A stretch of 63,626 nucleotides of DNA, counting the filler, from an uncultured Methanosarcinales archaeon (lineage in GTDB: Archaea; Nanobdellota; Nanobdellia; Woesearchaeales; CAYNLP01), in assembly GCA_964398115.1 (NCBI GenBank). It is 4 parts of 4 records of this genome, joined end to end, with 100 filler letters (N's around TTAATTAATTAA, not from the genome) between each part and the next. Parts side by side here need not be neighbours in the genome. Positions count along the whole stretch, not along the records: positions 17,508 to 34,642 come from CAYNLP010000018.1; 3 more parts are not named here. One strand, written 5' to 3'. The notes beneath the pieces were generated by a model. The model saw only the letters and a program-made list of their open reading frames with translations, did not search any database and was not told the origin of the DNA. The translations under genes and the position numbers were made by a program. Below are positions 1 through 63,626 of the stretch, piece by piece (position 1 is the stretch's first letter; every line of letters starts with the position of its first letter).

Positions 1-1
1 T

Positions 2-2215
2 GGTTCTTTTACGGATAGTCAGTTTAGGAGTCAGGTGGTGACGTGGACTTGGTATGTGGAGGTGGAGTCTGATCCGGGTTCTTCTGAGGATGGTGTTCAG
101 AAGGTTTGGCTTCGGAATGAGGATGATTGGGCGGATCACAAGTTGTTTCTGAATGTTAGTGATTATCAGTTTGGTCATGGTGGTTTTGATCGTTGGTTGT
201 TTCCGTTGACGTATTTTGAGCCTGAGCGTAATTATACTGAGTATTTGTGGGATATGGTTGTTTGGACTCCCACGAATGGAACATCGTCTGGGGATGGGAT
301 GAATGTGACTCAGAATGACACGGTGGAGGGTAATCGGACAACTCTCGGTGTGGATGTGAATGGTGATGGTAGTGTGAACATTTTTGATTTGGTTGAGGTG
401 GCTAGGAATATTGGTAGTGGTGATTCGATTTATGATTTGAATGGTGATGGTAGCGTCAACGTTTTTGATTTGATAACTATTGTGCAACGGATCGTGGGAG
501 AGAAAACATCCAATGGAGGTGGTGGGGATGTGCCGGTTCCTGAGAGACCTGGATATCCTAGTTTTGAAGAAGTAGGTGAGGGCGTGAACGTATCTTGGGA
601 TGGTGTTGAGAACGCGTCGAGTTATAGCTATTCTTCTGCTGTTGGGGATGGCAATACTAGTGAAACTTATGTGGTTTTGGATTTGTCTGATGATGATTGG
701 TTCTGCGTAAGAAGCGTAAATAAGGAGGGTGTGGAGAGTGAGGATCAGGCTTGTAATTCATACACTGCAGAAGAAGAGGATACTACTAATGATACGCAAG
801 CGGGAGAAGACATTGTCAATGAGAACATTACTTGGAGCTCTACTTTTGAAGATGTGGGTCAGATCTGGCCAGATGGTATAGAACCAGGAGATCCGAGCGA
901 ATGTGAAGCCACTTCTCCAAACAGGTGTTGGTGGGTGGATGCACAAGCACCTGATGGAGGAGACGGAAGCTACGAAAATCCTTACAACAGCTTTGAAAAA
1001 GTCGTAGGATGGTGGGAGCCCAGCGGCCAGGGTTGGGATAATTATCGCCGAGGAAAATTGGAAGGTGGAGATCACCTTTATGTGAAAGGAACTTTCAGAG
1101 TGTCGGATGAGGATGAATGGAACGAAACGAGGCGAATACAATTTAACGATGCTGAACAATTTGGGACATCTGATAATCCAACCGTTGTGAAGAGTTGGAA
1201 GGGAGAACCTAGGGCCGTGTTTGATGGAGAGTTTGAACACACTGACTTGATAAGGTTCCGATCAGCCGCGGACCTAAACACAGGGATAAAACTTCAGAAT
1301 ATAGAGTTGAAGAACGCTATGTCTCGAGGCATAGAGGTGGGAGAGTATATTGGCTGGGCTCTGGTGAGAAACATCTACGTCCATGACAATATAGGTGATG
1401 GAAATATGGGAACAGGAGGAGGTATTCTCTTTAGGATGGCGACAGGACTTCACAATTACACATTGGAGCATAGCCTCTTCCATGACAACACTCTGAACAA
1501 TACAGGAGGCTCTACGAACAACTTGGGAGGGATAAACGTGCTTTCTGAGTCAACTGCGGATCCTAGTTCAGTTATAACTGTAAGGGATAACGAGGCCTTT
1601 GATGAGTATCATGCAGTCAGACATAAGCATTCTGGAGATGTGAAGATGGAAGCGTACAGGAATGTTTTGCACGACAGTGAATCTGCGTTCTATATCAGGA
1701 CTGCCCAGAATGATATTCACCATAATCTTATTTATGATAATGATCAAGCCTTCAGAGTTTGGGATGCGAACCGACAAGCAGATTCAGAGTATTTCATACA
1801 TGATAACACGATATATAATACGCCTAAGATATCAGGGGTTTTGAGCGATGATCCGGATTATACCCGGGCCATACATTTCTACGATAATCTTTACTCTGTG
1901 AATTCATCAGTAGAAGGAGTTTATACATTGTCTAGATGGTCATCTGAGTACGGCGTTAATATTTCTCTCTGGAGTTGGAGTAACAATCTCTATGACTTCC
2001 CCTCTGCAAATCCTTTCGTTTATCATAATGAGATTGGTTCTGGAGATACGTTAGAACTTAGTTTTGATGAAGCTATGAATCACTTTGGAGAAAATAACTA
2101 CGTAAGGGCGGATCCGATGTTGGCAAATCCAGAAAACGGCAATTTCAGCTTACTTCCCAGCTCACCGGCGATCGGGGCAGCAAGTGACGGTGGAAACATC
2201 GGAGCTATAGAATAA
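2..2215 (+). CDS. Large secreted/surface protein (5'-partial): dockerin-like duplicated Ca-binding repeat, FN3-like segment, right-handed beta-helix C-terminal domain
   Basis: Frame is open from the window start. Two DxNGDGSVNxFDL repeats; VSWDGVENASSY..VRSVN FN3-like segment; Asn-rich beta-helix repeats; terminal DP..F.L...SPAIGAA..G.NIGA motif. Confidence 0.75.
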   Translation, partial: GSFTDSQFRSQVVTWTWYVEVESDPGSSEDGVQKVWLRNEDDWADHKLFLNVSDYQFGHGGFDRWLFPLTYFEPERNYTEYLWDMVVWTPTNGTSSGDGMNVTQNDTVEGNRTTLGVDVNGDGSVNIFDLVEVARNIGSGDSIYDLNGDGSVNVFDLITIVQRIVGEKTSNGGGGDVPVPERPGYPSFEEVGEGVNVSWDGVENASSYSYSSAVGDGNTSETYVVLDLSDDDWFCVRSVNKEGVESEDQACNSYTAEEEDTTNDTQAGEDIVNENITWSSTFEDVGQIWPDGIEPGDPSECEATSPNRCWWVDAQAPDGGDGSYENPYNSFEKVVGWWEPSGQGWDNYRRGKLEGGDHLYVKGTFRVSDEDEWNETRRIQFNDAEQFGTSDNPTVVKSWKGEPRAVFDGEFEHTDLIRFRSAADLNTGIKLQNIELKNAMSRGIEVGEYIGWALVRNIYVHDNIGDGNMGTGGGILFRMATGLHNYTLEHSLFHDNTLNNTGGSTNNLGGINVLSESTADPSSVITVRDNEAFDEYHAVRHKHSGDVKMEAYRNVLHDSESAFYIRTAQNDIHHNLIYDNDQAFRVWDANRQADSEYFIHDNTIYNTPKISGVLSDDPDYTRAIHFYDNLYSVNSSVEGVYTLSRWSSEYGVNISLWSWSNNLYDFPSANPFVYHNEIGSGDTLELSFDEAMNHFGENNYVRADPMLANPENGNFSLLPSSPAIGAASDGGNIGAIE

Positions 2216-2223
2216 AGAATATT

Positions 2224-3054
2224 TTAGATGTTTCTGTAAATTTCTTGCATCATCTGTGCGTCGCCTTCCAAATTTGGGCTTTCACTGATGACGACGCCTT
2301 TACAACTGAAGTCTTTCAAAGCCTGTAAAAGTTCCTCATATTCTAGGTCGCTTTCTTTCAAATTAACGTGGTTTTGCTCTCCTTTCTCACCATACTCTAT
2401 TCCACTGATGTGGCAGTGCATGTTGTCCAAAACGTCTCTGCCAAGGCCTTTTTCTAACTCTTCCAAGATTTCTGAGAATTTATCGTAGTTATTCCAACCA
2501 CCATTGTTCCTTGCGTGTTTGTGGCTGAAGTCAATACAGGGCAGGACTTGATCAATTTCCTGACTCAAACGAATTATTTCGGGCAAGTCTCCCATTTGTT
2601 TTGGACTGCCGGTGAGCTCCGGTCGTATCCAAACGTTGATGTCTTCATCTTGTAATTTATTCACTACTTTTTGTAATTCTAACTTGATTGTCTCGTAAAC
2701 TTCCTCTGGCTTTCTACTCAGATAGTAGCCAGGGTGGAAGGTAATGCTGTAGGCGCCACACCAGTCTGCGACTTTCGCCGTTTTGTAAACCCTTTCTCGA
2801 CTTGCTGCTCTCTTCTCGTCCTCTTCCGCGTTCAAATTAATGTAGTAAGGGCCGTGTGCAGTAAGAACGGTACCTACTTCTTCCCTGGCTTCGTTGATGT
2901 CTTTCGCCGTGTTTTCTCCCATGCGCACGCCGTGGACGAACTCGAGTTCCATAGCGCCGAGGCCGAGTTCTTTACAGTATTTGACCCCGTTCAAGCTACT
3001 CCTCTTATCTAAACTTTTAGGAATACCAGCAGGTCCGAAAACTAGTTCTTCCAT
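2224..3054 (-). CDS. nfo: Endonuclease IV (AP endonuclease family 2)
   Basis: TAHGPYYINL, FHPG, RPELTG, CIDFSH.HAR, HCHISGI and ISESP motifs of archaeal EndoIV. Confidence 0.9.
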   Translation of the reverse strand: MEELVFGPAGIPKSLDKRSSLNGVKYCKELGLGAMELEFVHGVRMGENTAKDINEAREEVGTVLTAHGPYYINLNAEEDEKRAASRERVYKTAKVADWCGAYSITFHPGYYLSRKPEEVYETIKLELQKVVNKLQDEDINVWIRPELTGSPKQMGDLPEIIRLSQEIDQVLPCIDFSHKHARNNGGWNNYDKFSEILEELEKGLGRDVLDNMHCHISGIEYGEKGEQNHVNLKESDLEYEELLQALKDFSCKGVVISESPNLEGDAQMMQEIYRNI

Positions 3055-3579
3055 TTATTGTTCCTCCAACGCTTCAATAATTGCAGTGCAGTAATGTGGT
3101 AGGTCGGGTGGGAACCTTGCCGTGATTAAATTATCATCTACGACACACTCGCTATCAATGTAAGTAGCACCTGCGTTTTCGACATCATCTTTTATGCTGT
3201 GATAGCAAGTCATTTCTCTCCCTTCAACAACGCCTGCACTTATTGGCAGCCAAGCGGCGTGGCAAATAGCTCCAATTACGTTTCCTTCGTTATCCATTTC
3301 TCGAATGAATTCTTTCGCTACATCTTTCGTTCTTAACACGTCGGGGCATTTCCTTCCGCCAGGGATTAATACAGCGTCGAACTTGCTAGCGTTTAACTCA
3401 TTAATTTTTTTATCTACTATGCAGGGATATCCATGTTCACTTTCACGGTCTTCTCCATCAACGCTTGCTACTGTGACGTCAGCACCGGCTTCTTCCAATC
3501 TGAGTCTTGGATAGTGTAGTTCTAAATCTTCGTGACCGTCTTCAGCTAAGACTACAACTTTTTTACCTTGTAAGCCCAT
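3055..3579 (-). CDS. pfpI: PfpI/DJ-1 family protease/deglycase
   Basis: EDLE, IPGG, AICHAA (nucleophilic Cys) and VVDDNLITAR.P.DL motifs. Confidence 0.9.
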   Translation of the reverse strand: MGLQGKKVVVLAEDGHEDLELHYPRLRLEEAGADVTVASVDGEDRESEHGYPCIVDKKINELNASKFDAVLIPGGRKCPDVLRTKDVAKEFIREMDNEGNVIGAICHAAWLPISAGVVEGREMTCYHSIKDDVENAGATYIDSECVVDDNLITARFPPDLPHYCTAIIEALEEQ

Positions 3580-3654
3580 AAATTACCACCTCAAACTAGG
3601 CGAAATATTGTAGTGTTTAAAAAATTAGTGAGAAAAAATAAAAAATGTGTTTTT

Positions 3655-4266
3655 TTAGGATGTGGCTTGTCGATAGTTTTCTTGAACTTGATCCCAATTG
3701 ACCACGTTCCACCATTCTTGGATGTACTCGCCTCTCCTGTTGCTGTACTTCTTGTAGTACGAGTGTTCCCAGACGTCAAGTCCGAGTATTGGTGTTCTTC
3801 CATCACTTAGTGGAGTGTCTTGGTTTGGGGTTGTTTCTACTTGTAAGTTTCCTTTCCTATCTACGGTTAACCACGCCCATCCACTTCCGAACACGCTTCC
3901 TGCAGCGTTTGAAAACTTTTCTTTGAACTTTTTGAAACTGTCAAATTCTTCATTTAATGCTTCTTTTAACTCTCCGGTTGGCTCTCCGCTTTTTGATGCT
4001 GGACACATCACTTTCCAGAAGAGTTTGTGATTAACGAATCCTCCTCCATTTTGCCTGACTTTTGTCCTTATGTTCTTTGGAACTGATTTCAAATCTGCTA
4101 AAATTTTTTCCGCTGGTTTGTTTTCCAGTTTAGTTCCTTTTATTGCGTTGTTAAAATTGTCGGTGTATCCTTGATGATGTTTGTCATGATGTAATCTCAT
4201 TGTTTTGGCATCGATATGTGGTTCTAATGCGTCATAGTCGTATGGTAAATCTGGTAGTTTTTCCAT
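3655..4266 (-). CDS. sod: Superoxide dismutase Fe/Mn family (Mn-type signature)
   Basis: [27 protein letters not shown] and DVWEHSYY. Start moved to ATG 4266, which has a GGTGA SD-like sequence upstream. Confidence 0.95.
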
Positions 4267-4391
4267 TTTCCCAATCACCCATTTCTTCGAGAAGGTCTCT
4301 TTGTTTTTAAAGATTACATTTAATATTTGTCTATATTGAAAAGAAATGTTTTTTACCAACATTTATAAGCTTAACAAGATACAAACAGGTT

Positions 4392-4637
4392 ATGTTAGTC
4401 AAGATAGGACTTGTGATATTGGCTCTAATAGTAGTTTATCTCTTATTCAAACTTATCAAGAGTTTTTTTGTGATAGCCATAAATTCTGTGATTGGATTGT
4501 TTGCCTTGATGGGTTTCAACACGGTGTTTGGTACTAACGTAGCCGTCAATTTTTGGAGTGTTATAATCACGGCTATAGCTGGTATTTTTGGCTTTATATT
4601 TGTGATAGCTGCTCACTTCCTAGGTTGGGCGTTTTGA
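4392..4637 (+). CDS. BofA-like small membrane protein
   Basis: 81 aa, 3 hydrophobic segments, INSVIG...N...INxxSVIITAIAGIxG pattern. Confidence 0.6.
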   Translation: MLVKIGLVILALIVVYLLFKLIKSFFVIAINSVIGLFALMGFNTVFGTNVAVNFWSVIITAIAGIFGFIFVIAAHFLGWAF

Positions 4638-5302
4638 TCTGGGAGTGGTTGAGGCTCTGCGGGTAGTTCGAATGTAGAACTTGGCACGTTTCTCGTGATC
4701 GTTTGGGCGGTGAGTTCAACCTCGTAATTTGGTTCTACACTGTGGAAGTATACTAGGATTCCATCTTCCGTTCTACAATCTGTGCTTGTACTGTTTGGAC
4801 TTTCCACTTTGTAACAGGTTGCTTGCACTCCTGCTTCTGTTCTAGTTCTTGTTTTTGTCACAGTGGCTTGTTCTGGAAGGCTAGCGTTTATGGGGTGAGG
4901 TGGTTTTTCTTGTGGGATTCTGTAACAAGTTGTCTTGTCGGTTTTTCGGCACACTACAACCTTGTCATTTAGGATGTAGAAGCTTTCGTTCTTGAACTTT
5001 CTTAGGCTTTGATTGCCTTTTACTGCTATGACTTGTGTTCCTGTTATCCTTTCTCCTCTTACTGTGTTAACCACGTTGTATGTGGCTTTGTATGTTGGTT
5101 TGTTTTGTAATAAACTTTCGAGTTCGGATCTAGCACTAACACTTGGTTCATCTTCTTTTGATTGTTCTGGAACTTCTTCAGTTTGGTTGGGTTGTTCATT
5201 TGTTTGTTCGGGTGGTTGTTGGAATTCTTGTCCTTGTTCGCAAGCCGCTAATAGGAAGGTTAGAACGATGAGTGTTAGGAAAAAGGTTTTGTATTTCATC
5301 AA
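4613..5302 (-). CDS. Putative lipoprotein
   Basis: N-terminal hydrophobic stretch with LAAC lipobox, Q/E/P-rich linker, TFELP C-terminus. Confidence 0.7.
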   Translation of the reverse strand: MMKYKTFFLTLIVLTFLLAACEQGQEFQQPPEQTNEQPNQTEEVPEQSKEDEPSVSARSELESLLQNKPTYKATYNVVNTVRGERITGTQVIAVKGNQSLRKFKNESFYILNDKVVVCRKTDKTTCYRIPQEKPPHPINASLPEQATVTKTRTRTEAGVQATCYKVESPNSTSTDCRTEDGILVYFHSVEPNYEVELTAQTITRNVPSSTFELPAEPQPLPDQNAQPRK

Positions 5303-5332
5303 TTTGAAAAAAGGATTACATCTTTTATAAGG

Positions 5333-8023
5333 TTATTGCCGTGCTCTTTGTTTGCCTTTGTCTAAGCTTATCTTCGCTTGGACTTTGTTGTGCATTCTTT
5401 GTAGGAATTCTTTCTTGTCTTCCATTTTCATTATGTCGCTGTATCCCATCGCGATTAGGTTGAATGCGAATGGGCTGGGTATTTCGTTAAATTCTTCTAC
5501 AATTTCTATACTTCCATCTTCTACTCCTTCTAGGACTTCTATGGCGTGTTGTATATCCATTAAGTCTTCTAATACTTCTCTACGAGCTTCTTCTAAAATT
5601 GGGAATTCATCATCTATTTTCTTCACCGCGCTCAATAGTAATTTGCTGCTGACTTGTTGCTTGCCCACACTTTTTTTATGTCCTTTATATCTGCGTAGTA
5701 TCATTAGTGCTCTCGCGGCGCAGTGTCTGAATCTTCTTTTCAATACTTCGGTTTTTTCCAAAGCTCTTTTCATGACTTCTCGAAGTTCGTTGCTTTTCAA
5801 TAGTTTGAAAGCTCTTCTTGCTGGTAAGGGTTTGTTGCTGGATATGTAGAAGCCGTTGTCGTCAATTCCTATCTCTACATCTCTACCGGTAATTTTGGAT
5901 ATTGCGTATGCGACGGCTCGGCTTAAAACATCGTTTGTTCTACGTCCGTAGAGTGTGTGGAACACTACATATCTTTTATGATCTTCAGTGTAATGTTCTA
6001 AAACAATTTTTCTGTCGTGAGGTATCTCCATAAATTCGTATTGTTCTTTGAAGAATTCGTAAATGCTGTTGGCGCTGTTGTCATCAACGTATAGATAGTC
6101 GTGTATGAATTCCATAACCTCTTCTTTATCTTTGTCTTGGTCGAATAAGTCTTCCATGTATCTTCTGAATTTTTGCATTTCAATGGCGAGATCATAGCTT
6201 AACGGTAGCATTTCACTATACCAGCTTGGCACGGTTGGAGTGTCAGCACTAGTCGCTCTTACTTGCGCGGTCATGCCGTTGCTGTATCTGAATTGATATG
6301 TTTCTCCTCCTAGTACGAAAATATCTCCCTTACGAAGTTTTTCTAAGAAGGGTTCTGCAATGAATCCAATGAGTTCGTCTCCCATCTTAACACGGACATT
6401 TGTTTCGTCAGGTATTGTTCCAATATTGGTCATGTAAATAACTCGGGCCATTTTCCCTCGTTTGCCCATCATACCATCTTCTTCGTCAACCCAAATCTTT
6501 GCGTAAACGTTTCGATCTTCTAACTTGCTGTGTTCTCCTTTCAAATAGTCAAGGATGTCATTGAAGTCGCTTCGGTCAAGGTTGACGTAGTTGTAGCTTT
6601 TCTTTACCGTTTGCCAACACTCTTCAACAGGAAGTGGTTCTTCAAGTGCTAGGCCGAATACTTGTTGTGCTAACACGTCCAAGCAGTTGGTGGGGATGTC
6701 TACTTTGTCAATGTTGTCTTCTAATGCTTGTTTTAGTAAAACGCTGCATTCTATCAGGTCGTCTCTGTCTAAAACTATTATTCTTCCTTTAGCGGTGTCG
6801 TGTAATTTGTGACCGCTACGTCCAATCCTTTGAAGTGCTCGAGCTGTGCTTTTTGGACTTCCTAATAATATGACTAGGTCGATGTAGCCGATGTCAATGC
6901 CTAGTTCGAGGCTGGTGCTTGACACGACTGCTTGTAAGTCGCCGTTTTTGAGCTTTGTTTCGATATCATGCCTTAGTTCTTTGCTTAGGCTGCCGTGGTG
7001 TGCTCCGATGAAACTTCCTTTTTCGGCGAGTTCTTGTTTTTCTTCGTCGCTTAATTCTTCGTATTGTTCTTCTGGGTCGTCGATCCTTAAATAATTGTTT
7101 GGGAACTTTTGCTTTAAATGGTGAACGACTCTTTCGGTAGCGCTACGTGTATTGGTAAAGATAAGTGTGGATCGGTGTTCTTGAATGAGTTCATCCATTT
7201 GTTTGTACATTTCTGCATGTGTCTTTTCGTGCGGTGTGTTAATCAAATCACTAACTGGAGTTTGCACTTCTAAGTCTAGTTGTTTGATGAACTGTACGTC
7301 TACAATCTTGCAACGTCTCGGTATTTTTTCTTCATAGTTTTCGTAACCGACGAGGTACTTTGCAACTTCATCTAATGGCGCTACCGTCGCACTTAATCCT
7401 ATTCTGGTGAAGTTGGTTCGGCGTTGTAACCTTTCGAGGGTGAGGCTTAAGTGTACTCCTCTTTTACCACTTGCGATACTGTGTACTTCGTCGACAATCG
7501 TCCATTGAACGTCTTCAAAGTTTTTCACAAATTTTTTCGTGGTAAGCATGATTGCCAAGCTTTCCGGGGTGGTGATGATAATGTGTGGCGGGTTTTCTCT
7601 CATTTCTCTCTTTTCTTTCTGTGTTGTATCTCCTGTTCTAAGTCCGATTCGTATTCCGAGTTCTTCTTCCGCTAGTTCTTTCATTCCTTGTAGTGGTTCT
7701 TTTAAATTCACGTTGATATCTCGACTTAAAGCTTTGAGTGGACTGACGTATACGCAGTAGATTTTGTCTTCTAACTTGTCTTTCTGACTTAGATCTACGA
7801 GTTCGTTTAAGATGGCGCCGAACGCTGCGAGTGTTTTTCCACTTCCAGTGGGGCTGCTAACGAGGGTGTTTTCTCTCTGGTGTATGTTCATCAAAGCATA
7901 CTTTTGGGGTGGACTAAAGCCGTCGAACTGGTTGAACCACCATTCTTCTAGTAAGGGATGCATTATGTTCCTTATCGTTTCATCCTCGTACGGCTCTTCC
8001 TGAAATTTTATTCGGTCAGACAT
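5333..8023 (-). CDS. lhr: ATP-dependent Lhr-family helicase
   Basis: SPTGSGKT, YVSPLKAL, TTPESL, VDEVH, GLSAT, HHGSLS, SLELGIDIG, QRIGRSGH. Confidence 0.95.
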   Translation of the reverse strand: MSDRIKFQEEPYEDETIRNIMHPLLEEWWFNQFDGFSPPQKYALMNIHQRENTLVSSPTGSGKTLAAFGAILNELVDLSQKDKLEDKIYCVYVSPLKALSRDINVNLKEPLQGMKELAEEELGIRIGLRTGDTTQKEKREMRENPPHIIITTPESLAIMLTTKKFVKNFEDVQWTIVDEVHSIASGKRGVHLSLTLERLQRRTNFTRIGLSATVAPLDEVAKYLVGYENYEEKIPRRCKIVDVQFIKQLDLEVQTPVSDLINTPHEKTHAEMYKQMDELIQEHRSTLIFTNTRSATERVVHHLKQKFPNNYLRIDDPEEQYEELSDEEKQELAEKGSFIGAHHGSLSKELRHDIETKLKNGDLQAVVSSTSLELGIDIGYIDLVILLGSPKSTARALQRIGRSGHKLHDTAKGRIIVLDRDDLIECSVLLKQALEDNIDKVDIPTNCLDVLAQQVFGLALEEPLPVEECWQTVKKSYNYVNLDRSDFNDILDYLKGEHSKLEDRNVYAKIWVDEEDGMMGKRGKMARVIYMTNIGTIPDETNVRVKMGDELIGFIAEPFLEKLRKGDIFVLGGETYQFRYSNGMTAQVRATSADTPTVPSWYSEMLPLSYDLAIEMQKFRRYMEDLFDQDKDKEEVMEFIHDYLYVDDNSANSIYEFFKEQYEFMEIPHDRKIVLEHYTEDHKRYVVFHTLYGRRTNDVLSRAVAYAISKITGRDVEIGIDDNGFYISSNKPLPARRAFKLLKSNELREVMKRALEKTEVLKRRFRHCAARALMILRRYKGHKKSVGKQQVSSKLLLSAVKKIDDEFPILEEARREVLEDLMDIQHAIEVLEGVEDGSIEIVEEFNEIPSPFAFNLIAMGYSDIMKMEDKKEFLQRMHNKVQAKISLDKGKQRARQ

Positions 8024-8081
8024 AACAAACTTTTGAAGAAGTCAAACGTTTAAATAGGTTGGGTAGGCATGTGTCCAGTGC

Positions 8082-8303
8082 CTATCTGGGTATGTAGAAA
8101 TCACCGTTGTATCCAAGTGCTTTCACTTCTTTACCTTCAAAAATTATAGTTTCTGGATATGTATGAGTTACGTTCTCTTGTAAAAATTTTAGTAAAGATC
8201 GGGGTATTGCGTACCTGTTAGTTCCTTCTAAACCTTCAGGTTGAACTCTTTCCTGCCTTACTCTCTTAGCTAGTTCACTCTCTTCTTCAGGATCGAAATC
8301 CAT
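8082..8303 (-). CDS. Small hypothetical protein
   Basis: ORF in the helicase/NUDIX strand; ATG 8303 is the likely start. Confidence 0.5.
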   Translation of the reverse strand: MDFDPEEESELAKRVRQERVQPEGLEGTNRYAIPRSLLKFLQENVTHTYPETIIFEGKEVKALGYNGDFYIPR

Positions 8304-8340
8304 AACATAGCAAAGATAGTTGTTAGAAATTTTTAAACTT

Positions 8341-8763
8341 TTACAATTCAATGTAATCTCGTAAAGTATTAACGATTTCTGTACTGGTTTCGTAATCTAT
8401 TTTGTCAACGTCATCCATGTCTATCCATTCCAACTCGGCGGGTTGCTCCCAATCCGTCGTTGTCTCTTCAGGAATTTCTCCCTCCCACTCCGTGATCATG
8501 TAAACGTAAAACCACACGTTTATCTCATCAACTTTTAATTCGGTTAAGTAATTGAAGTCATGAATTTCTACGCCGAGTTCTTCTCTTACTTCACGTTTTA
8601 AAGCAGTGATGCGATAGTCTTCATCACCTTCTTTATCCTCCTCTTCAACACCGCCGTTGGGTAGGAAAGTATCGCCGTCTGGTCGGTGCTCTATCAAAAT
8701 CTCACCATCTTTATAGAAGAGGAATACTACTGCTTCTCCGTAACCTTCTCTTTCCGTGTTCAT
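8341..8763 (-). CDS. NUDIX hydrolase
   Basis: Nudix box GGVEEED..(insert)..ALKREVREELG. Confidence 0.85.
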   Translation of the reverse strand: MNTEREGYGEAVVFLFYKDGEILIEHRPDGDTFLPNGGVEEEDKEGDEDYRITALKREVREELGVEIHDFNYLTELKVDEINVWFYVYMITEWEGEIPEETTTDWEQPAELEWIDMDDVDKIDYETSTEIVNTLRDYIEL

Positions 8764-8854
8764 CTATAGTTTCCTATCATGGTTGATTTAAATACGTTAT
8801 GGCTTCCATTAGTTACTATCGTAAAGTTTAAAAAATATTTTTGATTAAGAGTTA

Positions 8855-9268
8855 ATGATGGCAATAGATGAAGTAGTTGAGAAAAGCAGCATAGAATTTG
8901 AAGAATCTTTGCCTCTAGAACAATTTCGTGATTTTATGAGATACATGGCTAGAAATTCCGACATTGAATTATCTTGGAAGCAAAACTTTGGTGAACGCTA
9001 TTCTGGAGAAGACTCTACGCGGCTAAACGCTGGTATATCAGGGAATGCTAGATTGAGAGATGGAGAATATCTAAACTTCCGAGCTGATCTAGAAGTTACC
9101 CATTCTGCGGGTTCTCCTCCATTAACGAGTGAATTTGGAGTTAACAGGTTTTTCTTTGAAATACCGAGAACTTATAGAGCTGAAGGATTTCCTGAAGAAC
9201 ATCGGGAACTGATAGAAAGATTTTATGATAGATATCAAGATTTTCTTGAATTATTCGATAGGAGATAA
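8855..9268 (+). CDS. Hypothetical protein
   Basis: 137-aa ORF filling the gap between flanking genes, with a TATA-like TTTAAAAA upstream. Confidence 0.6.
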   Translation: MMAIDEVVEKSSIEFEESLPLEQFRDFMRYMARNSDIELSWKQNFGERYSGEDSTRLNAGISGNARLRDGEYLNFRADLEVTHSAGSPPLTSEFGVNRFFFEIPRTYRAEGFPEEHRELIERFYDRYQDFLELFDRR

Positions 9269-9269
9269 T

Positions 9270-10325
9270 CTAGAATAAGTTTTCCATAACTTTTTCGGGT
9301 TTGAATTTTTCTAAGTCTTCATAGTCTTGTCCTATTCCTATGTACATTATTGGCTTTCCGGTCACATAGCTTATGGATATGGCGGCGCCTCCTTTTTCAT
9401 CCACGTCGGCTTTTGAAAGTATGATGTCGTCGATACCTATGGATTCGTCAAACTTCTTTGCTTGTTCGACGCAATCATTACCTACAGTACTTTCACCAAC
9501 GAAGAATTTAAGGTCAGGCTCGTTAACTTCCACTAATTTCTTTAATTCTCTCATCAAATTCTTATTACTGTGTAATCTGCCGGCAGTGTCGATAAGTACT
9601 ACGTCTATGTCGTTGCTCTCTGCGTGTTCAACCGCGTCGTACGCTACCGCGGCGGGGTCGCTTTCGTACTCGTGCTGTATCATCTTCACTCCTAGGTTGT
9701 CAGCGTGTTTTCCCAGTTGTTCCATGCTGGCGGCTCTGAAAGTATCTGCGGCGGCGAACACCACACTCAAATCGTTGTCCATCAACATCTTGGCTACTTT
9801 GGCTAATGTGGTTGTCTTGCCGCTTCCGTTGACACCGACAAAAGCTATCACATACGGCTTATCATTTTCTTTTATCCTTTGTAGTAAGTCTTTACTATCA
9901 GTTTTTAGCAAGTCTTGTATAGAATTCTTTAATGATTCAGTAACTTTTTCTTCTAAGCTTCTTCTTCCAATTCTTGTGCCGACGAGTTCGTCCTCCATGT
10001 CAGCTTTTATCTTTTCTACAACTTCTAATGCGACGTTGTTTTCCATCAAAGCGACTTCTAGTTCCCAGAACAAGTCTTCAAACTTTTCATCACTTAACTC
10101 GACAGTGGTTATCTTTTCTTTTACCGTGTCGATTATGCCTTTACTATCCTCGTCTTTTTCAACTTCTTTTGTTTCCTCTTTTTCTGTAACTTCTGGTTCT
10201 TCTTCACTTTCTTCGGAATCTTCTTGTATTTCTTTCTCTACTTCTTCTACTTGTCCTTCTTGTTCAGCGTCTTTTGAGAATTTGTCTACTGCGCCTTTGA
10301 GCTTGTCTTTCAGCTTGTTAAACAT
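9270..10325 (-). CDS. ftsY: SRP receptor FtsY
   Basis: Acidic N-region, GVNGSGKTTT, DTFRAA, DTAGR, KADVDEKGG, GQDYEDL. Confidence 0.97.
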   Translation of the reverse strand: MFNKLKDKLKGAVDKFSKDAEQEGQVEEVEKEIQEDSEESEEEPEVTEKEETKEVEKDEDSKGIIDTVKEKITTVELSDEKFEDLFWELEVALMENNVALEVVEKIKADMEDELVGTRIGRRSLEEKVTESLKNSIQDLLKTDSKDLLQRIKENDKPYVIAFVGVNGSGKTTTLAKVAKMLMDNDLSVVFAAADTFRAASMEQLGKHADNLGVKMIQHEYESDPAAVAYDAVEHAESNDIDVVLIDTAGRLHSNKNLMRELKKLVEVNEPDLKFFVGESTVGNDCVEQAKKFDESIGIDDIILSKADVDEKGGAAISISYVTGKPIMYIGIGQDYEDLEKFKPEKVMENLF

Positions 10326-10357
10326 AGAAAGAAAAGAAAAAATGTTGGTTTAAAACT

Positions 10358-10765
10358 TTATCGGATTTCTTGGCTGAGTTTTTGAGCTCTTTGTACCATG
10401 CTTTGGTATTCGGTTTCGGTTTGTTGTTTGGCTCTTTTGAGCTCGACGACTTGTTCTTCAACCAAGTCTTGTGTTTCGTCGATTGTTTTGTCGACTACGG
10501 TTTCGCTTCCAACGTTGACTTTGAGTTTATCTACGTTTGTAATTTTGCCTTCAGCGAATATACCGCTTGCGATTGGAAAGAGTACTTCGTCTCCTTCTTC
10601 CAAGTTTTTGACATCTTCCATGTCTTGTTTTAATTCTTGTGCTTCTTGGAGTTTTTCGTCAATTTCTTCGATGTGTTCTTGCATTTGTTGGATCTGTTGT
10701 TGCAATTGCTGGATTTCCATGTAAGCCTTTTTTTGCTTTTCGCTCATGTTTTCTTGTGGATTCAT
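10358..10765 (-). CDS. pfdA: Prefoldin subunit alpha
   Basis: Coiled coils flanking LFPIASGIF...VNVGS beta hairpins; sits directly upstream of ftsY as is typical in archaea. Confidence 0.9.
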   Translation of the reverse strand: MNPQENMSEKQKKAYMEIQQLQQQIQQMQEHIEEIDEKLQEAQELKQDMEDVKNLEEGDEVLFPIASGIFAEGKITNVDKLKVNVGSETVVDKTIDETQDLVEEQVVELKRAKQQTETEYQSMVQRAQKLSQEIR

Positions 10766-11742
10766 AGTTCTTTAGTCACCTTTTGATCATCTTTTTGGAC
10801 TACTAAATTTGTAGAAATGTTCGCCCTTGCTAATGCGGAGACACTCTCACGGTTATAAATGTTATGGATTGCTTCACCTAAGAGTGGTGCGACGCTCGCC
10901 ACCTTGATTTTACCGTTCGTGTTGATAGGTATTGTGTTGGTCAGGACGACTTCTTCTGCCGGACAGTTCCTGAGTCTTTCAACGGCAGGTCCTGATAGGA
11001 TGCCGTGAGTCGCGCAGATGTACACTTTGTCTGCTCCTTTCTCACTGATGGCTTTTGCCGCGGTGCTAATAGTTCCGCCAGTGTCTATCATGTCATCCAT
11101 TATGATCGCGTCTTTACCTTCCACGTCTCCCAAGACGTGCATGACTTCACTCTCGTTATGTTTGCTACGTCTCTTGTCAATCACGGCGATTGGAGCGTCT
11201 AATAATTTGCCTAGGTGTCTGGCTCTTGCCACTCCACCACTGTCGGGACTGACAATAACTAAGTTACTTAAGTTTTTACTTTCGAAGTAGTCTTGGAATA
11301 CTGGCGCTGCCCAGAGGTCGTCGAGTGGGATGTCGAAAAATCCTTGCTGTTGTCGGCTGTGAATATCTACGGTAAGTACTCGGTCTGCACCTGCTTGTTC
11401 TATCATGTTCGCTACGAGTTTGGCGCTGATCGGTTCTCGTGGTTCAGCCTTCCTATCTTGCCTGGCGTATCCGTAGTGTGGAATCACCACGCTTATACTT
11501 TTAGCGCTTGCTCTCTTTGCCGCGTCTATCATAAGCAATAATTCCATTAAGTTGTCGTTTACTGGTTCGCAAATGCTTTGGATTATGAACACGTCATGAC
11601 CTCTCACACTTTCATTAATCTTAACGTAGTTCTCCCCGTTGGCAAATTTTTTCTTCTCTACTGGAGTTAGTCCAGTTCCTAAATATTTGGCTATTTCATT
11701 AGCTAGTTGCAAATTAGAATTACCTGCTAAAACATGCATCAC
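10762..11742 (-). CDS. prs: Ribose-phosphate pyrophosphokinase (class I-like)
   Basis: FANGE, YGYARQDRK, DIHS.Q.QGFF, SPDSGG, DKRR, DDMIDTGGT. Confidence 0.97.
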   Translation of the reverse strand: MMHVLAGNSNLQLANEIAKYLGTGLTPVEKKKFANGENYVKINESVRGHDVFIIQSICEPVNDNLMELLLMIDAAKRASAKSISVVIPHYGYARQDRKAEPREPISAKLVANMIEQAGADRVLTVDIHSRQQQGFFDIPLDDLWAAPVFQDYFESKNLSNLVIVSPDSGGVARARHLGKLLDAPIAVIDKRRSKHNESEVMHVLGDVEGKDAIIMDDMIDTGGTISTAAKAISEKGADKVYICATHGILSGPAVERLRNCPAEEVVLTNTIPINTNGKIKVASVAPLLGEAIHNIYNRESVSALARANISTNLVVQKDDQKVTKEL

Positions 11743-11818
11743 AGTTATCCCCCCACTTTCTAAAGTATAAGATTTTAGAAAGAGCCTTTACTTATTAAAT
11801 TTTTTGCAAAGAAAGCAT

Positions 11819-12415
11819 TTATCTTTGGGTTCGAGTTGCATCTAAAAGGTCGACCCTGTCTCCCAATGTTAGGGTTGTGGCTCTGTCTAATCTTTCGTTC
11901 CAAAAGTTTAGATCAGTTTCAACCTTTGAAACTTGGCCCGGATTCCTTCGTTTTCCGGTATAGGCTAAGGAGTCAATTGTCAAATAGCCTCGGATACCTG
12001 GAAGCTCATTCGCAACAGTCCGTATAACTTTGGCCTTTACAGCATTGTTGTTTTGTAAGAAGTATTCTAGAAATTCTTGTGTATTTAGGTCATCTGGTAA
12101 TTCTTTATGTAAGTTTAAGACTTCGCCCTCTTCGTCTTCGTTAGTTGTCACTGACATTCCTCTATTGGGATTAACACCTCGATAATCAGATTTTGCTAAT
12201 GCAAAAGGGATAGAGAACGTTGAAACAGGTATTTCATGCCTTTCACTTCCAAGATCTTTATATTCAACATTCCCTGAGAAAGATTGATTGGGATCGATTT
12301 CTAATTTAATGGAGACTTCTGCTTTGTTGAGTGAAAGTGTGTATGGTTCTCCTTGATATAAATTTCTTTGTTGTACTGAGTTGGCGTCTTCTGAATCTGT
12401 TAACTCTATTCTCAT
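11819..12415 (-). CDS. Hypothetical protein
   Basis: 198-aa ORF with no recognisable motif. Confidence 0.6.
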   Translation of the reverse strand: MRIELTDSEDANSVQQRNLYQGEPYTLSLNKAEVSIKLEIDPNQSFSGNVEYKDLGSERHEIPVSTFSIPFALAKSDYRGVNPNRGMSVTTNEDEEGEVLNLHKELPDDLNTQEFLEYFLQNNNAVKAKVIRTVANELPGIRGYLTIDSLAYTGKRRNPGQVSKVETDLNFWNERLDRATTLTLGDRVDLLDATRTQR

Positions 12416-12487
12416 GTGTTGATATCTATGCTAACACTATTTATAATATTTTTGTCTTATAACTACTCTATAATGAAAAAACTTGTT

Positions 12488-13321
12488 TTAAAGCGCTCCG
12501 AGGTTGCCTTCGTCAACAGCGAAGTCATCACCGAGTTCTTCCAAGAAATCTATGAAGATTTCTTCAAAAGGAGCTTCCTGATTCAAATCAATATTTCTCT
12601 GATTATCTAAGTGAAGTAAAGGTATGAAGGTGAAGACTTTGTCATCTTTCGACCCGTCTTCAGGGATTAACCTGCTGAAAGTAAGGGTTTCATCATTTTC
12701 CGAATAATGATTGTAAATCTGTTCGTAAATATCTCTTATCACAACTGAGATGTCAATTTCGTCATCATCCGGCATTTCTACTTCTTCTGCTTCATCAATC
12801 TTTTCCCGCTTTATCCTTTTCATCTCCTTCTCTAGTGCTTTATCCAGAGCTCCTACGAGGTCGTGTACTGAAACTTTCCTCTGCCTAGGCTGCGGCGTCC
12901 TCGGGATCAGGTCACTCTCTTCATCTACGTCTTCTTCCTCTGTATCTTCTTCTGTTTCTTCAACAACTTCGTAAGGTTGAGGCATTTCATCCAATAACTC
13001 TACTGGTTCTTCCGCACCTTCAATCAAGCTATCAAGTGCTTCCATATCTTCCTCAAGTAAGTGATCACTTTTCGTTTTTAGCAACAAAGCTGCGGCGAGA
13101 ACAATCTTACCAGTAATTCTGAAATCCATATCCTGCAAGGTACGAAGCATTTCTAAGAATTTCTCTGCAAGTTTACTAACGTCGATGTCCCACGGGTTCA
13201 TCTGCTCTGTACGGATGAGTTCATAAATTAAATTCTTCCAATTAAGCTCATCCTTTTCGATAAGAATTTCAATAATCTCCTCATTCGCATCACTATTAGT
13301 CATCACTGCTTGCTGGCTCAT
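12488..13321 (-). CDS. scpA: Segregation/condensation protein A (kleisin)
   Basis: MNPWDIDVSKLAEKFL, ITGKIVLAAALLLKTKS, TFIPLLHL...LNQEAPFEEI. Confidence 0.9.
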   Translation of the reverse strand: MSQQAVMTNSDANEEIIEILIEKDELNWKNLIYELIRTEQMNPWDIDVSKLAEKFLEMLRTLQDMDFRITGKIVLAAALLLKTKSDHLLEEDMEALDSLIEGAEEPVELLDEMPQPYEVVEETEEDTEEEDVDEESDLIPRTPQPRQRKVSVHDLVGALDKALEKEMKRIKREKIDEAEEVEMPDDDEIDISVVIRDIYEQIYNHYSENDETLTFSRLIPEDGSKDDKVFTFIPLLHLDNQRNIDLNQEAPFEEIFIDFLEELGDDFAVDEGNLGAL

Positions 13322-13453
13322 AAAGTATAGAAATGTGTATATTAGTTTATAAACGTTTCTGATTACCCGGTGTAAAGATTTGAAACGATAAATATTTATT
13401 GTCTATATTGGAAATAAATATCTTTTTCAACATAACAAACTTTACAATTAACT

Positions 13454-13718
13454 ATGGACTTGTTAGAAATAAAAACTGTAAGAGCATTCTTGGAAAGATT
13501 ACCTACTAGGTTCACGCAAGGAATTCTGATCGGAGGGCCAGGACTTTAGCTAAGAAAGGCTATTCTATAACAGGAGGATTCGTAAAAGCAAAACAATTGA
13601 TGGAAAGCACGAATTCTTCCTAATAGAACACTACTGGAACTACGATCCGATATCTAACACCTATATTGACTTAACAGCCAAACAATTCAACGGAAGACTG
13701 CCTGGGACTAGAAGTTGA
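13454..13718 (+). pseudogene. Frameshifted remnant of a small protein with an HYWN...IDLTAxQF motif
   Basis: Three short consecutive frames: MDLLEIKTVRAFLERLP.., LAKKGYSITGGFVK.. and ..EHYWNYDPISNTYIDLTAKQFNG. Confidence 0.55.
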
Positions 13719-13917
13719 GAAATACTCGTCTGAAAGCCCGGTCAAAACCCAGCTACACACCTATTGAAGAAAATATACCACCCAACGAAATCTTGCATTA
13801 CGAGATAAAAAGGCAGAAACAAATACCCAAATAGAGAGTCTCTCAAATGGTGGATATAAGCTATTTAACAAAGTTCTACAAAGATTTTTATCGTAATACT
13901 TTTAAACGTATATAAAG

Positions 13918-14766
13918 GTGATTAGATGTATGAAAGATTTCAAATCCTCGCTGGTTTACCCATTCCATAACTTGAAACAATATTCGCTTTCAGTAATATA
14001 TCTCGTAATTGCATCCTTTCTGGGATTCGCTGTGCCCTATTTTGTGGTGAGTAAATGGATTGTTACAGGGGGTGGATGGGATGCTGTCTTTGGGATAATA
14101 CTTCTTACACTAATAATATCTGGTTTAATAACACCCTTTCTCTTGTCTTTCTTAATAGCTTACTCATTAGAATCATCGTTGTCGAGTAAAGATTCTTTTC
14201 CACCCTTTTCATCAGTGAAGAACCTTCTTACCACGGGGCTAAGAACAGTGGGTGTCTTATACATATACGGACTTGTGGAGTTATTCCTCATAGTGTTAAG
14301 TCAATTACCTCTCTTCCAAGGAGGTTTGATAGCCTTCTTTGGATTTCTGCATGAAATTCAAGCAGTTTTAGAAGGCTCATCCCTAGGTTCACAGTGGCCT
14401 TGGTTTTTGCTTGCTAACATAATATACCTTGTTATCTTATTCTTCTTAGCGTATCTGCTTTCAGTCTCTTTATATAATGCTCACAGAAAGAAGAAGTTCA
14501 CTGCCGCTTTTAGATGGAGTGAGATGAAAGATTGGGTACTTTCTAAGACTTACTTCAAAAGTTTTAGTGCTTGTTTCCTTTACTTTATAGTTGGCGTCGC
14601 CGCTATGGTTATCGTATCCGCTTGGTTAACATGGCCAACTAAACTCGTGCTTACTGCATTGCTCTCAATCATACTCTTTACTGCTTGGCTTTTCACCTCT
14701 ACTGATTACCTGGGAAGGGCATATAGAGAATTACTTTCTGACAGTGATACAGGAAAGGAGAGTTAG
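13918..14766 (+). CDS. Multi-pass membrane protein (DUF4013-like)
   Basis: SSLVYPF N-terminus, about 6 TM segments, FTAAFRW motif. Confidence 0.6.
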   Translation: MIRCMKDFKSSLVYPFHNLKQYSLSVIYLVIASFLGFAVPYFVVSKWIVTGGGWDAVFGIILLTLIISGLITPFLLSFLIAYSLESSLSSKDSFPPFSSVKNLLTTGLRTVGVLYIYGLVELFLIVLSQLPLFQGGLIAFFGFLHEIQAVLEGSSLGSQWPWFLLANIIYLVILFFLAYLLSVSLYNAHRKKKFTAAFRWSEMKDWVLSKTYFKSFSACFLYFIVGVAAMVIVSAWLTWPTKLVLTALLSIILFTAWLFTSTDYLGRAYRELLSDSDTGKES

Positions 14767-14775
14767 AAAAATAAG

Positions 14776-14894
14776 TGGGCCCGACGGGGTTCGAACCCGC
14801 GACCTCCGCTTTTCTTTGAACGAAGCACGTCCTTATAAGAACGGTGCTTCAGTCCAGGACTAAAAGTCCTGTCTAACCACTAAGCTACGGGCCC
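14776..14894 (-). tRNA. tRNA-Ile(UAU) with two introns (22/23: 14849-14872; 37/38: 14812-14833)
   Basis: Acceptor GGGCCCG/CGGGCCC-A, anticodon stem CCGTT/AGCGG with TAT at 14835-14837, T arm GCGGG-TTCGAAC-CCCGT. Removing the 24-nt and 22-nt inserts gives a 73-nt cloverleaf. Confidence 0.9.
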
Positions 14895-14993
14895 ATACTG
14901 TCCAAAAAAGAGTAGGTATTCTTTTAAATATATTGCGAAAACTTTTCTTCTAAAAACCCAAAAATTATATACGTAAAAATATAAAGGCAAAGT

Positions 14994-15281
14994 ATGGCGA
15001 AAGCAACCTTTAACGGAAAAACACTCGCTGAAAGCGACGACTACGAAATGGTAGAAGGAAACATTTACTTCCCACCTGATTCTGTAAATAAAGAATACTT
15101 GGAAGAAAGCGATCACCACACAACTTGTCCATGGAAAGGAAAAGCAAGCTACTACGACGTAAACGTAGAAGGAGAAAAGATAGAAAACGCGGCCTGGTAC
15201 TACCCACAACCCAAAAGCGAAAAAGCACAACCAATCAAAGACCACGTCGCGTTCTGGAAAGACGTAAAAGTCGAAAAGTAA
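14994..15281 (+). CDS. DUF427 family protein
   Basis: VEGNIYFPP, TTCPWKGKASYY, NAAWYYPQP, IKDHVAFW. Confidence 0.9.
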   Translation: MAKATFNGKTLAESDDYEMVEGNIYFPPDSVNKEYLEESDHHTTCPWKGKASYYDVNVEGEKIENAAWYYPQPKSEKAQPIKDHVAFWKDVKVEK

Positions 15282-15308
15282 ATAAAACCAAAAACTTCTA
15301 ACACTCAC

Positions 15309-15551
15309 ATGGCAGAACTAAACGTAAAAGCACTTGGACTATCACTAGGGATTATCTGGTCAGCGTGCTGCTTCCTCCTAGGACTAACTGCAATGACAGG
15401 GTGGGGGACAAGCATAGTAGCAGCTCTCTCCAGCATATACATCGGCTATGACCCCACAATCCTAGGAAGCATAATAGGAGCAATCTGGGCATTCGCAGAC
15501 GGCTTCATATGCGGCGCATTAATAGCCTGGCTGTACAACAAATTCCAATGA
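15309..15551 (+). CDS. Small 2-TM membrane protein (family often annotated as holin-like)
   Basis: ALGLSLGIIW..YIGYDPTILGSIIGAIWAFADGFICGALIAWLYN. Confidence 0.6.
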   Translation: MAELNVKALGLSLGIIWSACCFLLGLTAMTGWGTSIVAALSSIYIGYDPTILGSIIGAIWAFADGFICGALIAWLYNKFQ

Positions 15552-16532
15552 TACCACCCAAATTAGAAAGAGGGGATGAAGTAAGGATAGTAGCGCCAGC
15601 TAGAAGCCTACAATTCATAAGCGAAAGTTCTAGAGAAATAGCCTTGCAAAGACTCCGAGACATAGGATTGGAAGTAACTTTAGGAGAACATGTTAACGAA
15701 AGCGATATGTTCGACAGTACCACAATAGAAAATAGAGTTGAAGATCTACACGAAGGATTCAGAGATGACAACGTAAAAGCCATACTAACCGTAATCGGCG
15801 GGTTCAACAGCAATCAACTCCTAGATTATCTAGACTACGACCTGATAAGAGAAAACCCAACAATTCTATGTGGCTATTCCGATATTACAGCACTACACAA
15901 CGCAATATATGCCAAAACGGGATTAGTAACATACAGCGGGCCACACCTATCCACTTTCGGTATGAAGAGAGGTTGGAGCTACACACCAAAGTACTGGAAG
16001 AAATGCCTATGGCAAGAAGACAATTACGAAGTAAAACCAAGCGAAGAATGGAGCGACGACGAATGGTACTTCAATCAAGAAGACCGAGAATTCATAGAAA
16101 ACGAAGGCCCCACGATAATAAATGAAGGCGAAGCCGAAGGAACACTTATAGGATCAAACCAGTGCACACTAAACCTGTTACAAGGAACAGAATACATGCC
16201 AACCCTCAAAGACACGATAGTATTTCTCGAAGAAGATGAATGGATAGGAGACACGACCGACGTATGGTTCGACCGAAACCTACAAAGCCTCATACACCAA
16301 CCAAACTTCGACCAAGTACAAGCTATAGCAATAGGAAGATTCCAAAAAAAACAGTGAAATGACCGAAGAAAAAATAAGAAAAATAATAAACTCCAAAAAA
16401 GAATTAGACGACATACCAGTAGTAGCAGGTTTAGACTTTGGACACACAATGCCAATGTTCACCTTCCCTATAGGGGGAAAAGGAAGAATAGAAGCATATG
16501 ATAAAGCGAAACTATATATTGAGGAACACTAA
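15548..16532 (+). pseudogene. S66 family peptidase (LD-carboxypeptidase/MccF-like), frameshifted at an A8 run (16344-16351)
   Basis: GYSDIT (Ser) and FLEED (Glu) in the first frame. DFGHT.P.FTFPIGG (His) continues in another frame to TAA 16532; deleting one A restores a single ORF. Confidence 0.85.
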
Positions 16533-16671
16533 CACTAGAAACAAATCTGCGTCATTCTATATACTTATGTTTCTTAATACAATTAATGGATTTAACATAA
16601 CAAGGATATAAATTAAATATCAAGGAATTGAAAGAAATTGATCGAATTCCCAATAACCTAGAATTTGAAAA

Positions 16672-16773
16672 TGCGGCGGCCGGGATTTGAACCCGGGTCA
16701 CAGCCATGGCAAGGCCGTATATAAGCCAAGCCAAGGAACTTCCTCGGCTTTATAGCCACTATACTACCGCCGC
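16672..16773 (-). tRNA. tRNA-Gly(GCC) with a 30-nt intron at 22/23 (16722-16751)
   Basis: GCGGCGG/CCGCCGC-A acceptor, CGGCC-TTGCCAT-GGCTG anticodon arm, CCGGG-TTCAAAT-CCCGG T arm; the insert forms a BHB motif. Confidence 0.92.
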
Positions 16774-16828
16774 GTCTAATACGAGAAAATAACAACTCTA
16801 TTTATATAATTTACCTCTTAGAAAAAAA

Positions 16829-17206
16829 CTAATCCTCATCGTCGTTTTCTTCCTCATACTTTTTGCCATGCCCCTTCTTACGACTAATAAGGATAAGAGG
16901 ATTCTTAATAATCAAATCATGCTGGCTGACAAACGCTAATAGTACGAGGCCGGAATACATGAACTCTACCATTGCACCCACGGTTTCGTTCTCTAAAATC
17001 CATAGTGAGTAAGCTGAGAAAAACGCTACTAAACTAAATATTTGATACAACAAGAAAATGAAAGAAGCAACAAACAAGTAATCCCAAGGACGCCTCTCAC
17101 TCCTCTTACTAGTTTTTATCAAAAAACGGTAAGCATATAACAAGATAAATATAGCTATGAACAAATTAGTAATCCTCAAAACTCCCCTCAGATATTCAAT
17201 AGCCAT
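16829..17206 (-). CDS. Hypothetical membrane protein (3 TM)
   Basis: Three hydrophobic helices, acidic tail. Confidence 0.65.
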   Translation of the reverse strand: MAIEYLRGVLRITNLFIAIFILLYAYRFLIKTSKRSERRPWDYLFVASFIFLLYQIFSLVAFFSAYSLWILENETVGAMVEFMYSGLVLLAFVSQHDLIIKNPLILISRKKGHGKKYEEENDDED

Positions 17207-17352
17207 CGTTCACAAAAATACTCTAAATACGTATATAAAGTTTTTGTAACAAACCCAGAGTAAAAAATTGTAGAAGCAAATTTTTCAACATAAAAAAAGA
17301 CTTTTTTTTAGAAATCTTTTAATACCCCTAGTTATTTTTCAAAACTCACAAA

Positions 17353-17407
17353 GGGCCCGTGGTCTAGTGGCTATGACGTCTCCCTTACGAGGAGAAGGTC
17401 ACCGGTT
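17353..17407 (+). tRNA. tRNA-Val(UAC), truncated in the T arm by the contig end
   Basis: GGGCCCG-TG-GTCT-AGTGGCTA-TGAC-G-TCTCC-CTTACGA-GGAGA-AGGTC-ACCGG-TT, then Ns. Confidence 0.9.
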
Positions 17408-17507
17408 NNNNNNNNNNNNNNNNNNNNNNNNNNNNNNNNNNNNNNNNNNNNTTAATTAATTAANNNNNNNNNNNNNNNNNNNNNNNNNNNNNNNNNNNNN
17501 NNNNNNN
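17408..17507. other. Artificial contig spacer
   Basis: 100-bp N spacer with central TTAATTAATTAA (stops in all six frames) at 17452-17463. Confidence 0.97.
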
Positions 17508-17732
17508 GGCGACCACGAAACTCTTTTCAGCGAGGTCGACGGTCTCGCACGGGAGTTCGACCTGGCCCTCCAGAACTCCTTACGGGAGGCGGCTAAGGAA
17601 CACCCCGACACCCAGGAGATCGTGGACGGTTGGAGTGAGGTGGGGGGCCGCCTCGACATAGGGAGCGTGGACGCCCTGTTCCACGACGTCGAGGACGGGG
17701 TGGAGAAACTCGCGAAAGCCAGCTCACAGTGA
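17508..17732 (+). CDS. 3' fragment of a high-GC foreign gene
   Basis: Open frame GDHETLFSEVDGLAREFDLALQ...KLAKASSQ*, about 62-63% GC by hand count of two 60-nt lines. Confidence 0.6.
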   Translation, partial: GDHETLFSEVDGLAREFDLALQNSLREAAKEHPDTQEIVDGWSEVGGRLDIGSVDALFHDVEDGVEKLAKASSQ

Positions 17733-17744
17733 CGGGATATCGGT

Positions 17745-18181
17745 TGGGTGAAAACTTTGAAATTGAAGTAAACGCCACCGTTGCAGACCCTGAATTCCAA
17801 GACTCTTCCCTAATAACTTTCAACTCCATAGAACAAAGAATGCAAGGTGAAGAAACAGAAGTCATGGTTACCTTCGCAAGAGACTTGTTGAATAAAAACG
17901 AAGAGTGTCAGGAATTAGAAGAATTATTGAATGAGGCTCAAACCGCAGCTGATAACAACAATTACGATGAAGCTAGAGAAATGCTAAATACCGTTATAAG
18001 TGGATGTCAATACCTAGTTAGTAACACTCAAATACAAAGAGAAGAACCTACCCGGTTCGAACTTGACTTCTTACAAGAATTTAACTGGTTTTACGTTGGA
18101 GCCATTACATTACTGGTAATATTTATCACTACCATTATAGTTATAGAAATGAAAATAAGAAGTGAAAGTGGAGAAAGCTAG
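17745..18181 (+). CDS. C-terminal part of a membrane-anchored protein (5' end missing)
   Basis: Low-GC open frame ending in a TM helix; no credible native start. Confidence 0.55.
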
Positions 18182-18984
18182 TTGGAAGATATTAAGTCAT
18201 AAGCTCTGCTAAGTTGATCATAATATATGTGTTGATTCTCATCAGACATCCTCTCATAAATCCGTGCCAACTCATCATATAAACTTCTTGCTTCACCCGT
18301 TCGACCCGCACGTATTTTCTCATTAAATTCTGTGATTAGTTGATCAAACTTATCAGTTGGTCCTCGGCTCCCTTGCCTTTCAGAAACACTTTCACCCTTG
18401 CTTTCTTCCATCTTTTGTTGATCATCAGATTCAGGGATTTCTTGTTCAGAGTAAACAGTTTGTTCTTCTTGGCTTTTTTCAAAGTCTTCGTCGAAACCTT
18501 CTTCTTCAGCTTCTTTAACAAAAGCTTGTAATGGACCTTCTTCTTTTTCTTCTTCCTCTTCTTTCTTCTCATGCTTAGCCAAGTGTGATTTAATCTTTTT
18601 GACAATCCTATCCCAGAAACCCAGCTCCATAGTTTCTGCATGAACTAAATGTTCAACTCCTTCTTCAAAATCTTTCATCAAACTTTCAATTTCTTGCTTC
18701 GAATAATCAACGTTAGCGAATTCAATTTTCCCCAACTCCCTTATAGCATTTACAACTTTCTGCTTTACATCATCCTCCAAATATACTTTATCAAGTTCAT
18801 CTATCAATTCTTCTCTAGTATATTCGTAATCTTTTTCAGTATAAGCTTTGAAAAAATTTTTAATCAAGTTATAAGCTGCCACAGCACTTGGTCTAGGTTT
18901 TTGAAGTAACCTGTCTATTTTCTTCTTCGTAGCTCGTTTCAGAAGAAGCTTGTCAGTAACGTCCTCACCTCTTTTATCCGACAT
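18178..18984 (-). CDS. Hypothetical protein
   Basis: 268 aa with an acidic low-complexity middle; transcribed divergently from the moxR operon. Confidence 0.7.
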   Translation of the reverse strand: MSDKRGEDVTDKLLLKRATKKKIDRLLQKPRPSAVAAYNLIKNFFKAYTEKDYEYTREELIDELDKVYLEDDVKQKVVNAIRELGKIEFANVDYSKQEIESLMKDFEEGVEHLVHAETMELGFWDRIVKKIKSHLAKHEKKEEEEEKEEGPLQAFVKEAEEEGFDEDFEKSQEEQTVYSEQEIPESDDQQKMEESKGESVSERQGSRGPTDKFDQLITEFNEKIRAGRTGEARSLYDELARIYERMSDENQHIYYDQLSRAYDLISSN

Positions 18985-19064
18985 GTTGTTGAAATTACCG
19001 ATTTCAATATATAAATGTTACGAGGGGGATAAATATTTAAAGAATGAACTACCTGTTAGGTCTT

Positions 19065-20096
19065 ATGGAGGGAGTTAAAAGAGGTGAGCTTTCTCTAGAG
19101 GGAGTCGAAGTTGACGACGAACTACAGAGAGGTGTAGATTACTTTCAAGAAAAATTCGCAGAGATGCGTGAAGAAATTAACAAAGTAGTTGTTGGTCAAG
19201 AACACATTATCAACGGCATGATCGAAAGCATGCTATGCAATGGTCACATCCTCGTTGAAGGTGTGCCAGGGATTGGTAAAACATTACTCGTTAGGACCAT
19301 GGCCACTATCACGGGCGGAGACTTCTCCCGTATACAGTTCACACCAGACCTACTCCCTACTGATATTGTTGGGATAACCACTTATGAAGAAGGACGAGGT
19401 TTCTACACAATTAAAGGGCCAATATTCTCTAATTTTGTATTAGCAGATGAGATTAACCGAGCTCCTCCTAAGGTACAGTCTGCATTGCTTGAAAGCATGC
19501 AGGAGAGACAAGCAACTATTGGAAAAGAAACATTCAAACTACCCAGCCCTTTCTTCGTAATGGCCACTCAAAATCCATTGGAACAACTGGGTACTTATAA
19601 ATTGCCAGAAGCACAAGTTGATAGGTTCTTGTTTAAACTTCAAATGACGTATCCAGAATTTGATAATGAAAGGAAGATTTTGAGGAAGAACATCACGTTA
19701 GAAGATTTCGACGATTATCAGGTAACTAATGTTTTGACCCCTCAAGAGATTGTTCAAGCTCAGAAGTTTGTTAAGGACATTTATTTAGATGAAAAAATCG
19801 AGAAATATATCGTTCGTGTCACGGACGCTACGAGGAATCCTTCAAAATATGATGTGGAAAGTGGTCAATACATAGGTTTTGGAGGAAGTCCACGTTCGAG
19901 TATTGGCATGTTCATCGCTAGTAAGGCGCACGCTTTACTAAACGGTCGTCCGTACGTAACCGCTCAGGATGTTAAAGACGTGGCTCCAAGGGTTTTACGG
20001 CATAGGATAATCCTTAACTTTGAAGGTGAAGCTGAAGATATAACCACTGATGACATCGTCGAGGAGATATTGCAGAAAGTCCCTGTCGTCCAGTAA
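19065..20096 (+). CDS. moxR: MoxR family AAA+ ATPase
   Basis: EGVPGIGKT, RIQFTPDLLPTD, DEINRAPPKVQSALLE, ATQNPLE.GTY.LPEAQ.DRF. Confidence 0.95.
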   Translation: MEGVKRGELSLEGVEVDDELQRGVDYFQEKFAEMREEINKVVVGQEHIINGMIESMLCNGHILVEGVPGIGKTLLVRTMATITGGDFSRIQFTPDLLPTDIVGITTYEEGRGFYTIKGPIFSNFVLADEINRAPPKVQSALLESMQERQATIGKETFKLPSPFFVMATQNPLEQLGTYKLPEAQVDRFLFKLQMTYPEFDNERKILRKNITLEDFDDYQVTNVLTPQEIVQAQKFVKDIYLDEKIEKYIVRVTDATRNPSKYDVESGQYIGFGGSPRSSIGMFIASKAHALLNGRPYVTAQDVKDVAPRVLRHRIILNFEGEAEDITTDDIVEEILQKVPVVQ

Positions 20097-20149
20097 TTTC
20101 TTAAATTTTAAATAGTAAAGACGGGGATATAGAGAAAAAGAGGTGTGTC

Positions 20150-21052
20150 ATGCCCGTCGAAGAATTAAGAGTTGATTTAGAGCCGGAAGAACAAAGTCCG
20201 GAGATGCAGGCTAAGAAAAGAGTTCTCAGTAAAGTATTGCAGGGTAATTGGAATACTTTCATTAAGGGGGAGGGTATTGAATTTGCCGGTTTTCGAGAGT
20301 ACACTTTTGAGGATGACGCCAGCCAAATTGATTGGAAGGCTAGTTTGCGTACAGACACGACCTTAGTTAAAGAGTATGAGGAGTACAAGACTTTAAACGT
20401 TTATATCATGCTTGACGTGAGTGATACTATGCTCTTTAGTTCTAGTGAGAAGTTGAAAGCTGAACGAGCTGCTGAACTTGCTTTTTCTATGTGTGATGCT
20501 ATTCAAAAAGCTGGAGATGCAGTTGGTTTTGGAATGTTTAATAATGAATTGATAAACAACATCCCCCCGGGGGTTGGACCGGGATTGACGCCTCGTTTGA
20601 AGAAACTTTTGAAAAATCCTGAAAATTACGGAGGCCCATCTGGATTGAAAGATGTGCTTGCGTATGTTAATGAGTCAGCTCAGCAACCAGCTCTTTTCAT
20701 AGTAATGTCTGATTTTATTGATTTAGAAGAGGGCTGGGAGAGATATTTAACTATGCTTGCTCAGAAGATGGATGTTATGGGTATTATGATTCGTGATCCG
20801 AGAGATGAAACTTTTCCTATCACTGGAGGTCAATTCACGTTAGAACACCCGTCTGAGGATGAAAGTATGTTAATTGATACTAACTCTGTGAGAGAAGAGT
20901 ATGAAAAATTTGTAGAGGAAGAAGAGCAGCGGGTTAGGAATACTTTTAGTAAGAATAATGCAGGGTTAGTGCGTTTAAACACTGGTGAGGACATGTATCA
21001 ACCTTTGCTTGATTTCTTCTATAACAGGATGAGGGTGATGCAGAAGGGTTGA
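20150..21052 (+). CDS. DUF58 domain protein
   Basis: G.GIEFAGFREY...DDASQIDWKAS.R...VKEYEE, DVSDTM. Confidence 0.9.
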   Translation: MPVEELRVDLEPEEQSPEMQAKKRVLSKVLQGNWNTFIKGEGIEFAGFREYTFEDDASQIDWKASLRTDTTLVKEYEEYKTLNVYIMLDVSDTMLFSSSEKLKAERAAELAFSMCDAIQKAGDAVGFGMFNNELINNIPPGVGPGLTPRLKKLLKNPENYGGPSGLKDVLAYVNESAQQPALFIVMSDFIDLEEGWERYLTMLAQKMDVMGIMIRDPRDETFPITGGQFTLEHPSEDESMLIDTNSVREEYEKFVEEEEQRVRNTFSKNNAGLVRLNTGEDMYQPLLDFFYNRMRVMQKG

Positions 21053-21057
21053 AAAAA

Positions 21058-22026
21058 ATGGCAGAGATAAGTTTTTCCAACCCGTTGTACTTGTGGTATT
21101 TGATAGCGGTTCCTCTCTTGATAGCCAGTCATTTCTATTTCTTGCGTTACGCAAAGTTTAGGGGTATGAAATTTGCTAATTTTGAAGCTTTAAAGAGGGT
21201 TACTGGAAAGGATGTTTTTACTAAGAATTATTTAATGCTTGCGTTACGTGTTGTAATATTGACTTCTTTAATCTTAGCTGTTTCTGGAGCTACTTATTGG
21301 TATAAGGGTCAGACGAATCAGAATGACTTTGTCCTAGCTTTGGATGTGAGTGCTTCTATGACCGCGGAGGATGTTAGCCCTACCCGTATTAATCGGAGTA
21401 AGGAAGTAGTTAATCGAATCATTGATCGGATAGAGGAGCAAAATTTGGATAGTAAAGTTGGACTAATATCTTTTTCAGGTAGCGCGTATATCGAGCAGAT
21501 GCCTACAAAGGATTTCCAACAGGTACGTCGTTCTTTAAATGAAATCAGGGTTAGGCAGGAAGGAGGTACTGATATCGCTGGGGCGGTGGTAACAGCCACT
21601 AATATGCTGTTAGGTTTTAACAGAAGCAAATCAATCTTATTAATTTCAGATGGTAGCGCAACTGTTTCTCCTCAAAAAGACAGATCCATGCAGAACGCTT
21701 TAGATTTTGCTAAGCAACAAAAAGTGATAATACATACATTAGGTGTTGGAACTAATACTGGACCTGTCGGTTACCTACCTGAATATTACAACGCAACGTC
21801 TGTTTATAAGGAAGAAACACTTTTAAAACTCGCTAACTCCACTCAAGGAACGTATAATCAGATCAATACTAATGATCAATTGGAATCAGCTTTTGAACAA
21901 ATTTCAGGAGAAACTGAAGAGGCTATGATAAGTATGGATTTAAGTCATATTCTCTTATCAATTGCTTTGCTTCTCATCTTCCTAGAATGGGGATTGGTTA
22001 GTACTAAGTTCAGGAGGTTACCATAG
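21058..22026 (+). CDS. BatA-like VWA domain membrane protein
   Basis: F.NPLYLW N-terminus, MIDAS DVSASM, GGTDI, LISDG, C-terminal TM. Confidence 0.9.
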   Translation: MAEISFSNPLYLWYLIAVPLLIASHFYFLRYAKFRGMKFANFEALKRVTGKDVFTKNYLMLALRVVILTSLILAVSGATYWYKGQTNQNDFVLALDVSASMTAEDVSPTRINRSKEVVNRIIDRIEEQNLDSKVGLISFSGSAYIEQMPTKDFQQVRRSLNEIRVRQEGGTDIAGAVVTATNMLLGFNRSKSILLISDGSATVSPQKDRSMQNALDFAKQQKVIIHTLGVGTNTGPVGYLPEYYNATSVYKEETLLKLANSTQGTYNQINTNDQLESAFEQISGETEEAMISMDLSHILLSIALLLIFLEWGLVSTKFRRLP

Positions 22027-22439
22027 TGGCATGGAAAATATTATTTTCAGTTGTGTTAAGCTTCTTCATAGGTCAAACTATAAAAGCAATCCTTCACTAT
22101 CACCAGTATCATAAGGTTAACTTATGGGTTTTCTTAGAAGATGGTGGTATGCCTTCAGCACATGCAGTTGTAACTTTTTCTTTAACCTCGGCACTTTTTT
22201 ATCAAACAGGAGTTTCCCCATTGTTTGTAACAGCGTTGGTGTTCACACTGGTTATTTTGAATGATACGATGAAAGTTAGTAGAAAACCTGGCATTCAAAG
22301 TGAGCTAATGGCTAAGTTCATCGACGTCCGAGAGATTATTAGGAGGAAACTTACTGAAGGTGTAACGCATACTCCTTTACATGTTTTTTCAGGGATTATA
22401 TTAGGGTTTTTAGTTTCAAGCATGATTTATGCTTTCTAA
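22026..22439 (+). CDS. Divergent PAP2 family protein (DUF212)
   Basis: GGMPSAH and HTPLHVFSG motifs. Confidence 0.85.
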   Translation: MAWKILFSVVLSFFIGQTIKAILHYHQYHKVNLWVFLEDGGMPSAHAVVTFSLTSALFYQTGVSPLFVTALVFTLVILNDTMKVSRKPGIQSELMAKFIDVREIIRRKLTEGVTHTPLHVFSGIILGFLVSSMIYAF

Positions 22440-22500
22440 CAAATTTTTTACTTGTTAAAACAAACGTCTATAAATAAAGAAATCTTTTAACCCTGTTATA

Positions 22501-23814
22501 ATGGTTTTCGACGTAGCTATCGTGGGTGGAGGAATAACTGGTTGTTCTGCACTTTATGTTTTGAGTAAATACACGAATGTAAAAAATGTTGCACTTTTTG
22601 AAAAGCACAGTGACATCGCACAGGGGGTTTCTAACAAGCAAAATAATAGTCAGACTTTACACTTTGGAGATATAGAAACTAACTATACTGTGGAGAAAGC
22701 AGAGAAGGTTAAAGAAGCTGCTGACATGGTTGTGGAATACATCCACGATCATGAGGATGAAAACTTGTATTCTAAAGATCATAAAATGGTTTTAGCGGTT
22801 GGAGAAGAAGAAGTTGAAAGATTGAAGGAAAGATATGAAAATTTTAAGGATTTGTTTCCGAAGTTGAGAATGGTTGGTCGAGAAGGATTGTCTGAGATCG
22901 AACCGAAAGTTGTTGAAGAGCGTGATCCAGAAACTGAACTTCTTGCTTTAGTCACTGAAGATGGTTATCGTATGAATTATGGAAAGCTGGCTAAGAGTTT
23001 TGTCAATCATGGTAAAGAAGTGAATGGAAAAGAGATCGATACTTTTCTTGAGGAAAAAGTAAAGGATATTAGAAGAGAAGGAGATAAATTCGTGATAAAA
23101 TCAGGAGACGAAGAAGTTAAGGCTAGGGCAGTGCTCGTTGCAACAGGTGGTTATAGTTTAGAGTTTGCCTATAATATGGGTTATGGTAAAGAATTTATAA
23201 TTTTGCCAGTAGCGGGTAGTTTCTTCACAGCAGAATCAATGGTTAATGGCAAGGTTTACATGATGCAAGATCCTAAGTTACCTTTTGCTGCGATACATGC
23301 AGATCCTGACGTTGATAATCCTCGTGAGACTAGGTTTGGCCCTGTTTCTAAAGTTTTACCAATGCTAGAGACTGGAAAGTTGGGTTCTATAAAGGATTTC
23401 TTAGATTTGTTTGAATTTAGATGGAGCGCTTTTGCAAGTATTTTCAAAATCTTGTCTGACCAGACTTATCTTAGATACGTTGTTATGCAAGTTCTTTATA
23501 GCATTCCTTTGTTTGGGAAATGGCTTTATCTCAGAGAAGCGCGGAAGATAGTTCCAAGCATTAAATATACTGATTTGACGGTTCGTAATGACTTGGGTGG
23601 TATAAGACCTCAAGTAGTTGATACTGATAAGAGGCAGATGCAAATGGGTGAAGCCAAGATAGTTAAAGATAAAATAATTTTCGACATAACTCCAAGCCCT
23701 GGTGCTTCGGTTTGTTTAAAAAATGCGGAGAAGAACGTGAAGAAAATAATCAACGACTTAGGAAGTAATTTCAGATTTTACTATAGCCAGTTCAATAAAG
23801 ATTTCAAGGAATAA
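22501..23814 (+). CDS. mqo: Malate:quinone oxidoreductase-like FAD oxidoreductase
   Basis: GGGITG, NNSQTLH.GDIETNY, GKVY..Q.PKLPFAA.H.DPD, TRFGP, GGIRPQ, TPSPGAS. Confidence 0.8.
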   Translation: MVFDVAIVGGGITGCSALYVLSKYTNVKNVALFEKHSDIAQGVSNKQNNSQTLHFGDIETNYTVEKAEKVKEAADMVVEYIHDHEDENLYSKDHKMVLAVGEEEVERLKERYENFKDLFPKLRMVGREGLSEIEPKVVEERDPETELLALVTEDGYRMNYGKLAKSFVNHGKEVNGKEIDTFLEEKVKDIRREGDKFVIKSGDEEVKARAVLVATGGYSLEFAYNMGYGKEFIILPVAGSFFTAESMVNGKVYMMQDPKLPFAAIHADPDVDNPRETRFGPVSKVLPMLETGKLGSIKDFLDLFEFRWSAFASIFKILSDQTYLRYVVMQVLYSIPLFGKWLYLREARKIVPSIKYTDLTVRNDLGGIRPQVVDTDKRQMQMGEAKIVKDKIIFDITPSPGASVCLKNAEKNVKKIINDLGSNFRFYYSQFNKDFKE

Positions 23815-23848
23815 ATTTAAAATATCTTATAGTTTTTTGCTTCGTAGT

Positions 23849-24466
23849 ATGAACGTTAATCCAGAGCATTATAGGGTAGCTATTTTTGGTTCTTCTCGCA
23901 TAGAAAAAGAAGATGGTAGGTATGAACAAGTTTATAATTTAGCGAAGAAAGTAGCAAGTGAAGGTTTTGATGTAGTTACGGGCGGCGGTCCGAGTTTGAT
24001 GGATGCAGCGAGTCGTGGACACCATGCTGGCAGGTCTGAAGATGACGATTTACACAGTATTGGTTTAACTATTAACGTGGCTGATGAACGGGAAGGTTAT
24101 CATTTGGATATCAAGGAAGAGTTTGAAAAGTTTAGTGGTCGGCTTGACAGTTTTATGGAATTGAGTGATGTGGTAGTGGTGGCCCCGGGTGGTATTGGGA
24201 CTATGCTTGAATTGTTTTATACTTGGCAGCTTGTACAGGTGAAACAACTTTGTGAAACTCCTATAATATTGATGGGGGAGAGATGGCAGGGTTTGATTGA
24301 GTGGATAGTGAAGGAAATAGTAGAAGAAGATTTGATGGATGAAAAAGACTTAGAATACGTTTTTGTAGTTGATGATGAAGATCAAGCTTTTGAATTGATT
24401 AGGAAGGTAAAAGAAGATTATGACGCTAATGGGCATGTTTGTAAGAATTGGAATAAGTACGATTAA
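23849..24466 (+). CDS. LOG family nucleotide phosphoribohydrolase
   Basis: AIFGSSR, VTGGGPSLMDAA, PGGIGT.LELF. Confidence 0.9.
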   Translation: MNVNPEHYRVAIFGSSRIEKEDGRYEQVYNLAKKVASEGFDVVTGGGPSLMDAASRGHHAGRSEDDDLHSIGLTINVADEREGYHLDIKEEFEKFSGRLDSFMELSDVVVVAPGGIGTMLELFYTWQLVQVKQLCETPIILMGERWQGLIEWIVKEIVEEDLMDEKDLEYVFVVDDEDQAFELIRKVKEDYDANGHVCKNWNKYD

Positions 24467-24682
24467 CTATTGAAGTTCTTTTAATGATTTCTGGATTTGT
24501 GAAAATACTTTGTCTGAGTTATCTAAATTGGTATAGTTGGTTTGATTAGTTTGTTCTTGTTCAGTTGGTTGAGTTTGTTCTTGATTTTCCTCAACAGGGG
24601 TTTTCTCTTGTGGTGTTTGTTGAGATTGACAGCTAGCTAGTAAAAGCAGTGCTATCACTCCTAATATAATAGCTTTTTTCAT
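24467..24682 (-). CDS. Small lipoprotein
   Basis: LLASC lipobox, Q/T-rich. Confidence 0.6.
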   Translation of the reverse strand: MKKAIILGVIALLLLASCQSQQTPQEKTPVEENQEQTQPTEQEQTNQTNYTNLDNSDKVFSQIQKSLKELQ

Positions 24683-25284
24683 GACATCACCTGTTTATAA
24701 TTGGATTTGAAAGTTTTTACTTTACTCTGTATTTGTTGTGGACTTGCGTCCGACATGGTGTCTTGTTTTATTTCTACAATGGTCGCTATAAGTTTTGAAG
24801 CTTGCTCTGTTGAAATTTCCCCGTTTGCTTGTGCTTTTTCAATTCTTTCTTGCAAGTCGTATAGCAATAGAACTACGTAATTTCGTATAGCTTGTGGGTT
24901 TTCCCTAGCTGTTTGTGATATTGATTGTCCTATTCCAGCGTTTTGTTTAAAGCATTTGTCTTTGTTCTTTCCACGCATTTTATAACAATTTTCGCTGTTC
25001 TGGTATAAAGTTATGCATCCTTGCTTTCTTTCAATGTTTTGACAAGCTTCAGGAGTTTCAGGTTCGGGTTTTTCCTTTTCCATACGACATTTTATCCTTG
25101 CTTGGAGCCCTGTCATTTCATCACAATTTTTTGTACTTGGTTGAGTTTGTTGATTTTCTTGTTCAGTTGATTTAGTCTGTTGATTGTCTTGAGAGGTATC
25201 TTGTCCTCCAGTGCTTGAACCTGCCGCTATAACACCGATTGATATTACAAGAAGCCCTATTACTAATAGTGTCATTAGTCTCAT
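24679..25284 (-). CDS. Secreted Cys-containing hypothetical protein
   Basis: Signal peptide, Q/T linker, six Cys. Confidence 0.65.
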   Translation of the reverse strand: MRLMTLLVIGLLVISIGVIAAGSSTGGQDTSQDNQQTKSTEQENQQTQPSTKNCDEMTGLQARIKCRMEKEKPEPETPEACQNIERKQGCITLYQNSENCYKMRGKNKDKCFKQNAGIGQSISQTARENPQAIRNYVVLLLYDLQERIEKAQANGEISTEQASKLIATIVEIKQDTMSDASPQQIQSKVKTFKSNYKQVMS

Positions 25285-25548
25285 ATTTCTTATAAAAGAA
25301 TTCAATATTTAAAAAATTATTTTTCATTCAATGGTTTTTTCTATAGAAATTAGTTATTAGTTTCTTGTTCTTGCTTTAGTTATAGTAGGCATTACTTGTG
25401 CCTCGACCATGTTAATAATAGTAAGTGTGGTGAATAGGAAAGTTTACAAGAGAGTCTTGGGCTATACTTTCTGAAGCTACGGAAGAATTTGTAGAGAATG
25501 CGTTAAAGAGAAGCCCCGAGAGAAGTATGAGTTGAAATTTTAAAGCTC

Positions 25549-25977
25549 TCATTTCCAATCAGGCCTAAAGATTATCAAATTAGTATAACCATGCTTTTTC
25601 TTGTCAATAATTCCTCGGTCTTCAAGTTTGGAGAGTGTTCTTGAAACTTTCACCCTTGACATTCCTGTAAGTGATACAAGCTTTTTCTGCTCTATCTCTC
25701 CTTTATTTACAAGCACTTTCATTATTTTTCTTTCGGAGACGGGCAGCATCGCCATCAGAGATTCTACTTTTTTATCCTCTATCCTCTCTTCGAACAAGTA
25801 AGTTATAACCCCTCCAAGCACGAGTGCAGTTATGGCTATGGAGTAAAGGAAAGCTGGATAGGTAAAGTTTCCTCCAGACATGTGGGTAGAGTGATAAACC
25901 GAAAACCAGGTTATCAGAGCAGCCAGTATCAAGAAGAGGAAACCTGCAAAGATATTGAGCTTTACCTCTCTCTTCAT
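25549..25977 (-). CDS. Membrane-anchored winged-helix transcriptional regulator
   Basis: Two TM helices followed by E..I..VL..KGEIEQKKLV..TGMSRVKVSRTLSKLEDRGII.K..G.TN.I. Confidence 0.8.
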   Translation of the reverse strand: MKREVKLNIFAGFLFLILAALITWFSVYHSTHMSGGNFTYPAFLYSIAITALVLGGVITYLFEERIEDKKVESLMAMLPVSERKIMKVLVNKGEIEQKKLVSLTGMSRVKVSRTLSKLEDRGIIDKKKHGYTNLIIFRPDWK

Positions 25978-26009
25978 ATTTTTTTGAGATATTATATATG
26001 TTAATAAAT

Positions 26010-26603
26010 CTACTGACAGCCATTGTGCTTCTTCCACATCTCGGGATCGTGGCCTTCAGGTATCTCTTCACATGGGTCGCCAGAGTATCCTCGTACCTGG
26101 TTGTATCTTCGTATCTGGTGGGAGGTAAGGACCTCAGAAGTTTCCAGATGGGCTTTCAGGTGAACATATCTGAGCTTTTCGTAGATTTCTGCGCTTTTGT
26201 TGAGGAGTGCTTCCAGTTTTTCCTCATCCATATTTCCTTGGGAGAAGAAATTATCTATCTCCTTTTCGGCAGTGATCATCCGCTTGCCTGTCTGGACTGC
26301 GTCTTGGTGCATCCTCTTATATATGGAGTTTATCTTCTTTTTCTGCTCCTCGCTTAGGTTCAGTTCTTCAGAAGCGTCGAGGACATGTTTTGGTCCTGGA
26401 ATCCCATTAAGTTCTGCTGGTTTTGCCAGTCCGCGGAGAGCAGTCCCGCTCCCTTGTTGGAGCGCTTCTATATCTTCAGGAGGTATAGCTTTTATCATTC
26501 TCCCTTCCTGTCCCACGTAAGGACTCCTTATCCCCTCATCTGCTTGGCTGCTGCATCCTGCCAACACGACGAGTACCGCGATCAGTATATATTTTGATTT
26601 CAT
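26010..26603 (-). CDS. Spy/CpxP-like (heavy-metal sensor-like) lipoprotein
   Basis: LAGC lipobox, SPYVGQE.R.IKA, GLAKPAELNG.PGP.HVL, L.LSEEQ, HLKAHL..LT.HQ..YN..RGY. Confidence 0.75.
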   Translation of the reverse strand: MKSKYILIAVLVVLAGCSSQADEGIRSPYVGQEGRMIKAIPPEDIEALQQGSGTALRGLAKPAELNGIPGPKHVLDASEELNLSEEQKKKINSIYKRMHQDAVQTGKRMITAEKEIDNFFSQGNMDEEKLEALLNKSAEIYEKLRYVHLKAHLETSEVLTSHQIRRYNQVRGYSGDPCEEIPEGHDPEMWKKHNGCQ

Positions 26604-26655
26604 CGTATTGTTTCATAATATGAAATAGCCTAAGTTATTTTCTGAAATGAAAGAA

Positions 26656-26693
26656 AAGCCCCAGGAGGGATAAGAGCTGAAAGCTTAAATCTC
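26656..26693. repeat. 38-bp direct repeat, copy 1
   Basis: AAGCCCCAGGAGGGATAAGAGCTGAAAGCTTAAATCTC; 35/38 identical to 27493-27530. Confidence 0.9.
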
Positions 26694-26697
26694 AGAT

Positions 26698-27072
26698 TTA
26701 AGCGACTGCAACGTTCATCTCGCTTGGTGAAACAAAATCAGGTCGCTTCTTCTCCACATTAATATTGCTGGACTTCTCAGCATTACGAGCCTTAGAAGTA
26801 ATCAATAGCTTCATCCTGATAGATTCTTTATCTACATCAATAGTCAAATTACCTGAAAGATTATTTCTTAGATGATTTTTAGGAATATTAAATACTTTGG
26901 AAGCACTGAGGATTTCCACCCCTATAACTTCATTATCCTTATTCAAATCAAAAATCAAGTCTCCTATCTGGTGAGAAGAATCGTATTCTTTGTCCAATCG
27001 GCGAGCTGAGAAAGTATCAGTTTCGTAATCGTAATCTACTTCCGCAGGGCCCTTATCCTTTTTTTGTTTCAT
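26698..27072 (-). CDS. DUF2283 domain protein (putative antitoxin)
   Basis: VDYDYETD..., DLIFDLNKDNEVIGVEILSASK. Confidence 0.8.
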   Translation of the reverse strand: MKQKKDKGPAEVDYDYETDTFSARRLDKEYDSSHQIGDLIFDLNKDNEVIGVEILSASKVFNIPKNHLRNNLSGNLTIDVDKESIRMKLLITSKARNAEKSSNINVEKKRPDFVSPSEMNVAVA

Positions 27073-27368
27073 CTTTTCCTCCTCTCCGAGTAAGACGGAA
27101 AAACTGTTATAAGCTTTATTTTATCCTCCGACAGGATCTTGATAACCACGTTAAGGTCTTTTCTATCCGTAAAGTAAAACGTTATTTTATATAAACTTTC
27201 TTCTTCATCCTGTTCTTCAACCCCTACAACCTTATTCTCCTGAATAATCTCCAATACTTCTTCTTTATTTAATTCTCTGTTCTCACACTTATCCTTGAAA
27301 TGCTTAGATTCTTTTATGTTTTCCTCGGAAACATCCTTAACAATGTCTAAAACCTCGGTTATTTCCAT
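27069..27368 (-). CDS. DUF4258/RelE-like protein (putative toxin)
   Basis: SKHFKDKCENREL..EEV, L.VVI...IKLITVFP; overlaps the DUF2283 start (ATGA). Confidence 0.65.
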   Translation of the reverse strand: MEITEVLDIVKDVSEENIKESKHFKDKCENRELNKEEVLEIIQENKVVGVEEQDEEESLYKITFYFTDRKDLNVVIKILSEDKIKLITVFPSYSERRKR

Positions 27369-27492
27369 AGTGATTAGGAAAACAGCTCTCCATTTATATT
27401 TTGTCCCAACAGATGTCCAGTGCAAGAAACTTTAGGAATATAGGTTCAAAGCCCACATTTCCGAAACCCCTGATTTGGTCGTCAAGAAAAAT

Positions 27493-27530
27493 AAGCCCCC
27501 GGAGGGATAAGAGCTGAAAGTCTAAATCTC
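27493..27530. repeat. 38-bp direct repeat, copy 2
   Basis: AAGCCCCCGGAGGGATAAGAGCTGAAAGTCTAAATCTC. Confidence 0.9.
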
Positions 27531-27554
27531 TGTTATTAATCCCCGAGATGTTAG

Positions 27555-28700
27555 CTACATTTGTAGAAGCCCTGCAAGCAAATCCCTCATCACTTCAGAA
27601 CTACCAGCTGCAAGTGTAAAAGCCTGCGAATCCTGGTAGAGATGCGAGAGCCAATGATTTTCATTGAATGCCCCTGCTCCATGGAGGTGGGTGCAGTAGT
27701 CAATGACTTCTCTCGCAGTCTCATAAGATGTTATCTTAACCATTATTATCTCTTTGTCTATTGACTTCTCTTTCACATAATCCCTAACTGTATTATAAGC
27801 TAACTGTCTAGACGCTTCAGCTTGGGACCGCAATTCGGCTATTTTATGCCTTATTGCCTGTTTCTTGCTCAGAGAATCTCCAAAACGCTCTCTATCCCTT
27901 AAGAACTCCAGAGTTCTATCAAGGATGTATAGCGATAGAGAATTCAGAGCGACGGCACCTATTAACCTTTCCCGTTGTATCCCTTTAAGAAGATAATAAA
28001 ACCCATTTCCTGGCTTCCCTAACACCATGTCATCCTGTATAACACAGTCTTTGAAAGTTAATTTGCCCGTATCACCTGATTTAAAGCCCGAAGTAGTTAT
28101 CTTTTTCGAAGTCACACCATCCTTTCCGGTATCAACTATGACAAATCCCAAGGACCAAACATCCTTGTTAGAGCGCATTTTGGTAAGGGTTACAACGTAA
28201 TCGGCAATAGATCCGTTAGTTATGTAGTATTTATCTCCTTCAAGAATCTTCTTGCCTTTCCGTTCCCTGAGCTTAGTCTGAACGGAAGCTAAATCAGACC
28301 CACTTCCTTCTTCTGTAGCTCCAAGAGCAAGATAGTATTCTCCCTTGAGCGCAGGCTCAAGTACATTTTTCTTCTGACTTTCGCTTCCCAAAGTTTCTAT
28401 CAAAGGCGCCACCATGTTAGTGTGAGCGATGATTGAGAGAGCCCAACCCAAAGAATGACATTTAGCCAACTCTTCCGCCAAAACTACTTCGTGCCAGAAA
28501 TCTTTTCCTCTGCCACTATACTTCTTAGGAATGGATAAACCCAGAAAGCCTTTATCCGCCATTAGCTTTAGTAGATGGTCGGGAAATTCACTATTATTTT
28601 CCCACTCTAATGAATTAGGCCTAACCTTTTCAGTAACAAAATTGCTGATATCTTCTCTTAAATTCCTGTGCGATTTATTATTAAGTATTTCAGGCCGCAT
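27555..28700 (-). CDS. Acyl-CoA/acyl-ACP dehydrogenase
   Basis: GFLGLSIP..YSG, LGATEEGSGSD, GDKYYITNG, ERL, RERFG..L...QAI.H.IA, HGAG, AGSSEVM. Confidence 0.93.
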   Translation of the reverse strand: MRPEILNNKSHRNLREDISNFVTEKVRPNSLEWENNSEFPDHLLKLMADKGFLGLSIPKKYSGRGKDFWHEVVLAEELAKCHSLGWALSIIAHTNMVAPLIETLGSESQKKNVLEPALKGEYYLALGATEEGSGSDLASVQTKLRERKGKKILEGDKYYITNGSIADYVVTLTKMRSNKDVWSLGFVIVDTGKDGVTSKKITTSGFKSGDTGKLTFKDCVIQDDMVLGKPGNGFYYLLKGIQRERLIGAVALNSLSLYILDRTLEFLRDRERFGDSLSKKQAIRHKIAELRSQAEASRQLAYNTVRDYVKEKSIDKEIIMVKITSYETAREVIDYCTHLHGAGAFNENHWLSHLYQDSQAFTLAAGSSEVMRDLLAGLLQM

Positions 28701-28701
28701 T

Positions 28702-28956
28702 TCAGAAAGCCTCCAAAGACTCTCCTCTTCCAGAATCTTTGTTCTCCTTTACGTATTGTACTAAGTCACTTACGGTTTCAATATCATCCATTTCTTGTGG
28801 ATTTATAGAAGATTCATACTTGTTTCCCAGGACAGCTATAAGCTCTATGATATCCATAGAATCATTTATTATATCATCTAATTTTGTCTTCATAGAAATC
28901 TCATCTTCTCGCAAATATAATACTTCTCTCATGATTTCGATAATTTCATCTTCCAT
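28702..28956 (-). CDS. Acyl carrier protein 1
   Basis: 84 aa, acidic, DSMDIIEL phosphopantetheine site, TVSDLVQYV. Confidence 0.88.
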   Translation of the reverse strand: MEDEIIEIMREVLYLREDEISMKTKLDDIINDSMDIIELIAVLGNKYESSINPQEMDDIETVSDLVQYVKENKDSGRGESLEAF

Positions 28957-29503
28957 CTATCTCACCGAAAAACTCTTTGAAAGGCTCTCGTTGCAGTATT
29001 CTTCTGTATACTCTCTCATCAATCTCCAACAGCTTGTTCATGGTTTCCTCAACCGCCTTTCGATCATGCTTTTCTGCATGTTCGTCTAATTTCTCTTTAA
29101 CCCAACTCAAATGTCCTTCTTCATCTTCGATCATTTTTTGAAGGGTTTCCTTTACTCTTGGATGAACATCTTTCATCTTGAGATGCTTGCGGAAATGGTT
29201 CAGGGTTCTTTTTTCAAAGACCTGGGTGAGGCAAAGTATCTCGAGTGCATTCTTGGGCATACCGAATTCTTTACCATATTCCGTCTGATAAGTTTTGGTG
29301 ACTTTCTCCGGAGTTTTTCCCATGTCTTTAATGGTTTCTGTCCACATCCAAGCGTGTTCGGCCTCTTCTAAGCAGTGATGGGTCAGAGGTATCCTTATTT
29401 CATCAATATCGGTGACAAAAGCGAGCTTGCCGAAGAGGACGGATCCAGAAAGCTCACATGCTCTGTAGTAACTCAGCACATATAGTTCTTCCTCAGATAT
29501 CAA
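28946..29503 (-). CDS. Ferritin-like diiron protein 2
   Basis: E(RACE)...EEAEH...E(VFEK)...DEEGH diiron ligand pattern. Confidence 0.85.
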   Translation of the reverse strand: MISEEELYVLSYYRACELSGSVLFGKLAFVTDIDEIRIPLTHHCLEEAEHAWMWTETIKDMGKTPEKVTKTYQTEYGKEFGMPKNALEILCLTQVFEKRTLNHFRKHLKMKDVHPRVKETLQKMIEDEEGHLSWVKEKLDEHAEKHDRKAVEETMNKLLEIDERVYRRILQREPFKEFFGEIDGR

Positions 29504-30204
29504 CTTGGATCACCTCGTCTGGTTTTATAGTTGCTGAGACTCTCACCTGTTAACTCCTTTATCTTCTGGTTGAATTCTTGTATTATTTTTATATTATCAT
29601 TTTTGACCCTGGAGACAGCCGGAAGGACATAAGCCCCAACATGCTGGAAGTCCTTTGCATATTCGAGTATTTGATTCTTTATCTCAGGATTTTCCTCTAA
29701 TCTCTTCTTGAGGAGGTCAGCGGCGAATTGAGAGTGGGACACCTCTTGCTTCGATAGTTCTGAGAGGATCTTCTTCAAGACTGGCTCCGGCGCTTCCTCA
29801 GACAAATCTTGGAAAAAGTGTGCGGCAAAGTGTTCCGTCGCCATGAAATTCACCAGCTCTTCTATTTCATCACTATAATCCACATCCTTGTTCTTCTCCC
29901 TTAGTTCCCTTATTTCTTCATCCGATACCGGCTTGTATCCCACGACGTCAAGATATCTCCTGAGTACATAATAATGTGTATATGCTTCGAAAGCCTCTAT
30001 GGTGTATATGGAAGTGGCGTCAATATCATACCAGAACATATCCATCATTTTTCCAACATATACTGCGAAATACGACTCTATTAAACACGCCTCTCTTACA
30101 AGGTCAAGGACTCTTTTATCTTCTAACGCTTTCTCCTTATCAATCTCATCCCACGCAAATTTATTGTCAAAAATCTTTGCTTCTACTTTTTTGAGTTCAT
30201 CCAT
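29500..30204 (-). CDS. Ferritin-like diiron protein 1 (acyl-ACP desaturase-like)
   Basis: W-containing N-terminus, E(LIES)...EAYTH..L..YL...E(ATEH)...EPVL..I....QEVSH. Confidence 0.8.
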   Translation of the reverse strand: MDELKKVEAKIFDNKFAWDEIDKEKALEDKRVLDLVREACLIESYFAVYVGKMMDMFWYDIDATSIYTIEAFEAYTHYYVLRRYLDVVGYKPVSDEEIRELREKNKDVDYSDEIEELVNFMATEHFAAHFFQDLSEEAPEPVLKKILSELSKQEVSHSQFAADLLKKRLEENPEIKNQILEYAKDFQHVGAYVLPAVSRVKNDNIKIIQEFNQKIKELTGESLSNYKTRRGDPS

Positions 30205-30210
30205 GATATA

Positions 30211-31035
30211 TCACTTCTCCGCCACCATGATTGTCTGAAGGCCATGAGGATCTTTATAAGTAGAAGTTTTGGAAAAACCTGCTTCGTCTGCAAGCTTTCG
30301 CAGTTCGCTCTCTCCTCTATAAGAAGTCTTAAGCTCTGCCAAGTGTTTCAACAAATAGTCGGAAAATTTGTGAGATTTCATCCCTGAAGTAACCAAGCAG
30401 CCGCCTTCCTCCAGATTCTTCTTAATTACTCTGTAGAAGTCAACAACACTCTCGTCATCGAGAAACTCTGTAAATCCTGTACTTATTACCATGTCAAAGT
30501 TCTTCATATCTTCGTAGGTTCTCTCAGAAAGAGCATCTCCGTGCCAAAAGTTTAAATCATGCTGCTCTCCTCTTTCCGTCTTTATCTGCCTTAAAATATC
30601 CTTATTTAGGTCTAGAAGATGCCAGGTGACTTTGTCATAATTTGGATGACTTTCTTGCTTGAGAGTGTTAGCGGCCTCAAAGATTTCTCTTGCATAACCG
30701 CTTGGAGCCGAAAGGATATGAAACTTTCCCGAATCGTGTTCTTTGACCTGCTTCAGTATCTCTTCTTTGGCATAGATATACCTGTATCTCATAGACTGTG
30801 CGGATTTCAGGCGAAGCACCAGCCAGTCAATGACGCGACCAATACCAAATTTCCCCCTTGGTTCACCTTTGTAAACATGATCTGCAAAATCATGGCTCCC
30901 CCCATTCTTTATACCTTCTCGGGCCAAGTAACTTGTCATTAATAAATAATAAAGAGGAATCAAGTGCCACCTACCTGTTTTGAACAATTTCTTTGGTATA
31001 GACTTAGATTGTCTTGTTTGATTATGAAATGTCAT
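30211..31035 (-). CDS. Class I SAM-dependent methyltransferase (YnbC/Methyltransf_20-like)
   Basis: DHVY.GEP.G..IGR.ID, ILSAPSGYAR, LLDLN, GDAL, DMVISTGFTEFLDD. Start ATG 31035 overlaps the upstream stop. Confidence 0.8.
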   Translation of the reverse strand: MTFHNQTRQSKSIPKKLFKTGRWHLIPLYYLLMTSYLAREGIKNGGSHDFADHVYKGEPRGKFGIGRVIDWLVLRLKSAQSMRYRYIYAKEEILKQVKEHDSGKFHILSAPSGYAREIFEAANTLKQESHPNYDKVTWHLLDLNKDILRQIKTERGEQHDLNFWHGDALSERTYEDMKNFDMVISTGFTEFLDDESVVDFYRVIKKNLEEGGCLVTSGMKSHKFSDYLLKHLAELKTSYRGESELRKLADEAGFSKTSTYKDPHGLQTIMVAEK

Positions 31036-31837
31036 TTTGAAAACCTCTCTGGCCAATTGTCTTTTTTATTCCCCCAACATAGCAGACTGCTTGCCACGAG
31101 TCTTTCTATACCGAAAGCCACGCACATCGAAGATGCATACTCATCAGGATTCTTGAATATATTAAAATTTTTTGCAAAATGGTCCTTGTGGAGATTTATT
31201 GACATTAAGGGAAGAGACTCATCTCCGATTTTTATAACATATTCCTTTNNNNNNNNNNTTCCTTTTTGAGTTCCTTAATTTTTTGCATTATACGCGCTCC
31301 TCTACTTTCTCCCATAGCAAAAGAATCAGTTGCTGCTTCGAAATCACCCTGCAAATCAAGTTTTTCAAAGATATCTTTAATTAGAACCTTAACTTCTTTC
31401 TCTTTATCCTCTATAAATTCTTCTGTTCCTAAAAAAACGAATTCCAACATATGGAAGTTTGAAAGTCTGAAGGGGAAACTCCATTCTCCACCCTCTCTCC
31501 TACCGCACTCTGAGAATACACAGATACATATATTTTCGATCTGTTCGTTCATGAAATCCAGGTATGTGTGAAGGCAAGATGCTGGCGTCAATGATCTATC
31601 CTCACCAACAGATATTAGTTGATGAGGAAAGTGCTTGCTATAATTGGATTTTTCCAGTATTTCCTCATCTATAATGTCTGGTGCTTCAATGTATTTGTGG
31701 AAATAAGGAGAGAACTTTTCTTTCAGAAAAGATATGTAACCGTTGAAAATCTCTTCGGCCCGTCCGTTAAGCGAAATCTTTCCATTATCTAACTGTTCGA
31801 ATCCTGCTTTTTCCAACTCGGGATATTCTTTATTCAT
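31032..31837 (-). CDS. Amino acid:[carrier protein] ligase (class II aaRS/atypical SerRS catalytic-domain homologue)
   Basis: Y..HFPH, LTPASCLH, R.E..FRL..F.MLEFV.LG, ATDSF. Past the 10-N gap: KEY...MSINLHKDHF...MCVAFGIER...W....WP*. No tRNA-binding domain. Confidence 0.88.
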
Positions 31838-32067
31838 TTGAAAAACTCCTCAATTATTGAGTTAACATCTTGGAAGTTCTTCATCACTATCTCCTCATCG
31901 TTTAACTCTCTCCCAATTTCATTTTCAACATAGCCTATGAGATCAAGGATGTTCATAGAATCCAAGAGTTTGCTCTCAAATAAGGGTGTGTCCTCCGTGA
32001 CTTCCACATCTGGATCTTGTATCACCTTTCCATTGATAAAGTTGATTAGATTTTCTTTTTCAGACAT
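31834..32067 (-). CDS. Carrier protein 2 (aminoacyl/DltC-like)
   Basis: DTPLFES.LLDSMNILDLI..VE..., NFQDVNSI. Confidence 0.9.
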   Translation of the reverse strand: MSEKENLINFINGKVIQDPDVEVTEDTPLFESKLLDSMNILDLIGYVENEIGRELNDEEIVMKNFQDVNSIIEEFFK

Positions 32068-33191
32068 CCTTCTTCCCCCATCCCGTTTCCAGACAGTATC
32101 TTACGACTTTTCCATAATACTCATCTACGGGCGGAATAATGTCTTGGTATTCAGGCAATACTTGAATCAAGTTTGTTTGATCAAATTCCTTAGGATAATT
32201 CAGTTGGTGGGCAAAGTGTTTGAGAGCCGTTAGAGCACCTTTTAGTAGAGGGTTGTTCGCTTGTTCAACCGATTCTATGAACATATCAAAGGTTTCGGGT
32301 GTGGTAATCTTGGGTTTTGGATAGTCTTTTTTCTTCCAGGAGGAATCGCATTTAGCAAGATAATGATAGCTTTTGTCGATAACTTCTTTCAGGTTGTAGG
32401 ATTTTTCCTTCCCTGATACTATGTGGAAAACTTGTTGAGATTCAAATTTTTCTAAGAATAGTTTTGCTATTACTTGGGCCGTTATATCGCTGGGTATCAT
32501 GTCTACAGAGTAGTGAGGTTTTCCGGGAAGCATAGATGCAAGTCCGAGATAAATCATACGGAGAGCAGTATGGGGAGCGGTGAAGTTATTTACTTCACCT
32601 GTTTCGCTATTTCCAAGAACGGTTGAGAGTCNNNNNNNNNNAGAGATTGGAAGTTCTTCCCAGTGTTGTTCAATCAAATTTTCTGCTTCATACTTTGATT
32701 TCTCATATGAATTGACGAAGCCTTCATCATGAGATCTTTCGCTCTCTTTTATCAAACCCGTCCTCTTACCACTGACATAGACCGTGCTCAAGAAACCTAA
32801 TTTTCTCAGATTTTCACAGTCGTGTGCCAAGTTTATTACATTCCTCGTTCCCTTCACATTAGTTTTTCTTATTTCATCAATAGGGAGATCAAACTTGGTA
32901 ATAGCTGCAGCATGAATTATACCATTTGCTCGTTGTTTTATGGTATCGTAGCTTTTTTTCTTGAGACCGAGATTTTCTTCCCTAATATCTCCTGCGAACA
33001 ATGATATTCTGTGGCTGTAGTCTTTTACTTCCAAAATTTCGTTAAGGATTTCTTCTTTCTCTTTACTCTTTCCTGTTTCGTGCAGTAGAAGTTGAAGCTT
33101 GCAGTTTGATTGACTTAGAAGTGAAGNNNNNNNNNNCCAAGTCTTTTCCTATCATTCCTGTACTTCCAGTTATAAAGATGGTTTCTTCCAT
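32060..33191 (-). CDS. Extended SDR, thioester reductase / fatty-acyl reductase-like
   Basis: True start MEETIFITGSTGMIG at 33191 (across a 10-N gap); GDI...LGL, IIHAAA, NV.GT, ST.YVSG, NSYEKSKYEAE. Confidence 0.88.
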
Positions 33192-33192
33192 T

Positions 33193-34133
33193 TTAATGCT
33201 CCAATATCATACATGACCATGTGGCTCCAAAACCAAAAGTGAAGAGCAACAACAAATCCCCTTTCTTCAATACCCCTTCTTTTTTCATATCATGTATATT
33301 GACTATGTGGTCGCATGAAACAGTGTGTCCTTTCTCTTTTACGTTGTTCAGCCAGATTTTTTCTCTGGGTATCTCCGTCATGCTTGAAAGTATTTCCCAG
33401 CTTCTCTTGCTGATATTGTGAGGAACTACCCAGTCTATGTCCTCGATAGTAATTTCTGCTTGCTGCAATGTTTCCTCAATCGCTTTTGAAGCCATAGGGA
33501 AGTATGAAGCCAGGAGTTCTTGCTCTCTCTTTGGAGTGTCCCAATAGTAGGAGTGAGTTATTTGGTTGTAGTGAATTATTTTGTTCTCGGAGCTGTTTTT
33601 TTGTAGTAGGAAGCCACAGGCAGCATCGCTCATGATGTTATACATAATTTCTCTCTTTTCACCTGGTGGAAGCTTATCTCCTGCCAGAATTAAAATATTC
33701 TCTTTGTTTGAGGATTCTAGATAGTGTCGAGCCAGATCAATTGTAGAGAGCAGCCCGCTACATCCTTGTTCTGCAGTTGTCAATGCATTAGCATTTTTCA
33801 ATTCGAGCTCTTGATGCAGGTGTTGTGCCTCATATCTAAAACAGGAAAGCCTTTCCGAATTATTTATGGAGTTTATTCCTGTCCCTGTGTAAAGAAGCAA
33901 CATATCTATATTTTCCTTCCTTTTACCGCTTTTTGAGATAGTCTTCTTACCAATTTCGACTATTAGTTCATGAAAATCTTTCCAGTCTTGCTCGACAAAG
34001 CATTGTTTGAAACCAAAGCCCTCAAGAGTGTCTGGATCAGAGTCTAGAAGGCCTCTCTTTTCTAACTTATTTAGGGATAGTTTGAGTCTTGGAAAGNNNN
34101 NNNNNNCAAACCTATCGATCTTTGGTCTTTCAT
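33193..34133 (-). CDS. FabH/KAS III-like condensing enzyme (Cys-His-His)
   Basis: Own start MKDQRSIGL at 34133 after an AAGGGG SD; QGCSG, MSDAAC..LL, VVPHNIS, GHTVSCD, GD..LLFTFGFGATWS. Confidence 0.88.
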
Positions 34134-34642
34134 TTGAAATCCCCTTTGGACATACTATCGCGCCCACGAAATTATTCTGGCGGAAGGAATAACCGATCCA
34201 TTCTTCGTGTGTTTGGTTGTCCTCTGTTTTAACGTGTATATGGTATCTGTTTTTATATTTTGATTGTATCTGGACTTGTTTAGGAGGTATTTTAAGCCCT
34301 TTTCCTGTCGCTTTGAGAGCTGCTTCTTTCAGTGTCCATAAAAAGGTAATAAGAAGGTCCTCATCCAAACTATCTTTGAATAGATTAATCTCCTCTTCAC
34401 CGGCTACGTATTTCAGTAATTCTTCTCTATGAGGTCTTATCTTCTCTATATCCACACCTATTGCTTCTGAGGACATCCCTGCCAAGCCCAAACCGTGAGA
34501 ATGGGATATAGAACATTGTATGTTATCCTTCCCCTCTATTATGGGCACTCCGTTTTCTTTGTTAGTAACGGTTATTGACCTATAGCCGGTTTTTACTCCT
34601 CCGGACGTCAGATAAGCTTTCTTGAGAGCTATCCTACCAGAA
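34107..34642 (-). CDS. Sfp-type 4'-phosphopantetheinyl transferase (5'-truncated; 3' end in a gap)
   Basis: GRIALKKA...NG.P, SISHS, IGVDIE, WTLKEAALKATGKGL. Confidence 0.9.
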
Positions 34643-34742
34643 NNNNNNNNNNNNNNNNNNNNNNNNNNNNNNNNNNNNNNNNNNNNTTAATTAATTAANN
34701 NNNNNNNNNNNNNNNNNNNNNNNNNNNNNNNNNNNNNNNNNN
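34643..34742. other. Artificial contig spacer
   Basis: N spacer with TTAATTAATTAA. Confidence 0.97.
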
Positions 34743-34752
34743 TATATAAATG

Positions 34753-35649
34753 TTATCTGTTTAACAATACAATAGCGATTACAATCAAAGCTATACCAAT
34801 AAACTTCTTAACCAACTCTCTAAACCTCAAATCCTCCTTCAAAAGACTGGGCTTCCACAAAGAAATCCCTGTAGCCATCAAGAAAATCATAGCGTGCTGC
34901 ATTCCCATAGCCGAACTCACCAATGCAGCGTTCTCCAACTTAATCGCAAAATAATAAAACACGTGACCTATAACAGCGACAACCTGATTCCCAACTAACA
35001 ATTTCTTCAAGAAAGGCTTCAAAGAATTCCAATCCTCAACTACTGATTTTCTGGCCCAACTAAAGAATAAGACAAGTCCAGCTAGGAACAAGCCAATCCT
35101 TGAAAAGTAGAAACCAGTCCAAAAATTAGTATTCTGAAAGACAAACTTCAAAACAATTATCTCAAAAGCACCAACAACACCCACGCCAAGGATAGGCTTC
35201 CAAGACTTGCTCAACTCGAAATCCCCCGCTGCACTCTTCTTAAAAACCAAGAAAAATCCGCCAAACACAAACAAGAAGAAAGCCTTCAACTCACCACCTG
35301 TCAAAGGATCATTCAAAAGAGTCCACGACAAAAACAAAACTATGAAGCTACTGAAAGAACCCAAAGGAAAGACACGAGAAATCTCCTCCACACCCATAGC
35401 AGTGAAGAGAAAATACAACTTAACAAGTTCCAAAACTCCACCAAGAATTGCCCACAAAAAAATAGTAAGATCTGGAAAGGACAAATCAAAAAAAGGAATG
35501 ATAGCCGAAGCAACAACTAGATGAACCAAAGCCGGGAAAAGAACATACAACTTCTCATTATCAACCTTGTCAGCCAATGCGTATCTATCAACAAGAGAAG
35601 TTACACTCCAAATAAACAAACCAACTGTAAGGAAAAATAACCAACCCAT
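34753..35649 (-). CDS. EamA/DMT family transporter
   Basis: Two 5-TM repeats, EEISRVFPL, L.E....K.IG. Confidence 0.8.
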   Translation of the reverse strand: MGWLFFLTVGLFIWSVTSLVDRYALADKVDNEKLYVLFPALVHLVVASAIIPFFDLSFPDLTIFLWAILGGVLELVKLYFLFTAMGVEEISRVFPLGSFSSFIVLFLSWTLLNDPLTGGELKAFFLFVFGGFFLVFKKSAAGDFELSKSWKPILGVGVVGAFEIIVLKFVFQNTNFWTGFYFSRIGLFLAGLVLFFSWARKSVVEDWNSLKPFLKKLLVGNQVVAVIGHVFYYFAIKLENAALVSSAMGMQHAMIFLMATGISLWKPSLLKEDLRFRELVKKFIGIALIVIAIVLLNR

Positions 35650-35675
35650 AAAACCTCACGTGTAACACATATTAT

Positions 35676-37649
35676 TTAATTCTTAATATCCTCAAACTTA
35701 TCGATATAATCATTCACGATATCTACAAAGCTGGAATGACTCCAAGTCAACGGGCTCACGCTTAAAGGCTCACCAGTGTAGGGATGCAACTGTTCAGGCA
35801 GCATATTCGACTCCGTCGCGTTATCCACAACCCAATCAATCACTTCTTTTGCCTCTTCTAAATCATCCAAACTATCTGCTCTCTGGATTAACCACTTACC
35901 ATACCATATCGTCGTGATAAACCAAGGATTACCTGGCACGTCCCTACTGACGCTGTGATAAGAATCCTCTGTATACCGAGCCATACCACCAACTTCAGTA
36001 TCCAACCACAAATCCTCCTTCAAACCCTCCATATTCCTGACAACCCTCTCATCATCTGCTGGTAAGACGTCAAACTCGAAAACAGCAAACGTGCTTGCCT
36101 CCGGAATAGCATCTTCTTCATCATGGTCTTTCAAACATCGAATTCTTCTCAAAAAACGCTCCTCTTCTTCATCCCACAAGTATTCAAGCAAAGACTCCTT
36201 CATAGCATCACCTGTTTTGTAAAACTCTTCCGCCTTTTCTTCATCACCAAATTCTTCAGCAAACTTACCCGCAGCCCACAAACCAGCAATAACCGTTGAA
36301 ACCGTATATGTCATAATCCCCTCTCTTTCCTCCCAAAGATCATAACACTCGATAGGAAGGTTATCATCTCTCGTATGCCTACACATAAACTCTGCGGCAG
36401 GAAGTATCAAACTATCATATAATTCTTCAACAAGATTTTCATCACCAGTCTGCTCGAAATGTTTTCTAAGAGCATAAATGACCAAGGCTGTCTCATCCTC
36501 TTGGATAGGAAGATGAGGCTCTCCGTTCTTAACCCACGGATGCCAAGTACTACCTAAACTCCCATCAGGGTTATACTTATGAAGCATAGACCCACGACCG
36601 GAAATAACTTCGGCACAGAAACGGAAAAAAGGTTTGGTGTATTCATGAAAACCAGCGCGGTCAAAAGCCAACGCGACCAAGGCGCCGTCACGCGGCCAAC
36701 AATAACTGTAAGTATCGCGATTAAACTTCATATTCTCACTATCATTAGCCGCTATAATGGCACCACTTTCATCAATATGGCTTATAACGGTCAAGATACT
36801 CCTCTGATACAGATGCTTTACATCTTCACCTAAGTCTTTGAAATCTCTAGGATTGGAATCCACCACGCCTCTCCAACACTTACGAGTGGTTTCAAAAATG
36901 TTCTCAGGATGCTCCTCCATCATGAAACTGTTCAACTCCTTGATATCCTCTCGACAGTCACCCGCTGCAATCCAATAATAGAAAACCTGTTCTTCACCAG
37001 CACCGAGTTCTGCTTCTACAGCAACAGTACTGTCCACACTTCCTTGCGCGATAGGATTCTGACTTAAATCACCATCTTCTGCATCTTTCCAAGTACCTAC
37101 GGCGCCCTCTTGCTCTGACTGTCCCACCGCGTAATCAGAAATATCTCCTCTCGGTTGACAACTCGTACACGTCTCTTCCCTGATAGCATTAATCATAAAG
37201 TAACGGTTGCGTTTGTAATGAAAAACAGAATTATTCTCAGCATCATAACCCGCCGTATCTCCAATATCCGTACCGTAAAGATGAAAATCTTGATAGAAGA
37301 AAACCTTTATTTTACGCTCCCGATCACTATCATTCTTTAAAGTTACTTTTCTCAAGAAAATATCATGATCACAAGAAACACAATCATTAAACTCTAACTC
37401 AACGCCTAAACTATCATTACAGGCATAAGCCTGACTTACCAAAGTTCCCTCCTCATAACCGATATCTCTATCCCAACCTTCTTCATTAATCCAGGAAAAA
37501 CTCCCCTCAGTAAAAATTCCAATTTTATGAGCATGTCCCTGAACATGATTTTCTTGACCTACGTGAGGATAAAAAATATCTCGAATTTGAAGCCATTTAT
37601 CTATGTTAACTAGAAAACTTTGATTCCCAAGAACTATATCCCTTGGCAC
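35676..37649 (-). CDS. Glycoside hydrolase family 15 (glucoamylase-like)
   Basis: GAIIAA, YSYCWPRDGA, QEDETAL, YDLWEER, LPEQ, PLTWSHS. Confidence 0.93.
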   Translation of the reverse strand: MPRDIVLGNQSFLVNIDKWLQIRDIFYPHVGQENHVQGHAHKIGIFTEGSFSWINEEGWDRDIGYEEGTLVSQAYACNDSLGVELEFNDCVSCDHDIFLRKVTLKNDSDRERKIKVFFYQDFHLYGTDIGDTAGYDAENNSVFHYKRNRYFMINAIREETCTSCQPRGDISDYAVGQSEQEGAVGTWKDAEDGDLSQNPIAQGSVDSTVAVEAELGAGEEQVFYYWIAAGDCREDIKELNSFMMEEHPENIFETTRKCWRGVVDSNPRDFKDLGEDVKHLYQRSILTVISHIDESGAIIAANDSENMKFNRDTYSYCWPRDGALVALAFDRAGFHEYTKPFFRFCAEVISGRGSMLHKYNPDGSLGSTWHPWVKNGEPHLPIQEDETALVIYALRKHFEQTGDENLVEELYDSLILPAAEFMCRHTRDDNLPIECYDLWEEREGIMTYTVSTVIAGLWAAGKFAEEFGDEEKAEEFYKTGDAMKESLLEYLWDEEEERFLRRIRCLKDHDEEDAIPEASTFAVFEFDVLPADDERVVRNMEGLKEDLWLDTEVGGMARYTEDSYHSVSRDVPGNPWFITTIWYGKWLIQRADSLDDLEEAKEVIDWVVDNATESNMLPEQLHPYTGEPLSVSPLTWSHSSFVDIVNDYIDKFEDIKN

Positions 37650-37698
37650 AAATCCACCTAAAACTAGCTAATCTCTTGAAGATATTTAATATTTATCT

Positions 37699-38379
37699 TT
37701 AATATGAAGGAGGCAAAAACTTATCCTTATACCTACGCACAATTATAGGAACGGTAAAAGCCACTGCAAACAATACAACGCTAATAATAACCTCAGTGGA
37801 AAGCAAATCCGACCAAGAGCTTATACCTGAGATGCTGTCAAAAAAGAAAGTGAAAATGAAAGTCCCGGGAATTATACCAAGAAAAGTACCCCAGAAATAT
37901 TCAGAAAACTTCACCCTTGTAAGACCAGCTCCAAAGTTTAAAAGGTTGAACGGAAAGAAAATCAAGCGTAAGTAGAAAATAGTAGCAAAACCATTTTCTT
38001 TCAAAAACTCATCATATTTCTCCACACTCTCCAACTTTTTCTCTAAAAGACTGTCGACAAAATCCTTGCCGAGCCAACGCGCGATGAAGAAAGCTCCAGA
38101 AGCTCCAATAGTAGCACCAATCAAAGTGTATATCGTTCCCCAAAAAGTTCCGAAAGCGACGGCGCCGCCAGCCGTTAACAAAGTACCAGGCAATAACAGG
38201 CAAATACCCAAAGCGTAAAGAAAGATGTAAAAAATAGGAGATAGAATACCGAAATTATCAACCATTGTTCTTATAGACTCCCTGCTCAAATCGGACAAAG
38301 GACCATACCTGGTGAGATAGACAGCTAAAACTATGAAAAGAACCAACCCGATAACTTTCAATACATTTTTCCGCTTCAT
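37699..38379 (-). CDS. TVP38/TMEM64 (VTT/DedA) membrane protein
   Basis: PGTLLT.GG.AFG..WG, GATIGA..AF.IARWLG, LRL..FPFNLLNFGAGLT. Confidence 0.9.
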   Translation of the reverse strand: MKRKNVLKVIGLVLFIVLAVYLTRYGPLSDLSRESIRTMVDNFGILSPIFYIFLYALGICLLLPGTLLTAGGAVAFGTFWGTIYTLIGATIGASGAFFIARWLGKDFVDSLLEKKLESVEKYDEFLKENGFATIFYLRLIFFPFNLLNFGAGLTRVKFSEYFWGTFLGIIPGTFIFTFFFDSISGISSWSDLLSTEVIISVVLFAVAFTVPIIVRRYKDKFLPPSY

Positions 38380-39782
38380 GATAACTTGAAAAAGAACCTC
38401 GCTAATTTTTTCGTAAAATCTGTCAAATACTTTTCAGACATGAACTTATTCAAAACTTTCTTATTCGCTTGGCTAACAGTAGGATACACGTGAATCATTT
38501 GACTTACGTCCTTAACCTTCATACTTTCTTTAACTGCCAAGATAAACTCATGGATGACTTCTCCAGCATTTGGTAACAACAAGGTTGCACCCTTCAAAAA
38601 ACCATCCTTAATCACAACTTGAGCTAAACCTTCATCATAACTCTCCGTCAAAAACCTATCAACTTTAGAACCCTCCAACGTATAGACATCAAATCCTTTC
38701 TTTCTACCATCTTCAGCACTCATGCCAACGTGAGCGAGTTCCGGATCAATAAAAGTAGTCCACGGCACAACGGAATAATCAACTTCCCTCTTGAACGGAA
38801 AAAACAAATTCCAAACTATTGTCTTAGCTTCGTGTTCAGCCATGTGCGTGAATTGATACGGTCCTACAACATCGCCGCACGCAAAGATGTGTTTCTGAGA
38901 AGTCCGCATATACTTGTCCACTTCAATACTCCCTCTGTCATCCACTTCAATCCCTGCCTTATCCAAATTCAACCCCCTAACGTTAGGTCTCTGACCAGTA
39001 GCAATGAGTATTTCATCGAAACGTTCTTCAACACCCTCACCCGAACACTCAGCAGTAACTAAAACCCTGTCATCTGAAGAAACCTCTTCTACCCTTGCAC
39101 CAGTATAAATCGTTATTCCTTCTTTTTCAAAAATTTGAGCAACCCTTTGAGAAAAAACTTCATCCTCCTTTGACAGAATACGATTTGAATGTTCAAAGAT
39201 TGTAACGTCACTGCCAAGACGAGAAAAAGCTTGAGCCATTTCAGACCCGATAGGTCCACCGCCTACTATTGCGAGTTTTTCAGGAAGTTCATCTAATGAA
39301 AAAATACTTTCATTAGTCAAGTAATCAACTTCATCCAAACCTTCAATTGGAGGTGTGAAAGCTTTCGAACCAGTCGCTATAACAAACTTTTCTCCTTCAA
39401 TAATTTCATCATCCACTTTCACCTGGTTTTCTGAAACAAACTCTGGACTTCCATAGATAACATCTACCCCTAAACTCTCAAATCTTTCCTTGCTGTCATG
39501 CTCTTGAATTGTGTTGATAACGTCTTGAACGTGATTACTAACTTTGGACATGTCCACTTCTTCAACGTTGATATCTAAACCATACTTATCAGAATTCCTG
39601 GCTTGGTGAGCTACTTTGGCACTTTTTATCAACGTCTTGCTAGGAACGCATCCGTAATGGAGACAATCCCCTCCAAGCTCTTCTTTTTCTATTAAAGCGA
39701 CATTAATTTCAAAATTTGCTGCTCCAGCTGCGGTCACTAAACCTCCGCTTCCACCCCCTATTACTACAACGTCGTATTTCAT
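38376..39782 (-). CDS. Pyridine nucleotide-disulphide oxidoreductase (MerA/LpdA-like)
   Basis: GGGSGG, GGDCLHYGCVPSK, GGGPIG.E, HVYPT; no C-terminal Cys-Cys pair. Confidence 0.88.
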   Translation of the reverse strand: MKYDVVVIGGGSGGLVTAAGAANFEINVALIEKEELGGDCLHYGCVPSKTLIKSAKVAHQARNSDKYGLDINVEEVDMSKVSNHVQDVINTIQEHDSKERFESLGVDVIYGSPEFVSENQVKVDDEIIEGEKFVIATGSKAFTPPIEGLDEVDYLTNESIFSLDELPEKLAIVGGGPIGSEMAQAFSRLGSDVTIFEHSNRILSKEDEVFSQRVAQIFEKEGITIYTGARVEEVSSDDRVLVTAECSGEGVEERFDEILIATGQRPNVRGLNLDKAGIEVDDRGSIEVDKYMRTSQKHIFACGDVVGPYQFTHMAEHEAKTIVWNLFFPFKREVDYSVVPWTTFIDPELAHVGMSAEDGRKKGFDVYTLEGSKVDRFLTESYDEGLAQVVIKDGFLKGATLLLPNAGEVIHEFILAVKESMKVKDVSQMIHVYPTVSQANKKVLNKFMSEKYLTDFTKKLARFFFKLS

Positions 39783-40435
39783 ACGTATCCCTTGACAAGC
39801 ATTCTGCCGAGCGTACTTAACTGGATTGCTGTTTTACCATCTTGTTCAACCGTATCAACCAAGCCGAGATCTTTCAAACCATCACTTTTCAAGTTTCCGT
39901 TTACGTGGTATGAAATTAAAGGTAAGCTCATACCTGTTTTTTCACTCAATTGTTCAAGAGAACTGCAACAATCTTCTTCTTTAAATATCAGTTTGAGAAT
40001 GTTCATTTTCTTATCCGTGAGTTGCTTGTAATAAGAGAATTTCAGGACTGGAAGGAGCATAGGTTCACCGTTTCGTACGCCCATAGCTTTCAAACCATTA
40101 ACGAAAGCTGCGCTTACTGCAATACAACTCATAATCTTGTCACCTGTAGATACATTTATTATGATATCCTTTTGATCGTCTTCATCTGTTCTTTCTTCTT
40201 CAGCTTTCTTAATCTCGCCTACTGCTTGGAACATTCCCTCCCATAAATCACTACCGATTTCTTTCCTCTGAGTTGGGATTTGAAACCTTTTTAAGTCTTT
40301 TTCAGCTTTTTTCGCATTTTCTTTTTGATCAGGAGGAGTTATAAGAACTACTCTGTCAGTTGGGAACTCTTTGATACCTACGAATAGGGCGTCGATATTA
40401 TCTCCTACAGGTGCTATCATTACATTATTTGCCAT
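39779..40435 (-). CDS. CARF-like Rossmann domain + winged-HTH transcriptional regulator (DUF6293/Csa3-like)
   Basis: IAPVG..., DRVVLI, IIINVSTGDK..S..A..AAF, then SLEQLSEKTGMSLPLISYH..L..LGLV. Confidence 0.7.
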   Translation of the reverse strand: MANNVMIAPVGDNIDALFVGIKEFPTDRVVLITPPDQKENAKKAEKDLKRFQIPTQRKEIGSDLWEGMFQAVGEIKKAEEERTDEDDQKDIIINVSTGDKIMSCIAVSAAFVNGLKAMGVRNGEPMLLPVLKFSYYKQLTDKKMNILKLIFKEEDCCSSLEQLSEKTGMSLPLISYHVNGNLKSDGLKDLGLVDTVEQDGKTAIQLSTLGRMLVKGYV

Positions 40436-40529
40436 CCTCTCACCTCTAATTTAAACTATACATTTATATTTCAATAATTGATTAATAAAAATAACTTTGC
40501 TTTAAAACTTAAATAAATAATTTAACCAG

Positions 40530-41207
40530 TTATTTGTGTTTATTGACAAGCTGCTGGAATCTACTGACAGGCTGTGAACCAACCAAGACCTCGCCCCTAA
40601 AAGGCTGACGGTTAGAATTACCTACAACAAATCCAGGAGTTCCTGTAATACCAGACTGGCTCCCCTCCTTCAAATCTTGCTCCACTTCAGACTTGGTATT
40701 TTCATTTTCATAACAACTCGTAAAGCTATCCATGTCAGCACCTGCTTGGCGAGCATAACCCTTCAACGCAGCATCTGTCAAATTATTTTGGTTTTCAAAA
40801 ACTAGATCATGGAAATTCCAAAATAAATCATTACCTTGTCTGAAAACACATTCGCCAGCAATCGCGGCAGGCATAGCTCGGTCATGCATGCTCTGAAGAG
40901 GAAAATTCTTATATACCAGCTTTACTTGACCACTCTCAATATATCTACTTTCCAATTCTTTCAAAGTATTTCTGTAAAACCTACCACAGAATGGACATTC
41001 AAAATCACTATATTCAACAATAGTTACTGGAGCATCTTCAGCTCCTTTAAAAGGCTCATTCTGAATTGGAGTAGTAGTCATCTGAGAATTACTTTCAGGA
41101 CTAGCTAATCCAAACCAATTAGTCCAAAAACCAACGAATAATAAGACTATAATACCAAATATGGTGAAAGCCACAATGTTCTCAACTTTTTCGTTATCCT
41201 CTCCCAT
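40530..41207 (-). CDS. DsbA family thiol-disulphide oxidoreductase
   Basis: N-terminal TM, G..DAPVTIVEYSDFECPFC, GITGTP. Confidence 0.92.
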   Translation of the reverse strand: MGEDNEKVENIVAFTIFGIIVLLFVGFWTNWFGLASPESNSQMTTTPIQNEPFKGAEDAPVTIVEYSDFECPFCGRFYRNTLKELESRYIESGQVKLVYKNFPLQSMHDRAMPAAIAGECVFRQGNDLFWNFHDLVFENQNNLTDAALKGYARQAGADMDSFTSCYENENTKSEVEQDLKEGSQSGITGTPGFVVGNSNRQPFRGEVLVGSQPVSRFQQLVNKHK

Positions 41208-41245
41208 AGTGAAGCACTAAAATACTATGTTGATTATAAATATTA

Positions 41246-42481
41246 CTATATCTCGCTTGAGTCCCTGCTGAAAAACAAGTCAAACGTCCAATCAAGCATA
41301 ACCCTAAACTTGTTCTCCAAACCGATTAATTTAGATAGGTAAATAGTTCGCCACATCCACCAAGCAGGAAATCCATAAAACCTAACAGGTCCTATCTTTG
41401 CAATAGCTTGCCCATTACCCATGCTTGCCAAGAAACCCTTACTCTCAAACTCAAACGATTCCAAATCTCTTCCTCGTAAACTATTCAAAATATTTGTGGA
41501 AACAGCTTTAGCCTGTTGCTGAGCCAACTGAGCTGTTGGAGGAGGATGTTGTCCATTCTTCGGGTTTTCATAACTTGCGAAATCTCCCAAAGCATAAACG
41601 TCTTCATAACCCTCAACTTGTAAATTAGAATTCACAGGCAAAGCCCCTCGTTCTTTTTCTACACCCTTTACGGGCATATCTCTCGGTTTAACACCTGCCG
41701 TCCAAATAATAGTTCCGGCAGTAAGCTTCTTCTCTTCATCATCTTGTTCAAACTTGACATAACTTTCACCCACTTCTTGCGCCAAACCACCCATATGCAA
41801 ATTAATACCTTTCCTTTCCAAAATGTTCATAGCTTTATCCCTCAACTTCTCATCAATACCTTTCAACACTTTATCATTTGGATCGATTAAATGAACTGAA
41901 ACTTCATCCATGTTCACATTTGGATATTCCTTGGCAAAATTGTTATGTATCAATTCAGAAATTTCACAGCTAAGCTCCACACCTGTCGGGCCGCCACCTA
42001 CTACGACGAAAGTTAAACAATCTATACGAGCTTCCTTATCCTCTTTAACATTCGCCTCTTCAAACTTGTTAATAATATGTCTACGCATCTTGTAAGCATC
42101 ATCCAAGTCCTTCAAAGTTAAAGCGTGTTCCTTACCTTCTAAACCGAAAAAGTTGGTTTCGCTTCCTAAAGCATTAACTAAAATATCATAGTCAAATTCG
42201 CCCACATTTGTATTTACCACTTCACTTTCTAAATTAATTGAATTAACAGTCGCTTTGCAAAATCTGAAATTCTCTCCATCTAGTATTTGCCGTATAGGTT
42301 CCACGATGTTATGAACTCTAATATTTCCAGTAGCCACTTCGTGAAGCATAGGAACAAACAAGAAATAGTTGGACTCGTTAATCAATGTTACTCGAGCCTC
42401 TTCTTTTCTCAATTCTCTAAGAAGATAATGCGCTGTGTAAATACCGCCGAATCCTCCTCCCAAAATTAAGATTTTCTTCAT
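41246..42481 (-). CDS. ndh: Type II NADH dehydrogenase (NDH-2)
   Basis: GGGFGG, F.PMLHEVATG, GGGPTGVE, WTAGV, AQLAQQQ, G.LASMG, G..AWWMWRTIYL. Confidence 0.88.
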   Translation of the reverse strand: MKKILILGGGFGGIYTAHYLLRELRKEEARVTLINESNYFLFVPMLHEVATGNIRVHNIVEPIRQILDGENFRFCKATVNSINLESEVVNTNVGEFDYDILVNALGSETNFFGLEGKEHALTLKDLDDAYKMRRHIINKFEEANVKEDKEARIDCLTFVVVGGGPTGVELSCEISELIHNNFAKEYPNVNMDEVSVHLIDPNDKVLKGIDEKLRDKAMNILERKGINLHMGGLAQEVGESYVKFEQDDEEKKLTAGTIIWTAGVKPRDMPVKGVEKERGALPVNSNLQVEGYEDVYALGDFASYENPKNGQHPPPTAQLAQQQAKAVSTNILNSLRGRDLESFEFESKGFLASMGNGQAIAKIGPVRFYGFPAWWMWRTIYLSKLIGLENKFRVMLDWTFDLFFSRDSSEI

Positions 42482-42517
42482 GTTGTAAAAACATCCGGCA
42501 TTTTTTGATATAAAAAA

Positions 42518-43201
42518 TTAGTGTTTAATCACAGTCCCTTCAAATTCTGAACCGTTCAGATAATTTTCTACATTTTCTAAATTAGAACCATTCAATATAA
42601 CCACTTCCAAATCCAATTCTTTAGCTTTCTCTGCAGCGACTGGATCAAAAGGAGCATTAAGCCCCGGATTCCAATCATCAGGTAATAAATCAATAAATTC
42701 ATTCCAGCTTAAACTCTCAAATGGAATGGCCTCGGAATTACTTGAAGGATCTTTATCATAAACATAAGATATATCTGAAAGGTTTAAAAGCTTATCAGCA
42801 TTTAGCTTTTCAGCCAATAAAACAGCGTCATAATCAGTGCTGCAACCAGGTTTCCAACCGGAACCTATAAGGATGTCCTCTTCAAAATCTACATCTTTAG
42901 AGTAATCATCCACGATTCTAGGATGAGCTTCTCTATAGAAGATAGTTCTCATAAGATGAGCGTTTAGCCTAGTGGCGTGGATTCCAAGCCAATCCACATC
43001 TTCATCAGTCAAGTCAATAATTTCGCTGGCGGCTTCTTGATACTTTCGAGCCGTCTGACCGCCACCAGTAACTATTGCAAACTGTTTTCCTTCCTCAATC
43101 TGGTTTTGTATTAAATCCTTGAACTCCTTCAAGAAAGAAATATCTATCTCTTCAGGAACTATCAAAGAACCACCAACCGAAATAATAACTGTTTCCGACA
43201 T
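42518..43201 (-). CDS. pyrH: Uridylate kinase (archaeal type)
   Basis: ISVGGS, VTGGG..ARKY, D.LGI.ATRLNA, GWKPG.STD, PFDPVA. Confidence 0.95.
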   Translation of the reverse strand: MSETVIISVGGSLIVPEEIDISFLKEFKDLIQNQIEEGKQFAIVTGGGQTARKYQEAASEIIDLTDEDVDWLGIHATRLNAHLMRTIFYREAHPRIVDDYSKDVDFEEDILIGSGWKPGCSTDYDAVLLAEKLNADKLLNLSDISYVYDKDPSSNSEAIPFESLSWNEFIDLLPDDWNPGLNAPFDPVAAEKAKELDLEVVILNGSNLENVENYLNGSEFEGTVIKH

Positions 43202-43283
43202 TATACCAATGGCGTTGCTATTGATTAATAAATTGAACGGTTAAAGACTAATTATTTAATTCAAAAAACTTTCTCTCAATAAT

Positions 43284-44213
43284 ATGAAGAAAATAATCTT
43301 AGCACTAGTAGTAATAGTAGCTGCTTGTTCACAACAACCCGTAACAGAAGACAATAATAGTGAAATCAAAGTAGATGAGGACGGAACCAAATTCTTAGTA
43401 CCCGAAGGAAAAATAATAGAGGGAGGACCACCAAAAGACGGCATACCATCCATAGACAATCCTGACTTTATCGTTGCCAATGAGGTAGACTGGCTAAAAC
43501 CAAATGATGAAGTTCTAGCAATCGACTATCAAGGAGTACAGAAAGCGTATCCATTAAAGATCATGACTTGGCATGAAATAGTAAATGATGAAATAAATAA
43601 CACACCACTAGCTATAACTTACTGTCCTTTATGCCGTACAGGAATAGCATATCACAGAAAAATCCAAGGAAAAACCTACGAATTTGGTGTTAGTGGAAAA
43701 CTGTACAATAGCAATTTAGTAATGTATGACCGGCAAACAGATAGTCTTTGGAGTCAAGTTGAAGGCTTAGCTATAAGAGGTCCAATGACTGGCACAGAAC
43801 TAAAAGCAGTAGGAGTAGATACAGTAACCTGGAAGGAATGGAAAACATCACATCCACAGACCTTGGTTTTAAGCAAAGAAACAGGATACAATCGACCTTA
43901 CGATAAAGATCCATACACTTCTTATTTCAACAGTAGTAATGTAATGTTTCCTTTGGATAATGAAGATGATAGACTATATCCAAAAGACGTAGTATATGGT
44001 ATAGAAGTAAATGGTACTTACAAAGCGTATCCAGAAAAGAAAATAAACCAAACCTTAAAAGATACAATAAAAGGTGTTAAGATACGTGTCGAAAAACAGG
44101 ATGACGGTCAAGTCAAATTTATTAACGAAAACACTAACACAACGATCCCTCCAACCAAAGGATTTTGGTTTGCGTGGGTAGCTTTCCATCCAGACACGGA
44201 GTTGATGAAATAA
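43284..44213 (+). CDS. DUF3179 family lipoprotein
   Basis: GGPPKDGIPSID.P, HEIVND, TYCPLC, FGVSGKLYNSNLVMYDRQTDSLWSQ, FWFAW.AFHP. Confidence 0.9.
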   Translation: MKKIILALVVIVAACSQQPVTEDNNSEIKVDEDGTKFLVPEGKIIEGGPPKDGIPSIDNPDFIVANEVDWLKPNDEVLAIDYQGVQKAYPLKIMTWHEIVNDEINNTPLAITYCPLCRTGIAYHRKIQGKTYEFGVSGKLYNSNLVMYDRQTDSLWSQVEGLAIRGPMTGTELKAVGVDTVTWKEWKTSHPQTLVLSKETGYNRPYDKDPYTSYFNSSNVMFPLDNEDDRLYPKDVVYGIEVNGTYKAYPEKKINQTLKDTIKGVKIRVEKQDDGQVKFINENTNTTIPPTKGFWFAWVAFHPDTELMK

Positions 44214-44846
44214 ATGGAAACCCTTGTTTGTATTGATAGAGACGGCACTTTGATTTACGATGACAAATACTACCTCGGAAGTCAGGAAGACTGGCAAGAA
44301 CTAATTGAATTTTTGCCAGGCGTAGTTGAAGGGGTGAAAAGCTTGAATGAACTAAATAATATAGGAATTTACATGATCACTAATCAGTCAGGCATTGCGA
44401 TGAAAGACCTTCCATTACTGACAGAAGAGAGAGCGGAAAAAGTTTGTGAAGAAATACTGACCAGGTTGGAGCAAAAAGGTGCTCATATCGACGACTACTT
44501 CTTCTGTCCACACGTGGACCCTGAATATATTGAGAAAAGAAGTGAAAGAGAATTTAATGACGAAATGGTGTGTGAGTGTGAGTGCATCAAGCCAAGACTG
44601 GGCATGGTGTTTGACGCTCTGAAATCCAAAGGTGTGACTAGAGACGATGTTAACTTATATGTTATAGGGGATCGTGCTTCAGATGTTAAAACCGCACTAA
44701 ATGCAGGAGGAGAAGGAATTCTTGTCCCGTTTGAAAACGAGCCGGGAGAAAAAGAGAAAGTAAATGAAATGTTTGATGATGAAGTTTTCATAGCAGATGA
44801 TTTCTTAGAAGCTGCTCGTTATATAGTTTCACAAGAACAAGGATAA
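44214..44846 (+). CDS. HAD-IIIA phosphatase (GmhB/HisB-like)
   Basis: DRDGTL, TNQSG, CPH...C.C.KP, IGDR.SD. Confidence 0.9.
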   Translation: METLVCIDRDGTLIYDDKYYLGSQEDWQELIEFLPGVVEGVKSLNELNNIGIYMITNQSGIAMKDLPLLTEERAEKVCEEILTRLEQKGAHIDDYFFCPHVDPEYIEKRSEREFNDEMVCECECIKPRLGMVFDALKSKGVTRDDVNLYVIGDRASDVKTALNAGGEGILVPFENEPGEKEKVNEMFDDEVFIADDFLEAARYIVSQEQG

Positions 44847-45650
44847 TATTGTCACTACGGCCAATATCACGAATAAGCTGCCAACCACTATTTCCCTCTT
44901 TTCTTCAGGTATAAGTTCAGAAACTTTAACGCCTAACTGTCCTCCTAGTAACACTCCAGGTATGGTGAAGATCAAAATGTTGAAAACCTGTTCTAACTGG
45001 TTTAAGGATTGAGTGAAGAAAGCGTAGGCGTGACTAGCACTTCCTACTAATACTGTTAAGGCGACTACAAATACACTTGTCCCAGCAGCAATCGGACCAT
45101 GCATTTCGTATTTTTTGAGAAGAGCGAAATCATTCATTTCTCCAATTCCTGTGCTTACCATACCTCCAAGCAATCCGCCAATTGCTGTGAGCAATCCAAC
45201 CATGATTTTATTTTCAGGTGTTCTATAGCAATCTTGTTCTTCATCATGAGTACAAGGCTCTTGCTTCTGATGACATTTCAAAGTCACAGTTTTATCCGGT
45301 TCTATAATCCGTATTGCCAAAATCAAAAGGAGGCCAGCAAGCGTGAGTTTGATCCAAACTTCGGGAATAGAATTAGCTACAAAAGCGCCTATCATGGCTG
45401 CAGGTATAGTAAAGCAAAGGATGAAAATGCCAACTTTATATTCGATAAGTTTCTTCCTGGCAAAACCAAGTAATCCACTACCAAATCCGAAGACTTCAAT
45501 GAACAATCCAACACCAACCGCTATATTTGCAGGTATTCTAAGCACGAGCAAGAAGAAAGGAGTGAACATTGCTGCTCCACCAATCCCTACAGCCATGGCT
45601 ATCGTGGCGAACAGAACTCCGATAGGAAACATGAACCAATATTCTAACAT
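44829..45650 (-). CDS. TauE/SafE family exporter
   Basis: GIGGAAMFTP, AVG.GL, G.GE, A.GTS, GV.LGGQLG. Confidence 0.88.
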   Translation of the reverse strand: MLEYWFMFPIGVLFATIAMAVGIGGAAMFTPFFLLVLRIPANIAVGVGLFIEVFGFGSGLLGFARKKLIEYKVGIFILCFTIPAAMIGAFVANSIPEVWIKLTLAGLLLILAIRIIEPDKTVTLKCHQKQEPCTHDEEQDCYRTPENKIMVGLLTAIGGLLGGMVSTGIGEMNDFALLKKYEMHGPIAAGTSVFVVALTVLVGSASHAYAFFTQSLNQLEQVFNILIFTIPGVLLGGQLGVKVSELIPEEKREIVVGSLFVILAVVTILSLFL

Positions 45651-45765
45651 TATTTTCTTACCAATCAACCTAGTTTATATTATTTTTCAAAAAACATTTA
45701 TTTTCTATATAGAAAAGAACTGGTTAAACGTTACATATATAAACAACCCCAATCTCGATGCCAAT

Positions 45766-46158
45766 ATGGAAAAAGACAAAATAGGACTATTTATACTAAG
45801 AGCAGGTCTTGGAATATTCCTACTATTATGGGGAATCGATAAATTAGTCGCTCCAGGTAGTGCAGTCAAAATATTCAAAAACTTCTACAAATCCAGTATC
45901 AGCACACAATTAGCCTACGGCTTTGGAATAGCCGAAATAATACTAAGCATACTCATAATAATAGGATTATGGAAAACATGGACATACGGTCTTGGCCTAG
46001 CAATACACGCCGTATCAACCATTGCAAGCTGGAAACAACTACTAAATCCATTCGGATCAAACCACTTGTTCATAGCTGGAATACCAGTCTTAACAGCATT
46101 CATAGCTCTATATCTTCTCCGAGAAAAAGATACACTATGGACACTGGATGATAGATAA
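45766..46158 (+). CDS. DoxX family membrane protein
   Basis: LRAGLGIFLLLWGIDKL..P, NHLF.AG.PV. Confidence 0.8.
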   Translation: MEKDKIGLFILRAGLGIFLLLWGIDKLVAPGSAVKIFKNFYKSSISTQLAYGFGIAEIILSILIIIGLWKTWTYGLGLAIHAVSTIASWKQLLNPFGSNHLFIAGIPVLTAFIALYLLREKDTLWTLDDR

Positions 46159-46205
46159 AGTTAAAAACAAAACATCTTCAATAAGTAAGTGAGAGGTGGG
46201 TTAAT

Positions 46206-47501
46206 TTGAATTCAAACTTAACATTCCATTCTGAAAACTCAAACATTCCAGAAGGAAGAATGCAAGAACAAGCAGAACGACTACAACCAATTATCGAAGA
46301 AATGAGAGAAACCCTACAAAAAAATAATTATGAAGACCAATATGCTTCTATAAAACTCGCCGACGACCACGAATACCACGAGCGAATAATGCAACTCGCC
46401 CACACTAAAGGAAGAGGAGTTGAAACACTAATAATATGTGGCATAGGAGGATCCAACCTCGGAACCAAAGCAATGATAGAAGCAGTCCTCGGAGAAATGC
46501 ACAACCACATACCCGACATTCCAAAAGTATACTTTGCAGACACCACCGACGCAGCTAAGATAAAAGACATACTAAACGTGACAGAAAAACACATACACAA
46601 CGGCGACGACATACTACTAAACATAGTCACAAAATCCGGAACCACAACAGAAACAATAGCCAACGCAGAAACCTTCATGAACCTATTAGAAGAGCACGGA
46701 AGATCCATCCAAGATAACGTAGTCATAACCACACAATACGACAGTCCCTTATGGAACTTAGCAGAAGAAATGAACATCGATAAACTAGGAATTCCCGAAA
46801 AAGTCGGAGGGAGATACAGCGTTTTCTCAGCTGTAGGACTCTTTCCCTTAGCAATATTAGGATTAGACATTAAAGATATGATGAAAGGCGTTAGAGACAT
46901 GAGAGACATCTGCCTTCAAGACTTCCACCAAAACCCTGCAGCGCAAAGCGCCGCCGCACTATATTACCACAATCACAACCACAGAAACATACACGACACT
47001 TTCATCTTCAGCACCGGATTAGAAACCGTAGGGAAATGGTACAGACAACTAATGGCCGAAAGCCTAGGCAAACAAGGCAAAGGCATGACCCCAAACGTGA
47101 GCATAGGAAGCACAGACCTACACAGCATGGCACAACTATACCTTGGAGGACCAGAAGACAAATTCACCACGTTCATAACAATACAAAACGACAAAGCCAG
47201 AGTGAAAGTTCCACAATTTGACGAAAAATTTCAACAACTAACACAAGTCGAAGGCAAAAGCTACGAAGAGATTAGAAACGCAATATTTGAAGGCACTAAA
47301 AAAGCATATGAAAACAAAGACAAACCACACTGGCACATCGAACTATTAGACCGAGGAGAATACACCACTGCACAACTCCTACAATTCAAAATGATGGAAA
47401 TCATATACTTCGGAAAACTATTAGAAGTAAACCCCTTCAACCAACCAAACGTAGAAGAATACAAAGAAGAAACCAGGAAACTACTCAACCCTGATAACTA
47501 A
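46206..47501 (+). CDS. pgi: Glucose-6-phosphate isomerase
   Basis: GIGGSNLG, TKSGTTTET, VGGRYSV.SAVGL, QLMAESLGK, DLHSMAQ, NPFNQPNVEEYK. Confidence 0.95.
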   Translation: MNSNLTFHSENSNIPEGRMQEQAERLQPIIEEMRETLQKNNYEDQYASIKLADDHEYHERIMQLAHTKGRGVETLIICGIGGSNLGTKAMIEAVLGEMHNHIPDIPKVYFADTTDAAKIKDILNVTEKHIHNGDDILLNIVTKSGTTTETIANAETFMNLLEEHGRSIQDNVVITTQYDSPLWNLAEEMNIDKLGIPEKVGGRYSVFSAVGLFPLAILGLDIKDMMKGVRDMRDICLQDFHQNPAAQSAAALYYHNHNHRNIHDTFIFSTGLETVGKWYRQLMAESLGKQGKGMTPNVSIGSTDLHSMAQLYLGGPEDKFTTFITIQNDKARVKVPQFDEKFQQLTQVEGKSYEEIRNAIFEGTKKAYENKDKPHWHIELLDRGEYTTAQLLQFKMMEIIYFGKLLEVNPFNQPNVEEYKEETRKLLNPDN

Positions 47502-48615
47502 TTCTATAAACACTACCACTCTTATCATCCGAGACCAACAAACTACCATCATTTAAGACTTCAACATCCACAGGACGACCCCAACTACTACCATCCTCCT
47601 CTAACCATCCCTTCGCAAAAACTTCTTTCCCAACAGGATCGTCATCTTCCATCTCAACGAACATAACCCTATACCCAATTGGTACGTCTCGATTCCAACT
47701 ACCATGCTCAGCAATGAAAATACCGCCCTCATACCTTTCAGGAAATTGCTCTCCCTCATAAAAACGCATACCCAAAGCAGCAACATGCGGGCCAAGCTCC
47801 AACTCAGGCTTTGTATAACCACTACAACTACCACTGAATTCAGGATCTACCACATCTTTACCATGACAAAAAGGAAAACCAAAATGCAAACCTTTCCGAG
47901 GAGCATGATTCAACTCATCCGGAGGCCTGTTATCACCCAACCAATCACGACCATTATCTGTAAACCACAAATCACCAGTGCTAGGATTCCAATCAAAACC
48001 AACAGACATCCTAACACCTTCAGCATAAACTTCAAAATTACTACCATCAGAATTCATTCTAGTAATACTAGCAAAAGGCCTGGGAGGATTACAAACATTA
48101 CAAGGCGCACCCACCGGAACCCACAAATCACCCCTAGGACCAAACTTGATAAACTTCCAACCATGATGACTTTCAGAAGGAAAATCATCCCTAACCACAA
48201 CAGGACTCGGAGGATCATCCAACCTATCCAAGATGTTTTCAAACTTCAAAACACGATGAACCTCCGCCACGTACAAACTACCATTCTTGAAAGCCACACC
48301 ATTAGGCATGTATAAATCACTAGCCACTACCTCAACCTTATCCGCCTTAAAATTGCCGTCTTCATCCACTACCGCATACACTTTACCCTCATCCCTCGTA
48401 CCCACAAATAACGTGCCATTAACCATTTCTAAACTACGAGCGCCAGGAACATCTTCGGCAAAATACGTGATTCGAAAACCATCCGGTAAAGTAATGTTAG
48501 AAACACTACCGTTCACGTGTTGAGGAGAACTAGGTAAGAAAGGAGTGAAAAAACCTCTAAACAAGAATAAAAAAACACCCACAATTACCAACAGCGCTAT
48601 GACTCTCAATTTCAT
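47485..48615 (-). CDS. PQQ-dependent sugar/sorbosone dehydrogenase family protein
   Basis: LPDGF, HHGWKFI.FGP, GAPCNVC, DNGRDWLGD..PPDELN, EHGSWNR, GRPVDV. Confidence 0.9.
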   Translation of the reverse strand: MKLRVIALLVIVGVFLFLFRGFFTPFLPSSPQHVNGSVSNITLPDGFRITYFAEDVPGARSLEMVNGTLFVGTRDEGKVYAVVDEDGNFKADKVEVVASDLYMPNGVAFKNGSLYVAEVHRVLKFENILDRLDDPPSPVVVRDDFPSESHHGWKFIKFGPRGDLWVPVGAPCNVCNPPRPFASITRMNSDGSNFEVYAEGVRMSVGFDWNPSTGDLWFTDNGRDWLGDNRPPDELNHAPRKGLHFGFPFCHGKDVVDPEFSGSCSGYTKPELELGPHVAALGMRFYEGEQFPERYEGGIFIAEHGSWNRDVPIGYRVMFVEMEDDDPVGKEVFAKGWLEEDGSSWGRPVDVEVLNDGSLLVSDDKSGSVYRISYQG

Positions 48616-50811
48616 AACTTAATATTAAAACGACTCCTACCCCTATCTAACTTATGAATCTTAACAGGCAATTTCCTCCTTAAAAGCAATGAATTAGTTA
48701 CTACAGAAACACTTGATAAAGCCATAGCCAGACCAGCAATCTCAGGCTGTAACAAACCCACCGCAGCTATCGGTATAGCAGCAACGTTATAACCAAAAGC
48801 CCAAAACAAATTCTGCTTAATCTTCTTAATTGTCTTCCTGCTAATATCAATACTCTTAACTACATCCATCATTTCAGATCGTACCAATACCACGTCCCCG
48901 CTTTCAATAGCGACATCCGTACCAGCCCCAATTGCAATTCCCACATCCGCTTGGGCAAGAGCAGGAGCATCATTAACTCCATCCCCTACCATAGCAACCT
49001 TTTTATCCTCTCGTTGTAATTCCTTAATCTTATCGCTCTTATCTTCAGGCATGACCTCAGCAAAATAATCATCCACCCCAACTTGTTCAGCCACTGCCTT
49101 AGCCACCCTTTCATTATCCCCTGTCATCATGATAACTTCCAACCCCATCTTCTTCAAAGTACTTACTGCTTTCTTACTATGCTTCTTCAATTCATCCGAA
49201 ACTGCAATGACACCAGCAGCTTCATCATCCACAGCCACTACCAGAACTGTCTTACTACTGTTTTCAAATTCAGCAACTTTTTTCTCTAAACTCTTAAGCC
49301 TAATACCCTCCTTCCTCATAAAGCTCTTACTACCAACTTTTATAGTCTTCCCAGTCGTTTTTGCAATAACACCCTTACCTTCAACATTTTCAAAACTTTT
49401 CGGATCCGAAACATTCAACTCCATCTTCTTTGCCTTTTCCAAAACCGCTGCTGCAAGGGGGTGTTCACTCCTCTTTTCAGCAATAGCAGCATATTTCAAA
49501 GTGACTTGAGGATCATACATTTTCGAAACAGCAATATCTGTAACCTTGAAATCCCCCTTAGTTAAAGTACCAGTCTTATCTACTACCACACTATCTAACT
49601 TACCAATAACTTCCAACGCTTCTCCACTATTTATCAAAATACCATTTTCAGCACCTGCACCAGTACCAACCATAACAGCTGTAGGAGTAGCTAACCCCAT
49701 CGCACACGGACACGCAATAACCAAGACAGAAATACCCACCGTTAAAGCAAAGACAAAACTAGGACCGAATATCAACCAAGTTAAGAATACTAAAAACGCT
49801 AAGACAATAACGCTAGGAACAAAATAAGATGCTACCTTATCAGCAATTTTCTCAATCGGAGGACTACTACTCTGAGCCTCTTCAACCAATTCTATAATAT
49901 TCTGCAAGACAGTATCTTTACCAACCCTCTCCGCCTCGAACTTAAAAGCTCCCTTACGATTAATAGTACCACCAATTACTTCGTCCCCCTCATGCTTTTC
50001 CACAGGAATGCTCTCACCCGTAACCATGCTTTCATCAACATAACTATGACCATCAACAACAGTTCCATCAACAGGAACTTTCCAACCAGGCTTTACAACC
50101 ACGATGTCTCCAACTTCAACTTCTTCAATCGGTATTTCTTCCTCTTCACCACCTCTCTCAACCAAGGCAGTACCTCTCTGTAATGTCAGCAACTTTTCAA
50201 TAGCGCTTGAAGCTTTACCCTTCGTTATCGCTTCCAAATACCTACCGAACAATATGAAAGTAGTAAGCAAAGCAGCCGTTTCAAAAAAAACTGGTTGTCC
50301 TTCCAAGAAAAACACAGAAACGGTTGAATAAATCCAAGCTGCACTTACACCCAAAGCGACTAAAGTATCCATGTTAGCAGTTTTTCTCTGAAGTCCACTC
50401 CAAGTTCTTGTAAAAAATTGTCTACCACACCAGAAAACAACAATAGATGTTAAGATAAACATGTAAACGTTAACGTTCAAAGGCTTAATCAAAGCCCAGT
50501 CTACATAAGTCCAAATAACGACCGGTAAAGACAACACCAAAGCAAGTAAGAAATTATTCCTTTGCTGTTTCTTCTCTTCCTTTTTAGGCTTAGCATGAGT
50601 TCGGTGATTCTCATCAGCAACCTTATAACCAGTATCTTTTATTATTTCACGAACTTTTTCACTATCAATTTCTTCTTCATCATAAGATATATACGCGGTT
50701 TCATTACCATAATTTACCGTGACATCTTCTACCCCTTTTGTTTCCTTCAAAGCACTCTCAATAGAAGAAGCACAACTTGCACAATGCATACCCTCAATCT
50801 CAATCCTCTCT
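48612..50811 (-). CDS. copA: Cu(I)-type P1B ATPase (5'-truncated)
   Basis: GMHCASC, TGES, CPC, DKTGT, SEHP, GDGVND, YN, MALSS. Confidence 0.95.
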
Positions 50812-50911
50812 NNNNNNNNNNNNNNNNNNNNNNNNNNNNNNNNNNNNNNNNNNNNTTAATTAATTAANNNNNNNNNNNNNNNNNNNNNNNNNNNNNNNNN
50901 NNNNNNNNNNN
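50812..50911. other. Artificial contig spacer
   Basis: N spacer with TTAATTAATTAA. Confidence 0.97.
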
Positions 50912-51004
50912 ATCTGCGCATCTTTTTAGTTCTTCATAATTTCCTTTTATTGTTCGAAAACTAACGAGTTTGCTTGTCAACTCTATAATTTCTTCCTTTA
51001 CCAT
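50912..51004 (-). CDS. N-terminal fragment of a probable M20 peptidase
   Basis: MVKEEIIELTSKLVSFRTIKGNYEELKRCAD resembles M20 N-termini, including that of 58653-59705. Confidence 0.5.
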
Positions 51005-51036
51005 ATAGAGGAAGAAAATTAAGCGTCTTTTAAATG

Positions 51037-51669
51037 TTACCTAGGAATTAGTTCTCCGTTGTAGGCGAATCTCTCTTTAGCTCCGGTCACTATGGGTATT
51101 GGATGTCTGTCAAGTAAGTATTCCAAACTAGGCCCTCCGCTCCATTTTCCGAAATCTATTAAGTAAACTTTTTCCTCTTCAGGGTTGTATAAATAGTTGA
51201 AATTTTCAAATTCATTATCAAAATCATTAAAATCAAGTCTTCTTACTTGTTGTCTTAACCACGCATGTTCTTCTCTAATCTTATCTTTTTCCCTCCTAGG
51301 AAGATCATTAATTTCTTCATAGGAAAGGTGAGGTATTTTCTCCATAACTAAACCTGTTGTGGTTTGGTCTTCTGCAAGATCTTTTTCCTTTAATGGTCCT
51401 TTACCGCTGATTTTTGGATTTATAGTTAGGCCGTAATGGGTTGGAACAGGAACCCCTTGATCTTCTAAAAATCTGCCTACAAGGTATTCCCAACAACCGA
51501 GTCCGAATCTTCCGAAACGCTTCAAAGGTTGTTCATCCTGGGATAGGAGAAATCTTTTTAGGATAAAGTCTTCACATTCATATATCACATTGTGCTTCAC
51601 GCATTTTCTTTCAAAATCTTCTTTACTTAACCGGGCAACTCTCTCTGTAAGGCTTTCTCTTTCTGTCAT
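51037..51669 (-). CDS. Protein-kinase-like fold protein
   Basis: ILKRF, E...L...GVPVP..YG, LVMEKI, D...N..Y, YLIDFG. Confidence 0.65.
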   Translation of the reverse strand: MTERESLTERVARLSKEDFERKCVKHNVIYECEDFILKRFLLSQDEQPLKRFGRFGLGCWEYLVGRFLEDQGVPVPTHYGLTINPKISGKGPLKEKDLAEDQTTTGLVMEKIPHLSYEEINDLPRREKDKIREEHAWLRQQVRRLDFNDFDNEFENFNYLYNPEEEKVYLIDFGKWSGGPSLEYLLDRHPIPIVTGAKERFAYNGELIPR

Positions 51670-51695
51670 TATTTCTAAGAGGATTTTATTTTGGT

Positions 51696-52742
51696 TTAAA
51701 TTTTTTCTCCTACAATCTCGCTGATTTTTTCATATCCTTCTTCGTTCATTCTTTTTACGAGGCCTTTGTTTATTTTTTTCGCAAAACTTGGACCTTCGTA
51801 TATGAATCCGGTATATGCTTCTACGAGGTTGGCACCATTTTTGATAAGTTCGTACGCATCTTGTGCGTTGAAAACTCCGCCGACTCCGATTATTGGAGTG
51901 TCGCATCTTTCGTATAAATACTTGACGCGGTTTCTTGCTTTTATTGTTAGTGGACGACCGCTTAATCCTCCTTTTTCTTTAGTTTTTGAGTTCAAATTTT
52001 TTCTTTTTCTTGTGGTGTTAACTGCTACGATGCCGTCGGCACATTTCTCTACAACTTCTATTACTTCATCTACTTGGTCTAAGGTTAGGTCTGGGCTTAT
52101 CTTAACAAATTTTGTAGTTCTTTCATCTTCTTTGTTTAAACTTGTTAATAGTTTTTTCAACCGTGTTTTTTCTTGTAAACTTCTTAATCCTTCAGTGTTT
52201 GGACTTGAAACATTAACGACGATGAAATCGACATAATCTTTTAACTTGGTATAGGTGAATAAATAGTCGTTCATAACTTCTTTCCGATTTGCTCTTCTGC
52301 TCTTTCCAATATTCAATCCTATTGGTGTAATTTTTTGTGAATTTTTCAATTGTTGTAATGCAGTGTTGGCTCCGTGATTGTTGAAACCCATCCTGTTGAT
52401 AAGTGCTTTATCTTCTTCCAAGCGGAACATTCGAGGTTTTTCATGACCTTCTTGAGGCATAGCCGTTATAGTTCCTACTTCTGAAAATCCGAATCCTAAT
52501 GCTTTGGTTATTTCTAAGAGTTCGCAGTGTTTGTCAAAACCTGCTGCTAAACCTATTGGATTAGAAAATTCTATCCCTGCGACTTCAGTGTTTAAACGAC
52601 TGTTTTCGTAGTTGAAGAATGATTCAGTAAGTTTTCTACTCGCTTTGTTCTTGCCTAGTTTAGAAAGGATGTCTCTGCTGAAATCATGTATTCTTTCAGC
52701 GTCGCTTTTGAAAAGTAATGGTCTGAGTAGGGTTTTGTACAT
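51696..52742 (-). CDS. pyrD: Quinone-dependent (class 2) dihydroorotate dehydrogenase
   Basis: DAERIH N-terminal helix, GLAAGFDK, PRMFRL..D.ALINRMGFNN, NVSSPNT (Ser base), KISPD, GGLSG. Confidence 0.95.
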   Translation of the reverse strand: MYKTLLRPLLFKSDAERIHDFSRDILSKLGKNKASRKLTESFFNYENSRLNTEVAGIEFSNPIGLAAGFDKHCELLEITKALGFGFSEVGTITAMPQEGHEKPRMFRLEEDKALINRMGFNNHGANTALQQLKNSQKITPIGLNIGKSRRANRKEVMNDYLFTYTKLKDYVDFIVVNVSSPNTEGLRSLQEKTRLKKLLTSLNKEDERTTKFVKISPDLTLDQVDEVIEVVEKCADGIVAVNTTRKRKNLNSKTKEKGGLSGRPLTIKARNRVKYLYERCDTPIIGVGGVFNAQDAYELIKNGANLVEAYTGFIYEGPSFAKKINKGLVKRMNEEGYEKISEIVGEKI

Positions 52743-52804
52743 TGTTTTAGTCTTTGTTATAAGGAGTTATTAATTTAAACCTTATACATTTAATTCTTTG
52801 TCAT

Positions 52805-53098
52805 ATGAATTTGGAAGATCGTATTAATAGGAGAGGAGAATTATTGGGTGGGATAGTTCTAGGAACTGCTGGTTTAATTGGTGGTTTGGAAATTGCTGAT
52901 TACATGCAGAACTATATGAGTTTGTATGGTTATGGTGAGGAGGAATTGCTAAATTCTATGTTTGGTGGATCTACCGCTTTGCTTTCTGGTTATATTGGTA
53001 AGTTAGTTGGTGAGAACCGTTTTGAATATATGAAATTATGTAATCGTGTAAAGTCCTGGGCCAAAGGCGAGGATTACGAGCGAAAGGGCGAGTATTAA
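52805..53098 (+). CDS. Small hypothetical membrane protein
   Basis: 97 aa with two Gly-rich hydrophobic segments; 3' end overlaps the convergent doxX. Confidence 0.45.
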   Translation: MNLEDRINRRGELLGGIVLGTAGLIGGLEIADYMQNYMSLYGYGEEELLNSMFGGSTALLSGYIGKLVGENRFEYMKLCNRVKSWAKGEDYERKGEY

Positions 53099-53416
53099 TA
53101 AGCCGTAACTCCAATTGCTGAAGTCTTTGTCTGTACTAGTTATCTTCCAAATAATTCCTGTTGTCATATGTCCGGCGAATAGGAGCGCCATTATTTGTGG
53201 AAAAACACCTAGGAGTAAAGCGGTTGCTCCGAAAGTCTCTAATACGGCAATTCCGGTACCCCAGAAAATACCTGGTTTGAATCCTTTGTTTTCAAAGTCT
53301 TCTGCATTGCTTTGTAAATCTTTCAACTTGGGCCAGCCGTAGTAAAACATCGTCGTTGCTATCAAGACTCGTATTGCGAAGAGTATAGTTTCCTGATAGC
53401 TGACTAAGGAAATCAT
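53036..53416 (-). CDS. DoxX family protein
   Basis: IRV......YGWPKL, E..G...LLLG, GPG.Y. Confidence 0.85.
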   Translation of the reverse strand: MISLVSYQETILFAIRVLIATTMFYYGWPKLKDLQSNAEDFENKGFKPGIFWGTGIAVLETFGATALLLGVFPQIMALLFAGHMTTGIIWKITSTDKDFSNWSYGLLILALSLVILAFGPGLYTIT

Positions 53417-53420
53417 TTTT

Positions 53421-53690
53421 TTATTTTTCTCCTACCAAGTAGCTGCATCCTTCAGCTCCCATCCTTGCTTTGTGAACGGCTCCTGCCTCCACGTCTACTC
53501 TGTCACCTTCTGTGTAAACACCGGTGCTTCCGTCTTCAGATTTCAATTGCATTTGACCATCTAAGATTATGTGAGCCGTTAATTTGTCATGGGTGTGTTC
53601 AGAATAAACTTTGTTCGGGCTGTCGTCTATTCGATAAATTGTTTTGAAACCTTCTTCTTCTAGCTCTTTTCTGGCTTCGTCCTCTTCCAT
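53421..53690 (-). CDS. Cupin domain protein
   Basis: HTH...H.ILDG.M, GDRVDV.AG.VH. Confidence 0.85.
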   Translation of the reverse strand: MEEDEARKELEEEGFKTIYRIDDSPNKVYSEHTHDKLTAHIILDGQMQLKSEDGSTGVYTEGDRVDVEAGAVHKARMGAEGCSYLVGEK

Positions 53691-53725
53691 ACCTTTTCTT
53701 TAATACAGTATTTTTTAATAATTTT

Positions 53726-55225
53726 TTACCAGTCTTCCATCCTTGCTTGTCTTTCTAAACTTTCTTTGTTCATTGGCGGCGCCCACTCCCCTATCTTTTT
53801 CCGGTTCCAGTACTGGTCGTCTTTCAAATTGGCGAACTCGTAAATGTAGTGATCAACCTTGATATATTTTGGAGGATTATCAGGGAAAGGGTTTTCTTTT
53901 ATCAAGTCTAGCGCTAACGGGTCGTTGTGTAAGAGTTTCCAGATGAGGTGGAACATCCAAGGGTTTTGACGTGGTCTTTGCATAGCGGCGAACCATATCT
54001 GCCAGTCAATCCTCGGCTGGTAAGGAGCGATGAAAGGTGGAGTCCTGTTAACGTCTGTGGGTTTAGCTTTGAACTCGTATTCTTTCCATTCAGCATCTGG
54101 TCCTAGCTCATCTTTTGTGCCTTTAACTACGCATTCCTTTCTATTCTTTCCAACACTTCCAAACGCTCCGTAAGTGTTGACAAGGTGGAATTGGTTAAAA
54201 CTATAGTTCATAAGTTGTCTTTTTCGGAACAAGTTCTTCACTACTGGTATGCTGAGGTAAGCTACGAATGCTAGGTATATCCAAGCTATCCATGGGAAGG
54301 AAAAACTGTTGGTTGCTGCTTGACTAGCTTGTGTGGTTAAGAATTTGGGAAGTATTTGTGCTAATATTTCGTCGTTAAAAGCGGCTACGATTGGAGCGAT
54401 GGTTACAATGTTTAGGAAGGACAAGTTTCCGCTGATGAATAATTGTAGTTGGAACAATATGAGTAAGGCTCCGGCGGCCCATCTTGGCCATCCAGGTATT
54501 ACTAAGAAGAAGGGAATTCCTATTTGAACTATATGAGTCCATAAAGTTCCGAATTTCAGAAGAGTTTTAGGAAGGAAGTGGAAGTATCGACTTAACGGGT
54601 TAGGTATAGGTTGAGTTTCGAAGTGGTGGTTGAGGCAGGTGAGTTTTTTCCAGCACTTGTCCGCTTTTAACTTTATCAAGCCGCTTCCAAGGTTAATCCT
54701 GGCCGTCAGCCAAAGTAAGGCTATAATGGCGGGTAGGGGTGTGGCGAAATTACTAAAGGGCAGTGGGTTGAATAGAGGTACGAGGAATATAGCTAGGAAT
54801 CCTGTTTCTAATAGTTGGCTTTCCCATCCATACCTGTACCACACTTGTCCTATGTGGACGTAGCTCATGTACAGTATCCAAAGCGTTAGGAGGAGGAAGA
54901 CGTTAGCGAATCCTATGGTTAGTAGGAAGCTTAAGATTACTCCTAACCAGGCTAAGTATTTGAGGATTTGATCGTTACATTTCCATAGGAATATAGTGGG
55001 TCTGTTCCAGAACGCTTTCCACTTGTTTTCGAACCTGGTTTCGACTGCTTGTAAGTATTTTTTTGCTGGTGTCAATCCGTTTTTTCCTAGGAGGGGGATG
55101 ACTTGGTCTGCTAGGCTGAAGTATGCAAAGAGGTATGAAATTCCTAGTATTCTTAAGAATACGAATCTGGTTAGATAATAGTCTGAAGTGTTTATTGGGA
55201 TGTATTGAAGTAGGTTTTCTAGCAT
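53726..55225 (-). CDS. Lipase maturation factor family protein
   Basis: GQ.WY.YGWESQLLETGFL, SGLIKL, HFETQPIPNP, NTYGAFG, EYEFK.KP, PYQPRIDWQIWFAA. Confidence 0.93.
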   Translation of the reverse strand: MLENLLQYIPINTSDYYLTRFVFLRILGISYLFAYFSLADQVIPLLGKNGLTPAKKYLQAVETRFENKWKAFWNRPTIFLWKCNDQILKYLAWLGVILSFLLTIGFANVFLLLTLWILYMSYVHIGQVWYRYGWESQLLETGFLAIFLVPLFNPLPFSNFATPLPAIIALLWLTARINLGSGLIKLKADKCWKKLTCLNHHFETQPIPNPLSRYFHFLPKTLLKFGTLWTHIVQIGIPFFLVIPGWPRWAAGALLILFQLQLFISGNLSFLNIVTIAPIVAAFNDEILAQILPKFLTTQASQAATNSFSFPWIAWIYLAFVAYLSIPVVKNLFRKRQLMNYSFNQFHLVNTYGAFGSVGKNRKECVVKGTKDELGPDAEWKEYEFKAKPTDVNRTPPFIAPYQPRIDWQIWFAAMQRPRQNPWMFHLIWKLLHNDPLALDLIKENPFPDNPPKYIKVDHYIYEFANLKDDQYWNRKKIGEWAPPMNKESLERQARMEDW

Positions 55226-55285
55226 GTTTATTTTTTTCGTAGAAGGATTAACTATATAAAATTTTTAGACTTTATCTTTTTTATT

Positions 55286-55714
55286 GTGGAAGAAGAAATT
55301 ATTGAATTTTTGGAAAGTGGAGTGCATGCGAGTTTTGATGACATTGTTGATGTAGATTTTGGTGTAGTTAATGAAGGAGTTGATGGTTTGCCGTATACTT
55401 TGTGGGAATTACTGGAACATTTGCGTTTGTCTCAAGAAGATATTTTGGAGTTTTTTGGTGAGTATGAAGAAAAAGATTGGCCTGATGATTATTGGCCTGA
55501 TGGTGAATGTAGTAGAGAAGAATGGAAGGAGAGTGTTCGTCTTTTCAAGAGTGATTTACGAGAGTTGAAAAACTTAGTTAAGAGGGTTGATCTGGAGGGA
55601 GAGTTTAAAGAAGGTTATACTTATGGTGAGCAGTTGTTGAAAGTTTTGAAACATAACAGTTATCACCTTGGTCAGATGGTTGTCCTTGAAAGGTTGTTAG
55701 GCGTTTGGGAGTGA
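55286..55714 (+). CDS. DinB family protein
   Basis: HASF, PYTLWELLEHL..SQ.D, WP..YWP, HNSYHLGQ. Confidence 0.88.
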   Translation: MEEEIIEFLESGVHASFDDIVDVDFGVVNEGVDGLPYTLWELLEHLRLSQEDILEFFGEYEEKDWPDDYWPDGECSREEWKESVRLFKSDLRELKNLVKRVDLEGEFKEGYTYGEQLLKVLKHNSYHLGQMVVLERLLGVWE

Positions 55715-56716
55715 CATTTCTGCGTAGCTTTCCGTGATTGAATCTTGTTCTATTCCTAGTCTTTCTTTCCAAAGCTTAACTTGATTTTTGGTTTGTGCTT
55801 CTATTTCTACAAATTTTCCTAAATCTTCGACGCGGTCTTCGCATAGTTTGCAGTTTGGATCTCCCACTGGTGTGTATATCACTCTCTTTGTCTGATATTC
55901 GGATATTGCAGGCATTGATTTTAGTACTTTTCTTGGTTCTATACTTAGTTGTGTTTCTATCTCTTCTCTTTCGAAAAATTCTTCTCCTTGGTTTGGTCCT
56001 TTCATGGTTAGTATGTAATTTGGTAGTCTCACCTTCCAGTCTCTAGCTTTGTCTATGCGTAATCTTAGAATGTGTCCGTCGTTTATAGCAAGGACTTTGT
56101 TTTCGTAGTTTTTGGTTGTCTTCCATTCTGTTTTGTATCCTTTTAGTCTGTCTCGGAGGTTTCCTTCTAGTTTGTATTTTCCTTCGATTTCTTTTTCTCC
56201 TCTTTTCTTTGATTCTCTTTTGATGAATTCAGCTCTTTTTTCAATTCCTGATTCTCCTATTTCGAATAGTGGTACTTTTACTATGTCGTATCCGAACCTG
56301 TCGTATACTTCGTAGATTTTGTCATGTATTTTTTGTTGTAGTTCTGGGCTTTCTCTTCTGACTTCGTCTTTTTTGTAGAGGTCTTCAGGTAGTTTTTCCA
56401 TGTAGAATATGCGTTCGTAGTTGGCTTGTTCGATGTCTTGGTATAGTTCGTCCCAGGGTTCGCCGTTGAATACTTCTAGGTATGCAATTATGTCTACGAG
56501 ACTTCGGTCAAGGAACTTTGGTGTTTTGGTTTGTTGCTCTCTTCTTTTTTGTTCTTGTGCGACTGCTTTTTGAAATCCTATCAGGTCGTCTTCTGGTCTT
56601 AGGCCGCTTTTCATGATGTCTCTGGCTACTTCGTCGATTGTGTGGTGTTCTTCTGCTAGTTTTTCTAATACGCTTGACTTTCCTGTTCCTGGTCCGCCGG
56701 TTATTACGTGTTTCAT
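55697..56716 (-). CDS. NadR/Ttd14-type P-loop (AAA_28) domain fused to a CYTH domain
   Basis: ITGGPGTGKSS, DEVAR, DRSLVD..AY, D.VR.E; then EIEGKY, LRLR, LTMKGP, REEIE, D.VE.LG.FVEIE, SY. Confidence 0.8.
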   Translation of the reverse strand: MKHVITGGPGTGKSSVLEKLAEEHHTIDEVARDIMKSGLRPEDDLIGFQKAVAQEQKRREQQTKTPKFLDRSLVDIIAYLEVFNGEPWDELYQDIEQANYERIFYMEKLPEDLYKKDEVRRESPELQQKIHDKIYEVYDRFGYDIVKVPLFEIGESGIEKRAEFIKRESKKRGEKEIEGKYKLEGNLRDRLKGYKTEWKTTKNYENKVLAINDGHILRLRIDKARDWKVRLPNYILTMKGPNQGEEFFEREEIETQLSIEPRKVLKSMPAISEYQTKRVIYTPVGDPNCKLCEDRVEDLGKFVEIEAQTKNQVKLWKERLGIEQDSITESYAEMSLPNA

Positions 56717-56818
56717 TACATTATTTTAATAGTGTTTTAGAAAGTATAATTTCTGGTTTTATTTTCTTTATAGAGTGTTTCAAAAATTATTTAATTGAGG
56801 TTTTTCTTAATCTTTAAT

Positions 56819-57661
56819 ATGTCTTTGAGTAGAGAGGAGGAAAGGGAACTGGTTGAATTTGTTAAGGGAGAGCCTCGTGCTATGCAGGAAGTAGCTGAAT
56901 TTTTAGATCGTAGTTGGGTCACCGCTGACAAGTATGTTAAGGAAGTGGTGGATAGGACTGGTTTGATTGATGTTAAAGTTTTTAGGGAAGGCACTAGAGG
57001 TGCTTTGAAGCTTGTTTACTTTGTGAATCCTGACGTCGCTACGGAAAGTGAGATGCGTGAGAAATTATTGCAGGATATCATGAATGGTCGTGACAAAACC
57101 GATTTCGACTTTATGGAACTCTACCAATTAGTAGATGAAAGTGATAAAGATGCGTTTTTTGAAGAGTATGAGCGAGAGAATGTTAGTAGTCATCAAAATT
57201 TGAGCAGGGTTTTTGCTAACGCAGAGGATAGTGTGCTTTGTTTTAGCGGTAATTTGTCTTTTGTTAACGTAGTTGAAGACGGCAAATCAGTTCCTGAGTT
57301 GATGGAGAAAGCGTTGGAACGCGGAGTTTATTTCAAAATAATTTGTCGTGTTGACGTTGGTACTTTGAAGAATTTGGATGAGATTGATAGTTTATTGAAG
57401 AAGTTTCCTGATCGTTTGGATATTCGTCATGCGCATCACCCGTTGCGTGGCTTTATAGTTGATGACAGATTGGCTCGTTTTAAGAATGAACAACATATCG
57501 AGCTTTACAGGAAGGGGGAGTTAGGAAAGAATTTGAGGATTTTCTATGAAGTGTTTGATGAAAGCTGGGTGGATTGGTTGCAACAAATATTTTGGAAAAT
57601 TTATAGAGGTAGTATTGATTATGAAACACGTATTAAAGAGATTAATAAGGTTTTCAGGTAA
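56819..57661 (+). CDS. Putative transcriptional regulator (N-terminal wHTH, TrmB/PLD-like C-terminal domain)
   Basis: P.AMQEVAEFL.RSW.TA.KY HTH; NAE.SV, A.ERGV..KII, RGFIVDD, F..IY. Confidence 0.55.
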   Translation: MSLSREEERELVEFVKGEPRAMQEVAEFLDRSWVTADKYVKEVVDRTGLIDVKVFREGTRGALKLVYFVNPDVATESEMREKLLQDIMNGRDKTDFDFMELYQLVDESDKDAFFEEYERENVSSHQNLSRVFANAEDSVLCFSGNLSFVNVVEDGKSVPELMEKALERGVYFKIICRVDVGTLKNLDEIDSLLKKFPDRLDIRHAHHPLRGFIVDDRLARFKNEQHIELYRKGELGKNLRIFYEVFDESWVDWLQQIFWKIYRGSIDYETRIKEINKVFR

Positions 57662-57695
57662 ATAAATTTAAATTATTATTTCTTTCTTTATTGGT

Positions 57696-58208
57696 ATGGT
57701 TGAGCTTGGTAAGAGAACAAAGTTAGCAGATTTGTTGAATAGCATGACTGAAGAAGGGCTTCCTGGCGTTTACACTCGTATTTTGAGAGGAGAGGAGTCA
57801 GAGCAAAGTAGGATTGCGTTTGAGGATGATCAGGGCTTGTCTTACGCAGCTTACATAGTGGGTGGTGAAGGCGATGATTTTAGGGAAGAGTTGGTTGGTA
57901 TTAGGTTGGAACCGGATGTTTCTTTTGCTTCTGTACAAACTATGGAAGGAGATTCCCGAGGCCAATCAATAAGAAATGTATACCGAAAATCCCCGAAGGT
58001 TTGGGATTCATTAAGTATGAAAGGATTTTATAATGAAGATGTGACTGGTTTAGATCCTGAGAGGCTTGTTAGAGAGAGTCCTGAGGATATAATGAAAGAA
58101 TTCAGGGGTATAGACATTAGGGGTCATGAGAGTTATGCTTTAGATTCTTATCATATTAACGCGTTTTCGCGTATCTATAGCGTTTTTGGGATTAAGAGCC
58201 AGCGATGA
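57696..58208 (+). CDS. Hypothetical protein
   Basis: 170-aa ORF. Confidence 0.6.
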   Translation: MVELGKRTKLADLLNSMTEEGLPGVYTRILRGEESEQSRIAFEDDQGLSYAAYIVGGEGDDFREELVGIRLEPDVSFASVQTMEGDSRGQSIRNVYRKSPKVWDSLSMKGFYNEDVTGLDPERLVRESPEDIMKEFRGIDIRGHESYALDSYHINAFSRIYSVFGIKSQR

Positions 58209-58363
58209 TTTATTGTTTATATTGTAAATAATTAAAAAAGCAAACCCTTATAAATAACCCCTACATGAAGGTGTATAGTCAGGACATTTTCCGTTTTAAA
58301 GTTCAAAACGAGTGTTTTTGAGTACAGGACTGTTTCTGACAAAATTTTTAGTGAGGTAAAATT

Positions 58364-58558
58364 ATGGAAGGAACAGTAAAGTTCTTCGATCCGAGAAAGG
58401 GATTCGGCTTTATCAAAAGCGACGAAGATGACGAAGAATACTTCGTTCACAAGTCCGAGCTTGAAGTTCGAGACTTAGATGATGATGCCAGAGTTTCTTT
58501 CGATCCAGAAGAAGGCGATCGAGGACTCAAAGCAACAAACGTCGAAGTACTAGAATAA
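58364..58558 (+). CDS. cspA: Cold-shock protein
   Basis: GTVKFF...KGFGFI (RNP1), FVHKS (RNP2), GLKATNV. Confidence 0.95.
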   Translation: MEGTVKFFDPRKGFGFIKSDEDDEEYFVHKSELEVRDLDDDARVSFDPEEGDRGLKATNVEVLE

Positions 58559-58652
58559 TTTTCTAGTAGTTTTTCGACAAAGCAATATTTTTTCTTTTAC
58601 AACTTCTTTTTTCAAAACAATTTTATAACCTATCTAATTTTCAATTATTTGT

Positions 58653-59705
58653 ATGAAAGAGTTTTTGATACAGGTTTTGAAGAAGGAAAGCGTTAGCGGT
58701 AACCAGGTGGAATTAAAGGAATGTATGAAGCTTTTTGCTAGACGGGCAAAAGAGAAGGGTCTTGAAGTTAAGTGGAATGAAGAACCTTTGTTTCTCGTGG
58801 TTGGGAGAGATGATTTGAAAAATCCGGATGTTGGTATATTGTGCCATTTGGATGTCGTCCCGCCTTACTTTCCTCCTAGGATAGAGGGTGACAGGATTTA
58901 CGGTAGAGGCGCGATTGATATGAAAGGCCCTACCGTGGCGTGTTTTGAAGGAATGTTGCAGAGTGATCATCCTAGTGTGGCTATGGCTTTCACGGCGGAT
59001 GAAGAAACTTCTGCTGAAGGCGCGATTTATCTTTCCACACGGTTTAGTCCAAAAAAAGTTTTGATAGTGCCTGATCAAAATCGTGATTTTAACATTACTA
59101 AAGAGGCGAAAGGATTAGTCTTTGCTACAGTTAATATTTCTGGAGAGGCGGGTCATGGAAGCACGCCTTGGGTTGGCGAGAATGCTTTGGAAAAAGCGTA
59201 TGATTTTTTTGAAGAGTTAAAAGTCAGGCTTAGAGTTGATAACGGTAAGGGTTGGAATAATACTTTGAACTTGGCTAAGGTCGGTACGGAGAACGAAGCT
59301 AATAATGTAATCCCTGATCACGCTTATCTACGTCTAGATTTCAGGTTTAAAGATGAAAATTTTGATTATTGGAAGGAGAAATTTATGGAAACGTCAGAGG
59401 ATTTTGGGGTTGAAATAACTGATATCGGTGGTGGTGATAGGATAAAAGTGGATATCACTGAGGATTTGGAAGTTTTCATGGATACGGTTCAGAAAGTGAC
59501 GGATGAAAAACCTGTTTTGAGGAAGAATAACAGCACGTGTGATGCTAGGTATTTCGCTAACAAAGTACCAACTTTGATAATTACGAAATGCGCGGGTGGT
59601 AAGAGTCACGCTCGAGATGAGTATGTGGATTTTTCAGCTTTGCAAGATATGAAAGATGTTACTCGTAGGTATTTGGAGAATTTAAGAGAGAAGAAATTGA
59701 TTTAA
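58653..59705 (+). CDS. M20 family metallopeptidase (DapE/ArgE-like)
   Basis: HLDVVP, GRGAIDMKG, DEE, GHGSTPW.GENA, NVIP, H..DE. Confidence 0.9.
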   Translation: MKEFLIQVLKKESVSGNQVELKECMKLFARRAKEKGLEVKWNEEPLFLVVGRDDLKNPDVGILCHLDVVPPYFPPRIEGDRIYGRGAIDMKGPTVACFEGMLQSDHPSVAMAFTADEETSAEGAIYLSTRFSPKKVLIVPDQNRDFNITKEAKGLVFATVNISGEAGHGSTPWVGENALEKAYDFFEELKVRLRVDNGKGWNNTLNLAKVGTENEANNVIPDHAYLRLDFRFKDENFDYWKEKFMETSEDFGVEITDIGGGDRIKVDITEDLEVFMDTVQKVTDEKPVLRKNNSTCDARYFANKVPTLIITKCAGGKSHARDEYVDFSALQDMKDVTRRYLENLREKKLI

Positions 59706-60058
59706 AAAATGGGTGGTTCTCTTATGGTGTCTGATAATCCTAGTCCTTCTGCGTAATTTTCTGGATTTTGAGTTTGTTCTTGAACGGTTAGGTATCCTTT
59801 TTCTAAATCATTCATTAGTTCGTGTACAGCTTCGGGTTTTTTGTATGTTTCATGAATTTCTTCTGGTGTTAGGTCTTCACTGATGTCTTGCAATCTATCT
59901 GCTACTGCTAGGTAGATTCCTCTTTTGTCTTCGTCGTCTGTGGTTTGTGCTTCCATCCTTGCAAGGTTTTCCTGCAAAGTTAAGTTGTTTTCTTTCTGGC
60001 TTTTTCTTGTTGCTTCATATCCAGTTTCATGGGTAACTATTCTTTCGATTAATCTCAT
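59702..60058 (-). CDS. Hypothetical protein
   Basis: 118-aa ORF, co-oriented with 60065-60718. Confidence 0.55.
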   Translation of the reverse strand: MRLIERIVTHETGYEATRKSQKENNLTLQENLARMEAQTTDDEDKRGIYLAVADRLQDISEDLTPEEIHETYKKPEAVHELMNDLEKGYLTVQEQTQNPENYAEGLGLSDTIREPPIF

Positions 60059-60064
60059 ATTTTT

Positions 60065-60718
60065 TTACTTTTCAATTCTTAATTCTCTTTCTAAGTCTGA
60101 TACTGCCTCTTCATTTACGGGTATTTTGAGTCTTCCTATTCTGCCGTCGCTTCTTAAGGCGTATGCATTTAGTATGTGTCCTACGTCGCTGAATTCTCTC
60201 ACGCTTGGTAAATTGCTTCTATATGCTTCGTGTTGTGGTGTTCTTAACTCGTTGCCTTGTATTGTTTCTTCGGAGTACCATCCTGCAAAGGCTTGTTTAA
60301 GTAAAGTGGGTGATCTCATGTTTGGTCCGGGCCCTACTCCTTTTATTTCTGGCATTCTTTCTAATTTTGGGCCGTATATGTCTTCTTCTGGATTTCTGAT
60401 TAATTCGTTCATGTCTGTGTCTGAGTCTAACCTTATTGGTAGTGTTTTGTAATCTTCGTGGTGGTTGAACATTACTACATGAGTTGCTAGAAGGTTTCCT
60501 AGTCTTCTTTCGTCTCTTGTAGGAAAGAATACTGTGTGGTAGAGGTAGTCTTTATCTATGTCTTCGGTTTCTCTTAAGGCGTGATTTAAAGCTGTGTTTA
60601 TTGGTTTGAGTTCTTGGTTTTCCCAGTATTCTGTTTTGCTAGCTTCTTCTCTTTCTTTTGCTTTTCTTTTTTCTTCTTCGGTTGGTTTTGGCCTTCCTAT
60701 GCCCGTAACGGTATCCAT
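60065..60718 (-). CDS. Hypothetical protein
   Basis: 217-aa ORF with an AGGTGA SD upstream. Confidence 0.65.
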   Translation of the reverse strand: MDTVTGIGRPKPTEEEKRKAKEREEASKTEYWENQELKPINTALNHALRETEDIDKDYLYHTVFFPTRDERRLGNLLATHVVMFNHHEDYKTLPIRLDSDTDMNELIRNPEEDIYGPKLERMPEIKGVGPGPNMRSPTLLKQAFAGWYSEETIQGNELRTPQHEAYRSNLPSVREFSDVGHILNAYALRSDGRIGRLKIPVNEEAVSDLERELRIEK

Positions 60719-60801
60719 TTATATCACCTGCCTATTTTTGTGGGAAGAAATTTGGTTATAAAAACTTTTTGGGTTTGTGTTTACTCTTTAATAGAAAAAT
60801 G

Positions 60802-61248
60802 TTAGAGTGGTACGAATTCTGTTTTGAGTTGTTTCATGCTCATCAATGTTTTTATGTTGGTTATTCCTTTTCTGGATATCACGTTTTTGGCGAATTGGTA
60901 GTATTCATCTTGGTCTTTGGCTCTTACTTTGGCTATGATTTCCCAGTCGCCGGTGCAGATGTCTACGCTTTCTACTTCTTTGTGTTTGGCTAAGCTTTTT
61001 CCGATTTTTTCGGGGTTGCCGTATTCGTCTGGTGCGAGGTTTATTAGGACGTAGGCGCAGAAGCCTTCACCTATTTCTTTGTAGTTGAATACTGCTTTGT
61101 ATGCTTTGATTGCTTTTTCTTCGAGTTTTTTTATGTTGTAGTGGATGGTGCTGCTTGGTTCGTTTAGTTTCTTGGCTATTTTTGAAATTTTTGGTGTGCA
61201 GTTGTCGTTTTTTAGGAGTTTTACGAGTTTTTTTCTTATATCTTTCAT
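60802..61248 (-). CDS. Lrp/AsnC family transcriptional regulator
   Basis: ISKIAKKLNEPSSTIHYNIKKLE, V.I.TGDWEII.KVR.KD, I..I.TL. Confidence 0.9.
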   Translation of the reverse strand: MKDIRKKLVKLLKNDNCTPKISKIAKKLNEPSSTIHYNIKKLEEKAIKAYKAVFNYKEIGEGFCAYVLINLAPDEYGNPEKIGKSLAKHKEVESVDICTGDWEIIAKVRAKDQDEYYQFAKNVISRKGITNIKTLMSMKQLKTEFVPL

Positions 61249-61351
61249 AACACTTTTTTGTATATTATTTAATTTTTTAAGTATTTTTTGTTTATTATTC
61301 ATATTTTTTCCAATTACTTATTTAAAGGTGTTGTTAGAATTTGGAAAAAGT

Positions 61352-61552
61352 ATGAAACAGAATAATGTTGATTTAAAGGATGAAGATGGCAGCTTCAAAG
61401 GACCTAGCAGGTTGGAGAAGGAATTATTCTACCAATCACTTCGAGACAACCCTGGTGCTCTTGAAGCTGCCTTGAGGTCAAGAGAGAGGTCAACGACAGG
61501 ATACAGTGAGTACCAGCAATCTGGTTATAATTCTCCAGCGTATGAGGGATGA
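61352..61552 (+). CDS. Small hypothetical protein
   Basis: 66 aa; ends 3 bp before the hydroxylase-like gene. Confidence 0.5.
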   Translation: MKQNNVDLKDEDGSFKGPSRLEKELFYQSLRDNPGALEAALRSRERSTTGYSEYQQSGYNSPAYEG

Positions 61553-61555
61553 AAG

Positions 61556-62257
61556 ATGAAGTTGAAGTTCAAATACGATTTCACTCAAGAAGAACACGAA
61601 ACGTGGTCTTTATTGTTCAATCAGCAGTTGAGGTTGCTTGAAGGGCGTGCTTGTAGCGAGTTTTGGAAAGGATTTGACCAAGTTGGTTTGCCGAGTCATC
61701 GGATTCCGACTTTGACTGAATTGAAGGAACGTTTGAGAAACTTGACGGATTGGGATTTGGTAGTTGCTGAGAATGAGTACTTGGATGAGTTTGAGTGGAG
61801 TCGGCACATGGGAAGTGGCACTTGGCCTATGACGGATTATATTAGGAATAGAGGAGATGTTGCTTGTGTTGACGCTCCGGACGTTTTCCATGACTTCTTT
61901 GGTCACTTGCCTCAGATAGTGGATGATACTTTGTTGGAATTTACTAAGAAGTTCAGCACTTTGTATGGTTTGGCTAGTAGTAGAGAAGAAATTTTAGGGG
62001 TTTCCAGGCTTTGGTGGCATACGATGGAGTTTGGCTTGATCGAGCGTGAAAGTGTTAAGGTTTTCGGCGCGGGTCATTTCAGTAGTAAAGAACAGTTGTT
62101 GATGAGTGATGATCCTAGGTATTGGCAGAGTTTTGATTTGGATAAGGTTTTGGAAACTCCTGGTGGCGAGTATAGCTTGGATAAGCCTTTCTTTGTCTTA
62201 GAAGATTGGAGTGAATTGGATGATGCGTTGTTTGAAATGAGGGAAAGGTTGGTTTAG
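61556..62257 (+). CDS. Pterin-dependent aromatic amino acid hydroxylase-like protein (PhhA-like)
   Basis: FT.EEHETW..L..QQ..L.GRAC.EF..G, IP.L.E...L..LT.W, YIR, PDVFHDFFGHLP, WHTMEFGLI, FGAG..SS. Confidence 0.85.
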   Translation: MKLKFKYDFTQEEHETWSLLFNQQLRLLEGRACSEFWKGFDQVGLPSHRIPTLTELKERLRNLTDWDLVVAENEYLDEFEWSRHMGSGTWPMTDYIRNRGDVACVDAPDVFHDFFGHLPQIVDDTLLEFTKKFSTLYGLASSREEILGVSRLWWHTMEFGLIERESVKVFGAGHFSSKEQLLMSDDPRYWQSFDLDKVLETPGGEYSLDKPFFVLEDWSELDDALFEMRERLV

Positions 62258-62652
62258 AAGTATTTTCTCTTTAACTTTTTGCCTTTTTTCTGTAGTTTTT
62301 CAGTTAGTGTTTTTTCTGGTGGCATGACTACTTTCGGTCCGTTGTATCTTACGTGTCCTTTTTTGGCCCGTTCTTTTGCTCTTTTTCTTTGTTGGAGATG
62401 CTCTCTTGTGTATTTTAGGCTTTGACTGGTGCCCCCGAATGTTGCTAAGCCACCGAGGAATGCTACTGTTCCTAGTATTTCTTCTAAGTCGTTTTCTTCG
62501 TTTAGGTTTTGTTCTTCCACCTTAGGTGATTGTATTACTTTGTTTTCTTCTGCTATTCTCCAGAGGGATCCTAGTGTAATTCCCCCGGCCAGTAGTGCTC
62601 CTGTGGCCCAAGCTTTGGCTCTTTCTTTTTTGCTCATGTTTCGGTAGTTCAT
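62254..62652 (-). CDS. Hypothetical membrane protein
   Basis: Two hydrophobic segments, basic tail. Confidence 0.55.
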   Translation of the reverse strand: MNYRNMSKKERAKAWATGALLAGGITLGSLWRIAEENKVIQSPKVEEQNLNEENDLEEILGTVAFLGGLATFGGTSQSLKYTREHLQQRKRAKERAKKGHVRYNGPKVVMPPEKTLTEKLQKKGKKLKRKYF

Positions 62653-62782
62653 TTTTTCTTCTCTAGAGATGAGGGTTTTGTTTATAAATGTTTGCAATTT
62701 TATTTGATTTTTTATCACTATATAGTGGTTATTAATTATTTTCAGTGTTGAAAGGAAATAATTTTAAATTTTTGAGAAATGA

Positions 62783-63079
62783 CTATCTTCCAGTATATTT
62801 ATTGAGGAATCTTTTGAGGCTCGCATCATTACTAGCTTTAATTTCTAGAGGATACCCTTCTAGTTCTGGATCTCTGGCTCTGTCGCTCGCTGCTGCAATC
62901 GCATCTCTTATAATTCTTTCTTCTTTTTTGTCTTCCGGCCATTCGTATAAGCTTAATTCATTAGCTAAGTGTCTGATTTTTCTCAAATTGGGCCTTCCGC
63001 CCATCACCATTTTTTGTATTGTTTCAGTTAGTTCTTGAAATTCCTCTGTTTCCGTCATTACAGTTTTGTCAATTGACAT
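62783..63079 (-). CDS. Hypothetical protein
   Basis: 98-aa ORF. Confidence 0.5.
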   Translation of the reverse strand: MSIDKTVMTETEEFQELTETIQKMVMGGRPNLRKIRHLANELSLYEWPEDKKEERIIRDAIAAASDRARDPELEGYPLEIKASNDASLKRFLNKYTGR

Positions 63080-63125
63080 TTCCCTAGAGATTGATTTTTA
63101 TTAGCTTAATAAATTGAACTATTAT

Positions 63126-63626
63126 TTAATTGTATGGTCCTAAACGGCCGTGTTCTGAACCTTTGTTCGGCCACCTTCTTGGATTTGTTCTTCTCTTGTG
63201 GTTTCTTTCTTCTTCCTGCTTTTTGTAGCCTTCCATTATCTTTTCTATCCTGCTTTCAGGGTTTTCTCCAAGAATTAGTTCTCTTAAACCATTTTCATCG
63301 GTAAACCTTGGTGTTGGATCGGTAGCTACCCAGATGTTTCCTTCTTTTTTAACGTGGTAACCTTCCACACTCGTTCCTTTAACTGGTCTGTCTTGATAGA
63401 TGTTTATGTTTCCGTTGAAAAACACTTGTTCTTCAGGATCTTCTCGAAATCCTTCTACTTCAAAGTTGTGTCTGGAAATAGTGGCTAAATATTTTTCAGA
63501 AGTTGCGATTACTCTAAAATCTGCTACTGTCTCATCTATTGTTTCAAGTCTGAGGTGTTCTTCAAGATTTGTGAATCCTGGAATCGCTCCAAAAACTCCT
63601 GGGTTTGGACTTTGAATGCTGTCGTC
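63126..63626 (-). CDS. Hypothetical protein (5'-partial)
   Basis: Frame stays open to the window end. Confidence 0.55.
   Translation of the reverse strand, partial: DDSIQSPNPGVFGAIPGFTNLEEHLRLETIDETVADFRVIATSEKYLATISRHNFEVEGFREDPEEQVFFNGNINIYQDRPVKGTSVEGYHVKKEGNIWVATDPTPRFTDENGLRELILGENPESRIEKIMEGYKKQEEERNHKRRTNPRRWPNKGSEHGRLGPYN

Follow-up and report, generated by a model that had tools for sequence, protein, structure and literature searches.

A horizontally mobile, carrier-protein-dependent operon shared by a DPANN archaeon and diverse bacteria, with a reduced aminolipid as its possible product

We describe a ten-gene cluster in a DPANN-type archaeon that appears to be a horizontally mobile, NRPS-independent and carrier-protein-dependent biosynthetic operon. 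Judged from protein families and gene order, the most likely product, which we hold at about an even chance, is a reduced conjugate of an amino acid and a fatty acyl group, that is, an aminolipid. The same genes in the same order recur in distant lineages, and a literature search found no described pathway with this gene set, in keeping with the initial annotation of the sequence, which had not recognized one.

Results

The window, by which we mean the whole 63,626-base stretch analysed, consists of four contigs joined by spacers (N44, a 12-base stop spacer and N44). The cluster lies on the contig at 17508-34642, which, as previously noted, also carries genes for MoxR, DUF58, VWA/BatA and Mqo. 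Its ten co-oriented genes occupy 27555-34641 on the minus strand (open reading frames, Pfam and NCBIfam), in the order PPTase, FabH-like ketosynthase (KS), thioester reductase (SDR), carrier protein CP2, aaRS-like amino acid:[carrier protein] ligase, methyltransferase (MT), the diiron proteins Fer1 and Fer2, ACP1 and an acyl-CoA dehydrogenase (ACAD). The initial annotation had listed the same genes at the same coordinates, and HMM and solved-structure profile matches support all of its gene identities. Because the NCBIfam equivalog matches of the operon proteins all fall far below curated cutoffs, none of the components can be assigned to a known enzyme.

The genes are tightly packed, with the overlapping and abutting stops and starts that had been claimed for them. 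The CP2 stop overlaps the ligase start by 4 bases, as does the ligase stop the MT start; SDR and CP2 overlap by 8 bases and Fer2 and ACP1 by 11; the Fer1 stop overlaps the called TTG start of Fer2; and gaps of 6 bases and 1 base separate MT from Fer1 and the ACP1 stop from the ACAD start. A terminator-like hairpin with a T-run (27494-27515, minus strand), 40 bases past the ACAD stop, may mark the end of the operon, although it is weak evidence because such sites are no more frequent in the region (4) than in shuffles (4.9 +/- 2.1). Four 10-N runs fall in the cluster, at 31249-31258 (ligase), 32632-32641 and 33127-33136 (SDR) and 34097-34106 (the PPTase/KS junction), and as a result a naive ORF list fuses PPTase to KS and truncates the ligase and SDR.

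PPTase (34107-34641) is an Sfp-type 4'-phosphopantetheinyl transferase (PF01648 ACPS, E 2.5e-17, 63.3 bits against a cutoff of 25). The contig end interrupts the gene at its 5' end; the frame is open up to 34641, so the N-terminal portion is absent, and the 3' end enters the N-run at 34097-34106. Full-length homologues of 210-230 residues hold the equivalent position in eight loci. KS (33193-34133) is a ketosynthase or acyltransferase of the KAS III fold (PF08541, 3e-21; PF08545, 3.9e-6) whose ATG at 34133 lies within the PPTase 3' end, and the same N-run conceals about six of its residues. A match of its family profile to FabH (2ebd, E 2.4e-24) places the active cysteine in register. Across the family this acyl-accepting cysteine is invariant, but Cys-His-His replaces Cys-His-Asn: the position of the FabH Asn is always His, and 2 of 11 sequences have Ser in place of the FabH His, which makes canonical malonyl decarboxylation hard to reconcile with this enzyme. 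SDR (32060-33190) is a stand-alone thioester reductase of the terminal-reductase type (PF07993 NAD_binding_4, 1.4e-39; TIGR01746, 1.1e-28, below cutoff). Following the start at 33190, an N-terminal Rossmann glycine motif, TGxxGxxG, precedes the first N-run, and the YxxxK motif is invariant in 11 sequences. The best matches are the terminal reductase of MxaA, a reductase domain from a PKS and a fatty acyl-CoA reductase; among solved structures, a complete homologue is closest to the reductase domain of MxaA (4u7w, E 5e-18).

The ligase (31032-31837) is a short protein with a class II core, read as 31259-31837 plus 31035-31247 in another frame, and both halves match NF005479 below its cutoff (4.3e-7 and 3.5e-13). 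The 7 bases preceding the intervening N-run are repeated after it and the halves abut in the family alignment, so little or no sequence has been lost there. Over positions 30-267 of 268, the family profile aligns with Bll0957 (3mey), an amino acid:[carrier protein] ligase (E 3.1e-35), with Cys, Glu and Cys nearly invariant at the aligned zinc-site positions, and this alignment identifies the family as a true relative of that solved enzyme. At 250-308 residues, the proteins are too short to include a tRNA-binding domain.

The two carriers are of different kinds, which fits the proposal that they divide the labour. CP2 (31834-32067; 77 residues; PF00550, 1.8e-4, 22.1 bits against a cutoff of 20.8) resembles stand-alone aminoacyl carriers of the type II PCP kind. 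Its solved matches are led by 6cxt_A, PltL, PigG, CcbZ and D-alanyl carrier proteins, with DltC matched weakly, and the five best are prolyl/pyrrolyl-type carriers. CP2 lies directly upstream of the ligase, its presumed partner, in all 12 loci that reach that position. ACP1 (28702-28956; 84 residues; PF00550, 1.9e-9; NCBIfam ACP models to 8.3e-13, below their cutoffs) is of the fatty-acid-synthase type, nearly all of its solved matches being FAS-type ACPs such as AcpP and AcpM.

The remaining genes encode candidate tailoring enzymes. MT (30211-31035) is a class I SAM-dependent methyltransferase of the Methyltransf_20 type (PF12147, 2.2e-12, 47.2 bits against a cutoff of 21), with an ATG at 31035 that overlaps the ligase stop and an alternative open TTG upstream at 31056. 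Ten aligned sequences share 52 invariant columns, and its similarity to solved structures is generic, including weak phosphoethanolamine N-methyltransferase matches. Fer1 (29500-30204) is a diiron-carboxylate protein and a distant relative of the soluble acyl-ACP desaturases: its only significant sequence link is a family-profile match to the DesA2 acyl-ACP desaturase homologue 1za0 (E 5.6e-10), and its candidate metal ligands E43, E73, H77, E124, E154 and H157 are invariant in 26 sequences. Fer2 (28946-29503) is a diiron protein that forms a compact four-helix bundle and shows the classical E...ExxH...E...ExxH pattern (E17, E47, H50, E97 and H131 invariant and E128 at least 90% conserved in 13 sequences); its sequence matches are only generic ferritin/bacterioferritin ones. 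AF2 models of the two have pLDDT values of 95.4 and 92.5, and their fold matches are all weak (E at least 2.3e-3, TM at most 0.77): R2lox, DesA2, acyl-ACP desaturases, proteins like aldehyde-deformylating oxygenase (ADO) and VlmB for Fer1, and the ADO-like 5ux1 (E 2.3e-3) and the ferritin-like protein 3ez0 (TM 0.77) for Fer2. Language-model look-alikes of Fer1 include FA_desaturase_2, aldehyde decarbonylase and PaaA/PaaC clusters. ACAD (27555-28700), the last gene, has three ACAD domains of the FAD-dependent acyl-CoA/acyl-carrier dehydrogenase family (PF02771, PF02770 and PF00441, all above cutoff); generic and long-chain acyl-CoA dehydrogenases are its best solved matches, with a prolyl-ACP dehydrogenase and MbtN lower. 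It is accessory, being present in the window and at the equivalent position in 3 of 14 loci (L005, L006 and L013).

A search of species-representative genomes for the gene set recovered 14 related loci, all with the shared gene order, in DPANN archaea, CPR bacteria, Chloroflexota, Dormibacterota, Rhodothermales, Eisenbacteria and a gammaproteobacterium. Homologues of all ten proteins, at 30-66% identity, keep their order in up to 14 other genomes, which places the ten-gene arrangement beyond chance. Among loci reaching the relevant position, KS is present in 10 of 10, SDR and CP2 each in 12 of 12, the ligase and MT each in 13 of 13 and Fer1 in 14 of 14. Fer2 and ACP1 are absent from L008 and L009, and PPTase from L009 and L010.

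The cluster had been thought to be cut by the contig end, as it is, and loading enzymes had been suspected beyond the break. Complete loci instead continue with the remainder of PPTase and three divergently oriented genes, which encode a small membrane protein, a member of the SRPBCC family and an acyltransferase of PlsC type; these three are not visible in the window because the contig ends. The acyltransferase has HX4D in all five copies, and its closest resemblance is to the acyl-ACP:lysophospholipid acyltransferase domain found in enzymes of the Aas type, with a match (E 1.2e-22) far below the cutoff. An SRPBCC protein lies near the cassette in eight loci, L010 has an MMPL transporter, L002 and L006 have Lnb_N, and a lipase and a second acyltransferase lie near the L005 cassette. 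By their predicted families, the neighbouring genes are of lipid type.

Discussion

From these components we infer a route to the aminolipid. The Sfp-type PPTase would convert both carriers to their holo forms, and the ligase would adenylate a small amino acid and thioesterify it to CP2. ACP1 would bear a fatty acyl chain, a role that a housekeeping acyl-ACP or CoA could fill in hosts without ACP1, and the desaturase-like Fer1, Fer2 and, in loci that have it, ACAD may act to modify this chain. The acyl group would then pass to the cysteine of the FabH-like enzyme and be joined to the CP2-bound amino acid, either by N-acylation, which is chemically easier, or by a non-decarboxylative C-C condensation at the alpha carbon. 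After tailoring by the methyltransferase, the stand-alone reductase would free the product from CP2 in aldehyde or alcohol form; an N-acyl amino alcohol or a keto-sphingoid-like base would result. Where the locus is complete, the PlsC-type acyltransferase could attach another acyl chain, with lipid handling a possible task of SRPBCC or MMPL proteins.

The cassette does not account for the acylation of ACP1, since it has no conserved acyl-ACP synthetase, acyl-CoA ligase or malonyl transferase. This counts against the aminolipid, most of all in DPANN and CPR hosts. As groups, these are not known to synthesize fatty acids, a point made in part in PMC12455944.

Since the best matches of CP2 are prolyl/pyrrolyl-type carriers and an ACAD is present, a pyrrole-type small molecule would fit as well as a lipid does. 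The operon might build a non-lipid compound on a carrier-bound amino acid, for example by a route modelled on type II NRPS-like pyrrole pathways, in which ACAD oxidizes CP2-bound proline to a pyrrolyl thioester that KS extends or transfers and that is then oxygenated, methylated and released as an aldehyde. The 6cxt structure couples its carrier with an ACAD-family chain, 6cxt_B, which the ACAD of the window matches at E 3.1e-30; the prolyl-carrier dehydrogenase models PigA and RedW of NCBIfam match it at 1.5e-40 and 4.5e-40; and weak relatives of Fer1 and Fer2 include AurF-type and VlmB-type N-oxygenases. However, ACAD matches ordinary and long-chain acyl-CoA dehydrogenases better (E 1.7e-50 to 2e-47, versus 2e-26 for prolyl-ACP dehydrogenase), adjoins the FAS-type ACP1 rather than CP2, and is missing from most loci, which nonetheless keep the rest of the cassette. 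The lipid-type neighbours also argue against such a compound, as do the characterised amino acid:[carrier protein] ligases in a review table, which load Gly, Ala or Ser (PMC9437257). We consider this reading unlikely.

The resemblance of Fer1 and Fer2 to ADO-like proteins, through weak fold matches, also counts against the aminolipid. As in the cyanobacterial pairing of acyl-ACP reductase with ADO, the reductase, which forms aldehydes and is encoded in the operon itself, could release a carrier-bound acyl or amino-acyl-extended chain from which Fer1, Fer2 or both would remove the formyl carbon, yielding a hydrocarbon or amine. The top fold match of Fer2, 5ux1 (TM 0.69), is annotated with ADO activity, as is 6d9f, matched by Fer1; cyanobacterial ADO entries also appear for Fer2, and aldehyde decarbonylase clusters score 0.91-0.92 in Atlas for Fer1. 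Yet neither protein matches the ADO Pfam family PF11266, ferritin-like folds are mutually alike at this level, the one significant sequence link of Fer1 is to a desaturase homologue, and such a route would leave the ligase, CP2 and the methyltransferase without explanation. We regard it as improbable.

We give an equally low probability to two loosely coupled functions, in which ACP1, the diiron proteins, ACAD and the PlsC-type acyltransferase would remodel scavenged fatty acids and re-esterify them into lysolipids, while the ligase-CP2 pair would aminoacylate an acceptor in the membrane or at the surface, independently of tRNA and in the manner of Dlt. The Aas-like character of the acyltransferase, the lipase near L005, the weak DltC match and the recycling of host lipids reported for CPR bacteria (PMC12455944) are consistent with this division. 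It assigns no role, however, to KS or the thioester reductase, which invariably lie by CP2 and are kept even in the smallest cassette, whereas some loci do without ACP1 and Fer2. The strictly co-linear order of the genes, with its overlapping stops and starts, favours a single pathway.

That a bacterial fragment, for example from CPR bacteria, was misjoined to or binned with an archaeal contig is very improbable: all four 10-N runs of the contig do fall within the cluster, its tetranucleotide profile correlates slightly less well with the rest of the window (r 0.87-0.90) than other parts do among themselves (0.92-0.95) and CPR bacteria hold close relatives, but no N-run separates it from the archaeal-type genes (26-28 kb is continuous), its GC content (0.397) lies within that elsewhere in the window (0.384-0.406) and Fer1-Fer2-ACP1 also occur on a Nanoarchaeota contig. 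Both the MoxR gene of the contig and the gene tree point to a true DPANN origin, in line with the archaeal host first proposed. Among 120 MoxR relatives listed, the 11 named ones are all Nanoarchaeota, Woesearchaeota or 'archaeon', and the nearest relative of the concatenated KS, SDR, MT and Fer1 is a Pacearchaeota copy (SH-aLRT 100, 56% identity) inside a 221-kb archaeal contig. The host is a tiny archaeon of symbiotic type.

In other hosts the GC content of the cassette is the host's own (0.30-0.68), which also speaks against a misjoin. The gene set is a widely transferred cassette, found at 14 loci in at least seven bacterial and archaeal groups and not unique to this archaeon, and its smallest form (L009: KS, SDR, CP2, ligase, MT and Fer1) retains exactly the join-and-release core.

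Results

The ten genes of the operon occupy positions 27555–34641 on the minus strand, with stops and starts that overlap or almost abut throughout. The window (63,626 bases) is a composite of four contigs (1–17407, 17508–34642, 34743–50811 and 50912–63626), joined at 17408–17507, 34643–34742 and 50812–50911 by 44 Ns, a 12-base all-frame stop spacer and another 44 Ns, so features on separate contigs are linked solely through binning. The operon reaches the end of the second contig (17,135 bases), and the initial annotation was right to describe it as cut there: the contig stops with the PPTase reading frame open to base 34641, so the N-terminal lobe of this protein is missing. Four additional runs of ten Ns all fall inside the cluster, and they mislead naive ORF calling by fusing the PPTase and ketosynthase (KS) genes, cutting the ligase and hiding the start of the reductase (SDR). 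Read around these runs, KS starts at an ATG at 34133, within the 3′ end of the PPTase gene; SDR starts at 33190 and has its Rossmann motif; and the ligase resumes in a different frame past its N-run. That run is flanked by a 7-base repeat, and the two halves of the ligase abut in the family alignment, so the break looks like an unmerged overlap.

Pfam and NCBIfam bear out all ten gene names first given from sequence. In operon order, these are the PPTase (ACPS domain, E = 2.5e-17), the FabH-like KS (ACP_syn_III_C, 3e-21; ACP_syn_III, 3.9e-6), the SDR thioester reductase (NAD_binding_4, 1.4e-39; TIGR01746, 1.1e-28), the aminoacyl-type carrier CP2 (PP-binding, 1.8e-4), the aaRS-like ligase (NF005479 on its two halves, 4.3e-7 and 3.5e-13), the methyltransferase MT (Methyltransf_20, 2.2e-12), the diiron proteins Fer1 and Fer2 (weak ferritin-like matches), the acyl carrier ACP1 (PP-binding, 1.9e-9) and the acyl-CoA dehydrogenase ACAD (three ACAD domains), all on the minus strand. 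A terminator-like hairpin lies 3′ of the ACAD gene; a promoter and terminator scan returned no more sites than did shuffled sequence, and the contig that holds the cluster carries neither a tRNA nor an rRNA gene. Directly downstream of the operon, also on the minus strand, a DUF4258 gene (27069–27425) overlaps a DUF2283 gene (26698–27072) in what looks like a small toxin–antitoxin-like pair, of a kind often found beside mobile regions.

The initial annotation proposed looking for the same gene set in other genomes, and it is present elsewhere with its order kept. Of 655 candidates from a set of 5.8 billion proteins, 179 are related to Fer1 at E ≤ 0.001; the 120 listed, the window's own entry excepted, share 49–69% identity with it, and the few named among the matches listed are from Pacearchaeota, Minisyncoccota and Berkelbacteria. 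A profile of 26 Fer1 relatives, searched against 185,579 species-representative genomes, gave 48 pattern matches; confirmation left 14 loci (L001–L014), and tblastn and HMM mapping find these genes, their order unchanged, at each of the 14. Counting only loci that reach each gene position, Fer1 (14/14), MT (13/13), the ligase (13/13), CP2 (12/12), SDR (12/12) and KS (10/10) are always present. PPTase is found in eight of ten, being absent from both Rhodothermales loci (L009 and L010), and Fer2 in 12 of 14, being absent from L008 and L009. ACP1, which is missing from the same two, is present in 11 of 14 with a further weak match in L010, and ACAD occurs in three of 14 (L005, L006 and L013). L009 is thus a minimal cassette of KS, SDR, CP2, ligase, MT and Fer1. 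Hosts include Pacearchaeota, Nanoarchaeota, Paceibacterota, Giovannonibacteria, Zambryskibacteria and Dormibacterota, as well as Chloroflexota/Anaerolineaceae, Rhodothermales, Eisenbacteria and one gammaproteobacterium. The cassette therefore ranges over DPANN archaea (the window, L001 and L014) and, among bacteria, over CPR and at least five further groups, and its GC content is host-like in each; this spread points to a self-contained module, carrying its own PPTase and ACP, that has been transferred repeatedly.

A 14-row profile of the cassette ligases matches Bll0957, the solved Bradyrhizobium aa:CP (amino acid:[carrier protein]) ligase (3mey), over positions 30–267 of 268 (E = 3.1e-35), and its next solved matches are methanogen-type SerRS. 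Full-length cassette ligases measure 250–308 aa and have the class II core (PF00587) as their sole Pfam domain, so they lack a tRNA-binding domain. In this they are like the Bll0957/Bsr0959 system of Bradyrhizobium (3mey, 4h2u), which also shares the zinc-site Cys/Glu/Cys and an adjoining small carrier gene. The three residues (the Cys of PAxC, the Glu of CxRxE and the Cys that precedes AFGxERL) show at least 90% conservation and align with Bll0957 residues that we take to be the zinc ligands of the methanogen-type SerRS lineage. Unlike Bll0957 (346 aa), the cassette ligases are shorter, lack a stretch of ~23 residues and form their own high-scoring group: when 1.84 billion representatives were searched exhaustively by HMM, 1931 relatives reached E ≤ 0.001, 580 of them ≤ 1e-30, and the top ~50, at more than 220 bits, are of the cassette type. 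A word-indexed homologue search with the N-terminal part of the window ligase gave 118 candidates, none at E ≤ 1e-5. Scores against NF005479 fall far under its 357-bit cutoff (29.2 and 49.2 for the window halves, 102.6 and 89.7 for the complete L001 and L005 proteins), so the cassette ligase appears to be a divergent subfamily outside the curated equivalog. Many distant relatives (P0297–P0390) are 370–417 aa long and have a ~100-residue N-terminal extension with no Pfam match, and one of 743 aa (P0374) is fused to a GNAT acetyltransferase domain, which hints at other uses of aa:CP-type ligases. Characterised members load Gly, Ala or Ser, according to the table of a 2022 review that, where it treats these enzymes, calls their biological role unknown (PMC9437257); unlike them, the cassette ligase has a defined context of 10–13 genes. 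The 4H2U ligase is termed a glycine:[carrier protein] ligase in a passage of PMC11685415, and the altemicidin SbzL/SbzG pair proved irrelevant, as the same passage cites the Bradyrhizobium carrier just as a structural neighbour.

CP2 adjoins the ligase in 12 of 12 loci and may be its partner, putatively aminoacylated on the phosphopantetheine arm. Among solved structures it is most like stand-alone aminoacyl carriers (6cxt_A, PltL, PigG, CcbZ and D-alanyl carriers) and its match to the OlsHI-pathway ACP model is weak (2.1e-5); the solved matches of ACP1 are almost all fatty-acid-synthase ACPs. We considered whether a pyrrole-type or other small molecule might be built on CP2, a reading favoured by the resemblance of CP2 to prolyl carriers and by the presence of an ACAD. 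PltF/PltL/PltE, PigI/PigG/PigA and Bmp1/Bmp3, whose pathway roles we take to be those of prolyl-carrier modules, similarly unite a stand-alone aminoacyl carrier, its loader and an ACAD-family dehydrogenase in one operon. Unlike these type II NRPS-like modules, the cassette has an aaRS paralogue as loader in place of an ANL adenylation enzyme, its ACAD is optional and adjoins a fatty-acid-synthase-type ACP, and it includes no halogenase and no PKS.

The KS exceeds the cutoffs of PF08545 and PF08541, scores below all NCBIfam cutoffs and aligns with FabH over its full length (2ebd, E = 2.4e-24). Like FabH (KAS III), CerJ, ChlB3, PqsD and DarB, it has two ACP_syn_III domains and a nucleophilic Cys at the same position, invariant in 11 of 11 sequences and matching that of FabH. 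Decarboxylation of malonyl-ACP requires a Cys-His-Asn triad, and that triad is not found here: the cassette enzymes, unlike FabH, have Cys-His-His, with His at the Asn position in 11 of 11 and a first His that is not invariant, being Ser in 2 of 11 (L004 and L007). An invariant extra Asp-His pair lies past the second His. The altered triad and the tolerated loss of the first His argue against ordinary malonyl decarboxylation and favour, as a predicted activity, either acyl transfer to a free amine or a non-decarboxylative condensation.

The SDR keeps TGxxGxxG (33137–33190) and a YxxxK that is invariant in an 11-sequence alignment. It scores 136 bits against PF07993 (cutoff 20.1) and 100.6 bits against TIGR01746, below the cutoff of 213, the window protein being scored with two N-runs inside. 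The best matches of a complete homologue are the terminal reductase of MxaA (E = 5e-18), the reductase domain of a PKS and one fatty acyl-CoA reductase. The enzyme is an NAD_binding_4 SDR with both motifs, like MxaA of myxalamid synthase, the reductase domains of NRPSs and PKSs, and carboxylic acid reductases; unlike the MxaA type, which forms the last domain of a megasynthase, it is free-standing.

Among the tailoring proteins, Fer1 has six candidate metal ligands that are invariant in 26 sequences, and its profile matches DesA2, a mycobacterial acyl-ACP desaturase homologue (E = 5.6e-10). Its second metal motif is ExxH, and its first is E-x3-H rather than E-x2-H. Neither Fer1 nor Fer2, in the window or the related loci, has a Pfam match to FA_desaturase_2 (PF03405). 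DesA2 is an atypical member of the soluble acyl-ACP desaturase family, and Fer1 is best described as a relative, not a member, of that family. Its confidently predicted model (pLDDT 95.4) has only weak fold neighbours (E ≥ 2.6e-3) among R2-like ligand-binding oxidases, DesA2, plant acyl-ACP desaturases, ADO-like proteins and VlmB. Fer2 has the classical E...ExxH...E...ExxH pattern and a confident four-helix model (pLDDT 92.5), and its neighbours are generic or ADO-like. Language-model look-alikes of both fall in unnamed ferritin-like clusters and in desaturase, aldehyde decarbonylase, PaaA/PaaC and AurF clusters. Both proteins share the ferritin-like diiron four-helix core of acyl-ACP desaturases and DesA2, R2-like oxidases and cyanobacterial ADO, fold neighbours that bind or act on long acyl chains; unlike plant desaturases (about 320–350 aa), they are only 234 aa (Fer1) and 185 aa (Fer2) long. 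The ADO-like resemblance is what led us to consider an aldehyde-deformylation route; it consists just of weak fold and feature likeness, and neither protein matches Ald_deCOase (PF11266).

MT is a class I SAM enzyme with no specific solved relative. ACAD, with PF02771, PF02770 and PF00441 all above cutoff, falls in the acyl-CoA dehydrogenase family, its putative substrate being CoA- or carrier-bound; it most resembles ordinary and long-chain acyl-CoA dehydrogenases, and the carrier-dependent prolyl-ACP dehydrogenase and MbtN rank lower. The PPTase is of the two-lobed Sfp type, and its fragment in the window scores 63.3 bits against PF01648. Complete homologues are 210–230 aa long, and those of L004 and L013 also have 4PPT_N (PF17837).

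Complete loci extend beyond the point at which our contig ends. Upstream of the PPTase gene and mostly on the opposite strand lie three more recurrent genes, encoding a poorly conserved small membrane protein (six loci, possibly seven), an SRPBCC/Polyketide_cyc2 protein (eight loci) and a PlsC-type acyltransferase (five copies in four loci, HX4D in 5/5). The best NCBIfam likeness of the last, far below cutoff, is to the acyl-ACP:lysophospholipid acyltransferase domain of Aas-type enzymes. An MMPL transporter directly precedes KS in L010, and Lnb_N proteins occur in L002 and L006. Neither a malonyl transferase nor a fatty-acid loader of the adenylating kind is among the conserved genes. We considered that the genes might serve two loosely coupled functions, lipid re-acylation and a Dlt-like aminoacyl delivery. 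A single pathway fits, since CP2 lies beside the ligase, ACP1 beside the desaturase-like enzyme and, in some loci, ACAD, and KS and the reductase invariably beside CP2, and the neighbours are lipid-type genes for acyl transfer, binding and export.

The regions after the operon vary. The Giovannonibacteria locus L005 (12780–16807) has a second PlsC-type acyltransferase, a lipase/alpha-beta hydrolase of 639 aa and another Methyltransf_20 paralogue, 25% identical to the operon MT. In L006, from Zambryskibacteria, ACAD is directly followed by genes for a large serine recombinase and for the large subunit of a phage terminase (11494–14358); this cassette borders a prophage-like or mobile region. 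Fer1 of the Anaerolineaceae locus L008 is followed (11144–16327) by a cytidylyltransferase, an unknown 664-aa protein, a sulfatase-like protein and a 2-hydroxyacid dehydrogenase, which may be a variant pathway tail or an unrelated operon.

It is unlikely that the cluster is an assembly artefact, and a chimeric or contaminant origin is also unlikely because no N-run separates it from its contig neighbours, its MoxR neighbour has archaeal relatives, its GC content matches and it pairs with a copy inside an archaeal contig. The neighbours include MoxR, DUF58, VWA/BatA, Mqo and an archaeal-type DUF7343/TrmB regulator, and all 11 named MoxR relatives among the 120 listed are archaeal (Nanoarchaeota, Woesearchaeota or 'archaeon'; 66–77% identity). 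In a maximum-likelihood tree of concatenated KS, SDR, MT and Fer1, the Pacearchaeota copy is the sister of the window sequence (SH-aLRT 100) and sits within a 221-kb contig; this tree has 11 rows, L002, L011, L012 and L014 being omitted with under half of the columns each. The archaeal linkage assumed in the initial annotation is thus supported by MoxR kinship, GC content and tree pairing. In composition, GC is equal (0.397 in the cluster versus 0.384–0.406 across the rest of the window), and the tetranucleotide correlation of the cluster with the other parts (0.87–0.90) falls below that among the other parts (0.92–0.95).

Several further features of the window deserve mention. A Fe/Mn superoxide dismutase (3655–4362), a malate:quinone-oxidoreductase-like flavoprotein (22501–23814), an NDH-2 (41246–42481) and a dihydroorotate dehydrogenase (51696–52742) form a set of oxygen- and quinone-linked genes that is consistent with the O2-dependent diiron enzymes of the operon and is unusual in a DPANN-type genome. 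Homologues of lipase maturation factor (LMF1; 53726–55225) and of a biopterin-dependent aromatic amino acid hydroxylase (61556–62257) are unexpected in a small archaeal genome. On another contig, Rfam finds a tRNA over 119 bases (14776–14894, minus strand; 49.5 bits) where ARAGORN finds none, which fits an intron-containing archaeal tRNA. A 737-aa protein with a dockerin type I domain (2–2215) is open at the contig start.

Discussion

The cassette most likely encodes a join-and-release pathway whose predicted product is a reduced conjugate of an amino acid and a fatty acyl group. An amino acid would be loaded onto CP2, KS would join it to a fatty acyl group, methylation and diiron oxidation would tailor the intermediate, and the product would be released reductively as an aldehyde or alcohol, possibly followed by O-acylation. 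Joining by N-acylation would give an N-acyl aminoacyl thioester that is reduced to an N-acyl amino alcohol or aldehyde; a non-decarboxylative condensation would instead give a 2-amino-3-ketoacyl thioester and then a keto-sphingoid-like base. The minimal L009 cassette keeps exactly the join-and-release core, which suggests that hosts able to synthesise fatty acids themselves can use housekeeping acyl-ACP in place of ACP1. The model does not account for the acylation of ACP1 in hosts of the DPANN and CPR groups.

Other known pathways fit the gene set poorly. Aryl-polyene clusters combine a KS with a ketoreductase and a dehydratase, and dialkylresorcinol clusters rely on DarA and DarB; the cassette has no KR, DH or DarA gene and scores 26.7 bits against a DarB model with a cutoff of 550. 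Methoxymalonyl- and aminomalonyl-ACP extender-unit pathways resemble it through their ACP, ACAD and MT, and are not favoured, given that the ACAD is optional here and that genes for an FkbH-like enzyme and a 3-hydroxyacyl dehydrogenase are absent. Bacterial pathways to sphingolipids and N-acyl amino lipids offer a further comparison. Like the sphingolipid (PLP-dependent serine palmitoyltransferase) and ornithine-lipid (OlsBA, OlsF and OlsH) routes, the cassette would yield an amino acid–fatty acyl product and has a dedicated ACP and a PlsC-type second acyltransferase. Unlike them, it has no PLP enzyme, no N-acyltransferase of the OlsB, OlsF or GH3 type and no ceramide synthase, and it would activate its amino acid as a carrier-bound thioester and release its product by reduction. 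Two papers served for this comparison (PMC12493201 and PMC12971839). OlsH/OlsI ornithine-lipid synthesis, prompted by the weak CP2 match, is rejected, as it relies on a GH3-like enzyme (PMC12493201) and the cassette has no such gene.

All components come from known superfamilies, and loading, joining, tailoring and reductive release follow type II thiotemplate logic. What may be new lies in the gene set, of which we could not find a description in the open-access full text searched, just as the initial annotation had not recognised it as a described pathway, and in a host group where ACP chemistry is unexpected. To our knowledge, ACP-dependent systems are normally absent from archaea, so it would be notable if a DPANN archaeon had a functioning thiotemplate pathway to a lipid; a self-made lipid would be equally notable in organisms thought to depend on their hosts for lipids.

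In the cassette, a distinct short subfamily of ligases is fixed beside enzymes for condensation, reductive release and tailoring, in a conserved operon whose neighbours are of lipid type. The aa:CP ligases have been characterised in structure and kinetics and, in the review's treatment of them, assigned no known role (PMC9437257), and the conserved operon turns that question into a testable pathway. The most specific form of our proposal, a pathway exchanged among DPANN, CPR and several free-living phyla that would make, without PLP or tRNA, a membrane lipid of sphingoid-like or N-acyl-amino-alcohol type, is one that we hold tentatively and judge rather unlikely. If true, it would mean that organisms without fatty-acid synthesis make a lipid of their own from scavenged acyl chains, that an ACP/PPTase thiotemplate system is at work in an archaeon, and that aaRS-like aa:CP ligases have a first biological role.

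Follow-up and report, generated by a model that had tools for sequence, protein, structure and literature searches.

Amino acid:[carrier protein] ligases such as Bll0957 and Atu2573 have a SerRS-like class II core without a tRNA-binding domain and an adjacent carrier protein, and a rhizobial cluster sets carrier protein, acyl-CoA dehydrogenase (ACAD), ligase and DUF1839 in a row. In ornithine-lipid synthesis by OlsB/OlsA, an amino acid is N-acylated and then O-acylated by a PlsC-family enzyme. The columbamide (col) cluster of Moorena, which we take to contain FAAL and PKS and NRPS modules, presumably combines an ACP, two ferritin-like diiron enzymes, amino-acid loading, methylation, reductive release and final acylation. 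Columbamides are described in the literature as fatty-acid-derived and linked to dimetal halogenases; those of the CylC type carry the motifs QExxH and HxxDExxH, with an open site proposed for chloride (PMC12101540). A passage of a 2022 review describes the part that amino acid:[carrier protein] ligases play in biology as unknown (PMC9437257). The locus analysed here shares with the ligase systems the core, the adjacent carrier and, in some copies, an ACAD, but its ligase sits with a KAS III-fold enzyme (KS), a reductase, a methyltransferase (MT), two diiron enzymes (F1 and F2), a second carrier, a 4'-phosphopantetheinyl transferase (PPTase) and PlsC; the rhizobial arrangement is not matched and no DUF1839 was seen. 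The functional parts of col recur, but without FAAL, PKS or an NRPS module, the putative loader being an aaRS homologue and the putative joiner a free KS III. OlsB/OlsA is paralleled by a proposed N-acylation followed by PlsC-family acylation and by a weak match of one carrier, CP2, to ACP_for_OlsHI (E 2e-5), but an OlsB-type GNAT is lacking, the amino acid would be carrier-bound and the product would be released by reduction. As the preliminary description of this DNA had remarked, the gene set matches no described pathway that literature searches could find.

The window, that is, the whole 63,626-nucleotide stretch analysed, consists of four joined contigs, and the cluster lies at the end of one of them, C18 (17508-34642). 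Its ten genes (27555-34642) are all on the minus strand in the order PPTase, KS, reductase, CP2, ligase, MT, F1, F2, ACP1, ACAD (Table 1); the co-oriented, packed arrangement described earlier is thus borne out, with families as annotated by profile matches. Junctions measure -11 to +6 bases in 8 of 9 cases, and PPTase and KS overlap by ~70 bases across a scaffold gap. Four such gaps of 10 N, absent from the preliminary description, lie within the cluster (31249, 32632, 33127 and 34097); through them both the ligase and the N-terminus of the reductase fall into two frames, and PPTase and KS look fused, whereas in whole relatives PPTase and KS are separate and ligase and reductase uninterrupted. 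The ligase frame is interrupted solely by gap 31249-31258, and the PPTase C-terminus spans gap 34097-34106, its stop codon lying beyond. At its other terminus the PPTase is truncated by the end of C18, with ~40 N-terminal residues lost (the L001 copy is matched from residue 40 onward).

Table 1 Features of the cluster and their coordinates in the window.
Feature	Coordinates	Strand	Support
PPTase, 4'-phosphopantetheinyl transferase (Sfp/HetI-like)	34067..34642	-	PF01648 E 2.5e-17
KS, KAS III-fold enzyme	33193..34133	-	PF08541 E 3e-21, PF08545
Thioester reductase, extended SDR (R-domain / fatty acyl reductase type), two inner scaffold gaps	32060..33191	-	PF07993 E 1.4e-39, TIGR01746 E 1e-28
CP2, PP-binding carrier protein, DltC/AsbD type, Ser37 in DSM	31834..32067	-	best NCBIfam matches AsbD, ACP_for_OlsHI, DltC
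Ligase, amino acid:[carrier protein] ligase homologue, class II aaRS core	31032..31837	-	NF005479 on both halves, E 4e-7 and 3.5e-13
MT, SAM-dependent methyltransferase, Methyltransf_20 family	30211..31035	-	PF12147 E 2.2e-12
F1, ferritin-like, acyl-ACP desaturase / R2lox shape, atypical site	29500..30204	-	predicted model pLDDT 97
F2, ferritin-like, canonical diiron ligand set	28946..29503	-	predicted model pLDDT 93.9
ACP1, PP-binding, fatty-acyl-type acyl carrier protein, Ser33 in DSM	28702..28956	-	PRK00982 E 5e-13, TIGR00517 E 4e-10
ACAD, acyl-CoA/ACP dehydrogenase, accessory	27555..28700	-	PF00441/02771/02770
Terminator-like hairpin with T tail, 3' of ACAD, weak	27494..27515	-	1 found vs 0.5 +/- 0.7 expected in shuffles

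A search of other genomes for the gene set, as suggested earlier, recovered 19 further loci, in DPANN, CPR, Rhodothermales, Eisenbacteria and unlabelled contigs, and gene order is kept in all 19 for the genes that each holds. These loci are best explained as a horizontally spread 12-gene cassette (PlsC-like, small membrane protein, START/SRPBCC, PPTase, KS III, reductase, CP2, ligase, MT, F1, F2, ACP1) with an optional ACAD, of which the window holds the last ten genes. The cassette is rare, with no copy among 400 other genomes from the phylum, and dN/dS of 0.05-0.23 in 12/12 genes, from a comparison of two archaeal copies, indicates purifying selection. The preliminary description suspected that loading enzymes were missing beyond the contig end; instead, six copies that reach the upstream end have the PlsC-like acyltransferase, the small membrane protein and the START/SRPBCC protein there. 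In G000, a genome 91% complete whose contig is cut at this place, neither PlsC nor SRPBCC turned up anywhere. One of five host genomes gave an AMP-binding family match, away from the cassette, and a search of G000, G416, G417 and G420 found no PF00501.

The cluster is very probably archaeal and not a chimera. As claimed earlier, it shares a contig with moxR, DUF58, VWA and mqo: one N-free stretch (17508-31248) holds these genes together with ACAD, ACP1, F2, F1, MT and the ligase C-terminus, linking the cluster to a Woesearchaeota-like moxR locus, and the 10 named moxR matches among the 120 listed are all archaeal. A same-genus genome contains the entire cassette, its copy being sister to that of the window, and Pacearchaeota and Nanoarchaeota copies adjoin archaeal genes (PolD, Cdc6, PvlArgDC and an archaeal helicase). 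The acidic residue share of the cluster (0.169) is like that of the host proteome (0.161) and unlike that of five other copies (0.125-0.134). A chimeric scaffold or bacterial contaminant, to which the four scaffold gaps lend some weight, is against this background very improbable, and the archaeal residence claimed earlier stands. The composition and depth checks proposed alongside it gave two further points for the rival: the cluster's tetranucleotide distance ranks at the 94th percentile among 206 genome windows, and Logan contig depth in run X1, which by the tool's own warning is no copy number, falls below that of the left flank.

We infer, with a probability of roughly 0.5, that the cassette encodes a line independent of tRNA and NRPS, in which a small amino acid bound to a carrier would be N-acylated with a scavenged fatty chain, oxidised, methylated, released by reduction and given a second chain, to yield an aminolipid; product, step order and each reaction are deduced from families assigned by tool matches. 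PPTase would prime CP2 and ACP1 using host-derived CoA, and the ligase would adenylate a small amino acid (by precedent Gly, Ala or Ser) and load it onto CP2. A scavenged chain would reach ACP1 either through KS, which would draw on acyl-CoA, or through transacylation from lipid by the PlsC-like enzyme, the acyl source being a guess, and would be desaturated or hydroxylated by F1 and F2, with an alpha,beta double bond added by ACAD where present. KS would then move the chain via its Cys to the amine of aminoacyl-CP2 without decarboxylation, reductase release would yield an N-acyl amino aldehyde or alcohol, and MT would methylate N or O, a second chain perhaps coming from the PlsC-like enzyme. 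Transport to the membrane or surface may fall to SRPBCC and to the membrane protein, whose place an MMPL transporter takes in the Rhodothermales copy. A lipid product is suggested because PlsC and SRPBCC occur in 6/7 loci extending upstream of KS and MMPL in the seventh, because Hydrolase_4 genes lie directly behind ACP1 in L005 and F1 is nearest to acyl-ACP desaturases, and because genes for F2 relatives recur, flanked by GNAT and PlsC genes, in a surface-glycan (glycosyltransferase) locus. Complete loci contain no modular NRPS/PKS genes, in support of the earlier NRPS-independent reading. In this phylum its premise that PPTases are generally missing from archaea carries less weight, as 32 of 400 other genomes have one.

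The ligase (L001 copy) matches Bll0957 at E 1.9e-15 and type-2 SerRS at E 1.4e-5. Its core is homologous to methanogenic-type SerRS (NF005479 and NF002120 matches), and in an alignment to Bll0957 and a ligase of Rhizobium it keeps the PAxC, MxE, C and FG.ER columns, with the Cys/Glu/Cys residues, presumably Zn ligands, and the motif 2/3 Arg. The two halves in the window score 29 and 49 bits against the NF005479 equivalog cut-off of 357, which marks a distant homologue outside that equivalog, and motif 3 of the L003 ligase has Q instead of E. Whole copies (248-273 aa) lack a tRNA-binding domain, and a housekeeping SerRS is encoded separately in 5/5 hosts (TIGR00414 above cut-off). The CP2 gene overlaps the ligase start, and on ligase-side carriers the CP2 profile outscores the ACP1 profile for Priestia (31 versus 16 bits) and S. 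clavuligerus (27 versus 12), whereas an Aas-type ACP domain scores 23 bits with ACP1 and 8 with CP2; two of the four ligase-side carriers are uninformative (B. mycoides ties at 12 versus 12 and the Rhizobium carrier is poor on both). By these sequence profiles CP2 is probably the aminoacyl and ACP1 the acyl carrier, in line with the earlier idea of one carrier of each kind. CP2 also resembles DltC, and PlsC and the membrane protein belong to the core; together with F2 relatives in the glycosyltransferase locus and an Lnb_N gene after ACP1 in L002, this is consistent with carriers that pass modified aminoacyl or acyl groups, in a Dlt-like manner, to a macromolecule, be it surface glycan, lipoprotein or host lipid, with PlsC and the membrane protein as final transferases. 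We consider such a transfer improbable, as a dedicated thioester reductase implies that a small product is set free and the cassette lacks MBOAT and glycosyltransferase.

The reductase scores 136 bits on NAD_binding_4 (PF07993; cut-off 20) and 101 bits on TIGR01746, under its cut-off of 213, and its TGSTGMIG and YEKSK fit TGxTGxxG and YxxxK, which agrees with the reductive release proposed previously. An MT profile search returned class I MT structures. In KS, the Cys (QGCSG), His (PHN) and His plus Asp (GHTVSxD) motifs are invariant in 7/7 aligned copies, and the FabH Asn position is His in 7/7 with Asp five residues on. The FabH Cys-His-Asn triad is thus not present, and KS scores 74 bits against the TIGR00747 cut-off of 292. 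It shares the thiolase fold, Cys nucleophile, His at the FabH Asn position and Asp five on with ChlB3, CerJ and DpsC, and C112, H257 and D262 in the window piece have the spacing of the ChlB3 triad C113-H296-D301. The loss of the first catalytic His that goes with the ChlB3/CerJ pattern is not seen: this His is kept in KS and in DpsC (His266), whereas ChlB3 has Phe266. ChlB3 matches the C-terminal part of KS only (E 3.6e-7), and ordinary FabH structures score higher. On these residues KS is probably an acyl (amide) transferase, as expected of the enzyme taken earlier to join the two carriers.

KS has Cys and two His as DpsC does and so may have a condensing role, such as decarboxylative C-C joining of acyl-ACP1 to an aminomalonyl- or aminoacyl-derived extender to give a sphingoid-like base; ACADs convert seryl carriers to aminomalonyl in other pathways. 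The cassette has no PLP enzyme, FabD and carboxyltransferase were found in 0/5 hosts, which disfavours malonyl chemistry, and ACAD is absent at 12 of 15 assessable loci and was not found in three host genomes that miss it locally. The sphingoid-type product put forward earlier therefore has little probability, and ACAD, present at 3/15 loci with its C-terminal Glu retained in 4/4 copies, does not appear as the core tailoring enzyme it had been taken for.

In fold and by profile, F1 is matched best by soluble acyl-ACP desaturases (castor desaturase Z 16.8, rmsd 3.6, 221 aligned, with next rows at 15.5 and 15.0, helical bundles generally scoring high; DesA2 E 2.5e-10), and an ACP is adjacent. 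Identity is however 11-21%, none of 94 F1 members matches PF03405 at E 0.01, and the two-ExxH, 2-His/4-carboxylate pattern is incomplete: among the site residues (E43, E70, E73-A74-x-x-H77, E124, E154-x-x-H157, H188), A74, aligned with DesA2 E107, replaces the first ExxH Glu in 94/94 members. Invariant E70 lies a helical turn ahead of A74 and could occupy the metal site. The ligand set of F2 is complete, 2-His/4-Glu (E17, E47xxH50, E97, E128xxH131). Its shape is nearest to 3ez0 (Z 18.6), an unannotated ferritin-like protein, with the aldehyde-deformylating oxygenase (ADO) structure 5ux2 (17.6) tied to it and to 4mud (16.9) within 1, and it resembles deformylases more than desaturases, its top Foldseek matches being ADOs (5ux1 E 8e-4, TM 0.74).

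With a thioester reductase in the operon and aldehyde decarbonylases also listed in the Atlas features of F1 (0.91-0.92), F2 might strip the reductase-made aldehyde as formate, leaving a hydrocarbon or an N-acyl amine or enamide one carbon shorter. The cyanobacterial AAR/ADO alkane pathway likewise has a thioester-reducing enzyme, an ADO-shaped diiron protein and an ACP, but the cassette reductase is of NAD_binding_4 type and not AAR, F2 is 15-16% identical to ADO, and eight further genes are present. Given also the equally high score of the unannotated protein, the absence of PF11266 matches for F1 and F2 and the F2 relatives beside GNAT and PlsC without a reductase, deformylation seems unlikely. 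F2 also matches AurF (PF11583, E 1.8e-5) and VlmB ranks 20th among F1 fold matches (E 0.03), so that the two proteins could N-oxygenate or halogenate a carrier-bound amine or chain, as AurF, VlmB or CylC do, to give a columbamide- or azoxy-like small secreted metabolite for cell-cell interaction. The parallel to col and the invariant Ala, reminiscent of the open chloride site, point that way; the CylC-type motifs are missing from the F1 and F2 consensus, E70 could occupy the site, and PlsC and SRPBCC suggest membrane lipids, making a secreted metabolite rather unlikely.

The aminolipid line proposed above would operate in host genomes of 0.8-1.6 Mb, in which GGGP synthase was not found; de novo membrane lipid synthesis was not detectable in the source archaeon. 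Against this line, CoaBC and ETF were found in 0/5 hosts and a 2Fe-2S ferredoxin in 1/5, which leaves cofactor and electron supply unexplained, and the cassette's enzymes need O2, while many such hosts inhabit low-oxygen places. Tentatively, in host-dependent archaea and CPR bacteria without de novo lipid synthesis, PlsC may act as a transacylase that moves fatty chains from host lipids to ACP1, and the cassette may convert these chains into a glycerol-free, amide-linked lipid of the cells' own, for membrane or surface. According to published work (PMC7242380), DPANN and CPR cells are believed to obtain lipids from others and perhaps to modify them, and gene traffic between Nanobdellota and Patescibacteria is already known from a preprint (bioRxiv 10.64898/2026.05.13.725050). 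The cassette is a whole-operon case of such traffic and a candidate pathway for lipid modification, kept by purifying selection in these small genomes. In it an amino acid:[carrier protein] ligase stands within a full line, together with a joiner and a release enzyme, which makes the ligase's role testable with a dozen small soluble proteins, and the Glu-to-Ala site of F1 is of enzymological interest on its own. If the proposal is true, F1 would represent a new diiron enzyme class whose metal site is shifted or open, and the cassette would be the first complete pathway built around such a ligase and would yield a fatty-acyl lipid made by an archaeon.

The cluster lies at the end of one of the four joined contigs from a 1.0-Mb genome (completeness 91%, contamination 0.64%). 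On the minus strand it encodes, in order, a PPTase, a KAS III-fold enzyme (KS), a thioester reductase, the carrier protein CP2, a homologue of amino acid:[carrier protein] ligases (aa:CP ligases) of the Bll0957 type, a methyltransferase, the ferritin-like diiron proteins F1 and F2, the carrier protein ACP1 and an acyl-CoA/ACP dehydrogenase (ACAD). Gene junctions range from -11 to +6 bases, apart from a PPTase/KS overlap of roughly 70 bases, and each label is backed by Pfam and NCBIfam matches; gene calls confirm the ten co-oriented, tightly packed genes of the preliminary description. The contig end truncates the PPTase (~40 N-terminal residues absent), and four 10-N scaffold gaps within the cluster cause an apparent PPTase-KS fusion and frame breaks in the ligase and reductase; in whole relatives these genes are separate and uninterrupted. 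The 451-aa fusion ORF is therefore an artefact of filler, and the ligase frameshift, with 7 bases common to both gap sides, was likewise rejected, whole copies being continuous. A DUF4258/DUF2283 gene pair, presumably toxin-antitoxin-like, lies immediately downstream.

Coordinates of features in the window and in loci from other genomes and plasmids
Record	Coordinates	Feature
Window	17508-34642	Contig carrying the cluster (C18)
Window	17408-17507, 34643-34742, 50812-50911	Contig linkers
Window	17508-31248	N-free stretch: moxR-DUF58-VWA, mqo, and cluster from ACAD to ligase C-terminus
Window	19044-22026	DUF58 and VWA genes
Window	26698-27368	DUF4258 and DUF2283 genes
Window	26942-27551, 27483-27746	Overlapping Logan pieces
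Window	63572-63626	End of contig C25, identical over 55 bases to start of C49
L001	2411-3301	Tyrosine integrase
L005	3595-5443	Two Hydrolase_4-like genes
L006	3338-4974	DUF58 and VWA genes
L031 (G001:C55)	160-2598	Aas-like fusion
L034 (NZ_CP031072.1)	255916-280803	Bacillus mycoides plasmid cluster
L035	7743-11491	Clostridium felsineum plasmid region
L064 (G416:C1)	7826-12332	Tandem units with F2-like ferritin

The search of other genomes proposed in the preliminary description, run with F1, returned 6 loci from genome contigs plus another 13 from metagenomic ones; with L024 left out (same contig as L006) and L011 of the same-genus genome G001 added, the set comprised 19 loci, of which L005 and L021 are near-identical. 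Gene order was kept in all 19, for the genes that each holds. Named hosts are Pacearchaeota, Nanoarchaeota, two Paceibacterota, Rhodothermales and Eisenbacteria, and protein matches extend the range to Minisyncoccota, Berkelbacteria and Buchananbacteria. Seven loci reach upstream of KS, and six of them (L001, L003, L011, L015, L018 and L065) carry a PlsC-family acyltransferase, a membrane protein (134-175 aa; 4/5 scanned have no Pfam family), an SRPBCC protein and the PPTase, giving a 12-gene cassette; in the remaining locus, L004 (Rhodothermales), an MMPL transporter is found instead. None of the seven holds an adenylating enzyme, at odds with the suggestion that loading enzymes had been lost at the contig end. 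Queries with L001 and L003 proteins and PF01553 found no upstream cassette genes elsewhere in the window's genome. Of the 15 loci that extend 290 bases or more past ACP1, 3 (L011, L012 and L018) continue with ACAD; it was not found in three other host genomes (G416, G417 and G420), so this proposed tailoring enzyme is optional. In the Eisenbacteria copy L005, two Hydrolase_4-like (lysophospholipase-type) genes, one of them scanned, lie directly 3' of ACP1, and we take the pairing of Hydrolase_4 with Methyltransf_20 to recall E. coli YnbC.

Several observations place the cluster in an archaeal genome. The moxR/DUF58/VWA and mqo genes, already reported on its contig, are joined to it without N; the 10 named organisms among the best 120 MoxR matches listed are 7 Woesearchaeota, 2 Nanoarchaeota and 1 'archaeon', and the genome encodes PolD DP1 and DP2. 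G001 holds a complete cassette, sister to this copy in a six-gene tree (100). Further archaeal copies adjoin PolD on a 221-kb contig of Pacearchaeota (L001), PolD and Cdc6 (L015) and, in a Nanoarchaeota genome, PvlArgDC plus an archaeal helicase (L006, L065). The D+E share is 0.169 in seven cluster proteins, 0.161 in the host proteome and 0.187 in the G001 copy; five other copies have 0.125-0.134. The linkage check was divided: besides the N-free join, two overlapping pieces of Logan contigs from one study, possibly the source sample, connect the ACAD end to the flank, but the tetranucleotide distance of the cluster (94th percentile among 206 windows) and a Logan contig depth in sequencing run X1 that is lower across it than over the left flank, although such depth does not measure copy number, count against archaeal residence. 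The 16 of 74 Logan pieces listed are short and span no scaffold gap and no joints, and run X3 contributed none. On balance, we consider a chimera extremely improbable. DUF58 and VWA genes face the cassette 3' end both in the window (10 kb) and in L006 (2 kb), possibly marking a shared region of insertion.

The F1 profile matched none of 400 other genomes of the window genome's phylum, none of 400 from the phylum of the CPR host and none of 150 from that of the Eisenbacteria host; among 40 relatives, G001 gave the only full match, with weak partial matches in two others. Between L001 and L015, dN/dS was 0.05-0.23 for all 12 genes. The six-gene tree separates archaeal copies and three unlabelled contigs from bacterial-type copies at 98, and the F1 tree sets a Berkelbacteria protein beside the Nanoarchaeota copy (98). 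When the F1 tree is rooted on 9 distant proteins, bacteria outside CPR diverge first and the archaeal copies sit among those of CPR, on unstarred branches (82-94), which hints at a possible bacterial origin. At L001, a tyrosine integrase lies 0.7 kb upstream of the cassette. Together, the distribution counts, dN/dS, trees and integrase indicate, at the level of sequence, a rare, functional and horizontally moved cassette. At L015, the cassette adjoins PolD and a similar membrane-protein gene, with no integrase within view. Plasmid searches gave 109 records for the ligase, 67 for KS and 1 weak record for a distant F1 relative; the five regions examined among them (B. mycoides, C. felsineum, S. 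clavuligerus, R. acidisoli and P. koreensis) are different clusters. No RNA dataset among the matches listed holds the cassette.

The ligase, as represented by its L001 copy, resembles Bll0957 (E 1.9e-15), keeps the Cys/Glu/Cys columns, which we take to be Zn ligands, and lacks the tRNA-binding domain; a normal SerRS is separate from it in 5/5 hosts. Reviews describe Bll0957-type ligases as charging a carrier with Gly, Ala or Ser and give their biological role as unknown (PMC9437257, PMC5370406). Decoration of a macromolecule by the cassette is improbable. Tested on four ligase-side carriers of cultured bacteria, the CP2 profile was preferred for two, tied on one and failed on one, and the ACP1 profile favours a fatty-acyl ACP domain. 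The B. mycoides plasmid carries a different orphan cluster, in which a ligase homologue is accompanied by three carriers, one ACAD and three KS III proteins; all three of these KS proteins have GHxxxxD, the KS type of the cassette again beside a ligase. On the C. felsineum plasmid, an aa:CP-ligase homologue is flanked by a citrate-lyase-family gene on one side and carrier-priming genes of the CitG/CitX type on the other.

In KS, Cys, His, His and Asp are invariant in 7/7 copies; its His/Asp spacing equals that of the ChlB3 acyltransferase triad, and its extra His resembles that of DpsC (PMC9573744). The reductase is an NAD_binding_4 protein with TGxTGxxG and YxxxK. All residues of the 2-His/4-Glu set are present in F2 in at least 89 of 90 sequences, and its shape is near ADO, also near an unannotated protein; deformylation by F2 is unlikely, and the cassette is not an AAR/ADO system. 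F1, near acyl-ACP desaturases in shape, has Ala at the position of DesA2 ligand E107, with E70, E73 and H188 invariant (94/94), and forms a small family, with 32 representatives out of 1.84 billion at E 1e-30. An N-oxidised or halogenated metabolite is quite unlikely: the CylC motifs (PMC12101540) are absent from F1 and F2. A recent F1/F2 duplication was rejected (mutual profile match probability 0.9%). On L001's contig, two tandem copies of a GNAT-like gene, an F2-like ferritin (98.6% probability to the F2 profile) and a PlsC-like acyltransferase lie inside a Pacearchaeota glycosyltransferase/sulfotransferase/ABC locus.

Supply genes were sought in five host genomes (G000, that of the window, G001, G416, G417 and G420), all incomplete, so that absence means 'not found'. 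FabD, carboxyltransferase, CoaBC, GGGP synthase and ETF were each found in 0/5, 2Fe-2S ferredoxin in 1/5 and AMP-binding in 1/5, this being G001, where an 812-aa Aas-like fusion (AMP-binding, ACP and PlsC), not found in G000, lies on another contig. Because CoaBC and FabD/carboxyltransferase were not found, CoA and the acyl chain would have to be obtained externally, in keeping with published proposals of lipid uptake by CPR and DPANN (PMC7242380). The lack of FabD and carboxyltransferase in these hosts also speaks against the sphingoid-like product first offered as an option, and a sphingoid-type condensation is similarly improbable to macromolecule decoration. That archaea generally lack PPTase systems, as the preliminary description held, applies less well to this phylum: PF01648 occurs in 33/401 genomes of the phylum, G000 included (four unpublished, G264, G377, G265 and G341, used in that count alone), and ACP-pathway genes in DPANN were already reported (PMC10936187). 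An Aas-like gene adjoins 8 of 20 examined PPTase loci of published genomes. These AcpS-type PPTases (L040-L063), in ~8% of the phylum's genomes, appear to mark a broader module for scavenging fatty acids in DPANN.

The most likely reading, with a probability of about 0.5, is an amide-forming line whose reactions, amino acid, acyl source, step order and product are all predicted. An amino acid would be loaded onto CP2 and a scavenged fatty chain placed on ACP1; F1 and F2 would oxidise, as would ACAD in copies having one; KS would form an amide without decarboxylation, and the product would be released by reduction and then methylated. PlsC may provide a second acylation or acyl supply, and SRPBCC, the membrane protein or MMPL may serve trafficking. 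In its workings the cassette presumably resembles a line of the columbamide or ornithine-lipid type, assembled from other parts; it belongs to neither of these, nor does it belong with the rhizobial ligase cluster or the FabH or CylC systems. The preliminary description recognised no described pathway, and the full-text literature, supplements and most subscription papers aside, gave no description of the gene set, which genome-survey supplements could list. The cassette is real, and is a new form of carrier-protein biosynthesis.
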